From the IMG/VR virus record IMGVR_UViG_3300032257_000479, positions 1 to 64,000 of that record: DNA of 64,000 nt; one strand, written 5' to 3'. The notes beneath the pieces are model-generated. The model saw nothing but the letters and a program-made list of their open reading frames with translations, was not told the DNA's origin and did no database searches. The stretch comes from a virus. The position numbers were made by a program, and so were the translations under genes. Shown in pieces: positions 1 to 64,000 of the stretch; positions within the stretch are counted from its first letter, which is position 1, and each line of letters begins with the position of its first letter.

Positions 1-209
1 ATTATTCCTTGTTGATACACAGGTGTCATTTTTATTTTCTTCTTTTTCTTCTTCTTTTTTGGATCCCAACGATCAAGAATATCTTTTGTTCCTTGACCTA
101 CCTCTTCTGAGGAAAATGGACCAAAATTATGATCGCCTGATGGCATCCCAGGTTGAGTATCAAAACTGCCTGCTATTTTTAAAAAGCTATCACTCTTCAA
201 TACTTTCAT
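1..209 (-). CDS. Hypothetical protein, 3'-truncated by the window edge (MKVLKSDSFLKIAGSFDTQPG...DPKKKKKKKIKMTPVYQQGI); not in the ORF track
   Basis: Hand translation: ATG at 209-207 preceded by AAAGGT, frame open to base 1, overlaps the end of the upstream gene as other genes in the operon do. Confidence 0.65.
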   Translation of the reverse strand, partial: MKVLKSDSFLKIAGSFDTQPGMPSGDHNFGPFSSEEVGQGTKDILDRWDPKKKKKKKKIKMTPVYQQGI

Positions 210-441
210 TGTCTTTACCTTTGATGCGATTTTCTGTTGCATTTCTATAATACACCATAGCATCTCTCATGCCTTGCATTTTTTTCCACGCAATAATATA
301 CTGTCCATTTTCCATAAGATTAATTACGCTTTGAGCGTTTGTAGCATATCTTCCAAAAACGGAAATCATATGTTGCTCATATTCTTCTTTACTTGCGGTC
401 TCAAGATTAGACCCTTGCTCTGCATTAATTTTATCGCTCAT
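190..441 (-). CDS. Hypothetical protein, 83 aa
   Basis: GGAG SD upstream; co-oriented and tightly packed. Confidence 0.75.
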   Translation of the reverse strand: MSDKINAEQGSNLETASKEEYEQHMISVFGRYATNAQSVINLMENGQYIIAWKKMQGMRDAMVYYRNATENRIKGKDNESIEE

Positions 442-450
442 TGTTTTCTC

Positions 451-1545
451 CTACCAAACTCTTTCGTCAGACAAAAGAGCTTGTAAAGTCATTGGTTCAC
501 CTATTGATCTATCGTCAGACTGTATTCTTAACAGCATCTCAAAAGGTACTTCGTCCAATCCTCTTCTTCGTCTTTCTGTTTCCACCCGATTCCATAATTC
601 ATCTGTTATAGGTTTCCACATATTGGTAAGGCTCCAATCCTCAGACCTAGCTGGTTCAAGCATTTTTTCAGTAAGGCCCAAAAACCACCAGTTTGTGTCC
701 ATTTGGGCGATTCTGTTCATTTTATCGCCTTTTGATCCAGCATGAACATCAAAAGCTATTCTCTCTAGCTCTTCATTGAAACACAAAATACTCAATATAG
801 CAAAAAATGATGAAGCTTCTCTATCGCATGTGAATGCCATTTTTACATATTCTACCATTCTCTTTTTCATAAAGAAATTACAGAATGTGGAAGAAATTGT
901 GCTAACAGCCTCTTCTTTAGAACCGCATATAGCTATAAGTGATTCATAAAGCAAAAATGCGGAACGAACAGAATTTGACTCGACATCAAGGTTAACAAAA
1001 ACGAAGGAGCCATGCGTGCTTGCTAGTCTCTTCTCTTTGTCTTCATCAACAAAAACGCAAGCGTCAACAACTCCAGAATGACCTGCTACTATTTTTAAGT
1101 TTTTGAATTCAAGATTATTTGATGGGCATATTATATTCTTCAATAAACCCCACACTAAAGGATATTGATCAAGACGCATTAAAAAAGACTCATCTTGATC
1201 GCTAACAATATTTGGTATGTTTACATTCTCATAATCATATGACAAGCCTCTTATCAGGGATAAAGCAAAACCAATGATTTCATTTCTTTCTTCATTTGAG
1301 GACAGTGGAACTCCAACAATTGTTGTCAAGTAATTAACATATATTGATACCATGGAAAATATGTTCTTAGGAAGCATTTCGTCTTCAGGCAGAACAATTG
1401 CATTTCCTGTAAAATAAGGCTCCACCCCTGGCTTAAAGTCTATTCTCATATCAACAAAGTCTGCATCCAATTGATGACATACTATGTTTATTATGCGATA
1501 CGCTAATAGGAAATCGCTTATGTGTGATTCTTTTAATTTTGACAT
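451..1545 (-). CDS. Hypothetical protein, 364 aa
   Basis: Long ORF; start overlaps upstream stop (TAATG); no motif recognised. Confidence 0.85.
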   Translation of the reverse strand: MSKLKESHISDFLLAYRIINIVCHQLDADFVDMRIDFKPGVEPYFTGNAIVLPEDEMLPKNIFSMVSIYVNYLTTIVGVPLSSNEERNEIIGFALSLIRGLSYDYENVNIPNIVSDQDESFLMRLDQYPLVWGLLKNIICPSNNLEFKNLKIVAGHSGVVDACVFVDEDKEKRLASTHGSFVFVNLDVESNSVRSAFLLYESLIAICGSKEEAVSTISSTFCNFFMKKRMVEYVKMAFTCDREASSFFAILSILCFNEELERIAFDVHAGSKGDKMNRIAQMDTNWWFLGLTEKMLEPARSEDWSLTNMWKPITDELWNRVETERRRRGLDEVPFEMLLRIQSDDRSIGEPMTLQALLSDERVW

Positions 1546-1940
1546 TATTGATCCGTCTCTATTCCTAAATATCGCAAAAAATCGTCATAATTATTGTTTT
1601 TTCGCAAAAATGACTTAAGTTCCTCTACCTCTTTATTTGATATTTTACTGTCAGATACCTTGTTATTTAACTCTTTATTGATTAAAGATATTTCTCTTAA
1701 AATATCGGTCATGCTCATATTATCAGTAGGAGGGGAGGCTATCCAAACTGAATTACCTGAACATCCAGAGCATAAATACTCAAATGTTAGCAAGAAATCA
1801 CCTATTTCTGGTTCTTTTTTACTAAAATCTTTTTGCCTCACACCTATTCCAACTACTCCCTCTTCGCTTGTTTTACTTTTACAGTGAGGACAATTCTGTT
1901 CATTAAGAAACTGTATCGCCCATACTGGTAGAAATATCAT
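1545..1940 (-). CDS. Zn-ribbon protein (CPHC...CSGC), about 131 aa
   Basis: Two CxxC pairs; start moved from 1961 to 1940 because AGGAG lies 8 nt upstream of that ATG. Confidence 0.75.
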   Translation of the reverse strand: MIFLPVWAIQFLNEQNCPHCKSKTSEEGVVGIGVRQKDFSKKEPEIGDFLLTFEYLCSGCSGNSVWIASPPTDNMSMTDILREISLINKELNNKVSDSKISNKEVEELKSFLRKNNNYDDFLRYLGIETDQ

Positions 1941-3144
1941 CTGGCGGACTCCTGGTATCATCTAAATTAATATTATAAGAGTAAGTTATACCTCTCTTAT
2001 TATGAATACCGAAAAGCTTTTGTTCAGCCCTTGTTCCTGGTAAATTATTTTTAAGAGAATAAAGATCTGAACCAACGAACGACCCATTCATCAACAATCT
2101 TCCTGTATGAGAAGTCATCTCTGCAGAATTGTGAAAATGTCCGCAAAGAGCATAATGAAGCCGTTCCTGTAGCGTTGCCTGCATCTTGTTTTTAACTTCA
2201 GCAAAACCGTTTATTGGAGTACCCTTACTTTTAACATCATCTCCATGACACAGTAGGAAGTTGTGATCCTGAATGTTGGCAATCTTGAACCAACAGCGAG
2301 GTATATCAAAAGTAATTCTTGGATTATCTCTAAATCTAGCTCTAATGTACTCGTATATAATAATGTCCCAGTTACAGTAATCTTTTTCAAAACCGCTTGG
2401 AGCAACTCGACCATGATTTCCTCGAATTCCGTAAAACTTAATTGAGCCAAAAATAGACAACCAGTAATATATGGCGTTGGAAATAGCCTCTACTCCCTCC
2501 ATTACCTGATCAAAAATAGGCGTTGATATATAAACAGGAGACCATTTTCCGGCAGCATTCATGCCGTCAACAATATCTCCTAGACAGAATATATGAAGCT
2601 CAGGTATCTGGTACATCGAAGAGTGATGCTGATATATGTCAGCTACAGCATATTGAAAGTTTTTCATTCTTTGAGCGAATACATCTAAGTTGTATTCAGA
2701 GAGGCCGCCTGTCTCTTCAAAAGAATGCTCATGACCAATATGAAGGTCGCTAAGAATGATCCCCATATGCTCAGGAGTTCCATCCTTTTGACCTTTAGGC
2801 TTCCAAGTGCTTAACGGTGCCTTTGGGAAGGCCTCCATTGCTGAACATAGCTTATCTGCTATAACTTCTGTTCTTTGCTTATGAACGCCCAATCTATTAT
2901 TTGCAACTACTTCTTGATGCTCTATAAAGTTTTTTGTCTTCCGCTTTTTTATTATTTCATTTATACGATGAGGTATGTCTGATTCTTCCCATCTTGTTCC
3001 GCGGTATTTATCTTTGCATGCCTGACTTGTTCTTCCGAGTAACTTTGCTATTTCAGGATAGGGGGTATCAAGAAATCTGTGTTCATACAGAGAAACTGTA
3101 TCTTCCATACTCCAGGGTGTTCCCATTTTACTATCTTTTGACAT
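1903..3144 (-). CDS. Calcineurin-like metallophosphoesterase with N-terminal Myb/HTH-like domain
   Basis: All five motifs present: SDLHIG, LGDIVDG, GNHGR, HGD, GHFH; N-terminal WS...YPEIAKLLGRTSQACKDKY; SD AAGGAG. Confidence 0.85.
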   Translation of the reverse strand: MSKDSKMGTPWSMEDTVSLYEHRFLDTPYPEIAKLLGRTSQACKDKYRGTRWEESDIPHRINEIIKKRKTKNFIEHQEVVANNRLGVHKQRTEVIADKLCSAMEAFPKAPLSTWKPKGQKDGTPEHMGIILSDLHIGHEHSFEETGGLSEYNLDVFAQRMKNFQYAVADIYQHHSSMYQIPELHIFCLGDIVDGMNAAGKWSPVYISTPIFDQVMEGVEAISNAIYYWLSIFGSIKFYGIRGNHGRVAPSGFEKDYCNWDIIIYEYIRARFRDNPRITFDIPRCWFKIANIQDHNFLLCHGDDVKSKGTPINGFAEVKNKMQATLQERLHYALCGHFHNSAEMTSHTGRLLMNGSFVGSDLYSLKNNLPGTRAEQKLFGIHNKRGITYSYNINLDDTRSPPDDISTSMGDTVS

Positions 3145-3892
3145 TCGTCTCTCCTTCTGTTGCAGGAATCAATTCACTTCTGAATCTTCTCCATACATGC
3201 ATATGTGCTTTAATCATTTCTGATTTATGTTTTTCTGTCATTCCGTCTGCGTTTTTGCGATACTTAATTATTATTTCCGGAAGATTCGCAAAGACTCTAC
3301 CATCAACAATAGCTCTCGCCCAAAGATCCATATCTGGAACTGTATAAATACTTTCGTCAAGAGTATACCCGCCAAGACTCTCAAACACTTCCCTTTTAAA
3401 CATTGTTGATGGATCAATCATTGGATTTAACTGTTTATGCAGCAAACCATTAACAATTTGTCTATGCCGTATTGGAGGGTAATTCATAATTCCTGTTTGC
3501 TCACTTTCGTGATCGATCATAACAGCATGTCCGCCTACACAAAACACGCTATCATTCTTCTCCAAATATGCAATTTCTTTTTCAAAACGCATCGGCAAAC
3601 TTATATCATCGCCATCGTGGATTGCTACATATTTGCCCCTAGCAAGCCCAATTGCTTCATTTCTTCTTTTCGGAATCTTTTTGTTTTCCGAACTGTTAAT
3701 CATTATAACCCTATTGTCTTCTGCTAATATTTCTGTAGCAATTTTCCATGTAGAATCAGTTGAGCCATCGTTGATTATTATCCACTCGAAATCAGAATAT
3801 GTCTGATTAAGAACAGATTGTATTGATTCTTCAATAAATTGTTCACAATTATAAAGAGTGGTTATAATTGATAGCTTAGGATTCGAATACAT
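3131..3892 (-). CDS. Glycosyltransferase family 2 (GT-A)
   Basis: SIITTLYN, SVLNQTYSDFEWIIINDGSTD, RNEAIGLARGKYVAIHDGDD (DxD). Confidence 0.92.
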   Translation of the reverse strand: MYSNPKLSIITTLYNCEQFIEESIQSVLNQTYSDFEWIIINDGSTDSTWKIATEILAEDNRVIMINSSENKKIPKRRNEAIGLARGKYVAIHDGDDISLPMRFEKEIAYLEKNDSVFCVGGHAVMIDHESEQTGIMNYPPIRHRQIVNGLLHKQLNPMIDPSTMFKREVFESLGGYTLDESIYTVPDMDLWARAIVDGRVFANLPEIIIKYRKNADGMTEKHKSEMIKAHMHVWRRFRSELIPATEGETNVKR

Positions 3893-4982
3893 TTTTATAT
3901 TGCTCCCTTACTTTTTCCCAGTTATAATCACTTAATATCATATTTTTACCCTCTGAGCTTAATTTTTGATGAAGCTTTTCATCTGACAGCAATGCATCAA
4001 GTGAGTCTGTGAACTTGCCATAAACATTTGCTGAATACTGCAACAAACCAAGCCTTGATGTAAGACTTGGACATACTATGTTGCCCGCTAAAGATGGAAC
4101 ATTTCCAACATTAAGAGCAACATATGGCAATCCTGCAGCCATGCTCTCAAGTGCCACCAAAGGAGCAACTTCAGTTTGCGAAGGGAAAGCAAATACGGCA
4201 GACTCAAAAAAAGCTTGAATCGTATCTTTTCTCGATATGTTTGTTAGTGACAGAGACGGATATTTGGCTTTTTTTAACATCATGCTATGTCGGCGTTTCA
4301 TTGATTCCGCTGGAGCGTAATTAGACTTGCTCGAAATAAATAATGCAAAAAAATCCGATCTTTTTCCATGCAACTTGTTTAGTATGTGGTGTAAATGTTC
4401 TTGCCCTTTTCCTGGAAAAAAGTTAGACACACATAATATAATCTTTTTATCTTTTGGTATATTGAATTTCTGTCTAAAGTTAAATCCTTGATCTTTAAAT
4501 TCATTTAAATCAATAGCGTTTGGTATTACATTTACCGGAATATTCATCTTCCGGCATGTTTTGTAGTCAATGTAATCATCTGAATGGGTGATTACCTTAA
4601 AGCTATTATTGTTCTTTTGAAAATTAGCAAGAGTATCGCCATTGTTTCTCATATGATTCATACCAACTAAGGCAATGCTTTTCTTTCCAGGAATTAATTT
4701 GTGATTTCTAACAATGGACGGCCACATGGAAAACGAATCACTGTAAACAAGAGTGTGATCAGGCTGCAAGCTCTTTATTTGTTCAAGAAAATGTCTCTCA
4801 GACTGCTTGCACTGAACAACTTTTACTCCATTTATAGTGGTTTGACGATCAGCCCATTTTGCAAGAACAGTACAATCCATGCCAAAATCATTCGCCATAG
4901 ATTCCGTTATTTGCTGAACAACCTTTTCTGATCCACCAACATGGAAAGGAAATGCATGATTTACACAGACTACCAACTTCAT
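3876..4982 (-). CDS. Glycosyltransferase family 4 (GT-B)
   Basis: FPFHVGGSE, VIPNAID, KGQE, FPSQTEVAPLVALESMAAGLP (Ex7E). Confidence 0.92.
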   Translation of the reverse strand: MKLVVCVNHAFPFHVGGSEKVVQQITESMANDFGMDCTVLAKWADRQTTINGVKVVQCKQSERHFLEQIKSLQPDHTLVYSDSFSMWPSIVRNHKLIPGKKSIALVGMNHMRNNGDTLANFQKNNNSFKVITHSDDYIDYKTCRKMNIPVNVIPNAIDLNEFKDQGFNFRQKFNIPKDKKIILCVSNFFPGKGQEHLHHILNKLHGKRSDFFALFISSKSNYAPAESMKRRHSMMLKKAKYPSLSLTNISRKDTIQAFFESAVFAFPSQTEVAPLVALESMAAGLPYVALNVGNVPSLAGNIVCPSLTSRLGLLQYSANVYGKFTDSLDALLSDEKLHQKLSSEGKNMILSDYNWEKVREQYKNVFES

Positions 4983-4988
4983 AAAACC

Positions 4989-4996
4989 CTATCGAA
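4989..4996 (-). promoter_or_regulatory. Putative late promoter -10 element TTCGATAG (leaderless start)
   Basis: CGATA followed by exactly 7 nt and then the ATG at 4982; no clear SD. Confidence 0.55.
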
Positions 4997-5004
4997 AATA
5001 ATCA

Positions 5005-5772
5005 TTATTTATCTGAGTTCTTCACTGCTCTAAGTGAGTTTAATAGGCATTGACGTTGAACTCGAAATGTTTTTGTTCTCCATTTTTTAGAGAAATTCTT
5101 ATAACTATCGTTAAAGTATGTCATTTTTCTACTATTTTTTCCTAAAGTTTGATGTGGCAAATGGACAATTTTGGCTTTGTAGTTCCACGCAAGACGACCT
5201 CCATCTTCAATTATCCTAAAACAGAAATCAGGGTCCTCAAAATATGCTGGGTTATAAACAATATCGAACATACCTATTTTCTCTGGAAGTGATCCAAGCA
5301 TAAGCATCCCGCCGCAGCCAACATAAGTGAATGGGTCATTTGGTTTTTTTGCCATTCTTACAGGGAAATGCCTACCATTCATCATCCATGCCTCAACTCC
5401 AACCACAGATGCTCCAGACTCTCTTAATACCGCATGGTGTTGCTCAAACCACCCCTCTTGGACATATTGGTCATTATCCAAGAACATTAAGTATTTGGGC
5501 TTATTTTCAATCTTTTTATACATTTCAAAACCATGATTTCGACCGCCGATAACCCCAAGATTTTCTGGACTTGCAAAAAACAAAACGTTATCTTTCTCTT
5601 CTGAGACTTCTTTAAGATATTCTGCAGATCCATCTGTAGACCCATTATCAATAGCTATTAAAAAAATATCATCTTCACAGGTATTTTTGTAAAGATGATC
5701 AATGAAACGTTTTGTCGTTTCAATCCCATTATATGAAAGCATAACTAATGCAGTTCTTTTATCTTGTTCCAT
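5005..5772 (-). CDS. Glycosyltransferase family 2 (GT-A, rhamnosyltransferase-like subgroup)
   Basis: MLSYNG, IDNGSTDGS, ENLGVIGGRNHG, FLDND (DxD), GMFD...YFEDPDFCFR. Confidence 0.9.
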   Translation of the reverse strand: MEQDKRTALVMLSYNGIETTKRFIDHLYKNTCEDDIFLIAIDNGSTDGSAEYLKEVSEEKDNVLFFASPENLGVIGGRNHGFEMYKKIENKPKYLMFLDNDQYVQEGWFEQHHAVLRESGASVVGVEAWMMNGRHFPVRMAKKPNDPFTYVGCGGMLMLGSLPEKIGMFDIVYNPAYFEDPDFCFRIIEDGGRLAWNYKAKIVHLPHQTLGKNSRKMTYFNDSYKNFSKKWRTKTFRVQRQCLLNSLRAVKNSDK

Positions 5773-5778
5773 TCGTGC

Positions 5779-5786
5779 TTATCGGC
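5779..5786 (-). promoter_or_regulatory. Putative late promoter -10 element GCCGATAA (leaderless start)
   Basis: Exact sigma28 -10 consensus; CGATA + 7 nt + ATG at 5772; TAGA sits 15 nt upstream; no SD. Confidence 0.65.
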
Positions 5787-5794
5787 AATATTGA

Positions 5795-8700
5795 TTATGA
5801 ATCTAAAATTGTCACGATATTGCTTGTTGAAACCGATCCAACTGAAATTCCATCGAAAGGGACAACCTCGGCATACCATTCATCGCCTGCTGAAGTATTT
5901 GAAGATACAACTAAATTCTGTCCAGCCAACAAGGTCATTTCAGTAAACACTTCTTCTCCTAATCGTTTTCTAAACCAACGAATAGAGCTTTCATCTTGCT
6001 GACTCTGAGACCCCTGATTTATGTCGGTATCAAAGAAAGTGTAACTTAAATCTAATGCAGAGTCTAAAGCAGGTGAAGTTGGTATTATGATAACGCTAGA
6101 AACAATTGGTGGAGCATTTTCTACTGTTATGATAGAAGAGCTTACTGGATCGCTTATAAGATTTCCTGAAATTGGCCTAACCTCTACTTGCAAAGTGTTT
6201 CCAATTATCATTGCAACAACATTTCCTTGTATCTCTCCAGGTATTATCTCATTATTAGAAAGACCATTTGTTGATTCATTCAGAATACCCCTCTTGAACT
6301 CTATTCCATTTACATACCAAATGATAGTGCTTTCATTCTCGCCTCCGTCATCGAAGAAATTGAACGAGGCTATAGCTGGCGTTGCTGTTGTTATAGATTC
6401 TTGAAGGGTTCCAGTTGACGTTCTTCCCATTATTGACAACGTTGTTATAAATGGCGGAGCAGCGGCTACCTCAACTGATGGTGAACGGAATGTCTCTCCA
6501 AAGTTTGTTCCATCGCTAGGTCTAACTGAAAAGTAAATTATATCGCCAACGTTAATTAGACTTTCTCCTCTTTCGCGAGCAAATTCTTCAACGCTTGTTC
6601 CATCTGGAACATCATCTAAGTCAAAACTGAAACCAAATCCATAAACAGGATCAAGTATATCATTGATATCATTCCATGATCTAAGGTCTCTTAAATATTC
6701 AGCCTCTACACCATTGATGAACCATCTTATTTCTGTTTGATCTAAATCTTCGTCATCGCCGTTGATATCAAAGTATCTATATGTTGCATTTATTTTCGAG
6801 TATATCGATGGGCTGTTAGGGACTACCAAAAGGCTCTGAGCTTCAGGTGGTCTAGCCGACAAAGGAGGAGGCAAGAACACATTTGTGTTCCACATATATC
6901 CAACGCCCTTAATATTTATGTCTTCCGAAGCGAATCTATTTATAACCTGAATTCCTATTCTGAATTCATTGGAATTTTCTATATCAAGGAAGAATGGTCC
7001 TTCTCTTTTGTCTTTAAATACTATCAATCCCTGTCTTGGATAAGCCCTGTAATCCTCGTCATCGATTGCAGCAGACAAGCTATCCCTTATAGTTACTAAA
7101 GAATTAATGTCCCATGGTCCATACTTTGTCTTCCAAACAAATCCGTCTATACTTTCAAGCTGCTCTTCAAGATCAGTATTATCTTGCTGAGTTCTAATCG
7201 GGATAAACAATTTGCCATACTGATCAACAGATGGTCTTGCTCCTGTATGGAAATCATCCCAAGAAGAAGATTGACTATTAGCTACTCCAACTTGAATTTC
7301 GCTTTCTGTTGGTCTATTTGCATCTACCGTTACAGCTATTTGTTGTGCTCCAAATAACGAGCTATCAACGTTCAAGTATAAAAAGCTTATCTTAGGTAAA
7401 CTGTATCTAATATTTATGCCAGTTAGCGATGGAACGCCAGGCGTTGCAATGTCTTCGTATTCTTCTAGGACAGAAGCAGACAAACCACTCAGTAACGATA
7501 CCTTAAACTTAAAGTAGCGCCCTGTTAGCTTAAAGAATTCAACATCACTATTTGGATCAAACTGATCTGATAGGTCAGAAAAATTAAATCCATCATCTGA
7601 TGATTGAACTGTCCAGTTTCCGTCAGTATTTTCGAATAATGAATAATCAAGAACAATTGAATTGACAACGCTTATTTGTCCGAGATCAATAATTGCATCG
7701 TAAGTTCCCCAGCCAACAGAGCCTGCAGCTCTACCTATCATGTTATTTAAAACTTCATTCAAAAACAGTGCATCTAGAACGGTTTGAGATTGGCCTCCTG
7801 TTTCATTTGCTATTTGCTCAAGATCGTCAGTGTCTGTTCTTGCCAACAGTGCAGAAAGAGTTACAGGGAAAACTACTGAGAAGTTGTTTACAAGAACAGG
7901 AACTTCAGCAAAACCATCTATTGCTTGAACATTTTCAAGAGCAGTATCTAAACCGATAAACGACAAACTCTCTTCATTGTCAGTTTGAGCATAAATTATT
8001 TTTGAGAATGAATCAAGAGATTCATCTAGCATTGATTCAGCTACAGCTCCTATTCCATCATAAAACGGAGAAGCTCCAAATGGAACATTGTTTCTTATTC
8101 TATCCAGGAAGCCAAGAGCTTCCTCTGCTGTCCCGATGTTATTATCAATATAAGGGATAACTTGAGGAACCCATTCAATATCGCTATAGTAACTTACGCT
8201 AGGGCTTTCTAATTGAGCAGATTGAGGCGGATTGATATCAAATACTGGATTATTTCCGTCAAGAAGATCATCCCCTATAACAACTCCTCCTGTATTTGTA
8301 TCATCAGTGTCGGTATCCGTATTTGTATCACCAGTATTATCGTTTGATGGAACCTCTCTTGTTACAGAGAATGATCTACATCCTTCAAATAATGGTGAAT
8401 ATGGATCTGTTTCAGCTCCAGGCAATACATCAGGATTTCCATCATCATCTAAATCGTCATCATTTGTATCATCATCAGGATCTTGAGTTTCTATAAATTC
8501 GTCAGGGTCTTCATTGTCATTGAAATCAACAATCGTCTGTCCATAATAAAAGTCATCAACAACAGTTAACTGTAATCTAATAAAGTATGGGTTCCTAACA
8601 TCGCCTTCTCCAATGACAAATGGTTCAACAATATTTTCAGAATCGGTATCTTCGCCCCTTCTTGCTAGCTCTAGCTTTTTCTCTATTTCATTTACTTTGT

Positions 8701-11700
8701 CCAATATGTCTTCTGATCTAGGAAGTAATGTGGATGAAGCTATACCATTAACAGCGATAATGTCATTGCTTGAGAAAATTACTGGGTAAACTAATGATGC
8801 TCTATCAACATTATCCGAAGAAGACTGTTGGTTATCATCGCTGCCTCCTCCGCCTCCTTGTAGATCATCTGCATCATCTGAATTTGCGCTATCAGGCAGA
8901 ACAACGTATCCTCTAAGCAATATTCTAACATCTGTGGTTGGAGGCTCTCCAACATCATCAAGAAGCTCTATTGATATTCCAGCCGATTGTTTTCCGTCAA
9001 GCAACAGTTCTACAGGATTTACTGTAGAATTGATTTGCAAAAAGCCTGGCGGTCTACCGCTTGTTATTCCTCCTGCTACATAAATATATCTAAAGTCGTC
9101 TGAAGCCATTCCGAACGCCTGTCTAGGAACATCCACTCCAGTCAATTCATTGAAATTAAATGGAGCAATAGTATCTGAAGCGTCTATCGATTCAAAAGTC
9201 CTAGAAACCTTACTCTTTCTGCTTTCCCCGCCAAGGAAATATGAAATATCCTGAACTGTAACAGATGAACCTTTGTATCTAGGGTTTGGTATGCTGAAGT
9301 ACGAACTCTCATCATTTTGTATTGAAAGAGTATTTAGGTCAATGGAGTAAGTGTCTGTTAGAAGTATTATTTCTTGATTCTGACCTTCTCCAACAGGTAC
9401 TGCTCCGCCAGAAACTCTCAATGTATTATCTGAATCAGAATGGAACATGAATGGGGAAATTCTTTGATAAAGAACAAGGTCAGATCCTGTAAATGCATCT
9501 GAAACTTCCCACTCGTCAGAATCTATGTTATAGATAACAATTCTGTCATTCATCTCTTGCACAGATCCTTGAGACCCAACTATTCGTATCCCGCCGACAA
9601 TATAAATCTTGGAGCCAACTTTTACTGAAGCTCCCATAGATATTCCATATGATTCGAATTCATTGTCATTCAATGTTGGCATGTTGCTTAAATTAAACCA
9701 TGAGTCAGAACTGCTATCATATCTTTCAGCAGTCTTCGTTACAACAAGATCATTGTCTTCTATGGAAAATCCCCCAAAGACATAAACGTCCCCTGAATCT
9801 TGCTCTGCGTTATGATAAAATCTTGGAGTTGTCATCTCAGCCATATCTGTCCATGTTTGAGAATCTATTCTGTATTGCTCATTGTATGATGAAACTTTAT
9901 TGCCATCAATTCCGCCAATGGCGTAAAGTATCTCACCATATGGATCAAAACTCCAAGTAAGAGTCAATGCTCCCCTTGGGTGGTTTAAGTCATTCGGAAC
10001 TGTTGACCACTCATCTGTAACAGTGTCATAAATATCGATAGAGCCATTATAAACATTATCAACAACAGCCACTTGGGTAACATCGTCATCTGGCTCACTA
10101 TCATCTTCTGCGTCTATTGAATAATTAATAGTAACACAAGATGTCATCAATCTTTCAGTATCGCCTCTCTTGTCATAAGATATAGATGCTTGAACTTGAG
10201 CTTCAAATTCTTGTATCGGACTCATTGGTAATAATGTAAAGTATGCAAGCGACTCTTCTTCCGAAGCATTAACCAAAGGGTCTACAATGTTTTCTGTAAA
10301 AATAACTTGTTCTGGAACCTGTATTTTACTTGGATTTTTTCCGCCGACAGTTAAAGTTATAGGAGTTCCTGTCGGGACATTATTTCCAGCGAAACTAGCT
10401 CTTACAACAAATGTGTGAGAAGACTGTCCGTCAATAAGAAGATCTTGAACAACTTCATTCTCTCTTCTTACCTGTATTACATTAATCTGCAAAGGTTCTT
10501 TTAGCCTAACTATACATGGAGGTATACCATTCTCTGCTCCGCCTCCACCGCTAAGATATTGTATTTCGCCATCAAGCTCAGTCTCAGCTCTTCCGCTAAC
10601 TACATTATCATTATCCTCTCTTCTATAAGTGAAATCGATAGCTCCGCATGTATTTTCAATAGGATCAACATTGCCTCCTGTATCTGGATCTGATGGGCCT
10701 ATGAATTGATTTATTCTTAAGAATGCGTCTGTCTTGTTTTCATCATCAAGAACTATTGTTGCATAACCAATCTCTTCTTCATGATTACTGAAAACTGGTT
10801 CATCTATATATGGATCAAATCCAATTTCAAGATTAGGGCCATGCAAAACTTCGAACGCATTCCCTGTTTCAATTTCAACCAATTGTCCTGCATTAAGAAC
10901 AAAAAGAGTTCCGCCAAAATCATCTGAACATTCTCTGAACACATTTCCCATTAAGCCAGAAGCCTGATTCGGATCTTTCCATATAGTTAATCTTTCGTAA
11001 TCAAAACCATCAGCCCACATATTGACTTGATAATCTCTTAAGTGCATAAGGAATCTTGATCCAAAACCGCTATTGGTTGCAGGCGGATAAATAAATGCTG
11101 GCTTTTCTGCAAATGCTGACAATCCGCTATATACAACATCAACTCTAATTGCATAAAGTTCAGGAAGCAACTGAGGACCAAAATCTCCGTTAAATATATA
11201 CCAAGTAACACCGCAAGCTGGCCCAAAGAACACTCTTCTGGCAGTTCCGCTAGACGTTCTTGAGAATACTCCTGGTCCGTTATTTACAACATTGTCAGTA
11301 GAATAAAAGGGTCTATCTTTTCCTGAAACACCTTTCTTTAAATTCCATTTCACAATTTCGTTATCTGGTATGGGTGTTCTTCTGTCTGGATCATCTGGAT
11401 TTATTAAATAAGCAGAAGCAAATTGTTCGGCAACATCAACACAGTCAGGAGATGGGATAGATTCAGTAAGCTCTATTTGAAGTATATTCTCAAAAGCAAT
11501 ATACATTTTTCTGCGGCCAAAAAATCCGTTATAGCTAGCTTTAGCAAAAAGCATTACGCCTTCTGGCAAAAACGGTGCTTGAAGATCAATATCTGCGAAA
11601 CTAAATTGATTTGATCTTACATCAGAATCATCATCAACATCTTCATCCTCTGTTCCTAATAGTAAGTCAAAAGTAGTTGATTGAGGCAAAACGGTTTTAC

Positions 11701-14700
11701 TTTTAAAGTTGGAAAAAGATGGTTCAAATTCTACTGAAGGGTCAGATAAATTATCATCGCAACCTGGATCAGAAGCTTGGTGGACTGCAATAAATGTTTT
11801 TCCGCCATCAATTATTGCTTCATCTCTATATGTAACTTTAACTCTTGCTGTAAATGGCTCTTGTCTTCTTATGTATGTTCCATCAAAAGACTTTGATTGA
11901 TCTGATTCCAATAATCCGCCAGTGCTTTGAGTGACAACACTGCTTAGATCTATTTCCGATTTACAAATATGATCTATTCTGTCATTCCCAAGATTTATTA
12001 ACTCCATTTTAAATGGGTTCTTTAAAGATATGGAAATAGGTTTTGAATTAAAAGCAAAAATGTCTTGGAGAGGATTATCTCTATCAGGTATTGTGAATGA
12101 AACAAAGACGCTCGCACTGATAGTATCCAGTGCAGACAATATATCAAAATCATCAGACATTCTCAATATGCCTCTAAGAACTCCATTTCCTTGAGGTGTT
12201 GTTGTCAATATTGTTGATTCATTAAAATCAGGAATGCTTGTGCTTCTATTTATCTCTTCTCCGAACACATCTTCGCTATTACCGGCTCCAGAAACACTTC
12301 CTGATGCTCTAAACTTAAGATTGGATTCATCTGCAATTGGTGAACCAAACTCATCTGTTATTTGAGCGAATAAAGCAACCCTTTGATCGAACCAGCCATC
12401 TATTGATCTTTGGAAAAGAACAGGCTGTTCCCATTGAATACTTATAGCATCATCTGTAACAAGCTCATATCTAAGTTTTCTTACTTCTAATAATGGTATG
12501 CCTGTTTCATCTGAATCTTCTCTTGGCGTTGATGTGGCGTATGTAACTGTGGATGCATAGCCATACTTGTCAACAGTGACAAACGCATAAAATGCTTGAA
12601 TGTTATTATCTATATTTCTGTGAACAAATTCTGTTTGATTAGGATTTCCTCTAAATACCATTTCCGAAGAAGAGGATGTTCCCTGATCATCTATTATTGG
12701 ATAATTGCCGGTTTCATAAAATACTTTTACTTCTTTTACGGAATCAGTTAATCCCGGTATTTGCCAATTAAAATATATTTTCCTGTTACCAGATTGTGCT
12801 ACAATGCTATCTACTGTCGGAAGAGCTGATGCGCCGCCCGTTACATCAAACCTTTGATTATTATCATCGAATCCGGGTATTAAGACAGAAAGAACAGGAG
12901 AATCGTTCCATATTGAATAATTTCCTATGGCGTTTTGTGAGAATATTTTATAGTGATATTCTCTTCCATGTATGTAGTCTTGGGATACTGTAAAAAAGAA
13001 TTCGCCAGAAGATGCTGACTCTTCATATATTACAACTCCATCATTTTCATGATAAGGAATGTCTCCAAAACCTATATCCTCAAAAGTAAACTCGCCAGTC
13101 TGCAAGTTATCAACTCTATCCTGAAGTCTCGGTCCCGCCTCCTCTTTTTCGATAACCCTAACCGAACCATTTACAAAGTCATAATCTGAAGGAACACTAT
13201 ATCTGAACGAAAGTATCCTGTCTCCATTGTCAAGCTGCTTTTGCTCATTCTCTCCAACTGTGGAAGAAGCGTTTTGTATGTAAGAAATATCTCTTACAGT
13301 GTTATGAATAGAGACTTCTGTTAGTTTTCCGAATGAAGCAAAATAATTCGGAGGAGAGATTCCTACTGCTCCTATTGAAAAATGACTTACATCCGCATTG
13401 CTTAATGGGGAAACAAATGATCCGCTCGATTCAAGCGATCCATTTACATATACTTTTATGTCGTTTAAATCAGCATCATATGTTACCGATATTTGATTCC
13501 ATTGATTCAAAACTAATGGATCAGTCGTCGTTGCTGTTCCAGAAGTGCTTCTATTTAAAACAAAAACGTTCTGTCCTTCTAAGAACACAAACAATCCAAC
13601 AGCAAACGAATCTGGATTATATTCGCTGTATATGTATTGTCTTGGGCCTCCTGATATTTCATAAGGGAATACCCATGACATGAAAGTAAATCCGCCAGAG
13701 TCTGGCAACAATGATCCCGATGAGCTTAATTCATGCTCCCAATAATGATCATTTCCGTTCAATCTAATTCCTGAACGACCTACTGGCACATCTTCTTCGT
13801 TTAACCATATTGGTTCTGCCTGGTTCTTCGCTGAAAGATGGTATTGATTTGAAGTAAAATCAAAAGCTTCTGTTCCAGACCCCTCATTGAAATGCCATGA
13901 AGCTAAAACGTTGTTGTCTAATTTTGTTCCTGATCCTCTTAATATAGTGCTTGTAAATGAACCTATGCCTCTTGGTATAACTCTGGTTCTTGGCGTGGCT
14001 TGTATGCTATTGCCATCGCTAAAGGTTCCATTTTGATCAAATGAGTATACTGTATAGAAGTAATCATCATTCTCTATTAGGTTGTCATCAAAAGACCTAT
14101 CAAGGAATCCCTCCGTAACGATATCTCCATCAATTGCGTTTGCTGAAAATGATGCATCTTTTCTTAATACTCTAACTCCAGCATACCCACTTTCTTGATC
14201 TGCGAAAAAAGCTCCCGCTATATCATTTCCATCAGATGTGTCTATTTCTTCATCTTCTAATACCGCGAAAAAGTTTACTCGAATAGGAGTTGATTCGAAC
14301 GAATACAGATTAAAGAAAACTTGTCCTGGATATGTTGAATCCAACCTATTGATTAATCTTCTTATTACTTCATGTCTTGTTTTTGGCTCATCGTTCCATG
14401 TCATAGACCCCGATTGGTCTATAAGTATTGAAACTATTCTATCAGGAAGCTGAAGTGAAACTTCGTTTGATGTTCCATCATCATTCTGAATTTGAGTGTT
14501 TGTGAATATTGGCTCACTTAATGGGTCATCAAACTTGTTTGTTGAATCAATAAATTCTTCTGCTGTGGGAGTCTGTATGACGCACCCTGACTCATCGAGA
14601 GAATCAACGAAGAACCACATGGTTAATGCGAATCGATCATCAGAAGCAATCCAGCCAGCGTCTGAATCATTGCTAAATGACTGTAGGGCAATATATGGGT

Positions 14701-15499
14701 CAATATCAGAGCTAGCTGAATCCCAAACTATGTAAGATGAATCAGAACTACCTACAGGATACAGCGAAAACGCATAACTTGAGTCGTAGTCTATTGAAGA
14801 CCCATCAAACTTTTGCATATCGAAATTATATGAATCATCAAGGCTTATTTCGCTAAAGGTTGATTTTGCGTCATAAAACGGCCCAAGAGAAGAGGGCTCA
14901 TTGGATACAAGTTCATGGACACCTGCATGAAGAGTAATATATGGGTATTGATCATATTCAACAGTTCCAGGGAGAGGGCCATCCGGAACAACACAGATAT
15001 AGTCTATATGAGTATCGCCAGTTAAAACGCTCAAACTCAAAGTTCTATCTGATTTATCTGGAATAACAATTGATGTAGTTAAAGTTGACCAAACATTTGA
15101 AGACACAACTGTTTCATCCAACTGTTGAACAAGGCTTCCGCTAACATATAGATTTGTTTTTAAATTGCTTGAAGATGTTTTGTATCTTATGTAAACATCA
15201 TATTTTCTCGCGGAATCTGATGATATTGGATAATGTAGTTTTGCTCCATCATCGCCTGACCCATATGACGTAAAGTACATTGAACCGAAACCTGTTGATC
15301 CATCCTCGAATGGTTCATGGCGAACGCTTGGATTGCCTCTTTCCCAATCTGAAAAATTTGAAGCATCAAGAAATACAGCATCATCATCGTTAAATATGAA
15401 TCTATTCCCGGCAGTTACATTTGTAGGCCACAAATAAGTGGTAGCCTTTCTGAATGGCATATCACTGGTTGAAATGAATCCTTGAGCGGTAATTTTCAT
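5795..15499 (-). CDS. Giant multidomain virion/tail-associated protein, 3234 aa: CBM-like N-terminus, split VWA, FN3-like, LamG, Ig-like, Kelch propeller, three C-terminal AIR9/Ig-like repeats
   Basis: DQSGSM MIDAS; WHFNEGSG...FTFMSWV...WNQISVTYD (LamG); repeated LYAIGG/VYVFGG/IYIVGG...YD...W (Kelch); PP..(I)RWF.NG...V.P.DG repeats; lies in the tail module. Confidence 0.85.
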   Translation of the reverse strand: MKITAQGFISTSDMPFRKATTYLWPTNVTAGNRFIFNDDDAVFLDASNFSDWERGNPSVRHEPFEDGSTGFGSMYFTSYGSGDDGAKLHYPISSDSARKYDVYIRYKTSSSNLKTNLYVSGSLVQQLDETVVSSNVWSTLTTSIVIPDKSDRTLSLSVLTGDTHIDYICVVPDGPLPGTVEYDQYPYITLHAGVHELVSNEPSSLGPFYDAKSTFSEISLDDSYNFDMQKFDGSSIDYDSSYAFSLYPVGSSDSSYIVWDSASSDIDPYIALQSFSNDSDAGWIASDDRFALTMWFFVDSLDESGCVIQTPTAEEFIDSTNKFDDPLSEPIFTNTQIQNDDGTSNEVSLQLPDRIVSILIDQSGSMTWNDEPKTRHEVIRRLINRLDSTYPGQVFFNLYSFESTPIRVNFFAVLEDEEIDTSDGNDIAGAFFADQESGYAGVRVLRKDASFSANAIDGDIVTEGFLDRSFDDNLIENDDYFYTVYSFDQNGTFSDGNSIQATPRTRVIPRGIGSFTSTILRGSGTKLDNNVLASWHFNEGSGTEAFDFTSNQYHLSAKNQAEPIWLNEEDVPVGRSGIRLNGNDHYWEHELSSSGSLLPDSGGFTFMSWVFPYEISGGPRQYIYSEYNPDSFAVGLFVFLEGQNVFVLNRSTSGTATTTDPLVLNQWNQISVTYDADLNDIKVYVNGSLESSGSFVSPLSNADVSHFSIGAVGISPPNYFASFGKLTEVSIHNTVRDISYIQNASSTVGENEQKQLDNGDRILSFRYSVPSDYDFVNGSVRVIEKEEAGPRLQDRVDNLQTGEFTFEDIGFGDIPYHENDGVVIYEESASSGEFFFTVSQDYIHGREYHYKIFSQNAIGNYSIWNDSPVLSVLIPGFDDNNQRFDVTGGASALPTVDSIVAQSGNRKIYFNWQIPGLTDSVKEVKVFYETGNYPIIDDQGTSSSSEMVFRGNPNQTEFVHRNIDNNIQAFYAFVTVDKYGYASTVTYATSTPREDSDETGIPLLEVRKLRYELVTDDAISIQWEQPVLFQRSIDGWFDQRVALFAQITDEFGSPIADESNLKFRASGSVSGAGNSEDVFGEEINRSTSIPDFNESTILTTTPQGNGVLRGILRMSDDFDILSALDTISASVFVSFTIPDRDNPLQDIFAFNSKPISISLKNPFKMELINLGNDRIDHICKSEIDLSSVVTQSTGGLLESDQSKSFDGTYIRRQEPFTARVKVTYRDEAIIDGGKTFIAVHQASDPGCDDNLSDPSVEFEPSFSNFKSKTVLPQSTTFDLLLGTEDEDVDDDSDVRSNQFSFADIDLQAPFLPEGVMLFAKASYNGFFGRRKMYIAFENILQIELTESIPSPDCVDVAEQFASAYLINPDDPDRRTPIPDNEIVKWNLKKGVSGKDRPFYSTDNVVNNGPGVFSRTSSGTARRVFFGPACGVTWYIFNGDFGPQLLPELYAIRVDVVYSGLSAFAEKPAFIYPPATNSGFGSRFLMHLRDYQVNMWADGFDYERLTIWKDPNQASGLMGNVFRECSDDFGGTLFVLNAGQLVEIETGNAFEVLHGPNLEIGFDPYIDEPVFSNHEEEIGYATIVLDDENKTDAFLRINQFIGPSDPDTGGNVDPIENTCGAIDFTYRREDNDNVVSGRAETELDGEIQYLSGGGGAENGIPPCIVRLKEPLQINVIQVRRENEVVQDLLIDGQSSHTFVVRASFAGNNVPTGTPITLTVGGKNPSKIQVPEQVIFTENIVDPLVNASEEESLAYFTLLPMSPIQEFEAQVQASISYDKRGDTERLMTSCVTINYSIDAEDDSEPDDDVTQVAVVDNVYNGSIDIYDTVTDEWSTVPNDLNHPRGALTLTWSFDPYGEILYAIGGIDGNKVSSYNEQYRIDSQTWTDMAEMTTPRFYHNAEQDSGDVYVFGGFSIEDNDLVVTKTAERYDSSSDSWFNLSNMPTLNDNEFESYGISMGASVKVGSKIYIVGGIRIVGSQGSVQEMNDRIVIYNIDSDEWEVSDAFTGSDLVLYQRISPFMFHSDSDNTLRVSGGAVPVGEGQNQEIILLTDTYSIDLNTLSIQNDESSYFSIPNPRYKGSSVTVQDISYFLGGESRKSKVSRTFESIDASDTIAPFNFNELTGVDVPRQAFGMASDDFRYIYVAGGITSGRPPGFLQINSTVNPVELLLDGKQSAGISIELLDDVGEPPTTDVRILLRGYVVLPDSANSDDADDLQGGGGGSDDNQQSSSDNVDRASLVYPVIFSSNDIIAVNGIASSTLLPRSEDILDKVNEIEKKLELARRGEDTDSENIVEPFVIGEGDVRNPYFIRLQLTVVDDFYYGQTIVDFNDNEDPDEFIETQDPDDDTNDDDLDDDGNPDVLPGAETDPYSPLFEGCRSFSVTREVPSNDNTGDTNTDTDTDDTNTGGVVIGDDLLDGNNPVFDINPPQSAQLESPSVSYYSDIEWVPQVIPYIDNNIGTAEEALGFLDRIRNNVPFGASPFYDGIGAVAESMLDESLDSFSKIIYAQTDNEESLSFIGLDTALENVQAIDGFAEVPVLVNNFSVVFPVTLSALLARTDTDDLEQIANETGGQSQTVLDALFLNEVLNNMIGRAAGSVGWGTYDAIIDLGQISVVNSIVLDYSLFENTDGNWTVQSSDDGFNFSDLSDQFDPNSDVEFFKLTGRYFKFKVSLLSGLSASVLEEYEDIATPGVPSLTGINIRYSLPKISFLYLNVDSSLFGAQQIAVTVDANRPTESEIQVGVANSQSSSWDDFHTGARPSVDQYGKLFIPIRTQQDNTDLEEQLESIDGFVWKTKYGPWDINSLVTIRDSLSAAIDDEDYRAYPRQGLIVFKDKREGPFFLDIENSNEFRIGIQVINRFASEDINIKGVGYMWNTNVFLPPPLSARPPEAQSLLVVPNSPSIYSKINATYRYFDINGDDEDLDQTEIRWFINGVEAEYLRDLRSWNDINDILDPVYGFGFSFDLDDVPDGTSVEEFARERGESLINVGDIIYFSVRPSDGTNFGETFRSPSVEVAAAPPFITTLSIMGRTSTGTLQESITTATPAIASFNFFDDGGENESTIIWYVNGIEFKRGILNESTNGLSNNEIIPGEIQGNVVAMIIGNTLQVEVRPISGNLISDPVSSSIITVENAPPIVSSVIIIPTSPALDSALDLSYTFFDTDINQGSQSQQDESSIRWFRKRLGEEVFTEMTLLAGQNLVVSSNTSAGDEWYAEVVPFDGISVGSVSTSNIVTILDS

Positions 15500-15505
15500 A
15501 ATATT

Positions 15506-15513
15506 TTATCGAC
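15506..15513 (-). promoter_or_regulatory. Putative late promoter -10 element GTCGATAA (leaderless start)
   Basis: CGATA + 7 nt + ATG at 15499; no SD. Confidence 0.62.
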
Positions 15514-15521
15514 TAATAATT

Positions 15522-18500
15522 CTATAGTCTTTGTCCTGATGCAAGCCTTCTAATCTGAGACTCTGATTTTATTTTAAATGTGTTATAAGAGAACATCCAT
15601 ACCTCTTCGTTAACTATCAAAACCTTGTGTATAGTGTCAAATCCTGAATCTGAAATCGATATACCAAAATCGTTTATGGTAACCAGTCTTCCGTCGCTTA
15701 AACCGCTTACTACTTGAAGAACGCTCGAATCTATATCATTAGCAACAATATCTGCTGAAAGGCTAGCGTCATTAAATACATCAACAAGCCTTAAATTAAC
15801 TCTTTCTGCATAAAAGAATCCGCCGTCTTCTCTTATTCCATTATCTGTTGCGAGATAAATCTTGTTCCTATATTTAACAAGAGAATTAATATTTTGGTTT
15901 GTTGTTCCTATTAGCGTCCAAGAAAAACCATCTGTCGAATAAAATACTTCATTCTTAGCTATTGCAAATGTCGCATCTGGAGATATTATAGAGCCAACTC
16001 CAACTTCAGACTCTTGAACAAAAGTCCAACTATCCTGAAGCTCTTTTCTTGCATAAATGCCATCTTCAGCTCCTATTACAAGATTTGTATTAAACAGTCC
16101 AACTATCTCAAAAATATTGGAAGGAAGACCCAGTCCAGGATCCCTTGTTGACGTTTTTTCTATCGTATCATATGTATACAGTGCCGTTTGATCTAGAATA
16201 AATACTTGATCGTTGCTTACATGCATGTCTTTTATTTGCAAATCTCTTCTTGAGTCTATTACTACTTCATCTATCTTATATGTTTCAACATCAATAGATA
16301 AAACTCCTCCTGCCCCTCCGACCCAAACTTGCCCCAGAGATTCAATATATATAATTGATGTTGGATAAGGGATGCTAAAATTTCTTTTCCCAAAATTAAC
16401 AAGTTCCTCGAAATCAACTGTTGAATTAAATACATCATATACATCCGTACTACATGGAAGTATGTATTTAGCTTGATATGGTGGAACCATCTGCATTGCT
16501 GATGAGTTTGTTTTTGATAAATTTAATCCCATTTGAAGAAGATTGGAATCTCTTGTTTGAGATAAATGAGATGGAAGGCCTGAGTTTACCCACTCAAACG
16601 TATCCTCTATTGTTGCATGAGGAAGACTTGTATTGTCAAAAATTGGATTCGTTATACTTATTGTTAATATGTCTTTTTTTGTCATTTCTTTATTTAAGAC
16701 AACAACGCCATTGATTGAATTCGCAATGGATACAAGGTTATAATTCAAGTAATCAGGTTCTGAATTATTATCAATAGAAGTGTTTACGGAGTTGTATCTA
16801 CTAACCCCAAAGCCTTCAATCGTATCAGAGTTTGAACTCGGAACTTCAACGAATGAAACCGCAGAACCTGTTGAACTGCTTGATGAGCTTTCTCCAAACA
16901 GAAAATTATCTGCAATAGTTCCTTCTGCGGCAAAAATAACTAAACCGGAATCAACTGCCGACTGCAAATCTGTTGAGCTAAATGCCATTTGAGGAGTCAA
17001 TAGGACTCCAACTTCAGTTGTATCTTTATCAAAAACAAATGATTCAGTACCTTGAAGTTCTAAAAAGTCATCATATTTAACAAACCATGAAGTCAATCCA
17101 ACTCTATCAGTATCTATTTCTTGAGGAGATGATATCGGTAAACATGATCCGTAAACCTTTGTTCCCAATAAAGATTGACTTATAACAACATCAAAGAACA
17201 ACCTCTCGGAACCGATGTCGCATGTGTCGTGAAAAGACAATGAAGACAATCCTATATCTAGCCATGGATTCCAGTTCTGCTCAAAATACTGCAAATGCAA
17301 AGAATTATTAACTACATCATATGTCTCAGCATTATCATAATCTATTTCATGAGTATCAAGTTTGCTTAAATTGGGTTCAATCTTTATTCCGCCATGAACT
17401 ATTATCTCTATTTCTTCATTATTGTTAGATATCCAGTCAGATAATTGAGACTGAATAGCAGCCTTTCTTGATGAGATCATCGGCCCCCACTGATTAGGGC
17501 TATACTTCTCTTCATTATTTATCTGATTGCCAGCAGGCATATAAAACAAAAATCTTCTAAACCCAAGACTGTAATCATCTGTTAGTTTGTTTATCAAATT
17601 AGAAACGCCATCTGCAGCTTGCCACCATGAGGCAAAAGCATTAGAAGCTCCTGTTGAAGAAAGAAAAGAGTCTTCCCACATAATATATACTCTTACTGGT
17701 CTATGATCTGTTTCGCTTAATGTTCCTGCGGTTGAAGATATGACCTCAATAGGCAAAAACTCTTCGATATCTATTTCACTTAATGTTGAAATCGACTTGC
17801 TCGATGATATTGTGTCACTTCCTGAATTGCTCAACCCTCCAACCGGCCTATTTCTAGATCCTCCTGAATTTTCTTGCTGCGGAACAGAAGGTAGAAGCCT
17901 TTCTATCTCATCCAAATAATCAGATTGTATATTCCCATCAGGGTCAGATTCGTATTCATATAGAGCACCAATAGCGTGAGCGCCGGATATAAATGGAACA
18001 GTAAGTTGTTGTTCCCAATTTATTTCATTTAACGGTTTTCTGGAATATGGTGGAAGAGATGAGTATACATGTTCAAAAACAGGAAGGACATAAAGTGATT
18101 TATAAAGAGAATGCAGTCTATACGCCTCAAGAGTATTGCTTGATATGTATGAGCTATTTGTAGACCTTATGTTCTCTATTCCTGTTTGAGGAGTTTTTTT
18201 GTCCTCTATCGTATACCTTATGGCTCTCACCAATGGAGCCAAAACATCAACCTTTTCCCATAACCAACTTAAATCATTGTTCAATTTTTGTGCATTATTA
18301 TATGAATCACCTTTAACTGCATCGAATCTTGTTCCATAGCCAACAATTCCAGGTCCAACAGAAACAAGGGAATCATTTTTGTATACGGCACCTGGCAAAT
18401 CAACAAATCCAACTTTTGCTTTTGGTATGATATCTTTTATCGCGCTAATTGTTTTTAAATAAAATTCTTGAACAACCGAATTCCATTGAGACTTCGATAA

Positions 18501-18812
18501 CCCATTATGAAAAGAGGAATTTTCCGGATAATCAAAATGAGGGTGCCATTTTTTTCTATAATCTATTAAGATAATCCCATCGAATGATTTGTCTCTAACT
18601 TTTTTAATGACATCTTGTTTTACTTTTTCTTCATGACGAGATATCCATTCTGAATCATTGAATATTTGATAAGGTCCGCTTAATGGAAATTCTCCAATCT
18701 CAGATATTTCAAAACGAAATGAATTCAAAGACGCATTCTGTAAATCTACGCGCAATGAATCCGATATTTCTTTTGAGTAAAATCCAAATAAATTATAACC
18801 ATTAATGCTCAA
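15522..18812 (-). CDS. Virion-type protein, 1096 aa: GH56 hyaluronidase-like domain (degenerate), second putative TIM-barrel-like domain, C-terminal beta-propeller, Ser-rich linkers
   Basis: TTG start with GGAGG SD; GH56-like motifs in order (IILIDYRKKW, NNDLSWLWEKVDVLAP, LEAYRL, LPVF); propeller-like VWVGGAGG, LVIGAEDG, YSTDGFSW, YLATDNG. Confidence 0.75.
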   Translation of the reverse strand: MSINGYNLFGFYSKEISDSLRVDLQNASLNSFRFEISEIGEFPLSGPYQIFNDSEWISRHEEKVKQDVIKKVRDKSFDGIILIDYRKKWHPHFDYPENSSFHNGLSKSQWNSVVQEFYLKTISAIKDIIPKAKVGFVDLPGAVYKNDSLVSVGPGIVGYGTRFDAVKGDSYNNAQKLNNDLSWLWEKVDVLAPLVRAIRYTIEDKKTPQTGIENIRSTNSSYISSNTLEAYRLHSLYKSLYVLPVFEHVYSSLPPYSRKPLNEINWEQQLTVPFISGAHAIGALYEYESDPDGNIQSDYLDEIERLLPSVPQQENSGGSRNRPVGGLSNSGSDTISSSKSISTLSEIDIEEFLPIEVISSTAGTLSETDHRPVRVYIMWEDSFLSSTGASNAFASWWQAADGVSNLINKLTDDYSLGFRRFLFYMPAGNQINNEEKYSPNQWGPMISSRKAAIQSQLSDWISNNNEEIEIIVHGGIKIEPNLSKLDTHEIDYDNAETYDVVNNSLHLQYFEQNWNPWLDIGLSSLSFHDTCDIGSERLFFDVVISQSLLGTKVYGSCLPISSPQEIDTDRVGLTSWFVKYDDFLELQGTESFVFDKDTTEVGVLLTPQMAFSSTDLQSAVDSGLVIFAAEGTIADNFLFGESSSSSSTGSAVSFVEVPSSNSDTIEGFGVSRYNSVNTSIDNNSEPDYLNYNLVSIANSINGVVVLNKEMTKKDILTISITNPIFDNTSLPHATIEDTFEWVNSGLPSHLSQTRDSNLLQMGLNLSKTNSSAMQMVPPYQAKYILPCSTDVYDVFNSTVDFEELVNFGKRNFSIPYPTSIIYIESLGQVWVGGAGGVLSIDVETYKIDEVVIDSRRDLQIKDMHVSNDQVFILDQTALYTYDTIEKTSTRDPGLGLPSNIFEIVGLFNTNLVIGAEDGIYARKELQDSWTFVQESEVGVGSIISPDATFAIAKNEVFYSTDGFSWTLIGTTNQNINSLVKYRNKIYLATDNGIREDGGFFYAERVNLRLVDVFNDASLSADIVANDIDSSVLQVVSGLSDGRLVTINDFGISISDSGFDTIHKVLIVNEEVWMFSYNTFKIKSESQIRRLASGQRL

Positions 18813-18816
18813 TTAC

Positions 18817-21800
18817 TTATCCTCCAATTCCGCCGCCGATATCTTCTTCAGATACTGGTCCATCAAGGTCTTCCTCTATAGAAGTATTATCGCCATAAGT
18901 TCCGAATTCCTCAACTCCATAACTCTTGAAATCCTCGTTAGAAGAAAGAAGCAAGACCCTAAAAGCTGGGACTTCAAATGGCGAAACTGTGTTATCTTCG
19001 TTTGTTATTGTTCTTGCTTCTGGATATACTTGAGATAAGAACCTATCAAGTGAATTCAAGAAAATAACTACATTAGCCTTGTTGAAGTTTAAAAGAATAG
19101 GATTATCTGCATCATCGCCTAGGTCTAAAAGCGTTGAAGCTATTGATTGTAACCCAGTGAGAGCTGTATCAGCTCCGGCTTTGTGAGCATTTCTATCGTT
19201 GTATTCTGGCAATATGAGATTGCCAATTGCTGTTGCAGGTCTTTCTGTTACGCTCCAGTCATTAACAAAAAATCCATTAACGAACAGTTGAACGCCTGAT
19301 TCATAATTGGAATCAGCCCAACCTCCATTTTCGGCCTTGTATCTCTTATATTGATTAGCTATTGTTACTACAGACCCAATTTTTTGCTTTTCATCAAAAC
19401 ATACAAATTTTCTTAAATCCTGAGTTGCCGTGTTGTATCTTACCCCGATTTTTTGTTCAACGCCATCAATATAAACAGTTGGAACCGTATTCCCTGTATC
19501 TTCCCATTGCAAGCTCATAGACCCTGGATTTACGGACAAAAATAGCTGTTCCTCTGTTCCTATGAACATCTTGTCATCTATTATATTCATTGATGATGCA
19601 GGCGGAATAAAGCTTCCGCTATTCATTTGAGGAAAAGCTAGCTCAAAATCGATTTCGGAGTCATTGTCTATATCGCTATTTGGCAAACTAACAAGAAGTC
19701 CCTTGTCTGTCGTTATGAATACTCTGTCTCTCCATATTTCAATTTTCCTTGTTATATCAACATCTCTGAGTATGGATACTCTTTGGAATTCCGTTTCTCC
19801 TGGCTTCCTTCTCCATAAAATAAATTGAGTAATAGCAAAAATCGTGTCGCCATACATCTTAAACTGAAATATGGGTCTTTGATCTGGCATCTCATCGCTA
19901 AAGCTCCAAAGGACTCCACCATTATCAGATTCGAAAATGCCAAGTTCATTACTTACCAAAACTCTATCTCTAACATGATCGTAAATAGTGTCATATGATT
20001 CTGTTGATCTTGGCCCAAAAATTGGAGTTTGTTCCCAAAAGTAAAAATCTCTTCCGATATCTTGTATTAGTTTAAATACTCCAATATCAGATGTGCAAAA
20101 AATATCCCCATCCGGAGTTTCTGAAATACCTCTTGTTATTTTAGCATTTTCCATCCCCTGTATTTCTCTCCATGTGCCAAAACTTCCAGCATTTTCTTTT
20201 CCTCTTTTCCCAAAAACTCCCCTATTAGTTAATGCAAAAAACATATCTATGCTACTTGAGTAATAAAATTCTATAACAGGGGTTGAAAAAGATCTTCTTC
20301 TAATCCATGTTGCACCAAAGTCCTGGCTTGTATATATCCCGTTACTACTACTTCCAACGAGAACATCGCCATCTTCTGTGGTATTTGCCAAAATAATATC
20401 ATACCAAGTTATCGCATCGCCAATTATTTGTCCTTCATTAACAGGAGTAAATCTGTAACCATCATCTACTGCTAGCATTGGCTCTTGAATCGGTATCAGC
20501 AATTCTTTTATTCTACCCTCATGCCCAATATCCGGCAATTGTCTTTTTTCAACAAGGCCTATTGTTACCTGATTAGCAGAAGCGCTCTCCAGTCTTTCTT
20601 GCGGTAAAATCCCCTGAGTCTCAGTTAAACCCTCGAATACAACAACAAGCTCAGGCGGGCTATCAAAAGGAAAATCATTATTATCATTTGTAGAAAAATC
20701 TGTTGGAGCGAGCTTCTTTTCAAAAGTTATTCTTCCCAATTCTCTATCTATATTAAATAGCAAATCAAAATCTGATGCTAACTGATCATTTAAAAATACC
20801 TCAAAAGAAAAAGTGTTCTCTAGATCAGCAGTTGTTGTATAGTTTTGGAAATTTTGAGTAACCCAATCGTCAACCCTTATTACATCCCCAAGATTAATTC
20901 GCCTATCATCTATTCTTGTAAAAAACTCATGCTTATGAGCGGATATGAGTTCTTGAGCTTTTTCTTTTATCGGGTCCTCAAGATCTTTTATCTCTCTTAC
21001 GCCAGACTGATCAATTTCTATTACGCCATTTGTCGTTTCGACTGTTCCTAAAAATTGAGCATTATTTACAACAATATCTGATTCTGTTACAAATAAATCT
21101 GCTTCATTTTTAAATTTTCGAACTATGTAATAATATGTGTCAGATTCCAATAAAGATTCTGGATCATTATAGGAAGTTTGCGATGGAGGAGTTGTGTCAA
21201 CTAGCTCAAACTCGTAAGTGTTTCCTATTGATTTAAATATTTCATATCCATCAAATTGCCCTGCTGTAGGATCCCATAACAAATCAATTCCAGTTGTTGC
21301 TCCATCTATCTGAATAGATAAGTTTGCAGGAGTTCCAAGCTCTCCTGAAGTAGTTGGAGTCAACAATATTAAATTATAATCAAAGAAATCATCATCAACA
21401 GGATTCAATGATTCTATTCCATACAAGTCTATTGTGGTAACAAAATATGCATATGTCGTAAGATTGTTAACATCATAATCTGTGTAATTAAAAGTAAGGC
21501 TATCAACAGTTTCTATCCTGGCAAAATCTGAGGATATATATGATATCTGTTGGTCTGCTCTGTATATTCTATAGCTAACAGCTATTTCTGAGTCTGGTTG
21601 ATTCCATGATATTGTATTTTCTGAATCATTTGATACGCCGAGTATTTGATTCGGAGCAGAAGGTCTAGTAAGATCAGATATGTTAGGGATGTCAAATACA
21701 ACATCTCTCTCGCTGCTCTCGTTGCCAAACTCATCTCTTGCTTTTATTGAAAAAACGTAAGACGAGTCCGATACTATGTCTTCTTGATTAATTATGTAGC

Positions 21801-23298
21801 TAGACGAAAACCCCACTTCGGTATCCTCTTCTAAACTAATAGATAAACTTGGATTTGAAACATCTTCTCTTTCTAAGTTTATCACATTGTTTTTGAATAT
21901 AGATGTTGAATTAAACCATGTAAATTCTATTGTTTGATCATCTCTTTGTTCAACAGATAATCTGGTTATAGATCTTGGGCTCTCATATGTTCTTGTATAG
22001 TGCCTCGCAGTTCTGCCTACGCTACTGTTTCCATCTACATCTATTGCTCTAATTGTTACAAAATAAGTTGTCCTAGATCTTATGCTTCTATTTCTTGTTC
22101 TACCATCGCTATCTATGTATGAGTATATTTTGAATTCTCTTAAGCTTTCTACTGGCTCGTTTATCCAAATAGATGTGATTATGCTGCTATTATCTGTATC
22201 TATTTCTTCAATTTGTATTTCATGAGAAACTGGAGGATTTGTGTCATATGGGTCTATGAAAGGCTCCCAATCTACAACAAGAACAGTATCCGAAACAAAC
22301 CCATCACCCTCTGAGTCGCTTAGCTCCAAATCAACGACATCTCTAGGTCCTGAAAAGAAATCTGGAGTAGAAAAAAGCGTAACACCAGATGATTCAATAG
22401 CATTGTCTCCAACGGAAACTAATCTCAATTTATACTTTTGATTATTATCTAAATCTTGAATACTGGTATGAACAGTATTGCCGTCTACATCAATTGAAAT
22501 AGTGCTTCCGATTGATTGATTCTCTAAATTTACCGGAGTTATATAAATTCTGTAAAACTCAATGTCCCCAAATGCAGCAGGCCTCCATAGCATATGAATC
22601 GCATTTGTTGCTGGGGTAACAGATACGTTCACAGGATCAGTTGGAGGAGTTACATCCAAATCAGTTAATGCAACAAGGGTTGATGTTTGGCTGCTCTCAT
22701 TTCCGCTAAAGTCTATTGAACTTATTCTGTAATAGTAGTTCGTATTGTCATCAAGATTGGAGTCCAGATAGCTTGTATCTGAAGTTGATGTTAACAACTC
22801 AAAATCTACATTGTTTTCGCTTTTGTATATTTTAAATTCTTTAAAATCATAGTTAAGAGTATTCTCATCCCATGATAAAAGGATAGAAGAAACCGTTGAT
22901 TGAGATACAGCAAATGTTGTAGGTGTCAATGGGGCAGAAACGTCCAAATGATCGTAAGTGGCTATACCGGAAAATGCTCCTGCTTGACCTATGACTCCGG
23001 GTCTTCTTTTCATCCATATGTATACTAAATTGTTGTCGAGTAAGGTTTTATCTTTATTTCCAAATGTTCTTATTATATTATTGTCAATAAGGCCCATGCC
23101 TGGAGTTATATCTATCGATAGAATACCTATATTCGGTTGACTAATTACCCACCCGCTCACTCTTCCTGGACCGATAGCAGATGATATGAATTCCATATGT
23201 TGATCTATATCAGTAAATCTTTGTTTATCTATGGCTCCTGAATAATAGTCGCCAGAAACAAATGCTTGAAAACCAAAATGAGGTGTTCTTGTTGGCAT
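18817..23298 (-). CDS. Virion-type protein, 1493 aa: shared N-terminal module, FN3 array, BNR/Asp-box propeller
   Basis: About six FN3-like units (LSW...YYYRISSIDFSGNES); YTSQDFGATW and FESDNGGVLW Asp-boxes; N-terminus resembles that of 44693-48214. Confidence 0.85.
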   Translation of the reverse strand: MPTRTPHFGFQAFVSGDYYSGAIDKQRFTDIDQHMEFISSAIGPGRVSGWVISQPNIGILSIDITPGMGLIDNNIIRTFGNKDKTLLDNNLVYIWMKRRPGVIGQAGAFSGIATYDHLDVSAPLTPTTFAVSQSTVSSILLSWDENTLNYDFKEFKIYKSENNVDFELLTSTSDTSYLDSNLDDNTNYYYRISSIDFSGNESSQTSTLVALTDLDVTPPTDPVNVSVTPATNAIHMLWRPAAFGDIEFYRIYITPVNLENQSIGSTISIDVDGNTVHTSIQDLDNNQKYKLRLVSVGDNAIESSGVTLFSTPDFFSGPRDVVDLELSDSEGDGFVSDTVLVVDWEPFIDPYDTNPPVSHEIQIEEIDTDNSSIITSIWINEPVESLREFKIYSYIDSDGRTRNRSIRSRTTYFVTIRAIDVDGNSSVGRTARHYTRTYESPRSITRLSVEQRDDQTIEFTWFNSTSIFKNNVINLEREDVSNPSLSISLEEDTEVGFSSSYIINQEDIVSDSSYVFSIKARDEFGNESSERDVVFDIPNISDLTRPSAPNQILGVSNDSENTISWNQPDSEIAVSYRIYRADQQISYISSDFARIETVDSLTFNYTDYDVNNLTTYAYFVTTIDLYGIESLNPVDDDFFDYNLILLTPTTSGELGTPANLSIQIDGATTGIDLLWDPTAGQFDGYEIFKSIGNTYEFELVDTTPPSQTSYNDPESLLESDTYYYIVRKFKNEADLFVTESDIVVNNAQFLGTVETTNGVIEIDQSGVREIKDLEDPIKEKAQELISAHKHEFFTRIDDRRINLGDVIRVDDWVTQNFQNYTTTADLENTFSFEVFLNDQLASDFDLLFNIDRELGRITFEKKLAPTDFSTNDNNDFPFDSPPELVVVFEGLTETQGILPQERLESASANQVTIGLVEKRQLPDIGHEGRIKELLIPIQEPMLAVDDGYRFTPVNEGQIIGDAITWYDIILANTTEDGDVLVGSSSNGIYTSQDFGATWIRRRSFSTPVIEFYYSSSIDMFFALTNRGVFGKRGKENAGSFGTWREIQGMENAKITRGISETPDGDIFCTSDIGVFKLIQDIGRDFYFWEQTPIFGPRSTESYDTIYDHVRDRVLVSNELGIFESDNGGVLWSFSDEMPDQRPIFQFKMYGDTIFAITQFILWRRKPGETEFQRVSILRDVDITRKIEIWRDRVFITTDKGLLVSLPNSDIDNDSEIDFELAFPQMNSGSFIPPASSMNIIDDKMFIGTEEQLFLSVNPGSMSLQWEDTGNTVPTVYIDGVEQKIGVRYNTATQDLRKFVCFDEKQKIGSVVTIANQYKRYKAENGGWADSNYESGVQLFVNGFFVNDWSVTERPATAIGNLILPEYNDRNAHKAGADTALTGLQSIASTLLDLGDDADNPILLNFNKANVVIFLNSLDRFLSQVYPEARTITNEDNTVSPFEVPAFRVLLLSSNEDFKSYGVEEFGTYGDNTSIEEDLDGPVSEEDIGGGIGG

Positions 23299-23302
23299 AT
23301 AA

Positions 23303-26300
23303 TTAACCCTTAAGTGTTATGAACTGATTGCCCTCAAGTTCAAACATGACTGAGAAATTCTTGACTACTGGAACATCGACATACTCTCCGCAATATATTG
23401 ATGTATCAATATCTCTTGCTCTAAAAGTAAACGAGTTGCTTGTATTAACAAAATCCTGTCCATCGAAAGCATCTATGGAGATATGATAAGTTGTTCTTGG
23501 TTCAAATGCAGATAAATCTGGACGGTAAATTATGTTCTTTGTTTCGCCTGAGCTAATGGAGACTCCGCTAGATGGAAGCGATCCGCCAGTACCAGTAAAC
23601 CATCCTGTTGAATCATTACCGCTGTATCCTGTTGTTAACAACTCCGTTCTTTCCGGATTTGTGTAAAAGCGTATTCTAAATTGATAATCATTAGACAATG
23701 CTGTTTCGTTCTGGAAATCAAAATCTATCTCATCAACAAATGTTGTTCCGCATGCCTCAATGAATGACTTATCTTGTGTTATTACATCAAATTCATCATT
23801 GCTATTTACAGCTTCCACTGTTATGAAGTAATATGTGTTACAAGAAATTGGGGTATCACCTACAGGTACAAATGATATTCCTGCTTGCTCTCCGACTCCA
23901 AGATTGACTCCTGAAGACAGCAATAATTCTCCGTTTGAAGACCATCCCGAAGTCGAGCTTGCTGAGTATGCTTGATAAACAAGGTTCTCTCTTTCATAAT
24001 CTTCGTAGAATGATATTCTGAAGTGGTATAGATCCTGAGACGCTGATATGTTTGCAAAGTCAAATTCGACTGCATTGAACATGAGCATTGAATTGTATGG
24101 CCCATACTCTCCAAAGTCCTCTGCTATAGTCTCTCCCCTAGATGGGGTTATAAGTCTAATTCCAACTCTTAAGTTTTCTCCAACCTGTTCATCGTTAGAT
24201 GTGAATACTCTGTTTTCATCTATTACTTGATATTCAGCAAAATCAACTGAATTGTTTAGGTTAAACCCAAATACAATGTCCGCTGCTACTGGGATCATTT
24301 TTGTTGATGTTAACATTCCGCTCTTAACCCTGCTTGGAAGAAGGAAGTTTGTCGTAAAGAAGTGAGTAGACTCTGATGCAACGCTTCGAACAACAACAGA
24401 TTTAAGCGATGGACTCAGATCTCTTATTTCGCTCTTCATTGTCACCCTAAACTGCAAATACTGTCCGCTAATGAAAGAAATATCTCCTGTTTCAGATGTT
24501 CCATCAAATACTATTCCAAATTCAGCGTCTAAAACATTATCTCTACTATCTCCAACTCTTACTTCTATTAACATTGAAGTCCCTGTTGGTATGGTTGCGT
24601 CCCAATCGATTCTATCCCAAGAGATTAAACCATTTGTCCCATTGAATATCTCGCTAAAGTAAACCCCAACCTCTTCATCAACTCTATCCGCGGAATAAAA
24701 CCTGTCATCCCCGTCAACTGAGCTTGTCGTATCTCCAAACTCGTTTACTTCGATTATTCTATTTTGATTAGTAAAACCAACAAGCTCTTCTAGCGTTATT
24801 GTTGCAAACAAGTTTGGGTCTAAAACCGTTTGAGCTTCATCTGTGAACAAGCTGGTCTCATTTCCGGCTCTATCAATAAGTTTCAAGTAAACGCTCTTAG
24901 TTACATCTTCGTTTGCTATACGCTGTACAGAAGTATCTGATACGAACCACAATTCTCCATTTGCTCCGCCAACAATATCTCTTATATCTTCTGAGTGCGT
25001 ATACTCTGCATTCCAAACATTTTTCAATGAATACAAAGTTCTACCTATGGCTGAATAAAGAGTTCCATCAATATTTTCCATTGCCCAAACAGGAGCGTTG
25101 ACCGTTCTAAATGAAGATATGAATGGGCCATCCGGAAGAGTGCTTCTTCTTATAAGAGCTGTTGTTCCAGATCCTGTCATTACCATATTCTTTCCATTCA
25201 CTTCGACAGAGCCTACGCTGATAACTTGAGGGTCTGAGTCTGTGCTAAGTATTTGAGATGTTCTGTTTCCTGGATCAAGTCTATATACTCTGCCTTGGTC
25301 TCCTGTTCCTGCATACAATTCTCCATCAACGGCAACTAGGTCATATATTGAGCTACTTATTTGCTCAAACTCTGTATTAAAATTCTGTCCATCATAACTA
25401 TATAATTGACCTTCAGATCCTCCGCCTCCGATGTAAAGCTTGTTGTTTAATATTTCTGCGCAATAAGCGAACGGTTGAGATATCGTGGCAGCAACTACAA
25501 AGTCTATGCCATTCAATGATAGGTATATTTTACCAGATTCTCCTGATGTAGGATTCCCTGTTCCAACAATTATTCTATCTTGGAATTGTATCAAGAACTC
25601 AACAGTGCTTTCTGGATCTCCATCTTCAAGAATGACTCTTCTATCAAAAGTTTGACTTGAATTATCGTATACATATACTTGAGCCGGATTGGATGTGGCT
25701 GCAACCATAACAGGATCCTGTCCTGATTTTTCCCAAAGAAGCAATCTTCGACCTTTGCCTTCTGCAAATGAGAACTGAGTGCTTACGTCTTCAAATATTA
25801 TTCCTAAGTCGTGAGTATATTGAGTTTGGAATGGTAAAGCTTCTTGAGGCTCATCTCCATCTGATGTAAAGTTGGGAAAATTAGATATGATAAAGCTATC
25901 AATTCCAGACGTTGCATCAAACGGCAAGAGGGAATCCCCTGTTTGTATCTGTCTAATAAATGACTCAATGGTAGTTCTTGTTAACTGATCCCCCAGTTCA
26001 AGCTGGCCAACCGGAGGAGTTGTATCAAGTATGATGCTATCGAATGGAAGATTTGTTGTTTCATCATTTATTTGAATAGCATTAATGTCTCCGCCAGTAA
26101 CAGCATATATTCCTCCGTTTGCAGAAAGAAGCTTATCAACTGTGGTTACATTTATTCCTTCAGCAATTTGAGCAGCCTTATTCTGCCCAAAATGATTCAA
26201 TATCTCAACATCTTTTCTGATGTTAACCTGAACTATATCGCTCTCCATTATTGGGTATTCAAATCTTAATAATTTTTTGGATGGAGAGAATTTGTACCCT

Positions 26301-29300
26301 CTTGTTATCTTGTTTCCATTTATTATGATTTCATAAAGAACATTATCTGGGATATCCAGATCATCTATTCCAACAAGTTCAAATGTTTGGAGGTCATCAT
26401 TTCTTTCTGTTTCTACTGATGTTAATGTAAAATCATTGCTTCTAAATCTTGATATTTCGACAGCATCTGTTCCGAATGATTCGTCACCCATGTTTATTTG
26501 ATACAGATCATGCGTTGTTGCAATGAATAGAATATTAGGATCTCTCCATATGATTGATCTTGCATTGCTGAATTTTGGTATAAGAACATCTGTTGTGTCA
26601 TTTTCTCTCAATGAAACAGGCGGAGATGTAGATATTCCAAAATCAAGTTTCTCAATACTTATTCCAACCATTTTATTTATACCTGCTGTGGTTGCAATAT
26701 ATCTTATGGCAGTATTTCTTATCGCTATATCTTTTATCTTGTTCGAAGAAAGACCATTGCTTTGAGTAAACGATGTTATTGATCCATCCTTAAATCTAAC
26801 AAGTCCTCCATTGGTTCCGATCCAGGCAACATCATTTGCATCTATCCTTACTTTGTTAACAATGTTGCTTGGTAAACCATTTTCAACAGTAAATAGCTGA
26901 GATGTCTGAACACTCAATGGTGCAGCATTTTGTGAGGATTTTAGAACAGATAATATTGGCTTAATGTCAATGACATGCAATCCACTATTAGATCCAACTA
27001 TAAGTGATCTGTCGCTATCTACGTCTAGTGAATTTGCAGAATCAGGCAAATCGCTTCCTATTAGCTTAATGAAGTATGTGTGATCCGTACTTGCAAATAT
27101 GCCTTCCGCTGTTGCTATGAACATATTAGAAGATCTATCAAATGTTATGTCAAATATTTCTATTCCATTTATATTAAACTCATCTTTATCGAAAGCAAAG
27201 ATTTTCTCTCTTCTTCTGTCAAAGAAGAATAAGCCCTTATCTGTTCCGATCCAGGCATCTCCATAATTATTTATCGCAGAACATTTTGCATTAACTCTCG
27301 GTATGTTTGATGTAGCAGATGTTATAAGCCCAATATTAAATGGGCCAACCGCTCCGTCTAAGTTGTAGCGAATTCTATCTACTACCATTTTTGTTCCGAG
27401 ATTGTTCGAGAAGTCTCCGAATCTTATTTCTTTTCTGAAACCTTTGTCGTTTATTTCAATATCTCTGTCTTGAGCAATGTATGGATCTGTGTTAATGCTA
27501 TACTGGTTTTCCCATGTCTTATCAAAAACAGCATCTCTAATATTCGTAAACTGACCAGCAAGTCTTGTTACATGATTTGCCTCTGATGCAAAATCAGTCT
27601 CGTAAAGAATGTGCATGTTGCCACTTGAGTCTGGAGCAACAACAGGTCTTCTTGACTTTCTGTTATCGCTTTCAAATATTTCTACATCAAAACCGCCCCT
27701 TGTTTCATCCCCAGCAACAAAAATATTATTACTACTTTCCCATTGCCTATAGTTAGAATCATATCTGGCTATGAATATCTTATTGGAAATATTCCCGAAG
27801 TTCAATTCATTGAAATCTGAATCGCCTGAATCAACATATGGATCTTCTGGGTCTGAAGATGTAGCCAATGGCGGATTATTAAATGATCTCTCGAAAACAC
27901 AATACATAAAGTTTTCTGAAATGTCTGGTATTATGTTTGGGAATTTTGCATCCTGGCTTCCTCTTGTTATTTGTTCTACCGATCCGTTCAAATACATTCT
28001 TCCGGAAACTTTTCTGCTGAATATTTGCCATATACCATCTGTTATTTCCTGCCAAACATAATGTATGTTGCCCTTTAAATCAGAGCTTATATCAACATGA
28101 TCTGAGCTTTGTCCCAAGTTTGAAACGGTCATATTTGTAGAGCCAATATATCCTGTATTCCATCCGCTCCTAATTTGCTCTTCCGATATAACCAATTGTC
28201 CTGAATCAACTTTTTCTTGAAGAGATTTCAACTGAGAATCTGTATATGGATAGCCTGGCCCTTGATGGAACCCAGATTTAATTGTAGTGCTGCCATCTGT
28301 TAATCTCTCTGTCCAAGCAACATATGGAGTGTTCCCTGATATGTAAATAGATGGCCTTCTTGAGCCTGCTTGAGAATTAGTTAATCTTGTGTCGCCTTCT
28401 CCTGTAGCTCCTGAATCCCATCTTCCTGTTGACCCGCTCCTAAACGCATAGAATATTTCAGGTTCATCAAATCTATAGTCTTCCCATACAACATGAACAT
28501 TGTTCTTTAAGTCTATATCAATTCTTGGTCTAACTGAGTTTTTTATATTTGAGCTAACTGCATAAGGGGTTGACCATTTTTCATCATTTCTCTCAATCAT
28601 ATATATGTCAGTGTAATCGCTTCTTGATGATTCAAATGTGACATATACTTTTCCTGTTTGATCAATTGCTATATCCGGATGAGCTGAATTAAATTGTTCT
28701 GAAACAACAATCTCTGGCTCGCTCCAACCGTCTGCAACAGTATATTCTGCATAAAAAATTTGTCTTTTGTTTTCCTTGCCTGAATCATGCCAAACAACAT
28801 ATGTTTTTCCTGACTCGTATGCAACTCTAGGTCTCGAAGAGTCTCCTGCATTTGATGCATCATTAGTTAATACAGAATCAATCAATAGGCTATAATCTCT
28901 ATCAGATGGCCTCTTGACATATACTTGGATAGAACTACCTTCTCCCAGTATTCTGTATTTGTTTTCTGTTGTAGTGTCTACTTGATATGATTTCCCGCTA
29001 GATTCCATAATGATTTCTTGCGGAAGAAAATATATGTTCTCATAAAAAACTCCATCATTAATGTACAAGCCTGAACCTTCTGGGTCATCTATATCAGATG
29101 GTCTATCGCTATCTTCGGCAAGCTCTACTTTAACATCAAAATCAACTGTCCACCCTCTACTGTTTGAGACATTGTTGACCCATGGAGTTCCTGGTTTACG
29201 ATGTGAGTAAAACCACTTTCCTCCTGCTGTATTTGAGTATGGATTTGGATTATACGGGTCTACCGCTAAAAATGTTCCGCTCAGAACTGTGAATCCGTTA

Positions 29301-31747
29301 TTGATGTCATCTATTGCTTCAATGGGAATACCTGTATTCGGCGATCCGCCATTTACTACAGCAAGCCCTGTTGCATCTTGATTACCAGTGCTATTCAATA
29401 CTGTTATGGTAAAGAAGAATGAGAAATATGCTCGGTATGATCCTACTACATTTACGTCAAAATCGCTCAAATCTTTTGTTAGCTCATTCCTTATCCCCTC
29501 AATCGTATTATTTTCAATACTTACAGAAAAGCTAGTTGTAGCTGTGATTGAATCAAGCGGGTGATGAATTATGATATCCTTATCAGTAACTTCTACTGAA
29601 TAACCTAGATTAAAAAAGAAGCCAACTGATTGAAAAGATATTGCGCCAATATCGCTTGCTGGCGTTAATAGCAATCTATCATCAACTCTCCCTTGATTAG
29701 CAAAAGTCGTATCTATTACCAATCCCTCAAGGGTAAAACTAGAGGCCGTAAAAGGAGTTGTGGCGGTTAGCTCCCAAAGGTCTCTTGATGGATCGATTCC
29801 TGCTGAAAATATCGAAAACTGATCAAATGAATTCATGAAGAAGTTTTCGAAGTAAGATGACCCCTTTGAATGATTTATAAATGTAACCTTACCATCCGGT
29901 GATCCAGATAGCGAATTTACTTCCAATGCGAAATTGTCAATATTTTCTACTGTAGACAGTATAGGTTGTTCTGTTTCTACTATTTTGTATATCGTTCCAG
30001 ATGTATCGGGACTGTCAGAATTAACACTAACAAGAATGTCTCCTTCATGTTCCGTTATATCTGTAACGCTTTCCCCAACAAATCTAATTAACTGCTGAGC
30101 CTCTATCTGAGAAAATGGAGAAGGGTCTATGCTTGGGTCATATGATCCGCTAACAGTATATACCACTTTTTTGAAATGTCCAACTACAGTTGAATCTGCT
30201 GTTGTTCCAAGATCAATAAATCTATCATTTATCTCTTCTGAGAATTTAGTGTTACCATCTAGTATTAGTTCATTATTGGAAAATACTCGGATATCGCTAT
30301 CTTTACCTGTTATTAACAAATTTCTCATAACCGTCATGTCCATTGAGAACTCTTCTACAACAGACGATCCAAGAAGTAACTGTATCTTATTTGTTAGCAA
30401 TCTTATTTCCGCGAATTTAGATCCATCAGCAATTGAGATTCTCTGATAACTGCTTCCTTCCCCTGAAACTCTTGCCGCAATCTCCATTGTCCATCCAGCG
30501 CTATTGCTAACATCTGATTCCCACAATGAGCCAACTATTCTGAAGCGAGCAGAGCCAAAGCCTTCAAAGCTATCACTTACATCGCTAGATGATACGCTAA
30601 CAAAATAATCTATGCCACGCTGAACCAAATTATCCGGAACTGTGTATTGCTCGCTAAATGTTTCTATTATTTCATCTAGAACATTGGAAGCCCCAGGAGC
30701 TGTCCCTATTTTTATTCTTGCGTATCTAGATATTTTGTCAACAGGATCAATTGTATCCCATTCGATTGTCGGGTTAACGCTATTTATTTGAATGTTATTG
30801 TTCGATCCATCAACTCTTACATTCAAAATATTGAATCCAGAAGATAAAATTGTTTCTTCATTGGAAGAAACTGTCTCATTATTAAACTGACCATCGCTCG
30901 GTGTCAGCAAGTAAGAAACGGTATCGCCTTCTGAGAAATTATATCTTATAAACCTACTATCTTCAGCCTCAACAATCTCTACACCATTAATGAACCAGCT
31001 AATTTTGCTGTTATCATTCACTAATCTTTTTCCAGTATTTGGATCATCTATAGAATACGATGCCTCAAGTATGTCATTTACATTTGGGCTGGATGGAAGT
31101 ATTTTAACATCGCCTACTGTTGGAGGCAATTTTTCTACCGTAATAGAATTGCTAGCTGCTGATCCGCCAGTTTCAAGGTGATCGACAGCAGTAACCTCTG
31201 CATACCAAACATCTTTGAATTTTATGTAATCCCTTGAAATCTTTGAGTATCCATCGAATTGCTGCAAATATACGCCGTTTCTGAACCATTTTATTAATGG
31301 AGTAGCATTCTCTTCAGAAATCGAAAAAGACAAATCAATATCGTCTCCCTCTTTTGGGCTAGCTGGCGAAAGAGATATGCCTTGAACAAATGGCAATCTG
31401 TTTACTTGAAAATAGAATGTTTCCCACGAACTAACATCTCCGCTCGAATCCCTTAGTCTAAACTGGCAGTAATAAGTGTTCCCTCTAGTAAGTATTTTTG
31501 CTGGTATGGAAAATGTTCTCGATCTTTCTCTTAGCCATGATATAGAAAAAGATGAGCCTGAAAAGCTATCAGTACCCCAACCAACATTGGATGTAGAGAC
31601 CCTAAACTCGTAATCCGTTTGAGTTACGCTTCTTTTAACTGTTTCAAAAGACCAGTTAATGATAGCATCGCTGTGTCGAACCTCAACTGGAACTCCATTT
31701 AAATATTTTTGATCATTTATTGATACTGATTTTATTTCAATAGTCAT
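23303..31747 (-). CDS. Giant virion-type protein, 2814 aa: AIR9/Ig-like repeats, lectin-like domains, BNR-like and Reg_prop propellers, two C-terminal repeats shared with the 2565-aa protein
   Basis: PxIxxD...HVVWEDxR repeats; GLPSNIVNKVRIDANDVAWIGTNGG and NGLSSNKIKDI (Reg_prop-like); W...VSNS.GWT twice. Confidence 0.85.
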   Translation of the reverse strand: MTIEIKSVSINDQKYLNGVPVEVRHSDAIINWSFETVKRSVTQTDYEFRVSTSNVGWGTDSFSGSSFSISWLRERSRTFSIPAKILTRGNTYYCQFRLRDSSGDVSSWETFYFQVNRLPFVQGISLSPASPKEGDDIDLSFSISEENATPLIKWFRNGVYLQQFDGYSKISRDYIKFKDVWYAEVTAVDHLETGGSAASNSITVEKLPPTVGDVKILPSSPNVNDILEASYSIDDPNTGKRLVNDNSKISWFINGVEIVEAEDSRFIRYNFSEGDTVSYLLTPSDGQFNNETVSSNEETILSSGFNILNVRVDGSNNNIQINSVNPTIEWDTIDPVDKISRYARIKIGTAPGASNVLDEIIETFSEQYTVPDNLVQRGIDYFVSVSSSDVSDSFEGFGSARFRIVGSLWESDVSNSAGWTMEIAARVSGEGSSYQRISIADGSKFAEIRLLTNKIQLLLGSSVVEEFSMDMTVMRNLLITGKDSDIRVFSNNELILDGNTKFSEEINDRFIDLGTTADSTVVGHFKKVVYTVSGSYDPSIDPSPFSQIEAQQLIRFVGESVTDITEHEGDILVSVNSDSPDTSGTIYKIVETEQPILSTVENIDNFALEVNSLSGSPDGKVTFINHSKGSSYFENFFMNSFDQFSIFSAGIDPSRDLWELTATTPFTASSFTLEGLVIDTTFANQGRVDDRLLLTPASDIGAISFQSVGFFFNLGYSVEVTDKDIIIHHPLDSITATTSFSVSIENNTIEGIRNELTKDLSDFDVNVVGSYRAYFSFFFTITVLNSTGNQDATGLAVVNGGSPNTGIPIEAIDDINNGFTVLSGTFLAVDPYNPNPYSNTAGGKWFYSHRKPGTPWVNNVSNSRGWTVDFDVKVELAEDSDRPSDIDDPEGSGLYINDGVFYENIYFLPQEIIMESSGKSYQVDTTTENKYRILGEGSSIQVYVKRPSDRDYSLLIDSVLTNDASNAGDSSRPRVAYESGKTYVVWHDSGKENKRQIFYAEYTVADGWSEPEIVVSEQFNSAHPDIAIDQTGKVYVTFESSRSDYTDIYMIERNDEKWSTPYAVSSNIKNSVRPRIDIDLKNNVHVVWEDYRFDEPEIFYAFRSGSTGRWDSGATGEGDTRLTNSQAGSRRPSIYISGNTPYVAWTERLTDGSTTIKSGFHQGPGYPYTDSQLKSLQEKVDSGQLVISEEQIRSGWNTGYIGSTNMTVSNLGQSSDHVDISSDLKGNIHYVWQEITDGIWQIFSRKVSGRMYLNGSVEQITRGSQDAKFPNIIPDISENFMYCVFERSFNNPPLATSSDPEDPYVDSGDSDFNELNFGNISNKIFIARYDSNYRQWESSNNIFVAGDETRGGFDVEIFESDNRKSRRPVVAPDSSGNMHILYETDFASEANHVTRLAGQFTNIRDAVFDKTWENQYSINTDPYIAQDRDIEINDKGFRKEIRFGDFSNNLGTKMVVDRIRYNLDGAVGPFNIGLITSATSNIPRVNAKCSAINNYGDAWIGTDKGLFFFDRRREKIFAFDKDEFNINGIEIFDITFDRSSNMFIATAEGIFASTDHTYFIKLIGSDLPDSANSLDVDSDRSLIVGSNSGLHVIDIKPILSVLKSSQNAAPLSVQTSQLFTVENGLPSNIVNKVRIDANDVAWIGTNGGLVRFKDGSITSFTQSNGLSSNKIKDIAIRNTAIRYIATTAGINKMVGISIEKLDFGISTSPPVSLRENDTTDVLIPKFSNARSIIWRDPNILFIATTHDLYQINMGDESFGTDAVEISRFRSNDFTLTSVETERNDDLQTFELVGIDDLDIPDNVLYEIIINGNKITRGYKFSPSKKLLRFEYPIMESDIVQVNIRKDVEILNHFGQNKAAQIAEGINVTTVDKLLSANGGIYAVTGGDINAIQINDETTNLPFDSIILDTTPPVGQLELGDQLTRTTIESFIRQIQTGDSLLPFDATSGIDSFIISNFPNFTSDGDEPQEALPFQTQYTHDLGIIFEDVSTQFSFAEGKGRRLLLWEKSGQDPVMVAATSNPAQVYVYDNSSQTFDRRVILEDGDPESTVEFLIQFQDRIIVGTGNPTSGESGKIYLSLNGIDFVVAATISQPFAYCAEILNNKLYIGGGGSEGQLYSYDGQNFNTEFEQISSSIYDLVAVDGELYAGTGDQGRVYRLDPGNRTSQILSTDSDPQVISVGSVEVNGKNMVMTGSGTTALIRRSTLPDGPFISSFRTVNAPVWAMENIDGTLYSAIGRTLYSLKNVWNAEYTHSEDIRDIVGGANGELWFVSDTSVQRIANEDVTKSVYLKLIDRAGNETSLFTDEAQTVLDPNLFATITLEELVGFTNQNRIIEVNEFGDTTSSVDGDDRFYSADRVDEEVGVYFSEIFNGTNGLISWDRIDWDATIPTGTSMLIEVRVGDSRDNVLDAEFGIVFDGTSETGDISFISGQYLQFRVTMKSEIRDLSPSLKSVVVRSVASESTHFFTTNFLLPSRVKSGMLTSTKMIPVAADIVFGFNLNNSVDFAEYQVIDENRVFTSNDEQVGENLRVGIRLITPSRGETIAEDFGEYGPYNSMLMFNAVEFDFANISASQDLYHFRISFYEDYERENLVYQAYSASSTSGWSSNGELLLSSGVNLGVGEQAGISFVPVGDTPISCNTYYFITVEAVNSNDEFDVITQDKSFIEACGTTFVDEIDFDFQNETALSNDYQFRIRFYTNPERTELLTTGYSGNDSTGWFTGTGGSLPSSGVSISSGETKNIIYRPDLSAFEPRTTYHISIDAFDGQDFVNTSNSFTFRARDIDTSIYCGEYVDVPVVKNFSVMFELEGNQFITLKG

Positions 31748-31759
31748 TATTCATCCTAC

Positions 31760-32878
31760 TTAAAGTCTAACAGATCCTTGATTTATTACCAAAGATCCAT
31801 CGCTTATTGATATTTCTGCCGTCTCTGAAAGTAAACTCTTTTTCACGAAACCCATTTCTTCTCTATTAGAAAAATCCCTTCTGGATTGCCAAAGCAATCT
31901 ATCACCTTTGTATACTCTACCATCGGATCGTCCTGCGTAAACATTATTGCCATTACTGAAAATGCTTTTAAGGACAATGCTTGATGGGTCATCAAATCCA
32001 AACATGCATGTCGATTGATCCTTATTCTTCAGTGAGTTAAATGCAACAAACTCTGATCCGAAATTTATATGCCTAGCAACTGTCTCTGAGTCTCCCTCAT
32101 ATTCATTTGAAAAGTACAATTCGTCTATTATTCCAGAGTTATTTCTAACAAGACCACTAAAACCTGGAGCTGATTGATTCAATTGCAACGATATTGGCGT
32201 ATTATTATCTTTCGAGAAAAACAATGGAACCTGACTACCTTCCACGAATTCCGTTTCAACAGGCTTTCCATCGATGTAAATATTGAGAACTCTTGCTGCC
32301 CCAGAATAAGCAATATACATATGATGAAAATCTGATGTTTTATAAGGATTTTTTGTTTTAATTAATATCGACCCTTCCAATGAATCCATAAATACATAAA
32401 GCAAGTTTTGTTCGCTCTCTATACTCTCTTCAAATACACAAAATCCGGTTGAGGCCTCATAAATATTTGTAACTTCGTTCAGGGAAATATTTGAATAGTT
32501 CAGTAATGAAAGACGATAATAGTTTATGTCATTTGAATCTAATGATAAAACAGGTCTAAGCCAAGATGGTTTTAACCAAAATGATAATGAAAATTTCGTC
32601 TTTGACCTTAATGATATTCCAATATCGACTCCTGATCGAGGTCTCATTTTTAGACCGTTACCAGAAACGCCTTCGGAGAAAGATGGGTTTTCCGATCCAA
32701 CAACTGTATTCGATCTATTTGAGACTTCATCCAATATTGGCAACGATTCAAATTTTATAAAGGTTGGATAATTGGATAGAGCTTGAGTGTAAGTGTTTCT
32801 AACCTTTTGCTCTGATACAACAGTTCTTGATATATTTGATATCGAAGAAGTTGATACTCTGTTATTTAAGTTTGCCAT
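31760..32878 (-). CDS. LamG/concanavalin A-like domain protein, 372 aa
   Basis: GVSGNGL, FSLSFWLKP, FHHMYIAYSG...IYIDGK, GIIDELYF. Confidence 0.75.
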   Translation of the reverse strand: MANLNNRVSTSSISNISRTVVSEQKVRNTYTQALSNYPTFIKFESLPILDEVSNRSNTVVGSENPSFSEGVSGNGLKMRPRSGVDIGISLRSKTKFSLSFWLKPSWLRPVLSLDSNDINYYRLSLLNYSNISLNEVTNIYEASTGFCVFEESIESEQNLLYVFMDSLEGSILIKTKNPYKTSDFHHMYIAYSGAARVLNIYIDGKPVETEFVEGSQVPLFFSKDNNTPISLQLNQSAPGFSGLVRNNSGIIDELYFSNEYEGDSETVARHINFGSEFVAFNSLKNKDQSTCMFGFDDPSSIVLKSIFSNGNNVYAGRSDGRVYKGDRLLWQSRRDFSNREEMGFVKKSLLSETAEISISDGSLVINQGSVRL

Positions 32879-32882
32879 ATAA

Positions 32883-34415
32883 TTAAACCTTTAAAAATCC
32901 AAGAGTCAAAGCCATTCTGTTGTTTTCTCTTCCCTCATTGTCAGAATCTAACAATCTTTCAACCCATACATATATTACTTCTTTAGGTCCAAGAGTCTTT
33001 CCTGCTCGCTGAACCGAACCTCTGTCCCCATTTACATCTATTGAAACCCCTTCAAGGTATCCATTTGCGTTTTCAAAATCTGATATAAGATATGGAGCCC
33101 TTATGTCAGGTCCTGCGTTTGATTCCAAAATGGGAGAAACGATTCCATTTGATATTCTTTGCGAAGGAGCTGTGTCTACATAAAACTCATCTCCTGATTG
33201 AGCTTCAAATGGTAGCTCTTCATCAAAACTAAAAGTTCCTGTTGCGTTATCGTATGCCGTGACAACTCTAAATTGTCCAGCATTTTGTCCTGTAACAAAA
33301 ACAACTGGAGCTGTTACAAATAAATCGTCCTGAAATTCATTTAAAAATTCATCTGATTGAAATGATGATACGGTTCCGGATGTTACTGTCCCCTCTTGAT
33401 ATTCGCTTCTAGGGATTTCTATGGAGATTTTCCATTCTGATCTATTATTTCTACTGGGAATTTTGAAATATACCTCTGAGCTTCTTGCAGATTGAGCTTC
33501 TGAATCATTCCTAATTGCTATGCATCTATATTGAGATTGGTTTTCACTAAAGTTTGAAGTAAATATATCATTTTTTCTTAATCCTTTAACTATTGCTCCT
33601 TGAAAATGAACTCTCAATGGAGTATCAAAGGAGTTCCTTTGTGCAACAATCGCAGTTGACCCATTCCATGATTCTATTTCTATTATTTCGTCTTGTATTT
33701 GTATGTGGCTATAAGACGTTAAAGACTCATCACTCAATACTACTCTATTATCTGAAAAAGAAACAACCTCAGAAAGAGTTGAAGTTTCAAATACCTCAGT
33801 TAGGCTCAAGTAACCTCCAAGTGATTGATCAGGGTTAGATTGAGACATATTTGGCTCAACGCTTGTCAAGTAGTATTTTATATTTGTCTTAACGTCCTCT
33901 TGTCCAACAAAATTTATCTCATCTCCGCCAGAGAAGAAGTATGCCCATTGACCTGTTGCATTAAACGTTCCGCTATTCAACAGTGTTGATGCGGATGCCA
34001 GCGTATAGTTTCCTATCGGATGAGCAACAACTCCTGGAACATTTGTTATTCGATCTGATAATTCAATTAAAGAAAGACCCTCTATTAATGGTATCTCAAT
34101 CAAATTAACAATGATTCCAGCAGATGTCATGAACCACCCATAAAGAACATTCATGTTACCTGATCCTGACTGAATGCTAAAATACGCTTCAGTATAAGCT
34201 GCATATGGGTCATCATCAGAAAGAGCTATCCTAAGAGCTGCGTTAGCTGTATCAAACGAAGATGTTGGATCAAACGAGTCAAATGTTATAGCTATATCTG
34301 AAACATCAGGCACAACTTCGCCGGAGTTTGTGTCTATTATTGGCAAAATAGGTTGATCTGTGGGATCTACAGAACCAAAAGCTGGATTATTACCTCCAAT
34401 ATTAAATGAACTCAT
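32883..34415 (-). CDS. Putative tail/baseplate-associated structural protein, 510 aa
   Basis: SLGGYLS...NDIF...QYRCIAIRN...LGPKEVIYVWVER resembles a motif set seen in phage tail-region proteins; genomic position. Confidence 0.6.
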   Translation of the reverse strand: MSSFNIGGNNPAFGSVDPTDQPILPIIDTNSGEVVPDVSDIAITFDSFDPTSSFDTANAALRIALSDDDPYAAYTEAYFSIQSGSGNMNVLYGWFMTSAGIIVNLIEIPLIEGLSLIELSDRITNVPGVVAHPIGNYTLASASTLLNSGTFNATGQWAYFFSGGDEINFVGQEDVKTNIKYYLTSVEPNMSQSNPDQSLGGYLSLTEVFETSTLSEVVSFSDNRVVLSDESLTSYSHIQIQDEIIEIESWNGSTAIVAQRNSFDTPLRVHFQGAIVKGLRKNDIFTSNFSENQSQYRCIAIRNDSEAQSARSSEVYFKIPSRNNRSEWKISIEIPRSEYQEGTVTSGTVSSFQSDEFLNEFQDDLFVTAPVVFVTGQNAGQFRVVTAYDNATGTFSFDEELPFEAQSGDEFYVDTAPSQRISNGIVSPILESNAGPDIRAPYLISDFENANGYLEGVSIDVNGDRGSVQRAGKTLGPKEVIYVWVERLLDSDNEGRENNRMALTLGFLKV

Positions 34416-35896
34416 GTTATGTTAACCTCTGTAAAAGATGCATTATCATATACTGTAATATTCGTCTTATTACGCAATACAATATAGAGCAAAGCGTCAT
34501 CCGAGTAAAGATTAACAATAGACGAGTCGAAAGTTCCAACTAGATTAACGGATGCCTCATCATATCTGTAAAGCTCTCCATTAATTGTTCCAAAGTATAG
34601 ATTGTTATTATAGTTCTCCATACTTATAACTTCTGAGCCTTGATCATCAAGCTCTATTGCGACAGATGCCCCAAGCCCTGAATTTCTATATATCAACGCC
34701 CTACTATCTTCTGTTGTAACTGCGACATAAACTGTTTCCGTTAAAATAGCAATTGCGTTTATCTCTTCAGGAGTCCTCATTACAATGGATGACCCTGAGT
34801 TGTCTAGCTTATATAGTGCAGGTTCTGATTCATTTACAGCGATCCAAACTACATCTCCTGTTGCTGTTTTTTGATTTATCACATCAGATATTCTAGAGTT
34901 ATCTCTCTCGAATCCAACCCTAAATGGTGTCTGTATTTCAGATGTCCTATTCGCTCCAAAATCTTGAAACAGGACTTTTATAACTTTTATCCCATCGGAT
35001 TCTTCCAAGGTATAATATTTTATCTCCGCGAATGAATCTGCTGGACGTTCAATGTCTTCGCCAACAGTTATTGTATTCCCATCTATCAAATCTGTTCTCT
35101 CAATAACTCTCATGGCATGAACGCCTGTCGTTTCATCAAAAGCAAAAAGATTTATTGTAACATCTTGTTCTCTGGTAAATTGATCAGCATTATTTATTTG
35201 AACAAATCCGGTTGGAGGCTTTGTATCTATTAAGAAAAACCCCTCATTGAATATTGATACATCTTTTATGTTAGTCTCTTGTGATTTATTTCCGTCATCA
35301 TCCGCCAAATAAGTTGTTATAACATAATCATCAGATGGAGGTAATGTTGAAGTATCCCAAATGATAGGCCCAGTTCCTGGCGGAATACCTTGAGCTATCG
35401 GCGTATATGGAATATCAGATTTATTAGATTGGAAATAAATATAGTATCTAGCCTTTTGACCAAAATTGTTCAATATTGCAGAATCATCAAATATAATTTC
35501 TACGCTACTACCATGACGGCTATTCGGAAAAGGTGAAACAATGGCAGGGGCCGGAGGAGCCTCTCTTCTCACAGAGAACAAGTCCGCAGAAATCGAATAA
35601 TCGCTTCGCTCACCTCTAACGTTAACAGATCTTATTGCAACCTTGCATTTATTGCTCTTTACCGTATTGCCTATTTTCCAATTATAGTTATTGTTACCCG
35701 AAGGCAATACTGCTATCTTTTTCCAATCCGGTTCATCAAATGCGTCATAAAATTCGCTATAAAAAACTTCATACCAAACCTGAGTTAAATCATTAGAAAG
35801 CAAAGATGGCTCTTCCCATTCTATTTTAATAACTCTGCCAATGATGTTTTCACTGCCATTCGGGAATAATAATGTTGGACGATTTGGTCTAGCCAT
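34412..35896 (-). CDS. Virion-type protein, 494 aa: FN3/Ig-like domains and C-terminal propeller-like repeats
   Basis: PNRPTLLFPNG, VAIRSVNVRGERSDY, DTKPPTG...QDFGANRT, LYFGTINGELYRYD; ATGA overlap with the next gene. Confidence 0.75.
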   Translation of the reverse strand: MARPNRPTLLFPNGSENIIGRVIKIEWEEPSLLSNDLTQVWYEVFYSEFYDAFDEPDWKKIAVLPSGNNNYNWKIGNTVKSNKCKVAIRSVNVRGERSDYSISADLFSVRREAPPAPAIVSPFPNSRHGSSVEIIFDDSAILNNFGQKARYYIYFQSNKSDIPYTPIAQGIPPGTGPIIWDTSTLPPSDDYVITTYLADDDGNKSQETNIKDVSIFNEGFFLIDTKPPTGFVQINNADQFTREQDVTINLFAFDETTGVHAMRVIERTDLIDGNTITVGEDIERPADSFAEIKYYTLEESDGIKVIKVLFQDFGANRTSEIQTPFRVGFERDNSRISDVINQKTATGDVVWIAVNESEPALYKLDNSGSSIVMRTPEEINAIAILTETVYVAVTTEDSRALIYRNSGLGASVAIELDDQGSEVISMENYNNNLYFGTINGELYRYDEASVNLVGTFDSSIVNLYSDDALLYIVLRNKTNITVYDNASFTEVNIT

Positions 35897-35910
35897 TGAT
35901 TACCTTCTTC

Positions 35911-38900
35911 TTAAGAGTTGTCGAGAGGGCCATCTCCGCCGCCTGCCCATTGATTATTTCCACCAGTTTCCCCTATGTCCTCTTTTCCTCTGCTGTCAAT
36001 TCCAAATCTATTCTTCTTATAATATGAAGGGTCTCCAAATGATCCTCTTATATCATCGTCTGAATAGTTATCAATAAAGACATCAAGATTATTTAAAATC
36101 GATATATTTTGATCTAAGTTTTGAGGAGAAAGAAGTTTTAACAACCTTGCATTTTGGTCTTCAAATGATATTGGGCTACATTGTCCTGGTATGTTTATCA
36201 AAATTACCCCAAGGCCATCAACATTTAATACTGAATCATCCTCTTCTACAGTAAATGATCCAGAATAAACTCCATTAGATTGCTTTGTTAAGCTCAATCC
36301 TATCTGATCATTAAGTCCCTGCTGGTAAACGCTAAAGCTAATTTCTCCAAAAGAGCTGAACCTATCTAGGCTTCTCATTCTTTCTAACAATTCTAATTTT
36401 TGAACATCTTCAAACTTTATTCTAACATATATTGTATTCGATGTTTCTGATGAAACTTCCTCTCCAATTGATCTCAGCTCTTCTTCGGTTATCTCTGTTG
36501 TCGTTTCTTTTGTGCTAAGTATTGGGTAATTGTTATAACTAGGAACCTTACTCTCAAATGATTCATCAAAAAAGAAATCTATTTCATACTTGATCTCTTT
36601 GTATATCGATTGAAAATCAACGCAGAATCTCTCTGTCTTTCCAAAATATGTTAAAACTTCACAGCAAATTCTTTTTGTCCCATTTCCAGAAGATGCTATC
36701 CAAGGAGCAATGAATCTGTCTTTTCCAATAAAATAACCTCTAAAGAAATCTCGCTCATCAGATGCTCCATCTGAATCTTCGGCTTGAACAGGAAGATCAG
36801 GACCAATCGGCATCCACTCTGAGAATGAATCATCGTCCTCGTTTTTCAATCTATAAGCATAAGTTCCAGGAACGCCAATTATATCTAGTTCAATAAAACA
36901 ATCGTTTATTATTGAAATCGGAGTATCGATGTCTAAATATGTTGAGTAAACAACATACTCATCTCTTATTCTTATCTTTTGATATTGCTCAATGTCTCTT
37001 TCCGGCCCTGTTGAAACAAAGTAAAAAGAATCATCTGTGCCATCAGTAAACATGCATGGAGATATCATTTCTGGATCAAATGGTTCATACGCGCAACCAA
37101 CGCTGCATCCTTGATGATAAACTTTTGATCCATCATGAAACGCTATATTAATATTTTGGAAAGGGTCAACAAAGAGTGATGAATCAAAGAGAGTTAAACT
37201 ACCGTTGGTTTCATCTTCGTAGTAAGTCATTCTTCTGTCGTAGCTACCTTGAGCTGATGAATAAAACTTGTCTTCATTTGCATTATATACACCAAAGAAG
37301 TAGTCAGGAGAAATAACAGGTTGATCTGAAGATAGCCTTGAGAAGCGATAATCTTCCCAAGATACATAAAACAAATCATTGCTTGAAGAGACAACATTTG
37401 CATTTATTGCCTCCCTATCTGTTTGAGTAATTCTAAAATCATCAAAACCTTGTCCGCTACACAACCAGTTTATTGAATCTTTATCTTCTCTCCATATATT
37501 TGCATCTGTTCCAAAACAAGGGCATAAGAATGAACCATCTTTTACATGATTAAATGCACCCTCAAAGAATCTTTCTATTGTGTAAAAATAATTAACACCG
37601 CAAAGCAACGGTTTATTGAAAACAGGTATCGAATTTTCGTTCGATGGACTTATTGAGAAAGAGTTCAAATAAGACTTATCTGCATCCGAATAAAAATCAG
37701 CAGAAACCCTAATTGTTTCTATGTCCTTTATAACAGAGCGCATAGTAGTCTCTGTTGAGGCAACAAATCCGCCTCCGCCTGCTGGCTCATGAGTCCAAGA
37801 AGTATTTGACTGCAATGGTACGCTAAACGGAGAATACAAAGGCCCCCTGTCTGGTCTACTAGATCCTGTGTACCTTAAAGTTCCGCCGTTTGAAGATTCT
37901 ATTTCTATGATAAGATTCTGAGATCCCAATGACGGACTAAAATCTTGATCAAGTCTCATTGAGAGATCAATTCTTCCGCCATACAAAGTTTCTATGTCGC
38001 CAGAGAATCTCGGAGAAGCAACATACCAAGCGTCTCCTGGCAAAGCGTCCTCATGAAACAATGAACCATTACTGTTATCGTTTAACCATAAAGCTGAACT
38101 TGTTCCTGATGATGTTTGTATTGACCAATTATCACTACCAAAAGTGAAATGGCTTGATATTGTTCTATTCTCAACCTCTCCCCCTTGATCATCAAATTTC
38201 TCAAAAGGTAAAACCTCTGGATCAAAAGCGATACTAATTGTTTCTCCTGAAACAACATCAACGCCACTTGCTGGATATCCTGACGGCCCGAATATCCAAT
38301 TGTCAACATCAAATAATGAGAACGAAGAAAATACAGCCGAGTTCATTTCGCTATCAGCAAAAAATGTTACTCTGAAATGCATTTTTTCTTGATCCACTTG
38401 AGTGTCATTGTAATAATCTGTTTCAACAGCACACCTTTTTGATTGCTCAAATGGGCAATGATAGACAGCATCAATTAATCCGCTCGTATCTGAATCTTCA
38501 GGCAACGTCTCAACAACAACTCTCATTGAATCTATATTAAATCGTGCGGTTGCAAATGTTCCAGATATTGTTCTCCTGTCTTCTGATATTACGATTGAAT
38601 CATCTGGAGATGTAGCTGTTCCCCTGGAGTTGTTTTGAGAATAAACCACATCTCTTCTTCCTAGAGTTAAATTTGTTTCATCCAAAGTTGTTGGAGCAAC
38701 ATATATTGCTACTATTGGGCCTTCAAATGTTATTGAAAAATCTTTTTGAGTTGGTTCTTCAGATCCGATTTTATCATATTGAATGTAATATGATGCAACT
38801 ATATCATCTTTATCAAAACCCTGCAAGATCCCATTTCCACCAATAATTATACTAGAAGGAGATGAGAATCCATCTGACTGATCATCACTTACTGTCTCGA

Positions 38901-41900
38901 ATATATCTGATACATTTTCAGGCGATTGATTGAATCCTGCTTTTTTTAGTGATTCTTTAAAAAAGATGACATTATCAAATTCAAAATCTCCTACTTCTAT
39001 ACTTGCCCCAAATGCCGGATCTTCTTGAGTAGCATCCACATAAGAAGTTGGATCACCATCATTTGATCCAACGCTTTCGTATTTAATATCAACATAATAA
39101 ATAGAATCCCCAAGACCGTCATCATCGGATACTGTATAAGTAACAGGAACCGATACGCTAGATAAGGCAAAAGCTCCCAATGCTGTCATCTGATTTCCGT
39201 CTATCTTCCATCCAAGAATACTGTTTCTTGAATCAATGCTTTTTATCAAACTTGTTCTTTCTCTATCTGAGTAAAAATCTAATACAAAATAGTATGTACC
39301 TGATATCTCTGGCTCAAAACTAAATTCAATACCGCAGCTCAATGTATCAAGAATAATAGCATAAGGATCATACGGATCGACATTTTCTTCAGCCTGATAG
39401 ATAAATTCATTTGCTTCATCAATTCCGCATTGGTCAATATACATAGGATCGTCTAGCTTGTTTAAAGCAGAGAATACTTGGTAATATCTACCCTTTCTGT
39501 TATCATGCCAAGCTATCAACCTTCTGCCTTTTTTATCCGCGGAAATAGATGGCTCAATACTTGTGCTCTCAGAATCAGTTATTCTTGTCTCAAATCTAAA
39601 CGGAATAGACCTATCTCTCATTCCTGAATAATAAATATCCCAATAATCGTTTCTATTTGACTGCCAAGCAACATGAGCCTTATCGAGAAGGTCTATTGAT
39701 ATGTCAGGATTTCTGTTTTGGCTTGATGTTGAAATAGTAATAGGCAATTTGCTCATATCGCCAAAGGTGGATAATGAATAATTTAAACTATATTCTTCAA
39801 AAGATAATAACAATTCGTTTTTTGCAGATTGAGAAAAAAGTTCATTTGGAAGCAATGACGATCTGTAAACTTTTACAGAGTCAATAATTGGACCATAATC
39901 TGAAAACGGGGACTCAGAGTCACTTACATTTTCAAGTCTCAATGTTGTTGTTGTTCCTACTGCCGTAAATTCAACAGTATGGATTATCCAGTTCGGATCA
40001 ATATCATTCTCAATATTGGTTATTGAAAAAGTTTTACTGAAAGCCGCAGAAGATGCAAGAACCTTCCTTGTTACTTCGCCAAATTCCGCTGAAGCATTAG
40101 GATTACTAGAAAGAGCAAAAGACAATATATAATCTTCGCCTATGACAGTTGTTATATCTTGTTCTATATAACCAAGGCTTGAGTCATTTAAGCCAGTTAA
40201 TGCGACAGAATAGTCTCCGGTAAGAGAAACTACCCCCAATTCTAATGATGGAGCATAGTTCACCTCAACTTGATTTCCTACTGTCCAAGAAGAAAGAGAT
40301 AAATCGCCTGTAGACAATTGAACAACAGACTGTTCCGGTAATGTATTTGATTCAAAATCGCCATTAATTAAAATGTCACTGATGTTTTCAGTAACAACCA
40401 TCTGCCTAGTGCTTCTGTCGTGACTTGAAAGGTTTATGTAAGCGCTATTAGGCTGTATTGAATGAGGACCAACTGATATGTTTTCATACTTTATTAATAA
40501 AGACAGATCATCGTATTCATTTCCATTAAACGGAAGCTGCTCTTGAGTAACAAAACTATTTCCGTCAGGATATCCCAATCCAATATCAAACGCTCTGTAT
40601 TGATCAGAAAAGTCTGCAACAAAACTTTCTCCTAATTTTACCTCATTGTCTACCGTTACAATTATGTCTCCGTAAAATCTTGAGTTTTGTTCAGAAATAT
40701 AAGGGTTCGAGCGAATTCTTCCATCAATGAAATCTTGGTTAGCTTTACTGTAATGCACTGCAATTTTAACATTTTTGATTTCATCAAAATCTATTGCATC
40801 ACCGAATTGTCTGAGTAAATGATATTTCTTGTTCGCAGCATCGCCTGTTGACTCATCTTCCGATGTTGCCAGTATCAATGCCATTTTATAACGACCAGTA
40901 TACACTATCTCTTCTATTTGCGGAATATATGTTGAAGATGAATCAATCTCTAATTCATTTCTATCCAAGTATCCAAATAACGGATCAATATTCGACGCTT
41001 TAAACCTAACCTTTTCTGGCATAAGGGCAACCATAAAGTGATTAACGTTTGTTCCAGCATTAGAAACAACAGATTGTTCGTCTGACACAACGTATTCGTC
41101 TGCCCCCAAGTGTTCAACATTTCTTGCGTCTGATCCGCCAGAAATTGATGAGGAAGAAAAATCTCCAAACTTATAAGAGCCTGCTATTGGAATTATCTTA
41201 TCAAAGACCGCATCGTATTTATCTAATGTGAATATGTTCCCATCTTTTGAATACTGATCATTAACGGATTTGCTAAATTGAGATTTAAAGTCAGTAAACT
41301 GCCTGTCAATATCGCTATCAAGCAATTTTGGAAAAGGAGATCCCCCAATAGATGATGCTGTAATGTTAAACGCTAATTGATAGCTTAACTGAGAAAACAG
41401 TCCATCAAAATCTCTTCCATCTTGATCAGAATCCAATCTAAAGACAGCCATAGCTGAATCTGCGCTTGGATTGCCATCTATTCCAACTGTTCCTGTCCCA
41501 TTTACTGAAACTGATCCGCCGTTGCTCAAAAATCTTGTCCAACCAGTCTGCAAAGAAAGCGGATTAGATATAGATATAAGAGACAGATTAAAGTCATCTT
41601 GAATCCTTTCTTTCTCTAAAGCAGAAACAAGCATTTGGTTTGAAATAACTCTTGAGCCAGGACCTAAAACGCTGCAATAAATTTGAGAAGGTCCGCCATT
41701 CCTGTCAGACTCCCAAACAATATGCAAGTTCCCCATATTGTCACATTCTGCTTTTGCGTTTTTATTTTCTCCCTCAAATGTTATTTGAGTCCAATCTAAA
41801 TCACTGTCTATCTCATCGCCAACTGATATTCCATAATAGAATAATTGATAAACGCCATTTACAGGAGCTTGACACACAACATAGCAATAAGATGTTCCGT

Positions 41901-43608
41901 TTGCCCTATTTGGAACTGTAGCGATAGTCGGGTTGATAGATGGAACTTCTCTACTAAATATATCTTTAATATAAGGAAGTGGATTAATAGAAGATATTCC
42001 CTCATTAGAAGGTGTACCTCCAACGATTACGAACTCTTGACAATACAGTGTGTCTGTAATAGTTGGGCCTATTCCGTTATTTATGCCATCAGGTATTTCG
42101 ATTTTCAAGACAGAGGGAACGGCTTTATCGATTACCTCGTAAGATTGGCTACCAAGCTTTGGATCCAAAAATACTATTGTTGACCCATCATCGTCTAAAG
42201 CGTCAGTGTTATTTACAAGAACATCTAGGGTTTTATTGTTGTTCAGCAACACTGAAGCCGTTGCAGTACCTGTTGTTTTTGCTCTTATTGAAAATCTTGT
42301 ATCAGAAAATACGTTAATCGTATTTGATGAAACAAAAACTTTTATACCATTCTCTGCTAGCAAAGAAGAATTTTCTATATCATTTGCCAATTCGGAAACC
42401 GCATCAAGACCAGAATTAGCTATATCATCATAGTCGAATCTGATTTCAGAAAGTTCGCCTGTGGATAACCTGAAGATTATCCCAACAAATCCAGTTCCTG
42501 CTGAATCTATTGTGAAGCTATGGTAAAATTCTGATGGCCCAAGTATTGTTCCTGATCTTACCGGATTGCCATTGAACTTCAATGTAGATGGAGTATGAGC
42601 TACATACACTCTACTTGAAAGTATTGCCCCATCAAGAGGGTCTGTTGAATTAAACGCAGAAGAAAATGCAACAAGGCCTGTTCCGTTTGGTAAAAGAGCT
42701 GTATCTAGACTATTCTGTATTCTACAAATACTATCGCTTAAAACAGGATCAATTGATGCTTCGGATATTGGCCCGCAATAACCTATTCTTGAATTCACAT
42801 AATCTGATGAACTATCAAATATGCTAAGATCGCCAACAACAGAGCCGCTAAAGCAAAAATCATCTATTGATTCAAGCGTTCTTCCTGGAATCGGATCGCT
42901 ATCCAATATCGCACACTCAGGGGACTCTATTTGATTTGTCGATTGAAGCACCTGCATTGTCTCAGGTATATAGTGAACATTTCCGCCTGAAGAATAGGTG
43001 GATTTGTATGCATCTGTTGATTTTGAAAACGATATGGGGAATTTTTGCATAGAACCAGCAGAGAATGGCATCCCGCTCATAAGGTCTATTCCCATAATAT
43101 GCATAGAGCCTTTACCGTTTTTATCTGACCTAAGAATAAACGCTCTTCCGTTTATGAATACTTTTATCTTTATACTAGGATCTGTGTCTATTTCAATAAC
43201 AGCTTTGTCATCAGGCCCAACGAATGGAGGGTAAACAGAAATTTTATCTTTTGAAGTTGATTTTGAGGATGATTCAATCTGAAAGGCAAATGCCGAAATA
43301 TCTTTTACCGACCATTCCTCTCCATTTTGTTGCTCTACATTTGCATATATGGAAACAACAGAGCTTTCTGCATAATCAGGCAAAAGCAAGTCAACAGAAC
43401 CTGAAATATCGTTAACTCCTGGCTCAATATCCACATAACCATCTTCATAGCCCTTTATAGAACACTTTTGATTATAAGTGACATTTTCTATGTATAGTCT
43501 TTGACGACGATTCGACAAAAGACCTGAAACAATAAATTCAACAGAACTTGTCTCATTGATCTTTGCACTCGTTGGCTTTAGTTTAAATAGGATTGACACC
43601 GTAAACAC
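35911..43608 (-). CDS. Giant virion-type protein, about 2565 aa: BNR-like repeats, DUF642-like domain, laminin IV (Laminin_B)-like domain; start may be the GTG at 43599
   Basis: GNLHIVWESDR, AHVAWQSNR, LIAWHDNR; INGDFE...YGPIIDSV; WYVASPRFSGD...YGGRI...IRVSADFY; GGAG spacing favours GTG at 43599. Confidence 0.85.
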   Translation of the reverse strand: MFTVSILFKLKPTSAKINETSSVEFIVSGLLSNRRQRLYIENVTYNQKCSIKGYEDGYVDIEPGVNDISGSVDLLLPDYAESSVVSIYANVEQQNGEEWSVKDISAFAFQIESSSKSTSKDKISVYPPFVGPDDKAVIEIDTDPSIKIKVFINGRAFILRSDKNGKGSMHIMGIDLMSGMPFSAGSMQKFPISFSKSTDAYKSTYSSGGNVHYIPETMQVLQSTNQIESPECAILDSDPIPGRTLESIDDFCFSGSVVGDLSIFDSSSDYVNSRIGYCGPISEASIDPVLSDSICRIQNSLDTALLPNGTGLVAFSSAFNSTDPLDGAILSSRVYVAHTPSTLKFNGNPVRSGTILGPSEFYHSFTIDSAGTGFVGIIFRLSTGELSEIRFDYDDIANSGLDAVSELANDIENSSLLAENGIKVFVSSNTINVFSDTRFSIRAKTTGTATASVLLNNNKTLDVLVNNTDALDDDGSTIVFLDPKLGSQSYEVIDKAVPSVLKIEIPDGINNGIGPTITDTLYCQEFVIVGGTPSNEGISSINPLPYIKDIFSREVPSINPTIATVPNRANGTSYCYVVCQAPVNGVYQLFYYGISVGDEIDSDLDWTQITFEGENKNAKAECDNMGNLHIVWESDRNGGPSQIYCSVLGPGSRVISNQMLVSALEKERIQDDFNLSLISISNPLSLQTGWTRFLSNGGSVSVNGTGTVGIDGNPSADSAMAVFRLDSDQDGRDFDGLFSQLSYQLAFNITASSIGGSPFPKLLDSDIDRQFTDFKSQFSKSVNDQYSKDGNIFTLDKYDAVFDKIIPIAGSYKFGDFSSSSISGGSDARNVEHLGADEYVVSDEQSVVSNAGTNVNHFMVALMPEKVRFKASNIDPLFGYLDRNELEIDSSSTYIPQIEEIVYTGRYKMALILATSEDESTGDAANKKYHLLRQFGDAIDFDEIKNVKIAVHYSKANQDFIDGRIRSNPYISEQNSRFYGDIIVTVDNEVKLGESFVADFSDQYRAFDIGLGYPDGNSFVTQEQLPFNGNEYDDLSLLIKYENISVGPHSIQPNSAYINLSSHDRSTRQMVVTENISDILINGDFESNTLPEQSVVQLSTGDLSLSSWTVGNQVEVNYAPSLELGVVSLTGDYSVALTGLNDSSLGYIEQDITTVIGEDYILSFALSSNPNASAEFGEVTRKVLASSAAFSKTFSITNIENDIDPNWIIHTVEFTAVGTTTTLRLENVSDSESPFSDYGPIIDSVKVYRSSLLPNELFSQSAKNELLLSFEEYSLNYSLSTFGDMSKLPITISTSSQNRNPDISIDLLDKAHVAWQSNRNDYWDIYYSGMRDRSIPFRFETRITDSESTSIEPSISADKKGRRLIAWHDNRKGRYYQVFSALNKLDDPMYIDQCGIDEANEFIYQAEENVDPYDPYAIILDTLSCGIEFSFEPEISGTYYFVLDFYSDRERTSLIKSIDSRNSILGWKIDGNQMTALGAFALSSVSVPVTYTVSDDDGLGDSIYYVDIKYESVGSNDGDPTSYVDATQEDPAFGASIEVGDFEFDNVIFFKESLKKAGFNQSPENVSDIFETVSDDQSDGFSSPSSIIIGGNGILQGFDKDDIVASYYIQYDKIGSEEPTQKDFSITFEGPIVAIYVAPTTLDETNLTLGRRDVVYSQNNSRGTATSPDDSIVISEDRRTISGTFATARFNIDSMRVVVETLPEDSDTSGLIDAVYHCPFEQSKRCAVETDYYNDTQVDQEKMHFRVTFFADSEMNSAVFSSFSLFDVDNWIFGPSGYPASGVDVVSGETISIAFDPEVLPFEKFDDQGGEVENRTISSHFTFGSDNWSIQTSSGTSSALWLNDNSNGSLFHEDALPGDAWYVASPRFSGDIETLYGGRIDLSMRLDQDFSPSLGSQNLIIEIESSNGGTLRYTGSSRPDRGPLYSPFSVPLQSNTSWTHEPAGGGGFVASTETTMRSVIKDIETIRVSADFYSDADKSYLNSFSISPSNENSIPVFNKPLLCGVNYFYTIERFFEGAFNHVKDGSFLCPCFGTDANIWREDKDSINWLCSGQGFDDFRITQTDREAINANVVSSSNDLFYVSWEDYRFSRLSSDQPVISPDYFFGVYNANEDKFYSSAQGSYDRRMTYYEDETNGSLTLFDSSLFVDPFQNINIAFHDGSKVYHQGCSVGCAYEPFDPEMISPCMFTDGTDDSFYFVSTGPERDIEQYQKIRIRDEYVVYSTYLDIDTPISIINDCFIELDIIGVPGTYAYRLKNEDDDSFSEWMPIGPDLPVQAEDSDGASDERDFFRGYFIGKDRFIAPWIASSGNGTKRICCEVLTYFGKTERFCVDFQSIYKEIKYEIDFFFDESFESKVPSYNNYPILSTKETTTEITEEELRSIGEEVSSETSNTIYVRIKFEDVQKLELLERMRSLDRFSSFGEISFSVYQQGLNDQIGLSLTKQSNGVYSGSFTVEEDDSVLNVDGLGVILINIPGQCSPISFEDQNARLLKLLSPQNLDQNISILNNLDVFIDNYSDDDIRGSFGDPSYYKKNRFGIDSRGKEDIGETGGNNQWAGGGDGPLDNS

Positions 43609-44680
43609 TCTCCATCATATAATCAAATTTCTCTACCATTTTATCATAACCATAATTTCTATTCACAAAATTGTAGGCTTTTTCAGATTTATCCTTTGCT
43701 GAATCATAATCATCGACAACTAACTTCATCGCCATTGATACATCAGATGTTTTAATTCTTGGCCATTTTTGATAAGCAAACTGAGGTATATTGTCCATCA
43801 TGTCATGATGCAAAAAACCATCTGGCTTAATCAAGGAGCATCTGTCTTCTCTTGCATAGTCACAGCAACCTGAAAAGTCCGTAACAATAACAGGAACATT
43901 TACTGACATGGCTTGAAGCGGAGGAAGTCCAAATCCCTCTCCTAAGTTGGGCGAAATCAAGCAATCTGCTGATTTGTAAAATGATGGCATTTGATCATTG
44001 CTGAATATATTACTTTCAAACAAAATGGGGGCTAAATCCTCCCCAAATATCTTCATCCTGTCTGCAGTCTCTCTTTTTGCCTTGTCTACTTTATCTGTTT
44101 TTATAACAAGTCTCACTTTATCGTTAGAGCTAAAAGCTTCCGCCCAAGCATCTAAAAGGATATCCCAACCTTTTCTTTTCCTCCAAGTTCCAACAAATAG
44201 AAACACAAAATCATCGTTTTTATATAAAGGCGAAACATCTTTATTCCATCTATTCATATCTAAACCATGAGGAATATGTATTATTGGCTTCCTTACGCCT
44301 TGTTTTTCAAATGTTTTTGCATTGAACTCTGAAGGACATATAACTGCATCATTTTGATTTAAAGTACTGATCCATCGAGCTGGTGGCTTAAATGTTTCAA
44401 ATGTAGCATACCCTATGTTCTTTTTAAGTCTATTATCGACTCTTCTATGCATATCTGGTATCAAATGAAAAATCTGAACCGCATTAGGGTTTTGGGGTTT
44501 ATTTGTTAAAGATTGTATTTTTCTATACATACTTTCAGAAAAAGAATCTTTCTGTATTGTATGAATGCAGTTTACTCTAACATCATAGCGACCAGATGCG
44601 TCTAGCGCTAAAACATTTGTCAAGGCCGCTTGAGCGTATCCTGTTTGATTCATAAAGCAAACATAATCGATTGGTATCAT
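43583..44680 (-). CDS. Glycosyltransferase family 4 (GT-B) embedded among structural genes
   Basis: TGYAQAA, ICPSEFN, IPHGLD, FLFVGTWRKRKGWDILL, GEGFGLPPLQAM. Confidence 0.92.
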   Translation of the reverse strand: MIPIDYVCFMNQTGYAQAALTNVLALDASGRYDVRVNCIHTIQKDSFSESMYRKIQSLTNKPQNPNAVQIFHLIPDMHRRVDNRLKKNIGYATFETFKPPARWISTLNQNDAVICPSEFNAKTFEKQGVRKPIIHIPHGLDMNRWNKDVSPLYKNDDFVFLFVGTWRKRKGWDILLDAWAEAFSSNDKVRLVIKTDKVDKAKRETADRMKIFGEDLAPILFESNIFSNDQMPSFYKSADCLISPNLGEGFGLPPLQAMSVNVPVIVTDFSGCCDYAREDRCSLIKPDGFLHHDMMDNIPQFAYQKWPRIKTSDVSMAMKLVVDDYDSAKDKSEKAYNFVNRNYGYDKMVEKFDYMMESVYGVNPI

Positions 44681-44692
44681 ATATCAGACTCT

Positions 44693-47600
44693 TTAAGTGC
44701 TGATAACGATATTGTTATTCAGCAATGCTCGAACATCATTAATTTTGCTAAATAATCCGTCTCCAATTTGCCAAACGACATTCCCAAACTGATCCAACTT
44801 AACTATTCTGCCTGAATTTTGTAAAAAACTTGTTTCTGCAACAACGTAATTTCCTACAACATCAAGAACAGCATCGCTAGCATAGGACCCATCAGGAAGA
44901 TCATACTGAAAACTTATAGCTCCAGTATTCTTATCGATCAAAATGACCTTACCTCTATAGCCTCCAAGCTTGCGAGTTGCCTCTTGCTCAAACGTTTCCT
45001 CCCCATCAACTGTTGGCGGAGGCACCTCGTCATCAATTTGTATTAATCCAGCTATCAAAAGGTTATTTTCGTCAACTTCATAGACTGATCCAAGGGTATA
45101 ATCCGTGAAAGTTAGATTATCATAAGTAAAGCCTGTTTGTCCCGTTTCAAAATCAAACTCTATTATAGTTGAAAATCCTGTTTGCTCATCGCTATCTGTG
45201 CTGCTTCCATCAACAATAATCAGTATAACAGATGTCTGCGTGCTAAAGTTTGATGATGGGTCATTTGCATTGACATAGTTGGCTGTAAGGGTTATTGTAT
45301 ATTCCCCTATTACATCAGATGATGGGTCTGTTACTGTGAGCGTCCCAGATGTCCCAGGAGGGGCAGAAGCGAAACTTACGACTCCTGAGAGCTGTGCCGG
45401 TATGTCTGCCGTCCAGTTGATCACAAATCCATCTCCTGGAGCGTCAACAGATACTTCAAAGGTGCTGCTTGAGCCAACAGATACTTCTAGCTTTTGAACA
45501 GTCGAGGACTCTTCTACATCAAATGATATTTTAGAGTTTCCTATTATCCATTTTCCGGTAGATAATTCATTTGCAAATACTGGTCTATGTATTCCCTCAA
45601 TGAAAACGAGATTTCCGATATCAACAGTCATACCTCTTGGACCGATACGCTGCCCAACAGATGTTGTTGGTTGTATATCTTGAGGGAAAGCTCCTGGTCT
45701 AATTTGTAGAGAAACAACTGATGTCTGATTCGTCAACTGACTTGTCTTATCTAATGACAAATCTATTTCAAGAATCCTCAAATTGAACGGATTCTCATTC
45801 AATGTATCATTAACGCCCAGATCTATGAATGATCCACCAATCCAAAGCCTGAACTTAGTAATATCTATTTCTCCCAAAGTTATTTCTTGAGAAAATGCTA
45901 TTGAAAGTTTTCCGCTTGACTGATTGTATGTCGCGGAAAGGTGATAAAAGAAGTTTTCATCAGTTATATTATGGCTTGCTACGCCTTTTATGAAGTTTCC
46001 ATCTGGATCAGAAAGAATAACCCTATCATTCTCAAGATCCGCAACAAGGAATTCCTTGCTTGGCAATCTGTATACAGAGAATGGATTATTTAGACCAATA
46101 GCCCCTTGAGTCGCTGAAAAATTCGAAGACTCATTTGGAGAAATTGGCCATCCCTCTCCTTGAAATCCAACAACAGCAACTCTTTCAGGATCAGGTCCAG
46201 TCTCAGATACGACATTCTTGAATGAATAATACATATTCCCAACAGCAACATCGTCTGCTATTTTTATGAATGAGTCAAAAGTAAATGAGTCTTGCTGTCT
46301 TTCGGCGTTTACATATTCGCCTCGATCCCAAGTCTCTCCATCTGAAATGGTAAATCCAACATCTTCAGATGCTGATATATACTGAAGCTCAACAGAATCC
46401 AAAACAGGAGTCAGGCTTCTTCCATCATTGGATAGCAATCTGACATCTATTTCTATATCTGTTCCCTCAAGAGCGAAAACATCGCCTGATCTTAAATTGG
46501 AAGTAAACGCTGATCTATTTAATAGCGATGGAGAATTTGCGACTCTAGCTCTCGCTAGTATGCTGGTTCCTGTAGGTATTTCTGTTATGTAGTTGATCGC
46601 ATTAAAAACAACCGGGACTTGGCTCGAATATCTAAATCTAACATACCCCTCTGGTGGAAACAATTCTTGATTCCTTAAGAATATGTTGTCTATATAAAAA
46701 ATGTGCTTACTGCAAATATCGTTAGTGTAAAATACTATTTCACTTACATTGCCTCTTGCTTCATTATCTATTGAGAAAACTCTTCTTTCAAATCCATTTG
46801 CATCTGGATCAGGATTCTCTGTTATTTCGTCTTCGCCTAAAACAAGGTAATCTTGACTTCTTTCAGCCTCATCGCCTTCGCCGTTTACAAAATACATGAA
46901 TACGGCTCCATGACTTTGACTTAAGCTCTTGACATCTAAAAACAATTCATCGAATAATGACCAGTCGCTATTATCAGAAGATAGTTGACGACTAAACACT
47001 ACTTGAAAATCCCTGTCCGTGTTGAATTTTCCGCTGTAAAAACCTTGAGTCTTCAAGTTATCAGCTTGCTCCGCTGTTACTCCTATGTTGTCATCTACTA
47101 TTATTGTAGAAGACGCAAAGCCAGGAATCGCAACGCCTGCACTTGCTACATTCTCAAAGTTTTCAACAAATTGACTTGAAAGTCCGCCTCTAGTAAGACT
47201 TACCGTATCAAGAGCAATCGTTACAAGATTTCTATCATATGCACTAAGGAATGCTTGATTAGTATCCCAGAAAACAGAGTTTATTTGTCCGAATGCAGTA
47301 GGTTTACCTGATATGCATTGGCTAGTTAAATCTATTACAGAATTTGACGCATCAAAATCGATAAGGCTATTTGTTGTTACTCCGGGTATTACATTTAATG
47401 TATTTATGAATCCATCTTCGACTTCGGGATTATCATATTTCCATGCCGTCAAAAGCTTCATTAAGTTGGAACCAGAAACTTCTCCCAATAATTCCCTGTT
47501 GCCTGTTGAAACTATTCTAGCAAAAGAATCAAGAGCAGCATGGGTTAATAAACCATTGTTTTCCAGATCATTGTGATCCAGTATTGGTATTCTCTCTGGG

Positions 47601-48214
47601 TCCAATCTTCCGCTTATTATTTTTCCCGCGTCAAAATCTTCGAGTCTAGCTCCAGGCAATTGGTTTCTTGTCTCTTTCCTTAAATCAATCTTCGATGGAG
47701 AGCCCCTGTGCTTATGCTTAGCAATCTCTTCTTTGATCAATTCAATAAAACCTATCTCTTCTCTAAACGTATTGTCTACAGATAATACACTATTTGATCC
47801 TGTTGTAACTCTTCCCAATCTAATAGCTCCGCCGCCCAACGGTTGTCTGCTATATATAAATGAAACTTCTCTCGTTGAAGTTGAGCCGCCTGTAATGATT
47901 GCGTAAATATCAACAGAATCATTTGCTGGTAAATCGCTTATATCAACAGGGAACGTCGTTTCGGCTGCTATGAGATTTATGATACCTATACCAGAAGAAA
48001 CCGTAACAGAAATATTTCCTGTTCCAGTTGTATTTGGAGTTGGTTCAAGAGTCCACCCCTTTATTACTCCATTCCCAAAAATGCTATACAAGCCATAAAG
48101 CTGCTTATCTATAAGTAAAAATCTATCAATTTCTTTTCGTACATTGACAGCAAGATCCAATCGATCTCTAAAATCGAAGAAAGCCATGCCGTAAAATGGT
48201 GTTTGACCAGCCAT
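44693..48214 (-). CDS. Virion-type protein, 1173 aa: shared N-terminal module and C-terminal NHL/PQQ-like propeller with inserted Ig-like domains
   Basis: LNNPFSV...LVADLENDRVI; GRIVKLDQFGNVVWQ; N-terminus resembles that of 18817-23298. Confidence 0.8.
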   Translation of the reverse strand: MAGQTPFYGMAFFDFRDRLDLAVNVRKEIDRFLLIDKQLYGLYSIFGNGVIKGWTLEPTPNTTGTGNISVTVSSGIGIINLIAAETTFPVDISDLPANDSVDIYAIITGGSTSTREVSFIYSRQPLGGGAIRLGRVTTGSNSVLSVDNTFREEIGFIELIKEEIAKHKHRGSPSKIDLRKETRNQLPGARLEDFDAGKIISGRLDPERIPILDHNDLENNGLLTHAALDSFARIVSTGNRELLGEVSGSNLMKLLTAWKYDNPEVEDGFINTLNVIPGVTTNSLIDFDASNSVIDLTSQCISGKPTAFGQINSVFWDTNQAFLSAYDRNLVTIALDTVSLTRGGLSSQFVENFENVASAGVAIPGFASSTIIVDDNIGVTAEQADNLKTQGFYSGKFNTDRDFQVVFSRQLSSDNSDWSLFDELFLDVKSLSQSHGAVFMYFVNGEGDEAERSQDYLVLGEDEITENPDPDANGFERRVFSIDNEARGNVSEIVFYTNDICSKHIFYIDNIFLRNQELFPPEGYVRFRYSSQVPVVFNAINYITEIPTGTSILARARVANSPSLLNRSAFTSNLRSGDVFALEGTDIEIDVRLLSNDGRSLTPVLDSVELQYISASEDVGFTISDGETWDRGEYVNAERQQDSFTFDSFIKIADDVAVGNMYYSFKNVVSETGPDPERVAVVGFQGEGWPISPNESSNFSATQGAIGLNNPFSVYRLPSKEFLVADLENDRVILSDPDGNFIKGVASHNITDENFFYHLSATYNQSSGKLSIAFSQEITLGEIDITKFRLWIGGSFIDLGVNDTLNENPFNLRILEIDLSLDKTSQLTNQTSVVSLQIRPGAFPQDIQPTTSVGQRIGPRGMTVDIGNLVFIEGIHRPVFANELSTGKWIIGNSKISFDVEESSTVQKLEVSVGSSSTFEVSVDAPGDGFVINWTADIPAQLSGVVSFASAPPGTSGTLTVTDPSSDVIGEYTITLTANYVNANDPSSNFSTQTSVILIIVDGSSTDSDEQTGFSTIIEFDFETGQTGFTYDNLTFTDYTLGSVYEVDENNLLIAGLIQIDDEVPPPTVDGEETFEQEATRKLGGYRGKVILIDKNTGAISFQYDLPDGSYASDAVLDVVGNYVVAETSFLQNSGRIVKLDQFGNVVWQIGDGLFSKINDVRALLNNNIVIST

Positions 48215-48224
48215 GTATTATCCC

Positions 48225-48437
48225 TTATCGTCCAACAACCGGAGGACCGCCCAGATTTACAACAAGAAGTCCTTCTTGAGCATAGTATTTGGTTAATTGG
48301 AACATAGCAGTCCCTCTATACCCTTGCCTTCCTTCTCTTACAGAATCCGCAACTTCGCCTTTATTCATTTCCGCTTCGGCCCTGTTCTTGCTTTTATTCT
48401 GTATACTTCTTGCTGAGTTTCTTCCTGATGCTGACAT
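48225..48437 (-). CDS. Small basic hypothetical protein, 70 aa
   Basis: Strong AAGGAG SD; fills the gap between structural genes. Confidence 0.75.
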   Translation of the reverse strand: MSASGRNSARSIQNKSKNRAEAEMNKGEVADSVREGRQGYRGTAMFQLTKYYAQEGLLVVNLGGPPVVGR

Positions 48438-48449
48438 TATTGTTCTCCT

Positions 48450-51400
48450 TTATTCCTGACCTGCGTTATTTTGAGTTACATTGCCATCAAGTTCAATTGA
48501 TGTGTTATTTGTTTCTCCCCACTCAATATTGGTTGATGGGAATAGCCAGTAACATGTAAACTCTTGCCACCATTGATTTTTACTTGGATCAAGAGTTGAT
48601 TTTATATCGCCTATAATTAATCTTTGAGGCTCTATCATTCCCATGCCCCTAAATGTAACAATATCAAGAGGTCTTAATAAATTTCTTCCAACAGCCTTAA
48701 ATGATATAATAACAGGTGGAATAAACATTTTTGTTAAATTCTTGATATACCATTTAACAGTTGCTTCATCTCCAAATATACCATCTGCCTGCATATATTC
48801 CTTTGGATAACCCAAGAATCCTGGTTTATCCGGGTCAAACAACGAATCAAAATTTGTATGTCCTGCTACAAGTAACTTCCCGTCAGGTGTTGTGGAAATG
48901 ATTCTTATCTCATTGTTAATATCTTCTACTTTTCTGTTTATTTGATAAGCATCAAACACTTGTCTGTGTATTTCGTGCTCATTGGAATCATCTGGACTGG
49001 CAAAAAAATCAACCTTAGATAATCTGTTCCAATCAAAAGCGCTTAGTTCTTCGTTGTCACCTCCGCCTTGCTGAAACCCAAAAAGCTCTTGTTCGTAAGG
49101 CAAAGAATCATAATGAAAAACCCCAAGTCTATCAAAAAAGAAAACCTTTCCTGCAAGACTGGCTATTTTTTGAATAGCTCCATAATAATCGTCTCCATCT
49201 TTAAATCTTAAAAACGGTTCTTGAAGAATATCGTAAGAACCAGGTAACGCAAATTCTCTGTTAAATAAAGTCTCACCATTGTGAACCAAATTTATCCAAT
49301 TGTTACCTTCTTTATAATCTGCTAACCTTTTCAAGAGAGAAGCTGGCTGAGTTTGATCTTTAACTGAACCACCGCTTCCTGCTCCATCTCTAAATGCTGC
49401 CAATTGAAGTATTTCGTATATGGCATTAAAGTCTCTCATCTTATCGAAAAATGGCGAGTTCTTAAATTTTTGATCTTTAAGTATACCAGAATAATCAACC
49501 ACTTTGCATTTCATGGTTCTTTTATTATTCTCATAAGAAACTTCTCCGCCAAAACATAAGCCGGTGAACAAGACTCTGTCTATATCTCTGGATGGTAAAG
49601 GCATAATTCCACCTTCCCACCAAGATGATATCTGAACATAGAAAGCTTTGTCTGTCAAACTGTGTAGATATGGAGCATAGTTTTGATCATCTTGAAACTG
49701 CATACCTGCATTTATTAAAAAGGTTAAATTACCTTGATGATCTATCGTATTAAGCTGACCGCCTTGCCACCCATCAGCAGACCAGTCTTCGTTAAAACTT
49801 AAAACATGGTGACTTACATCTATCTTTTGCTTACTAAATGCAGGATCATCATCAGCGGGAACATATAATCTAAATCCTGTCATTATAGGAGTTATGCAAT
49901 TCTCTAGTCTCCAGTCATTTGAACCAGGAGAGCTTTCTGTATCGAAGTCTCCATCAATAGCTTCAAAAATATAAGTGCCTGCCTGTAATTTAACTGCAGC
50001 TTGGACAGTAAAAACATAATCATTATTTGATCCAATTGATTGTAGGCCGTTTCTTGAATTTATACATATCGTGCTTTTGTCTCTGTCCCTGTTCTGTGCA
50101 GAAATCTGTTGATCTGGAGCTTTACCTCTTTTTTGAACTAAATCAGGTTGAACGGCAATTGCCCTAGTTGAAGTTTTTCTTCCGTTAATTACTTCTTCAT
50201 ATATTTCAGCATCTTGATTATATTGAAAATCACTATTTGTTGTTTTCTTAGGCTTTGAGTTTGCTTTTTTGTTATTCGAAGTATTATAATCTAAAGTTTG
50301 CGCAACGCCTTTATCTCTTAACAGAAAACTCATATCGCTATCATCAACTGGGCCAAGAACAGATAATGGTTGAGGCATAGGCATATCTGCTACATTTGTG
50401 TATATTACAGGAGAAAAGCTAAACGCGCACTTTACATTGCCTGCCATGACAGCCATTCTTCCATGAGCAATAAGCATTGGAACTCTCTCTGAAACAAAAT
50501 CAGCTTCAGTTTGCTCATCGCTTGTTGAGTCATTTGAGGATCTGTTTACAAGGTCAGCTCTCTCTATTATCCAAGGATTATCTTCATGTCCCGAAAATGT
50601 AATTATGATTCTACCTAAATGCTGCCTAACGGTCATTCTTAAATTATCTTGACTCATAAGATCTCTTGAATTAGAATCTTTGTATGTAGAAAGCCTTCTG
50701 AGAATAGGAAATTCTGAAAGAGATGGAACTCTTCGGGAGCCCGCTTTTTCTGAATCATCTCCAGCATCGTCCCCTTCAACTTCGCAAGGTATATTTATTC
50801 TGTCATAGTGGCAAAATATTGGAGAAGATTTTTCTGCGAGCAGTATATAATAATTATGGCCTTTGTTTGTAAATATTCCATCTTTATTTGTTACGCCCTG
50901 ACTGCCTATTCCTATCTCTACCATATAATAAGCTTGTCTACTAAGATCAAACTTATCTAAAGACTCAGTTCTCACTGATCCGTCTTCTTCAAGCTGTATC
51001 ATCGCTAAGTTCTTTAGCCTGCAAGCTTTTGAATTGGAGTCTATAGAATTTACATCAAGATGCTCAAACTTTTTAAGCATTTTAAATTTTGCAGATCTGT
51101 TTCTGGGAACATCATTTGATCTAGCTTGTCTCCTAAATTCTACCCAAAAATCTTCTCCTTGAAAAATTGGAGTCCTCTTTTCTAGTCTCCAATGAATTCC
51201 TGGATTTATGTTTTTATAAACACCATTATTTAAAATAGTAGTATCATTATCTAATCCGTTTTGTTCAATAAGAGTAACAGGGCTAGCTAGGGCATTCTTT
51301 GTTTGTCTAGGGGAAATGAATTCTGATGTCAAATCTGAATAAGTAACTCCGTTCTCAAGAGTGACAACAACTGGCGAATTAATAGCATCGTAATCCCAAC

Positions 51401-51977
51401 CTGATGCCATTCTATAATGAATAGATTCAAGCGGGTCTTCTGGCTCATTCCCCTTTTCACTTGGAAGGACAACGTAGTCTGAATATATGCTTCCGTCATT
51501 TATCCACATATGATGAGCAGCCTTCGCTGTTGCTGATGTTGCAGTTGTTCCATCTAGAGTTAAGAGTCTTTCTCCTTCGGATCCTGACAGTATCTCTCTC
51601 GTTCCCCCATAAAACTCCAGGTTTGCAAGCGGAATAACATCTGATGTCTTTTGATTTTCTCTGGCTGTATTTTTCTCTTCTATGTCTTCTGATTCAGTTC
51701 TCTTTTTTGCGCAAACAAAATTATGTTGATAGCCTGGCTCGTATGCCAAAAACACTCCATCAATACCGTTTATGCCTTGAAGCTTTTCCCTGATATCTTC
51801 TGGAGCTACAGCAATAGTTTCTGGCGAAAAAATAAAATTCTGATCTTGTTGGCGACGAACTGATATTGGAAGATTTCCCCATATCTCGCATTTGAATTTT
51901 AATTGACCAGTAAAACCAGGAGACCCCTTTCGGAAATCGCCTGTTGGCCCTCTGGTAAATGAATCGTCTCTTCCCAT
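48450..51977 (-). CDS. Putative tail-tip/baseplate hub-like protein, 1175 aa
   Basis: Second gene after the tape measure; C-terminal FTGL...CKVVDYSGIL...AGKVFFFDRLG...DINNEIRII...ISFKAVG..LRPLDIVTF...EFTC resembles hub (Tal/gp27-like) proteins. Confidence 0.6.
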   Translation of the reverse strand: MGRDDSFTRGPTGDFRKGSPGFTGQLKFKCEIWGNLPISVRRQQDQNFIFSPETIAVAPEDIREKLQGINGIDGVFLAYEPGYQHNFVCAKKRTESEDIEEKNTARENQKTSDVIPLANLEFYGGTREILSGSEGERLLTLDGTTATSATAKAAHHMWINDGSIYSDYVVLPSEKGNEPEDPLESIHYRMASGWDYDAINSPVVVTLENGVTYSDLTSEFISPRQTKNALASPVTLIEQNGLDNDTTILNNGVYKNINPGIHWRLEKRTPIFQGEDFWVEFRRQARSNDVPRNRSAKFKMLKKFEHLDVNSIDSNSKACRLKNLAMIQLEEDGSVRTESLDKFDLSRQAYYMVEIGIGSQGVTNKDGIFTNKGHNYYILLAEKSSPIFCHYDRINIPCEVEGDDAGDDSEKAGSRRVPSLSEFPILRRLSTYKDSNSRDLMSQDNLRMTVRQHLGRIIITFSGHEDNPWIIERADLVNRSSNDSTSDEQTEADFVSERVPMLIAHGRMAVMAGNVKCAFSFSPVIYTNVADMPMPQPLSVLGPVDDSDMSFLLRDKGVAQTLDYNTSNNKKANSKPKKTTNSDFQYNQDAEIYEEVINGRKTSTRAIAVQPDLVQKRGKAPDQQISAQNRDRDKSTICINSRNGLQSIGSNNDYVFTVQAAVKLQAGTYIFEAIDGDFDTESSPGSNDWRLENCITPIMTGFRLYVPADDDPAFSKQKIDVSHHVLSFNEDWSADGWQGGQLNTIDHQGNLTFLINAGMQFQDDQNYAPYLHSLTDKAFYVQISSWWEGGIMPLPSRDIDRVLFTGLCFGGEVSYENNKRTMKCKVVDYSGILKDQKFKNSPFFDKMRDFNAIYEILQLAAFRDGAGSGGSVKDQTQPASLLKRLADYKEGNNWINLVHNGETLFNREFALPGSYDILQEPFLRFKDGDDYYGAIQKIASLAGKVFFFDRLGVFHYDSLPYEQELFGFQQGGGDNEELSAFDWNRLSKVDFFASPDDSNEHEIHRQVFDAYQINRKVEDINNEIRIISTTPDGKLLVAGHTNFDSLFDPDKPGFLGYPKEYMQADGIFGDEATVKWYIKNLTKMFIPPVIISFKAVGRNLLRPLDIVTFRGMGMIEPQRLIIGDIKSTLDPSKNQWWQEFTCYWLFPSTNIEWGETNNTSIELDGNVTQNNAGQE

Positions 51978-51979
51978 TA

Positions 51980-54900
51980 TTATTCTCGCCTTTTTGTATC
52001 TAATTGAACTTGATATGGATCAAATGACAATCCTCTAATATTCCCAAAAGAATCCTTGTAAAACATCCTCGTTATGCCTGAAGAGCTTATGTATCCAACA
52101 GGCGGCAAATTATCTGAAACAGACATGTTGTCATCGAATGAATTAACAGAGCTTTCTGGATAAGGAAATATTATTGGGCTATCTATATCAACGCCAGATA
52201 TCGATGTCCTTAATTCGTCTGGTATATTTCCGACAATAAATATTGGAGGATGCGTTGTTGTCTCTGCATCCAAATCCGATTGCAAAGAAGTGTTATCTTT
52301 GCTAAACAATGCTTCATTGAAAGTTTTTGCAAATATCATATCATCAACAATATATGCCAAATTCAAATTTCCTGTATCAGAATCATATGTTCCGCCAAGC
52401 TGAGAAACTTCTCTAGCCTCTTGAACTCTAGAGTTCTTGTGAATTAAAACATCATCCTCTTCTACATACACTTCTTCCCACGTTTCTCCTTCATCGTGGC
52501 TTACCCTAACTCGAACAGAACCATTGACAGAATAGACCACAACAAGACCGCCTTTATTGTTCTGAAAGACAAAATAATCTTGTGATGCAAATCCGCCTTC
52601 AAAATCCTCCATATCGCCTTTTAGTATAATTCTAGGTAATAACCCATTTTCTGATCTATTCTTTGATATTTCTATCTGTTCTGTAAGATATGGCTCATTT
52701 ACGCTTCCTATGACAACGCTTAATGCCGTTTGCCTTATATTTACTCCATTATCCGAAAAATGATTAATACCTGATAATGGGTCTGTGTTCTCATTAAATG
52801 AAATGGGTCTCTTGTAAGCTTTAAAGGCATCCTCAACATTAAACAGCGATGGGTCAATTAATTTGTGCATGAGAACATCGTTTATTATAAAAAACAAATG
52901 TATTTTATCTGTTATTTTATTTGAAATAACATATGGTATTTGTATGCTTTCGGTATCAGCAGTTTGAACTACACCCTTATAGTCAACCCAAGTTTCGCCC
53001 TCGTCTGGCGAGAACAAGCATGATATTTCTTTTTGACCGCCTTCGTCAACAGATTCTGGTTGATCTCCGTAATCCCCGTCAGAAGCTCTTTCGTCCTCAT
53101 AAAAAATCAACCAATTACCAGATTGATCAAAACATGTCCCCGAAATACTAGATATAATCTTTGAAACATCATAAGCTTCATCTTTAAAAACTGTTGCCTC
53201 AATGGATGATATTTCAATGTATTTTAGTATTTCTCCGCTAAAGCGAATAACTTCGTCAGAATAGTTTCTTGTGTCAATAACAACTATTTCTTCTTTTGTA
53301 TCTCTATATGGCCCAGCCCAAGGGACAGATATGTTATCAATAACTGATTCTTCATTTGGAAAAATAATAGAAAACAATCTACTTGGAGTATTAAGGAACT
53401 CTGGTTTTATCTTATAAACTATTTTTATACTTTTAGTTTTTTTGCTAGAGAGCCCTGATACTGTTACGGAATCAGAATTTTGACCTTGAGAGAAAATTAG
53501 ATTAATCTTTTCATATGTATCATCTGCCGACGATTTACCCAAAGCTATTCTACCTGTATCAGTAGATATCTCTCTGCCTGAACTATATCCAGGCTGATTG
53601 CCAAGAACCATATCATAACCAATGGAACCTATGTCTTCCTGAACGATGTCTTCAACCCCTGGGACTTCATGAGTTCGACTTGTATCTGATGGGTCATTGT
53701 TTGTGCTATACATTTGTCGCTTAAGGGATGAATCATCGAATTCAAAATACCTTAAAGTTGATTCTCCATCTGCATTATCTTTATTAAATACAAGATACGA
53801 AAACTTATTGTAAGGATGTTCATCTACGCTCATTCTTTGACCGAACGCAGCAGGACTGCTAAATACCCATATACCGCCATCTCTTTCTAATGCAAACTGC
53901 GGCGTAAATCTTTCAACATAAACTCTAGTATTTTCTCCAAAGCTTTCAAAGAAAAAGGGTGTTCGAATAAACATGTCTGCTTGAATTACGCTGTCTACGA
54001 AAAACTTGTTGCAATCTCTAATAAAATAAGCTCCGCCCTCAAGAGATGACATTCTTGTTGTATCAAATTTAGCGCTACTCAAATCGTATGCTTGTCTTCC
54101 TGGTATCCTGTTGGTAATAAGATCAAGGTTTGGGAATCCCACTCCTTTTGTTGAATCTTCTTCATCTATAGTGCTAACGCTTTGCAATGCTGTAGCAAGT
54201 TCTCTTTGGTATCCGTATTTTTCATTATCAAAACAAACAGCATTTACATGATCGCTAACATCAAAAGCGAACCCCCTAAGAACAGTATTCGCTTCTGCAA
54301 GATCAACAAGCTCTCCATCAATATATCCTGGTCTATTTACAGCTATCGTTAAAAGTAGGTTGTCGAACCATTCTTGGTCATTTATTTGACTTCTTGGGAC
54401 TATGGTCTCAAACCTTATATCGCCTACAAGATATCCGGTAACAGCTACTATCCCTCTGTTGTCAGCTATATAAATACCTTTAATATAAGGTTGTTTGATT
54501 TTTGTGTTATTCAGGCATTCAGTTGCTCGCATTGACTCCATGTCTTCAAGTCTTAGCCTTCTCTGTATTTCTTCAACTGTTAAATCTTGATTCGATATAA
54601 CTTCTTCATCTCTTGCTAAATCCCTTAAGTCAGCTCTTATTGGATCATTGCCAGATTGAACGTCGTGCGTCTTTAGAACCTTAAATTGAAACGGCTTAAA
54701 GTTCCAAGCCTTAACCTCATCCTCAGCAATTCTTTCAACAATACTACCCGGAAAAAGAAAGAAAAAAGATCTCGCTAAAATAGCTTGGCGAACAATTCTT
54801 TCGGTTGCCGCTGCATATGTTAAATACAATCTATCCCCAACAATAAGAGGTTCTACTCTGGCTTCTGCGGGATCTTCCGGCAAAGGGTCTCCAGGCTCTC

Positions 54901-55657
54901 TTGTTGATGTTGCTAAAAGATTTTCTGTTAGCTTTATTTCAATGACCCTATCCGTTAAATCATCTTCTCCGTTATTTTGAAAAACATTTGACTCGTCATC
55001 GAATAGATAATTATCTCCTCTAAAATCCATTTTTCTAGAATCAACAACTCTTCTTACAAAAAGGTTTTCTTCTCCAGATGCTTTAAAGTCCTCGAAGTCT
55101 GCAACAACAGCTCCATCATTGTCAACGCTCCAACCTCTTGATGATCCAGATGATGAGGACCCAATATTCTCAGCTTCATCATCAGTAAAAGCTATTGGAG
55201 TTCTAGTTACTCCAAGTACACCTATTATATAATCTCTTACTGTGTAAAGAATAACTCCGTCATTCTCTCTTGCTTCTTCTAGCATAGATTCAGTAACTGT
55301 TATTACTCTATTTAGCCTTGTTTCAGCTTGAGCTAAATGGAATATGAAAGTTGACTTAGTTGGCTCGAAGTCTCCTAGTTGCAATGTTCCAAATGCATCT
55401 CCAAATAAAGCTCCTGATCCTCCGCCAAGAGTTCCAAACAGTCCACCGAGACTCCCTCCAGCCAAATCATTCAAAGTAGTGCCTGACACATCTGATCGAA
55501 CAGAATATTGCATTTCAATAGCTAACCTACTTGCGGGTATAACTCTTACTTCTTCGTCTCTAAATGTTCCTGTTTCTGGTATAAAACCATTAGCAATAAG
55601 ATCCCTATTGCTATAAGCTAAAATTCCCTGTACGAATGGTGCGCATCTAGTTCCCAT
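51980..55657 (-). CDS. Tail-associated protein, 1225 aa, with C-terminal BNR/Asp-box propeller
   Basis: FSPDEGETW and VSHDEGETW Asp-boxes; directly after the tape measure gene. Confidence 0.7.
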   Translation of the reverse strand: MGTRCAPFVQGILAYSNRDLIANGFIPETGTFRDEEVRVIPASRLAIEMQYSVRSDVSGTTLNDLAGGSLGGLFGTLGGGSGALFGDAFGTLQLGDFEPTKSTFIFHLAQAETRLNRVITVTESMLEEARENDGVILYTVRDYIIGVLGVTRTPIAFTDDEAENIGSSSSGSSRGWSVDNDGAVVADFEDFKASGEENLFVRRVVDSRKMDFRGDNYLFDDESNVFQNNGEDDLTDRVIEIKLTENLLATSTREPGDPLPEDPAEARVEPLIVGDRLYLTYAAATERIVRQAILARSFFFLFPGSIVERIAEDEVKAWNFKPFQFKVLKTHDVQSGNDPIRADLRDLARDEEVISNQDLTVEEIQRRLRLEDMESMRATECLNNTKIKQPYIKGIYIADNRGIVAVTGYLVGDIRFETIVPRSQINDQEWFDNLLLTIAVNRPGYIDGELVDLAEANTVLRGFAFDVSDHVNAVCFDNEKYGYQRELATALQSVSTIDEEDSTKGVGFPNLDLITNRIPGRQAYDLSSAKFDTTRMSSLEGGAYFIRDCNKFFVDSVIQADMFIRTPFFFESFGENTRVYVERFTPQFALERDGGIWVFSSPAAFGQRMSVDEHPYNKFSYLVFNKDNADGESTLRYFEFDDSSLKRQMYSTNNDPSDTSRTHEVPGVEDIVQEDIGSIGYDMVLGNQPGYSSGREISTDTGRIALGKSSADDTYEKINLIFSQGQNSDSVTVSGLSSKKTKSIKIVYKIKPEFLNTPSRLFSIIFPNEESVIDNISVPWAGPYRDTKEEIVVIDTRNYSDEVIRFSGEILKYIEISSIEATVFKDEAYDVSKIISSISGTCFDQSGNWLIFYEDERASDGDYGDQPESVDEGGQKEISCLFSPDEGETWVDYKGVVQTADTESIQIPYVISNKITDKIHLFFIINDVLMHKLIDPSLFNVEDAFKAYKRPISFNENTDPLSGINHFSDNGVNIRQTALSVVIGSVNEPYLTEQIEISKNRSENGLLPRIILKGDMEDFEGGFASQDYFVFQNNKGGLVVVYSVNGSVRVRVSHDEGETWEEVYVEEDDVLIHKNSRVQEAREVSQLGGTYDSDTGNLNLAYIVDDMIFAKTFNEALFSKDNTSLQSDLDAETTTHPPIFIVGNIPDELRTSISGVDIDSPIIFPYPESSVNSFDDNMSVSDNLPPVGYISSSGITRMFYKDSFGNIRGLSFDPYQVQLDTKRRE

Positions 55658-55663
55658 AAATAC

Positions 55664-55671
55664 TTATCGCC
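55664..55671 (-). promoter_or_regulatory. Putative late promoter -10 element GGCGATAA (leaderless start)
   Basis: CGATA + 7 nt + ATG at 55657; no SD. Confidence 0.62.
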
Positions 55672-55680
55672 AATTGGGTA

Positions 55681-58600
55681 TTATCCCATTTCTCTAAGAT
55701 TGCTCATAATTTGATCTTCTGAAATACCCAAAGCTTTTATTACTAGCCCGCTAAACTCTTTGGCCATAGCATTTACTAATTCTGTTCTTTCTCCGCCAGA
55801 AAAACCAACTTCCGTATTAGAGGATGAGGCAAACGAAGGCTTTGGTGAGGTTGGGTGCAATTCTTCTAATACTTTTCCTGGAATAACGCTGCTTTTCTTA
55901 GAGCTGGACCCACCACTTGGAACAACAGGTGATCCGCTACTTGGAGAATTGCTTATCATATCCTGAAGCTCTGATGTTCCATACCTTTGATCTTTCATGG
56001 CTGCGGCCATGTTTGAAAAGAATCTACCTGATTTGTCCTGCCATATTTGCATAAGACTAGAGCCAGCAGAGCTAACCCTTTCTCCGATGTCATCAGCAAC
56101 ATGGTCAAATGAAGCTAAAGGGTTACTTGATGTTATAAGATTATTAACTTCATCTGAAGCTCCAAATCTGCTTCCATTTGACATGATTCCGCCTGCGGTA
56201 TATCTTTCGCTAGAAGTAAGTCCTCTCCCCATTGCACCGCTTCGCAGACCAACAACCCTATTGTTTGTGCCTGCAGCAAGTTGACCAAGATTCTTATTTT
56301 GATCAATGGTTATTTGAGTAAACATTCCGGCTCCGGTCGTCATAGCTGCAATTGCATCAATATAGCCATCCCTCATAACCTTAGTTAGTTCAGCCTGTTT
56401 TGTCATCGCTTGAGTTCGTTCTGTTACCAACCCATTAACCTTCATTTCCATTTGAACTTTTTGGGCCAAAGCTGCATTTAGAGCATCTTCATTTCCGTCT
56501 TTTTTAGCCTTCTCTATAGCTTTGTTGGCTTGAGATAACTGTCCTTGAGCAGAAGTTATCATATTTTCTATTGCAACAATTTCAGATTGTATTGCTTGAA
56601 CGTTTTCCATTCTCATTTGAGCTGAAACAGAAACACCGGCAGCAAGATTTGATGCTAGTGCAATGTCTGCTTCTATTCTAGCGCTATTTGATTTCGCTAA
56701 ATCCTGAGCGCCTCGGCCTGACTCTACTATCATTTCTGAAATTTCAGCATAACCAGCAAGAGCTTGATTTTGTTCTGCTTTTGCTTTAGCTAACATCGTT
56801 TCTAGCATTAAGGCCATTTCGCCTCTACCAGTAGTTTCGCTTAATTTTTGAAGTTGTTCCTCAGAAAGACTCTTGCCTATGGATGCGTCCAACTGATTAA
56901 ATACATCTTCTGAATTTCCCGTCTCAAAACTAATATTTTTAGTAAAATCTTCATCCGTTATTCTCTTTATTGCATCATATTTTCTTTGAGCAGCAAGAAC
57001 TTTATCATCTTGAGCAGCAAAAGCTCCACCGCTAGCCTCAGCAAGACCGGCAGCTCCACCCTGACCTGCTGTTAATTTCACAATACCTGCAATAGATCTA
57101 AGCTTATCAATAGAGGCATCATAATTTGCATTTATCGATTGAACATAAGCTTCAACTAGAGCTAGCTTACTTGTTACATTTAATAACTCTCTATTTTGTT
57201 CTTTTAAAGCCAATGATTTTTCTGAAAGAGCCTGCATTTCTTTTAGCGAATCATTTATTTCATCTGCTTGCCCTTTTATTTTGGCTATCTTTTCATCTGA
57301 TTCTCCGAAAAGGTTTCCTACTTTTGTGTTACCAAAAATGCCTCTCCATGCATTTGCATTTTTCCCCTCAAGATCTCCTGCTTTATTTTGAAGATTATTT
57401 TTATCTTGTATGGCTTGAAAATATTGCCCTTGTTGTGCTGTTTCTGCATTTGCGATCATTTTATCATAATGATCATTCATCTTCTTTCTATTTTTCATCA
57501 TAGAATCAGATACATAATAAAGCGATTGCCCCAACGTTTTCGCTGATGCCATAATAGCGCCGGAAGCTCCACCTATGGCAGCTCCAACCGCTGTTCCTAT
57601 TCCGGGTGCAATAAATGTACCAATGGCTGCTCCGACTCCGGCCCCAACCAAAGCTGAACCAGCAATATTGCCCCCTCTTTTAAGAGCATCACCTGCTGGA
57701 CCGGATCTGTCCAGGCTTTTTGCGCTTGCAAAATGATTTTGCCCCAAATTGGTTGCATAATTTGCTGCCATCGCTGTACCGCCAATGACCATACCTGCTC
57801 CAAGGGCCTTACTTCCAACATTTGCTAACCTTCCAGCTCTTCCAACTTTGCCCGCTTTTCCTGCTCCCATTAAAACAGGGGAAGTTCCATTTAAAGGCAT
57901 ACCGCCAACAACGTAGACATATGTTGGATTCGCCATATGGCTTCCATGATCTTGCATCATAGATGCAACAGAGCCAAGCTTACCTCCCCGATGCCCACCT
58001 GACATACCTGTTGCAAGATTTGCTATTGATACAGCGGCATTTACTGTTCCCACACTAGCAACAATTGCTGCCATTGCTCCAGCGGTAGTTAAAGCAATTG
58101 CAGCCCATCGCTCAAGTTTGTCTCCACCTTCTTTTAAGAAATCATTTATCTTAGATATAGTTGGAGTTAACATTTTGGCAACTCTAAATGTTATGTCTTC
58201 CCATAGAACTTTCAAATCATTTAATATTTGTACTTGTTTTTTTCTTTCCTCTAAAGCTTTCTTTTGAGCAGGAGAAGTGTTCTCTAAAGCTGCTATTGCT
58301 TCAAGTTGAGTTTTAAAATCTCCTATAGATATTTTACCAGAAAGTGAGGCTGCATACAACAGTTCTTTACTTGTTTTTCTCGCATTTACAGCAGCTTTAG
58401 CCGTTTGACTTGACATCCCTATATTAAAAAGCTCTTGATAAATAGGTATCACTTGACCAACCGAAGCCGCATTTTGCACCATCTCTTGCATTGCCTCAGA
58501 ATTTGAGCCAACAATAGAGTATAAAGTGTCCATGACTTTTACCATTTTATTAGGATTCTGATAATTGAATCCTTTTTCAAATGTAGACTGAAGTTTTATC

Positions 58601-58998
58601 GCTTCTTGTCTGGTGAAACCAAAACTATCTTTTATTCTTAATATTCTTTTCTCTACTTGAAAAATGCTTTCGCCATATTTAGAAAACTGAATACTTGATT
58701 TCAATAGCTCTTTATTGTAGTTTGCCAGTTCTTTTTGAGAAGTGTTTATCCCAAGGTTGTTAAAGACTTGCTGAACGCCATAGCTAATAGCTGCAAATTT
58801 TGTTGCAGAATCTAGGACGGACTTAAATCCAGTACCAAGATATCGAAGACTTTTTCCTGAAGCTCTTGTTGCTCTATCTAGTCCTGTTAATGAGTTATCT
58901 ACGGACTCAATTGCGCTAGCCGCGGACTCTGCTCCCGTAGTTGAAATCTCAATTCCAACCTTTCTTTGGAGCGCATTTATTTCTCTCTCATTAGCCAT
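55681..58998 (-). CDS. Tape measure protein, 1105 aa
   Basis: Ala/Gly-rich and helical; hydrophobic GAAIGTFIAPGIGTAVGAAIGG segment; GS..NPTYVYVV; follows tube and chaperone genes. Confidence 0.88.
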   Translation of the reverse strand: MANEREINALQRKVGIEISTTGAESAASAIESVDNSLTGLDRATRASGKSLRYLGTGFKSVLDSATKFAAISYGVQQVFNNLGINTSQKELANYNKELLKSSIQFSKYGESIFQVEKRILRIKDSFGFTRQEAIKLQSTFEKGFNYQNPNKMVKVMDTLYSIVGSNSEAMQEMVQNAASVGQVIPIYQELFNIGMSSQTAKAAVNARKTSKELLYAASLSGKISIGDFKTQLEAIAALENTSPAQKKALEERKKQVQILNDLKVLWEDITFRVAKMLTPTISKINDFLKEGGDKLERWAAIALTTAGAMAAIVASVGTVNAAVSIANLATGMSGGHRGGKLGSVASMMQDHGSHMANPTYVYVVGGMPLNGTSPVLMGAGKAGKVGRAGRLANVGSKALGAGMVIGGTAMAANYATNLGQNHFASAKSLDRSGPAGDALKRGGNIAGSALVGAGVGAAIGTFIAPGIGTAVGAAIGGASGAIMASAKTLGQSLYYVSDSMMKNRKKMNDHYDKMIANAETAQQGQYFQAIQDKNNLQNKAGDLEGKNANAWRGIFGNTKVGNLFGESDEKIAKIKGQADEINDSLKEMQALSEKSLALKEQNRELLNVTSKLALVEAYVQSINANYDASIDKLRSIAGIVKLTAGQGGAAGLAEASGGAFAAQDDKVLAAQRKYDAIKRITDEDFTKNISFETGNSEDVFNQLDASIGKSLSEEQLQKLSETTGRGEMALMLETMLAKAKAEQNQALAGYAEISEMIVESGRGAQDLAKSNSARIEADIALASNLAAGVSVSAQMRMENVQAIQSEIVAIENMITSAQGQLSQANKAIEKAKKDGNEDALNAALAQKVQMEMKVNGLVTERTQAMTKQAELTKVMRDGYIDAIAAMTTGAGMFTQITIDQNKNLGQLAAGTNNRVVGLRSGAMGRGLTSSERYTAGGIMSNGSRFGASDEVNNLITSSNPLASFDHVADDIGERVSSAGSSLMQIWQDKSGRFFSNMAAAMKDQRYGTSELQDMISNSPSSGSPVVPSGGSSSKKSSVIPGKVLEELHPTSPKPSFASSSNTEVGFSGGERTELVNAMAKEFSGLVIKALGISEDQIMSNLREMG

Positions 58999-59083
58999 AT
59001 TTTCTCATGTATATAGGGGGTGCTGTATACATACTATTTCGTCAAATAGGCTAATTACCCTTTAATTACATTATTTTTACGCG

Positions 59084-59105
59084 AAAAAAAAGGCGACTAG
59101 CCTTT
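59084..59105 (-). terminator. Intrinsic terminator after the 82-aa membrane gene
   Basis: Minus strand AAAGGC-TAGTC-GCCTTT continuing into a T8 run. Confidence 0.65.
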
Positions 59106-59131
59106 GGTTTAAAAATTGATTGTCTTAAGAT

Positions 59132-59380
59132 TTAAACGTTTACGATCATCCAGACTCCCATGATTAACATGATTACCGTAAATGTTCCAATAGCGGCAGG
59201 TCCAGCTATATCATCATCACCCATTAGTATTGCAACAAAAACGCTTATAAGGAAATCAACTATGATTGCAATAGTGGTAACAAATATGGCCCCTATTACA
59301 TTTCCGTCTGGTATAGATAAGGCCGAAAAGAACACCATAAGAATACCAGCTAACATCGCTCCTAGAATAACAAAAGCCAT
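59132..59380 (-). CDS. Small membrane protein with about 3 TM helices, 82 aa (moron-like)
   Basis: Three hydrophobic stretches; AAGGAG SD; TATAAT upstream; terminator downstream. Confidence 0.75.
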   Translation of the reverse strand: MAFVILGAMLAGILMVFFSALSIPDGNVIGAIFVTTIAIIVDFLISVFVAILMGDDDIAGPAAIGTFTVIMLIMGVWMIVNV

Positions 59381-59413
59381 TATCGTCTCCTTTTATGTGA
59401 CGCATTGACCTGC

Positions 59414-59419
59414 ATTATA
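59414..59419 (-). promoter_or_regulatory. Sigma70-type -10 TATAAT upstream of the 82-aa membrane gene
   Basis: Perfect -10 hexamer about 34 nt before the ATG; no convincing -35. Confidence 0.35.
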
Positions 59420-59455
59420 CACTGGTTTTACTTCACTTTCGGTGAAAAAGTTACA

Positions 59456-59920
59456 TTATTCTGAATCTTTATTGATTTTTAGGTCTTTTTTATTCGAATT
59501 TGCTTCATCTTCTTCGTACAATCCCTCTTCAACTCCCAATTCTCTCTCTAGGGCCATAGAAAGAACGACTGCAAATGTTGGAGAAAAGTCAGCAACGATA
59601 TCTGGACTAATCTCAACATCATTCCCATTTTCGTCTTTTATGTCCCAAGATTTCAAAAGCATTTCCATTCTTCTGTACCGGATTTCGTTAAAAGCTAAAT
59701 CCATTCCGCCCTCATTGTTCATTCGTATACCAAGATCTAACAACATCGTTGAATCTCTAAAATTTGGTTTTCGAAAAACTACTCGATACTTTTCTTTAGA
59801 CAAAAGCTCCTTTGGTTCATCAGATTCTTCTGTCCAGTATCTTGATATTTTTTTATGATCTTCACCGACCCAAATATCAACATTAATTGTTTCTTCTTTA
59901 TTTACAAATATGCTTCCCAT
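59456..59920 (-). CDS. Tail assembly chaperone-like paralog, 154 aa
   Basis: FRKPNF...LLKSWDIKDENGNDVEISPDIVADFSP aligns with KWKPQT...CLNSWDVTDGAGNPVPPTIENIGMLPS of 60155-60628. Confidence 0.7.
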   Translation of the reverse strand: MGSIFVNKEETINVDIWVGEDHKKISRYWTEESDEPKELLSKEKYRVVFRKPNFRDSTMLLDLGIRMNNEGGMDLAFNEIRYRRMEMLLKSWDIKDENGNDVEISPDIVADFSPTFAVVLSMALERELGVEEGLYEEDEANSNKKDLKINKDSE

Positions 59921-59945
59921 TTAATTACCTTTCTTTTTACCCGAA

Positions 59946-60167
59946 CTATAATATGCTCGATTTCATTTGTTTAGCTTTTACTCTATGCTCGATTATCAAT
60001 GTGCTCATATGTTCATCGAACGTTTTTGGGTCAAGTGCTCTTATGTATTCGAGATTCCATCCATACGCCTTTGCTAGCATGTGTTCACATGTAGAATCCG
60101 GTAACTCTCTGTGATCCATTAATGATCCAGAGTAAAGATCGCTAGCAGCCCGGATTACTCTTTTTTT
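59946..60167 (-). CDS. -1 frameshift extension (gpT-like) of the tail assembly chaperone, giving a fusion of about 227 aa; not in the ORF track
   Basis: -1 frame open from the A8 run to TAG at 59946-59948: KKRVIRAASDLYSGSLMDHRELPDSTCEHMLAKAYGWNLEYIRALDPKTFDEHMSTLIIEHRVKAKQMKSSIL. Confidence 0.85.
   Translation of the reverse strand, partial: KKRVIRAASDLYSGSLMDHRELPDSTCEHMLAKAYGWNLEYIRALDPKTFDEHMSTLIIEHRVKAKQMKSSIL

Positions 60168-64000: not shown

What the first reader, a model, noticed from the sequence alone, without database searches (positions are those of the whole stretch)
7740..14440. VWA domain split by an insertion of about 2,050 residues
Seen: the first VWA part (IVSILIDQSGSMTWND...RHEVIRRLINRL...FNLYSF, aa about 355-400) stops abruptly. 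The remaining VWA elements (EEALGFLDRI...GASPFYDGI...KIIYAQTDNEE...PVLVNNF...DLEQIANETGGQ) appear only at aa about 2450-2580. Between them lie FN3-like, LamG, Ig-like and Kelch domains. Established: VWA motif order is DxSxS, GxT, TDG, L..IA..TGG. Inference: one MIDAS domain folds from two segments about 6 kb apart, closing a very large adhesin loop. Pilus tip adhesins carry inserts in VWA, but I know of none this long.
Basis: partly seen in the sequence, partly recalled or inferred. Interest (0 to 1): 0.75.

Follow-up and report, generated by a model that had tools for sequence, protein, structure and literature searches.

The report
Phage vWA domain split by giant insert
A 3,234-residue tail-region protein of an uncultured giant phage carries one small metal-binding adhesion (vWA) domain built from two pieces about 2,020 residues apart, and related phages put the two pieces on separate proteins, so the domain probably acts as a clasp joining distant parts of a giant fibre.

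Summary

The two pieces co-fold in a controlled prediction (score 0.78; best of 3 controls 0.01). Strand beta1 pairs with beta4, as in a normal vWA. All five metal-site residues are invariant or nearly so in 52 relatives: D361, S363 and S365 in one piece, S2477 and D2507 in the other.

All 51 long relatives keep the layout, with 1,673-2,862 residues between the pieces, and the insert itself is conserved. In other relatives the gene is cut inside the insert into two coupled ORFs. In both cases where upstream DNA was available, each ORF carried one piece.

The gene is the last giant gene of the tail module. Whether the pieces pair within one chain or between chains is open, and so is the ligand.

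I found no published description. This scan has already found and followed up the same layout in other phage genomes.

The parts
5795..15499 (-). Whole gene, 3,234 aa (P0001). Very acidic: 509 D+E against 201 K+R. Last giant gene of the tail module.
14450..15499 (-). N-terminal extension, aa 1-350. Weak carbohydrate-binding-module-like hits. Present in only 7-19 of 51 relatives over aa 1-300.
14255..14449 (-). vWA piece 1, aa 351-415: beta1 with DxSxS (D361, S363, S365), alpha1, beta2 (aa 394-401) and one further strand-like stretch (aa 405-413).
   Evidence: Pfam VWA_2 positions 3-50; invariant D/S/G/S/W/D; interface residues
8204..14254 (-). Insert, aa 416-2432, about 2,020 residues. Conserved end to end in about 46 of 51 long relatives, except its last 100 residues or so.
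13292..13717 (-). LamG / concanavalin-like domain inside the insert, aa 595-736.
   Evidence: Pfam PF13385, E 2e-12, 47.9 bits
9455..10051 (-). Kelch beta-propeller inside the insert, aa 1817-2015 by Pfam; it probably extends to about aa 2150.
   Evidence: PF24681, PF24981, PF01344 and others above their cut-offs
8204..8521 (-). Acidic low-complexity linker, aa 2327-2432, just before vWA piece 2. Variable among relatives.
7700..8203 (-). vWA piece 2, aa 2433-2600: beta3, alpha2, G-x-S2477 (the MIDAS Thr position), beta4 with D2507, then alpha4 to alpha6.
5798..7714 (-). C-terminal module, aa 2596-3234. A chain of beta-sandwich domains: a weakly discoidin-like first domain, then Ig/FN3-like domains including three about 95-aa repeats. 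Conserved in fused and split relatives.
   Evidence: AF2 pLDDT 91.9; generic Ig/FN3 matches; weak F5/8 type C hit

Best explanation
The gene encodes a giant, very acidic, adhesin-like structural protein of the tail module of an uncultured giant tailed phage. Its single vWA/MIDAS domain is discontinuous. Residues 351-415 supply beta1 (with DxSxS), alpha1 and beta2. Residues 2433-2600 supply beta3 through alpha6, including the Ser (at the usual Thr position) and the Asp that complete the metal site. The chain leaves the fold in the beta2-beta3 hairpin region, runs through about 2,020 residues of conserved folded domains (FN3-like, LamG, unassigned domains, a Kelch propeller, an Ig-like domain and an acidic linker) and returns. 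The folded vWA therefore works as a clasp by fold complementation. It ties the N-terminal part to the C-terminal beta-sandwich module. In relatives whose gene is cut inside the insert, it is the joint that holds the two polypeptides together. The intact, invariant MIDAS suggests the assembled domain still binds a divalent cation and probably an acidic ligand. Shown or predicted here: the two pieces, their complementarity, their conservation, the split-gene relatives and the tail-module position. Inferred: the clasp role, pairing within one chain in this protein, metal and ligand binding, and presence in the virion.
Against: No experimental structure exists and the halves could not be folded as one chain with the tools. 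Both structural arguments are predictions. The Pfam score is below the gathering cut-off (25.7 against 27 bits) and the C piece alone has no Pfam or PDB sequence hit. Foldseek on the C-piece model was ambiguous: LarE ranked first at TM 0.26, and vWA entries reached TM 0.43-0.45. The exact strand order at the insertion point is unclear, because profile alignments see a beta2/beta3-like hairpin in each piece. Only 2 of the 36 presumed split clusters could be checked at DNA level for the upstream N piece. In one contig (L010) the neighbour just upstream is on the other strand. The tail-fibre role rests on gene position only. There is no PHROG or cultured-phage homologue.
Confidence: 0.8

Rival explanations
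1. The vWA domain is discontinuous as described, but in the fused protein the N piece of one chain pairs with the C piece of another chain. This domain swap would give dimers or head-to-tail chains instead of a closed intramolecular loop.
For: Split-gene relatives must assemble the fold between chains, so pairing in trans is clearly viable. Fused and split states interchange often on the tree. The co-fold test used separate chains and cannot tell cis from trans.
Against: Local concentration favours pairing within one chain. Fused forms tend to carry a longer flexible linker before the C piece (median 102 against 44 residues, p 0.004), as if slack were needed for closure. This trend is confounded by phylogeny.
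Confidence: 0.2
2. The two pieces are unrelated relics of two former vWA domains, or each is part of a different domain, and they do not interact.
For: Neither piece passes a Pfam cut-off alone. Each profile alignment includes a beta2/beta3-like hairpin, so there is some redundancy.
Against: The pieces are complementary, not overlapping, for beta1-alpha1 and for alpha2-alpha6. All MIDAS residues are invariant or nearly so across both pieces in 52 sequences. The co-fold score is 0.78 against 0.01. The N piece is followed at once by a beta-rich segment and the C piece is preceded by an acidic linker. A relic would not be conserved this strictly.
Confidence: 0.04
3. The long ORF is an assembly chimera or a mis-called fusion of two genes.
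For: Some relatives really do have two genes.
Against: The frame is open for 3,234 codons. 51 clusters at 50% identity from independent assemblies have the fused form, including a 3,258-aa ORF on a 488-kb IMG/VR contig with the same downstream genes.
Confidence: 0.01

Closest known systems
Canonical vWA / integrin I-type domains with a MIDAS (Pfam PF00092, PF13519; for example integrin alpha1 I domain 2b2x, VWF A1-A3, Plasmodium TRAP 4f1j)
   Same: The predicted alpha/beta fold with beta1 next to beta4 is the same. So is the MIDAS pattern DxSxS ... (T/S) ... D, and the best sequence-profile and fold matches are these domains.
   Different: The domain is interrupted by about 2,020 residues, roughly nine times its own length. 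Ser replaces the MIDAS Thr in 51 of 52 sequences. Scores are below Pfam cut-offs. In relatives the domain is spread over two polypeptides.
vWA domains of sortase-pilus tip adhesins: RrgA (2ww8), GBS104 (3txa, 3tvy), SpaC (6m48)
   Same: Each is an adhesin vWA with extra polypeptide inserted into the fold around the MIDAS (PMC5536039). They appear among the fold and profile matches.
   Different: Their arms are short sub-structures, not about 2,000 residues of independent domains. They have LPXTG sorting signals and CnaB domains. This protein has no LPXTG motif at its C-terminus, ending ...NIVTILDS, and belongs to a phage tail module.
Split PH domains (myosin X PH1N-PH2-PH1C, PMC3216653; PLC-gamma and syntrophin from my own knowledge)
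   Same: One small fold is formed from two sequence segments separated by whole inserted domains.
   Different: The fold is unrelated and the inserts are one to three domains, a few hundred residues at most. Natural gene fission across the insert is not a feature of those families, as far as I know.
Type IV pilus tip protein PilY1, with inserts in its vWA domain
   Same: A tip adhesin whose vWA domain hosts large inserts and that also has a beta-propeller.
   Different: The inserts are about 500-900 residues and reportedly at another site (after beta1). It is a cellular pilus protein with no sequence relation found here.

Membership tests
vWA superfamily (von Willebrand factor type A / integrin I-like) | Alpha/beta fold with a central sheet in which beta1 lies between beta2 and beta4 | tested here: met
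vWA superfamily (von Willebrand factor type A / integrin I-like) | MIDAS residues DxSxS, Thr and Asp | tested here: met
   D361, S363, S365 and D2507 are invariant or nearly so. The Thr position is Ser2477 (51 S, 1 T in 52 sequences). Metal binding itself was not tested.
vWA superfamily (von Willebrand factor type A / integrin I-like) | Score above the Pfam gathering cut-off for a vWA model | tested here: not met
   VWA_2 gives 19.5 bits on the whole protein and 25.7 bits on the excised N piece, against a cut-off of 27. The C piece has no hit. This is expected for a half domain.
vWA superfamily (von Willebrand factor type A / integrin I-like) | Domain contiguous in sequence, or with short inserts only | tested here: not met
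   The two pieces are about 2,020 residues apart here and 1,673-2,862 residues apart in 51 relatives.
Sortase-dependent pilus tip adhesins (RrgA / GBS104 / SpaC) | C-terminal LPXTG sorting signal and CnaB-type domains | tested here: not met
   There is no LPXTG motif and no hydrophobic tail at the C-terminus. There are no Cna_B Pfam hits.
Sortase-dependent pilus tip adhesins (RrgA / GBS104 / SpaC) | vWA with inserted arms flanking the MIDAS | tested here: inconclusive
   An insert exists in the beta2-beta3 region. I could not establish whether this corresponds to either arm site of RrgA.
Phage tail fibre / distal tail protein | Gene lies in the tail module downstream of the tape measure gene | tested here: met
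   Tape measure protein at 55681-58998 (phrog_794, phrog_167) and minor tail protein at 60732-61787 (phrog_290). Co-oriented giant ORFs then run down to this gene.
Phage tail fibre / distal tail protein | Homology to a characterised tail fibre or receptor-binding family | tested here: inconclusive
   PHROG hits cover the Kelch region only. There is no tblastn match in 50,697 GenBank phage records. The C-terminal model gives only generic Ig/FN3 matches.
Phage tail fibre / distal tail protein | Protein present in the virion | not testable with these tools
   The phage is uncultured and no proteome is available.

The most novel reading that the evidence does not exclude
The two vWA pieces form a portable fold-complementation joint. 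In this phage lineage a metal-binding vWA domain assembles only when a 65-residue beta-alpha-beta piece docks into a 170-residue remainder. The phages use this to close or couple giant tail-fibre proteins. That would explain why the gene has been cut and rejoined inside the insert many times without losing either piece. It would be a natural split-domain assembly device, possibly metal-dependent, with an insert roughly nine times the host domain. A survey of 48,551 insertion events reports inserts consistently smaller than their hosts (PMC13114784).
Probability: 0.5. Interest if true: 0.75.

Novelty: new variant of a known kind. Interest (0 to 1): 0.65.

Why it matters
Domain insertions are common. 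A survey of 48,551 insertion events reports inserts consistently smaller than their hosts (PMC13114784). Here a host domain of about 230 residues carries a conserved multidomain insert of about 2,020 residues. Nature has also repeatedly cut the chain inside the insert. This amounts to a ready-made experiment showing that a vWA fold can be reconstituted from two chains. If confirmed, it gives three things. First, an assembly principle for the giant tail proteins of very large phages. Second, a natural split-vWA pair that could serve as a protein-ligation or metal-gated dimerisation module. Third, a warning for annotation pipelines: neither half passes a Pfam cut-off, so these proteins are recorded as having no vWA domain.

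Tried and rejected
- Single-sequence searches of the C piece found nothing in Pfam or among PDB sequences.
- Foldseek on the C-piece model was ambiguous: LarE ranked first at TM 0.26, and vWA entries reached TM 0.43-0.45. The exhaustive VIA-align search resolved it.
- Searches of the GenBank phage collection found no match, by megablast of the gene or by tblastn of aa 2425-2760.
With the single protein it returned one locus.
The two-chain co-fold was used instead.
- Three more split candidates were looked up. Contigs L008, L009 and L010 end too close to the gene to show the upstream partner.
- Linker length before the C piece is longer in fused than in split forms (median 102 against 44 residues, Mann-Whitney p 0.004). 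The short-linker sequences are one clade and a fused member of that clade (P0034) is also short, so I do not count this as evidence.
- A link to the 'moraphage' lineage (PMC12619734) is not supported. Those genomes are 200-307 kb, no tape measure gene was found in them, and no such protein is mentioned.
- The C-terminal 639 residues fold confidently but match only generic Ig/FN3 arrays, so they give no functional lead.
- A full-text search for split, discontinuous, interrupted or bipartite vWA returned no papers.
Full report
**The gene**

The finding lies in one ORF on the minus strand, window 5795..15499, 3,234 aa (protein P0001). The window belongs to an IMG/VR virus record of 169.5 kb that CheckV rates 25% complete. 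The closest related contig is 488 kb. All 22 ORFs of 150 aa or more in the window are on the minus strand.

Reading in the direction of transcription, the order is:
- a minor tail protein (60732-61787, phrog_290)
- a tape measure protein (55681-58998, phrog_794 and phrog_167)
- a run of eight giant ORFs of 1,096 to 3,234 aa, with four smaller ORFs among them (one a GT4 glycosyltransferase, 43583-44680), of which this gene is the last
- GT2, GT4 and GT2 glycosyltransferases and an exonuclease

The gene followed by the three glycosyltransferases is conserved in relatives L004, L007 and L009; L002 has a similar trio with a longer first glycosyltransferase. The protein is very acidic, with 509 D+E against 201 K+R.

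**The observation**

Pfam VWA_2 matches aa 358-406 to profile positions 3-50 of 107 and nothing further. On the excised piece this gives E 1.8e-5 and 25.7 bits, just under the 27-bit cut-off. LamG (aa 595-736) and Kelch repeats (aa 1817-2015) lie between the pieces and pass their cut-offs. After aa 415 the sequence turns beta-rich and FN3-like. Before aa 2433 lies an acidic low-complexity linker. So neither piece has room for its missing part nearby.

**Is the C piece the rest of a vWA domain?**

- Alone it has no Pfam hit and no PDB sequence hit.
- A profile of 51 relatives (A1) finds the TRAP vWA domains best (E 0.002). The alignment runs from the beta2/beta3 strands through the G-x-T loop to the beta4 'TDG'. 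GBS104 comes next.
- The N-piece profile (A2) weakly finds vWA proteins over beta1-alpha1-beta2.
- An AF2 model of the C piece (pLDDT 73) has three strands and six helices. Its first 33 residues have no secondary structure and low confidence.

**Do the pieces fit together?**

I co-folded aa 340-425 and aa 2425-2610 as two chains. The score was 0.78, against 0.01 for the best of 3 controls. That mark was reached by 51 of 78 solved complexes and by 2 of 108 mismatched pairs. The three runs agree in at least 87% of their contacts, and the partner pLDDT is at least 71.

The most certain contacts are:
- aa 355-359 in register with aa 2500-2504 (beta1 beside beta4)
- aa 399/400 with aa 2448 (beta2 beside beta3)
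- aa 383-387 with aa 2458-2465 (alpha1 on alpha2)

With an unrelated partner, each piece dropped to pLDDT 35-42. Because vWA domains are abundant among solved structures, this pass mainly shows that the two pieces together look like a vWA domain. That is the question at issue.

All of aa 394-415 and aa 2433-2451 lie in the interface. I therefore infer that the chain leaves and re-enters through a short two-stranded neck at the beta2-beta3 hairpin. The exact strand order is not settled, because profile alignments see a beta2/beta3-like hairpin in each piece.

**Conservation**

A search of 1.84 billion representative proteins with the C piece found 114 clusters. Fifty-one long ones carry both pieces, 1,673-2,862 residues apart with a median of 1,973. 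None has the pieces adjacent.

In 52 sequences, D361, G364, S365, W368 and D370 of the N piece, and G2475, D2507 and G2569 of the C piece, occur in every sequence that has a residue there. S363 is 50 S and 1 T. S2477, at the MIDAS Thr position, is 51 S and 1 T. A complete metal site is thus under strict selection, although its residues lie 2,100 residues apart.

The insert is not variable cargo. BLAST coverage shows aa 300-2300 conserved in about 46 of the 51. Only the N-terminal extension (aa 1-300) and the acidic linker (aa 2300-2430) vary.

**Split-gene relatives**

Fifty-seven further C pieces come from proteins without an N piece. Many of these proteins begin with Met at one of two domain boundaries:
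- about P0001 position 2155, just before an Ig-like domain that starts 'LDGKQS' (16 clusters)
- about position 1640-1790, before the Kelch propeller (20 clusters)

In both cases where upstream DNA was available, the N piece is on the ORF immediately upstream:
- L004 has a 2,173-aa ORF (N piece at aa 28-124, E 2e-35), then TAA, one base, and the ATG of the 1,048-aa ORF.
- L005 has a 1,773-aa ORF (N piece at aa 330-416) overlapping the 1,096-aa ORF by TAATG.

Both upstream ORFs keep IDQSGS(M/E)TWND. The C-piece metal residues are as fixed in these 57 as in the fused forms.

On a tree of the C piece plus the next domain (86 rows), fused and split forms interleave. The tree needs at least 14 changes of state, and well-supported branches alone force 4-6. 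So the chain has been cut, or rejoined, inside the insert repeatedly while both pieces were kept.

Caveats: only two of the split clusters are verified at DNA level. In L003 and L008 an upstream ORF is seen to end right at the start codon. L010 has an opposite-strand neighbour instead.

**What it most likely is**

It is a tail-module fibre or adhesin made of carbohydrate-binding-type and Ig-type modules:
- a weakly CBM-like N-terminus
- LamG and Kelch domains
- a weakly discoidin-like domain
- a confidently folded C-terminal chain of beta-sandwich domains (pLDDT 91.9) that gives only generic matches

In this protein the discontinuous vWA acts as a clasp. It brings the N-terminal part and the C-terminal module together, and the 2,020-residue insert projects as a loop or arm. 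In split relatives the same fold complementation joins two polypeptides.

The conserved MIDAS suggests metal binding and perhaps a ligand. I cannot say whether that ligand would be on the host surface or on another tail protein. Pairing within one chain or between chains cannot be told apart with these data.

**Comparison and novelty**

The fold and metal site are those of ordinary vWA domains. The nearest conceptual relatives are the vWA domains of pilus-tip adhesins with short inserted arms (PMC5536039) and the split PH domains (PMC3216653).

What differs is scale and fission. The insert is about nine times the host domain, whereas a large survey found inserts consistently smaller than hosts (PMC13114784). 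The fold is also naturally divided between two genes in relatives.

Full-text searches for a split, discontinuous or interrupted vWA found no paper, and no GenBank phage has a homologue.

Within this scan the same layout has already been noted in several other phage genomes. Follow-up agents reached the same conclusions, including the two-gene form. My tests were run independently on this window before I read those notes. I rate it a new variant of a known kind.

Noticed in passing
window 15522-18812 (-): The 1,096-aa ORF just upstream of the gene has a GH56 hyaluronidase-like match (PF01630, E 8.4e-9, 35.2 bits, above the 23.2 cut-off, aa 105-249). It may be a tail-associated glycan depolymerase.
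   Followed up: no
window 3131-5772 (-); also L004 13147-15736, L007 12460-15079, L009 4836-6723: Glycosyltransferase genes directly follow the giant vWA gene. The full GT2-GT4-GT2 trio is seen in the window, L004 and L007; only GT2 and GT4 carry Pfam hits in L009. The protein itself may be glycosylated (compare scan note e1-5679343).
   Followed up: partly
L010 1-336 and 5462-5836: In one relative the gene carrying the C piece has an opposite-strand ORF just upstream instead of the N-piece gene. A TnpB-like gene (PF07282) lies downstream. This may be a local rearrangement, but the contig is too short to tell.
   Followed up: partly
L005 20653-21150: A related phage contig encodes a translation initiation factor IF3 homologue (PF05198 + PF00707). 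It also has an AAA ATPase with a faint intein-splicing hit.
   Followed up: no
L002 10388-13164: A ResIII helicase gene in a relative shows a faint intein-splicing hit.
   Followed up: no
P0031, P0041, P0044, P0053 (4,625-5,031 aa): Some relatives have a further 2,000 residues or so in front of the N piece, which sits at about aa 2,030-2,160. The N-terminal extension therefore ranges from almost nothing to about 2,000 residues.
   Followed up: no
window aa 368-370 of the gene (14390-14398): W368 and D370, directly after DxSxS ('SMTWND'), are invariant in 52 sequences. They are not part of the standard MIDAS and may extend the metal or ligand site.
   Followed up: no
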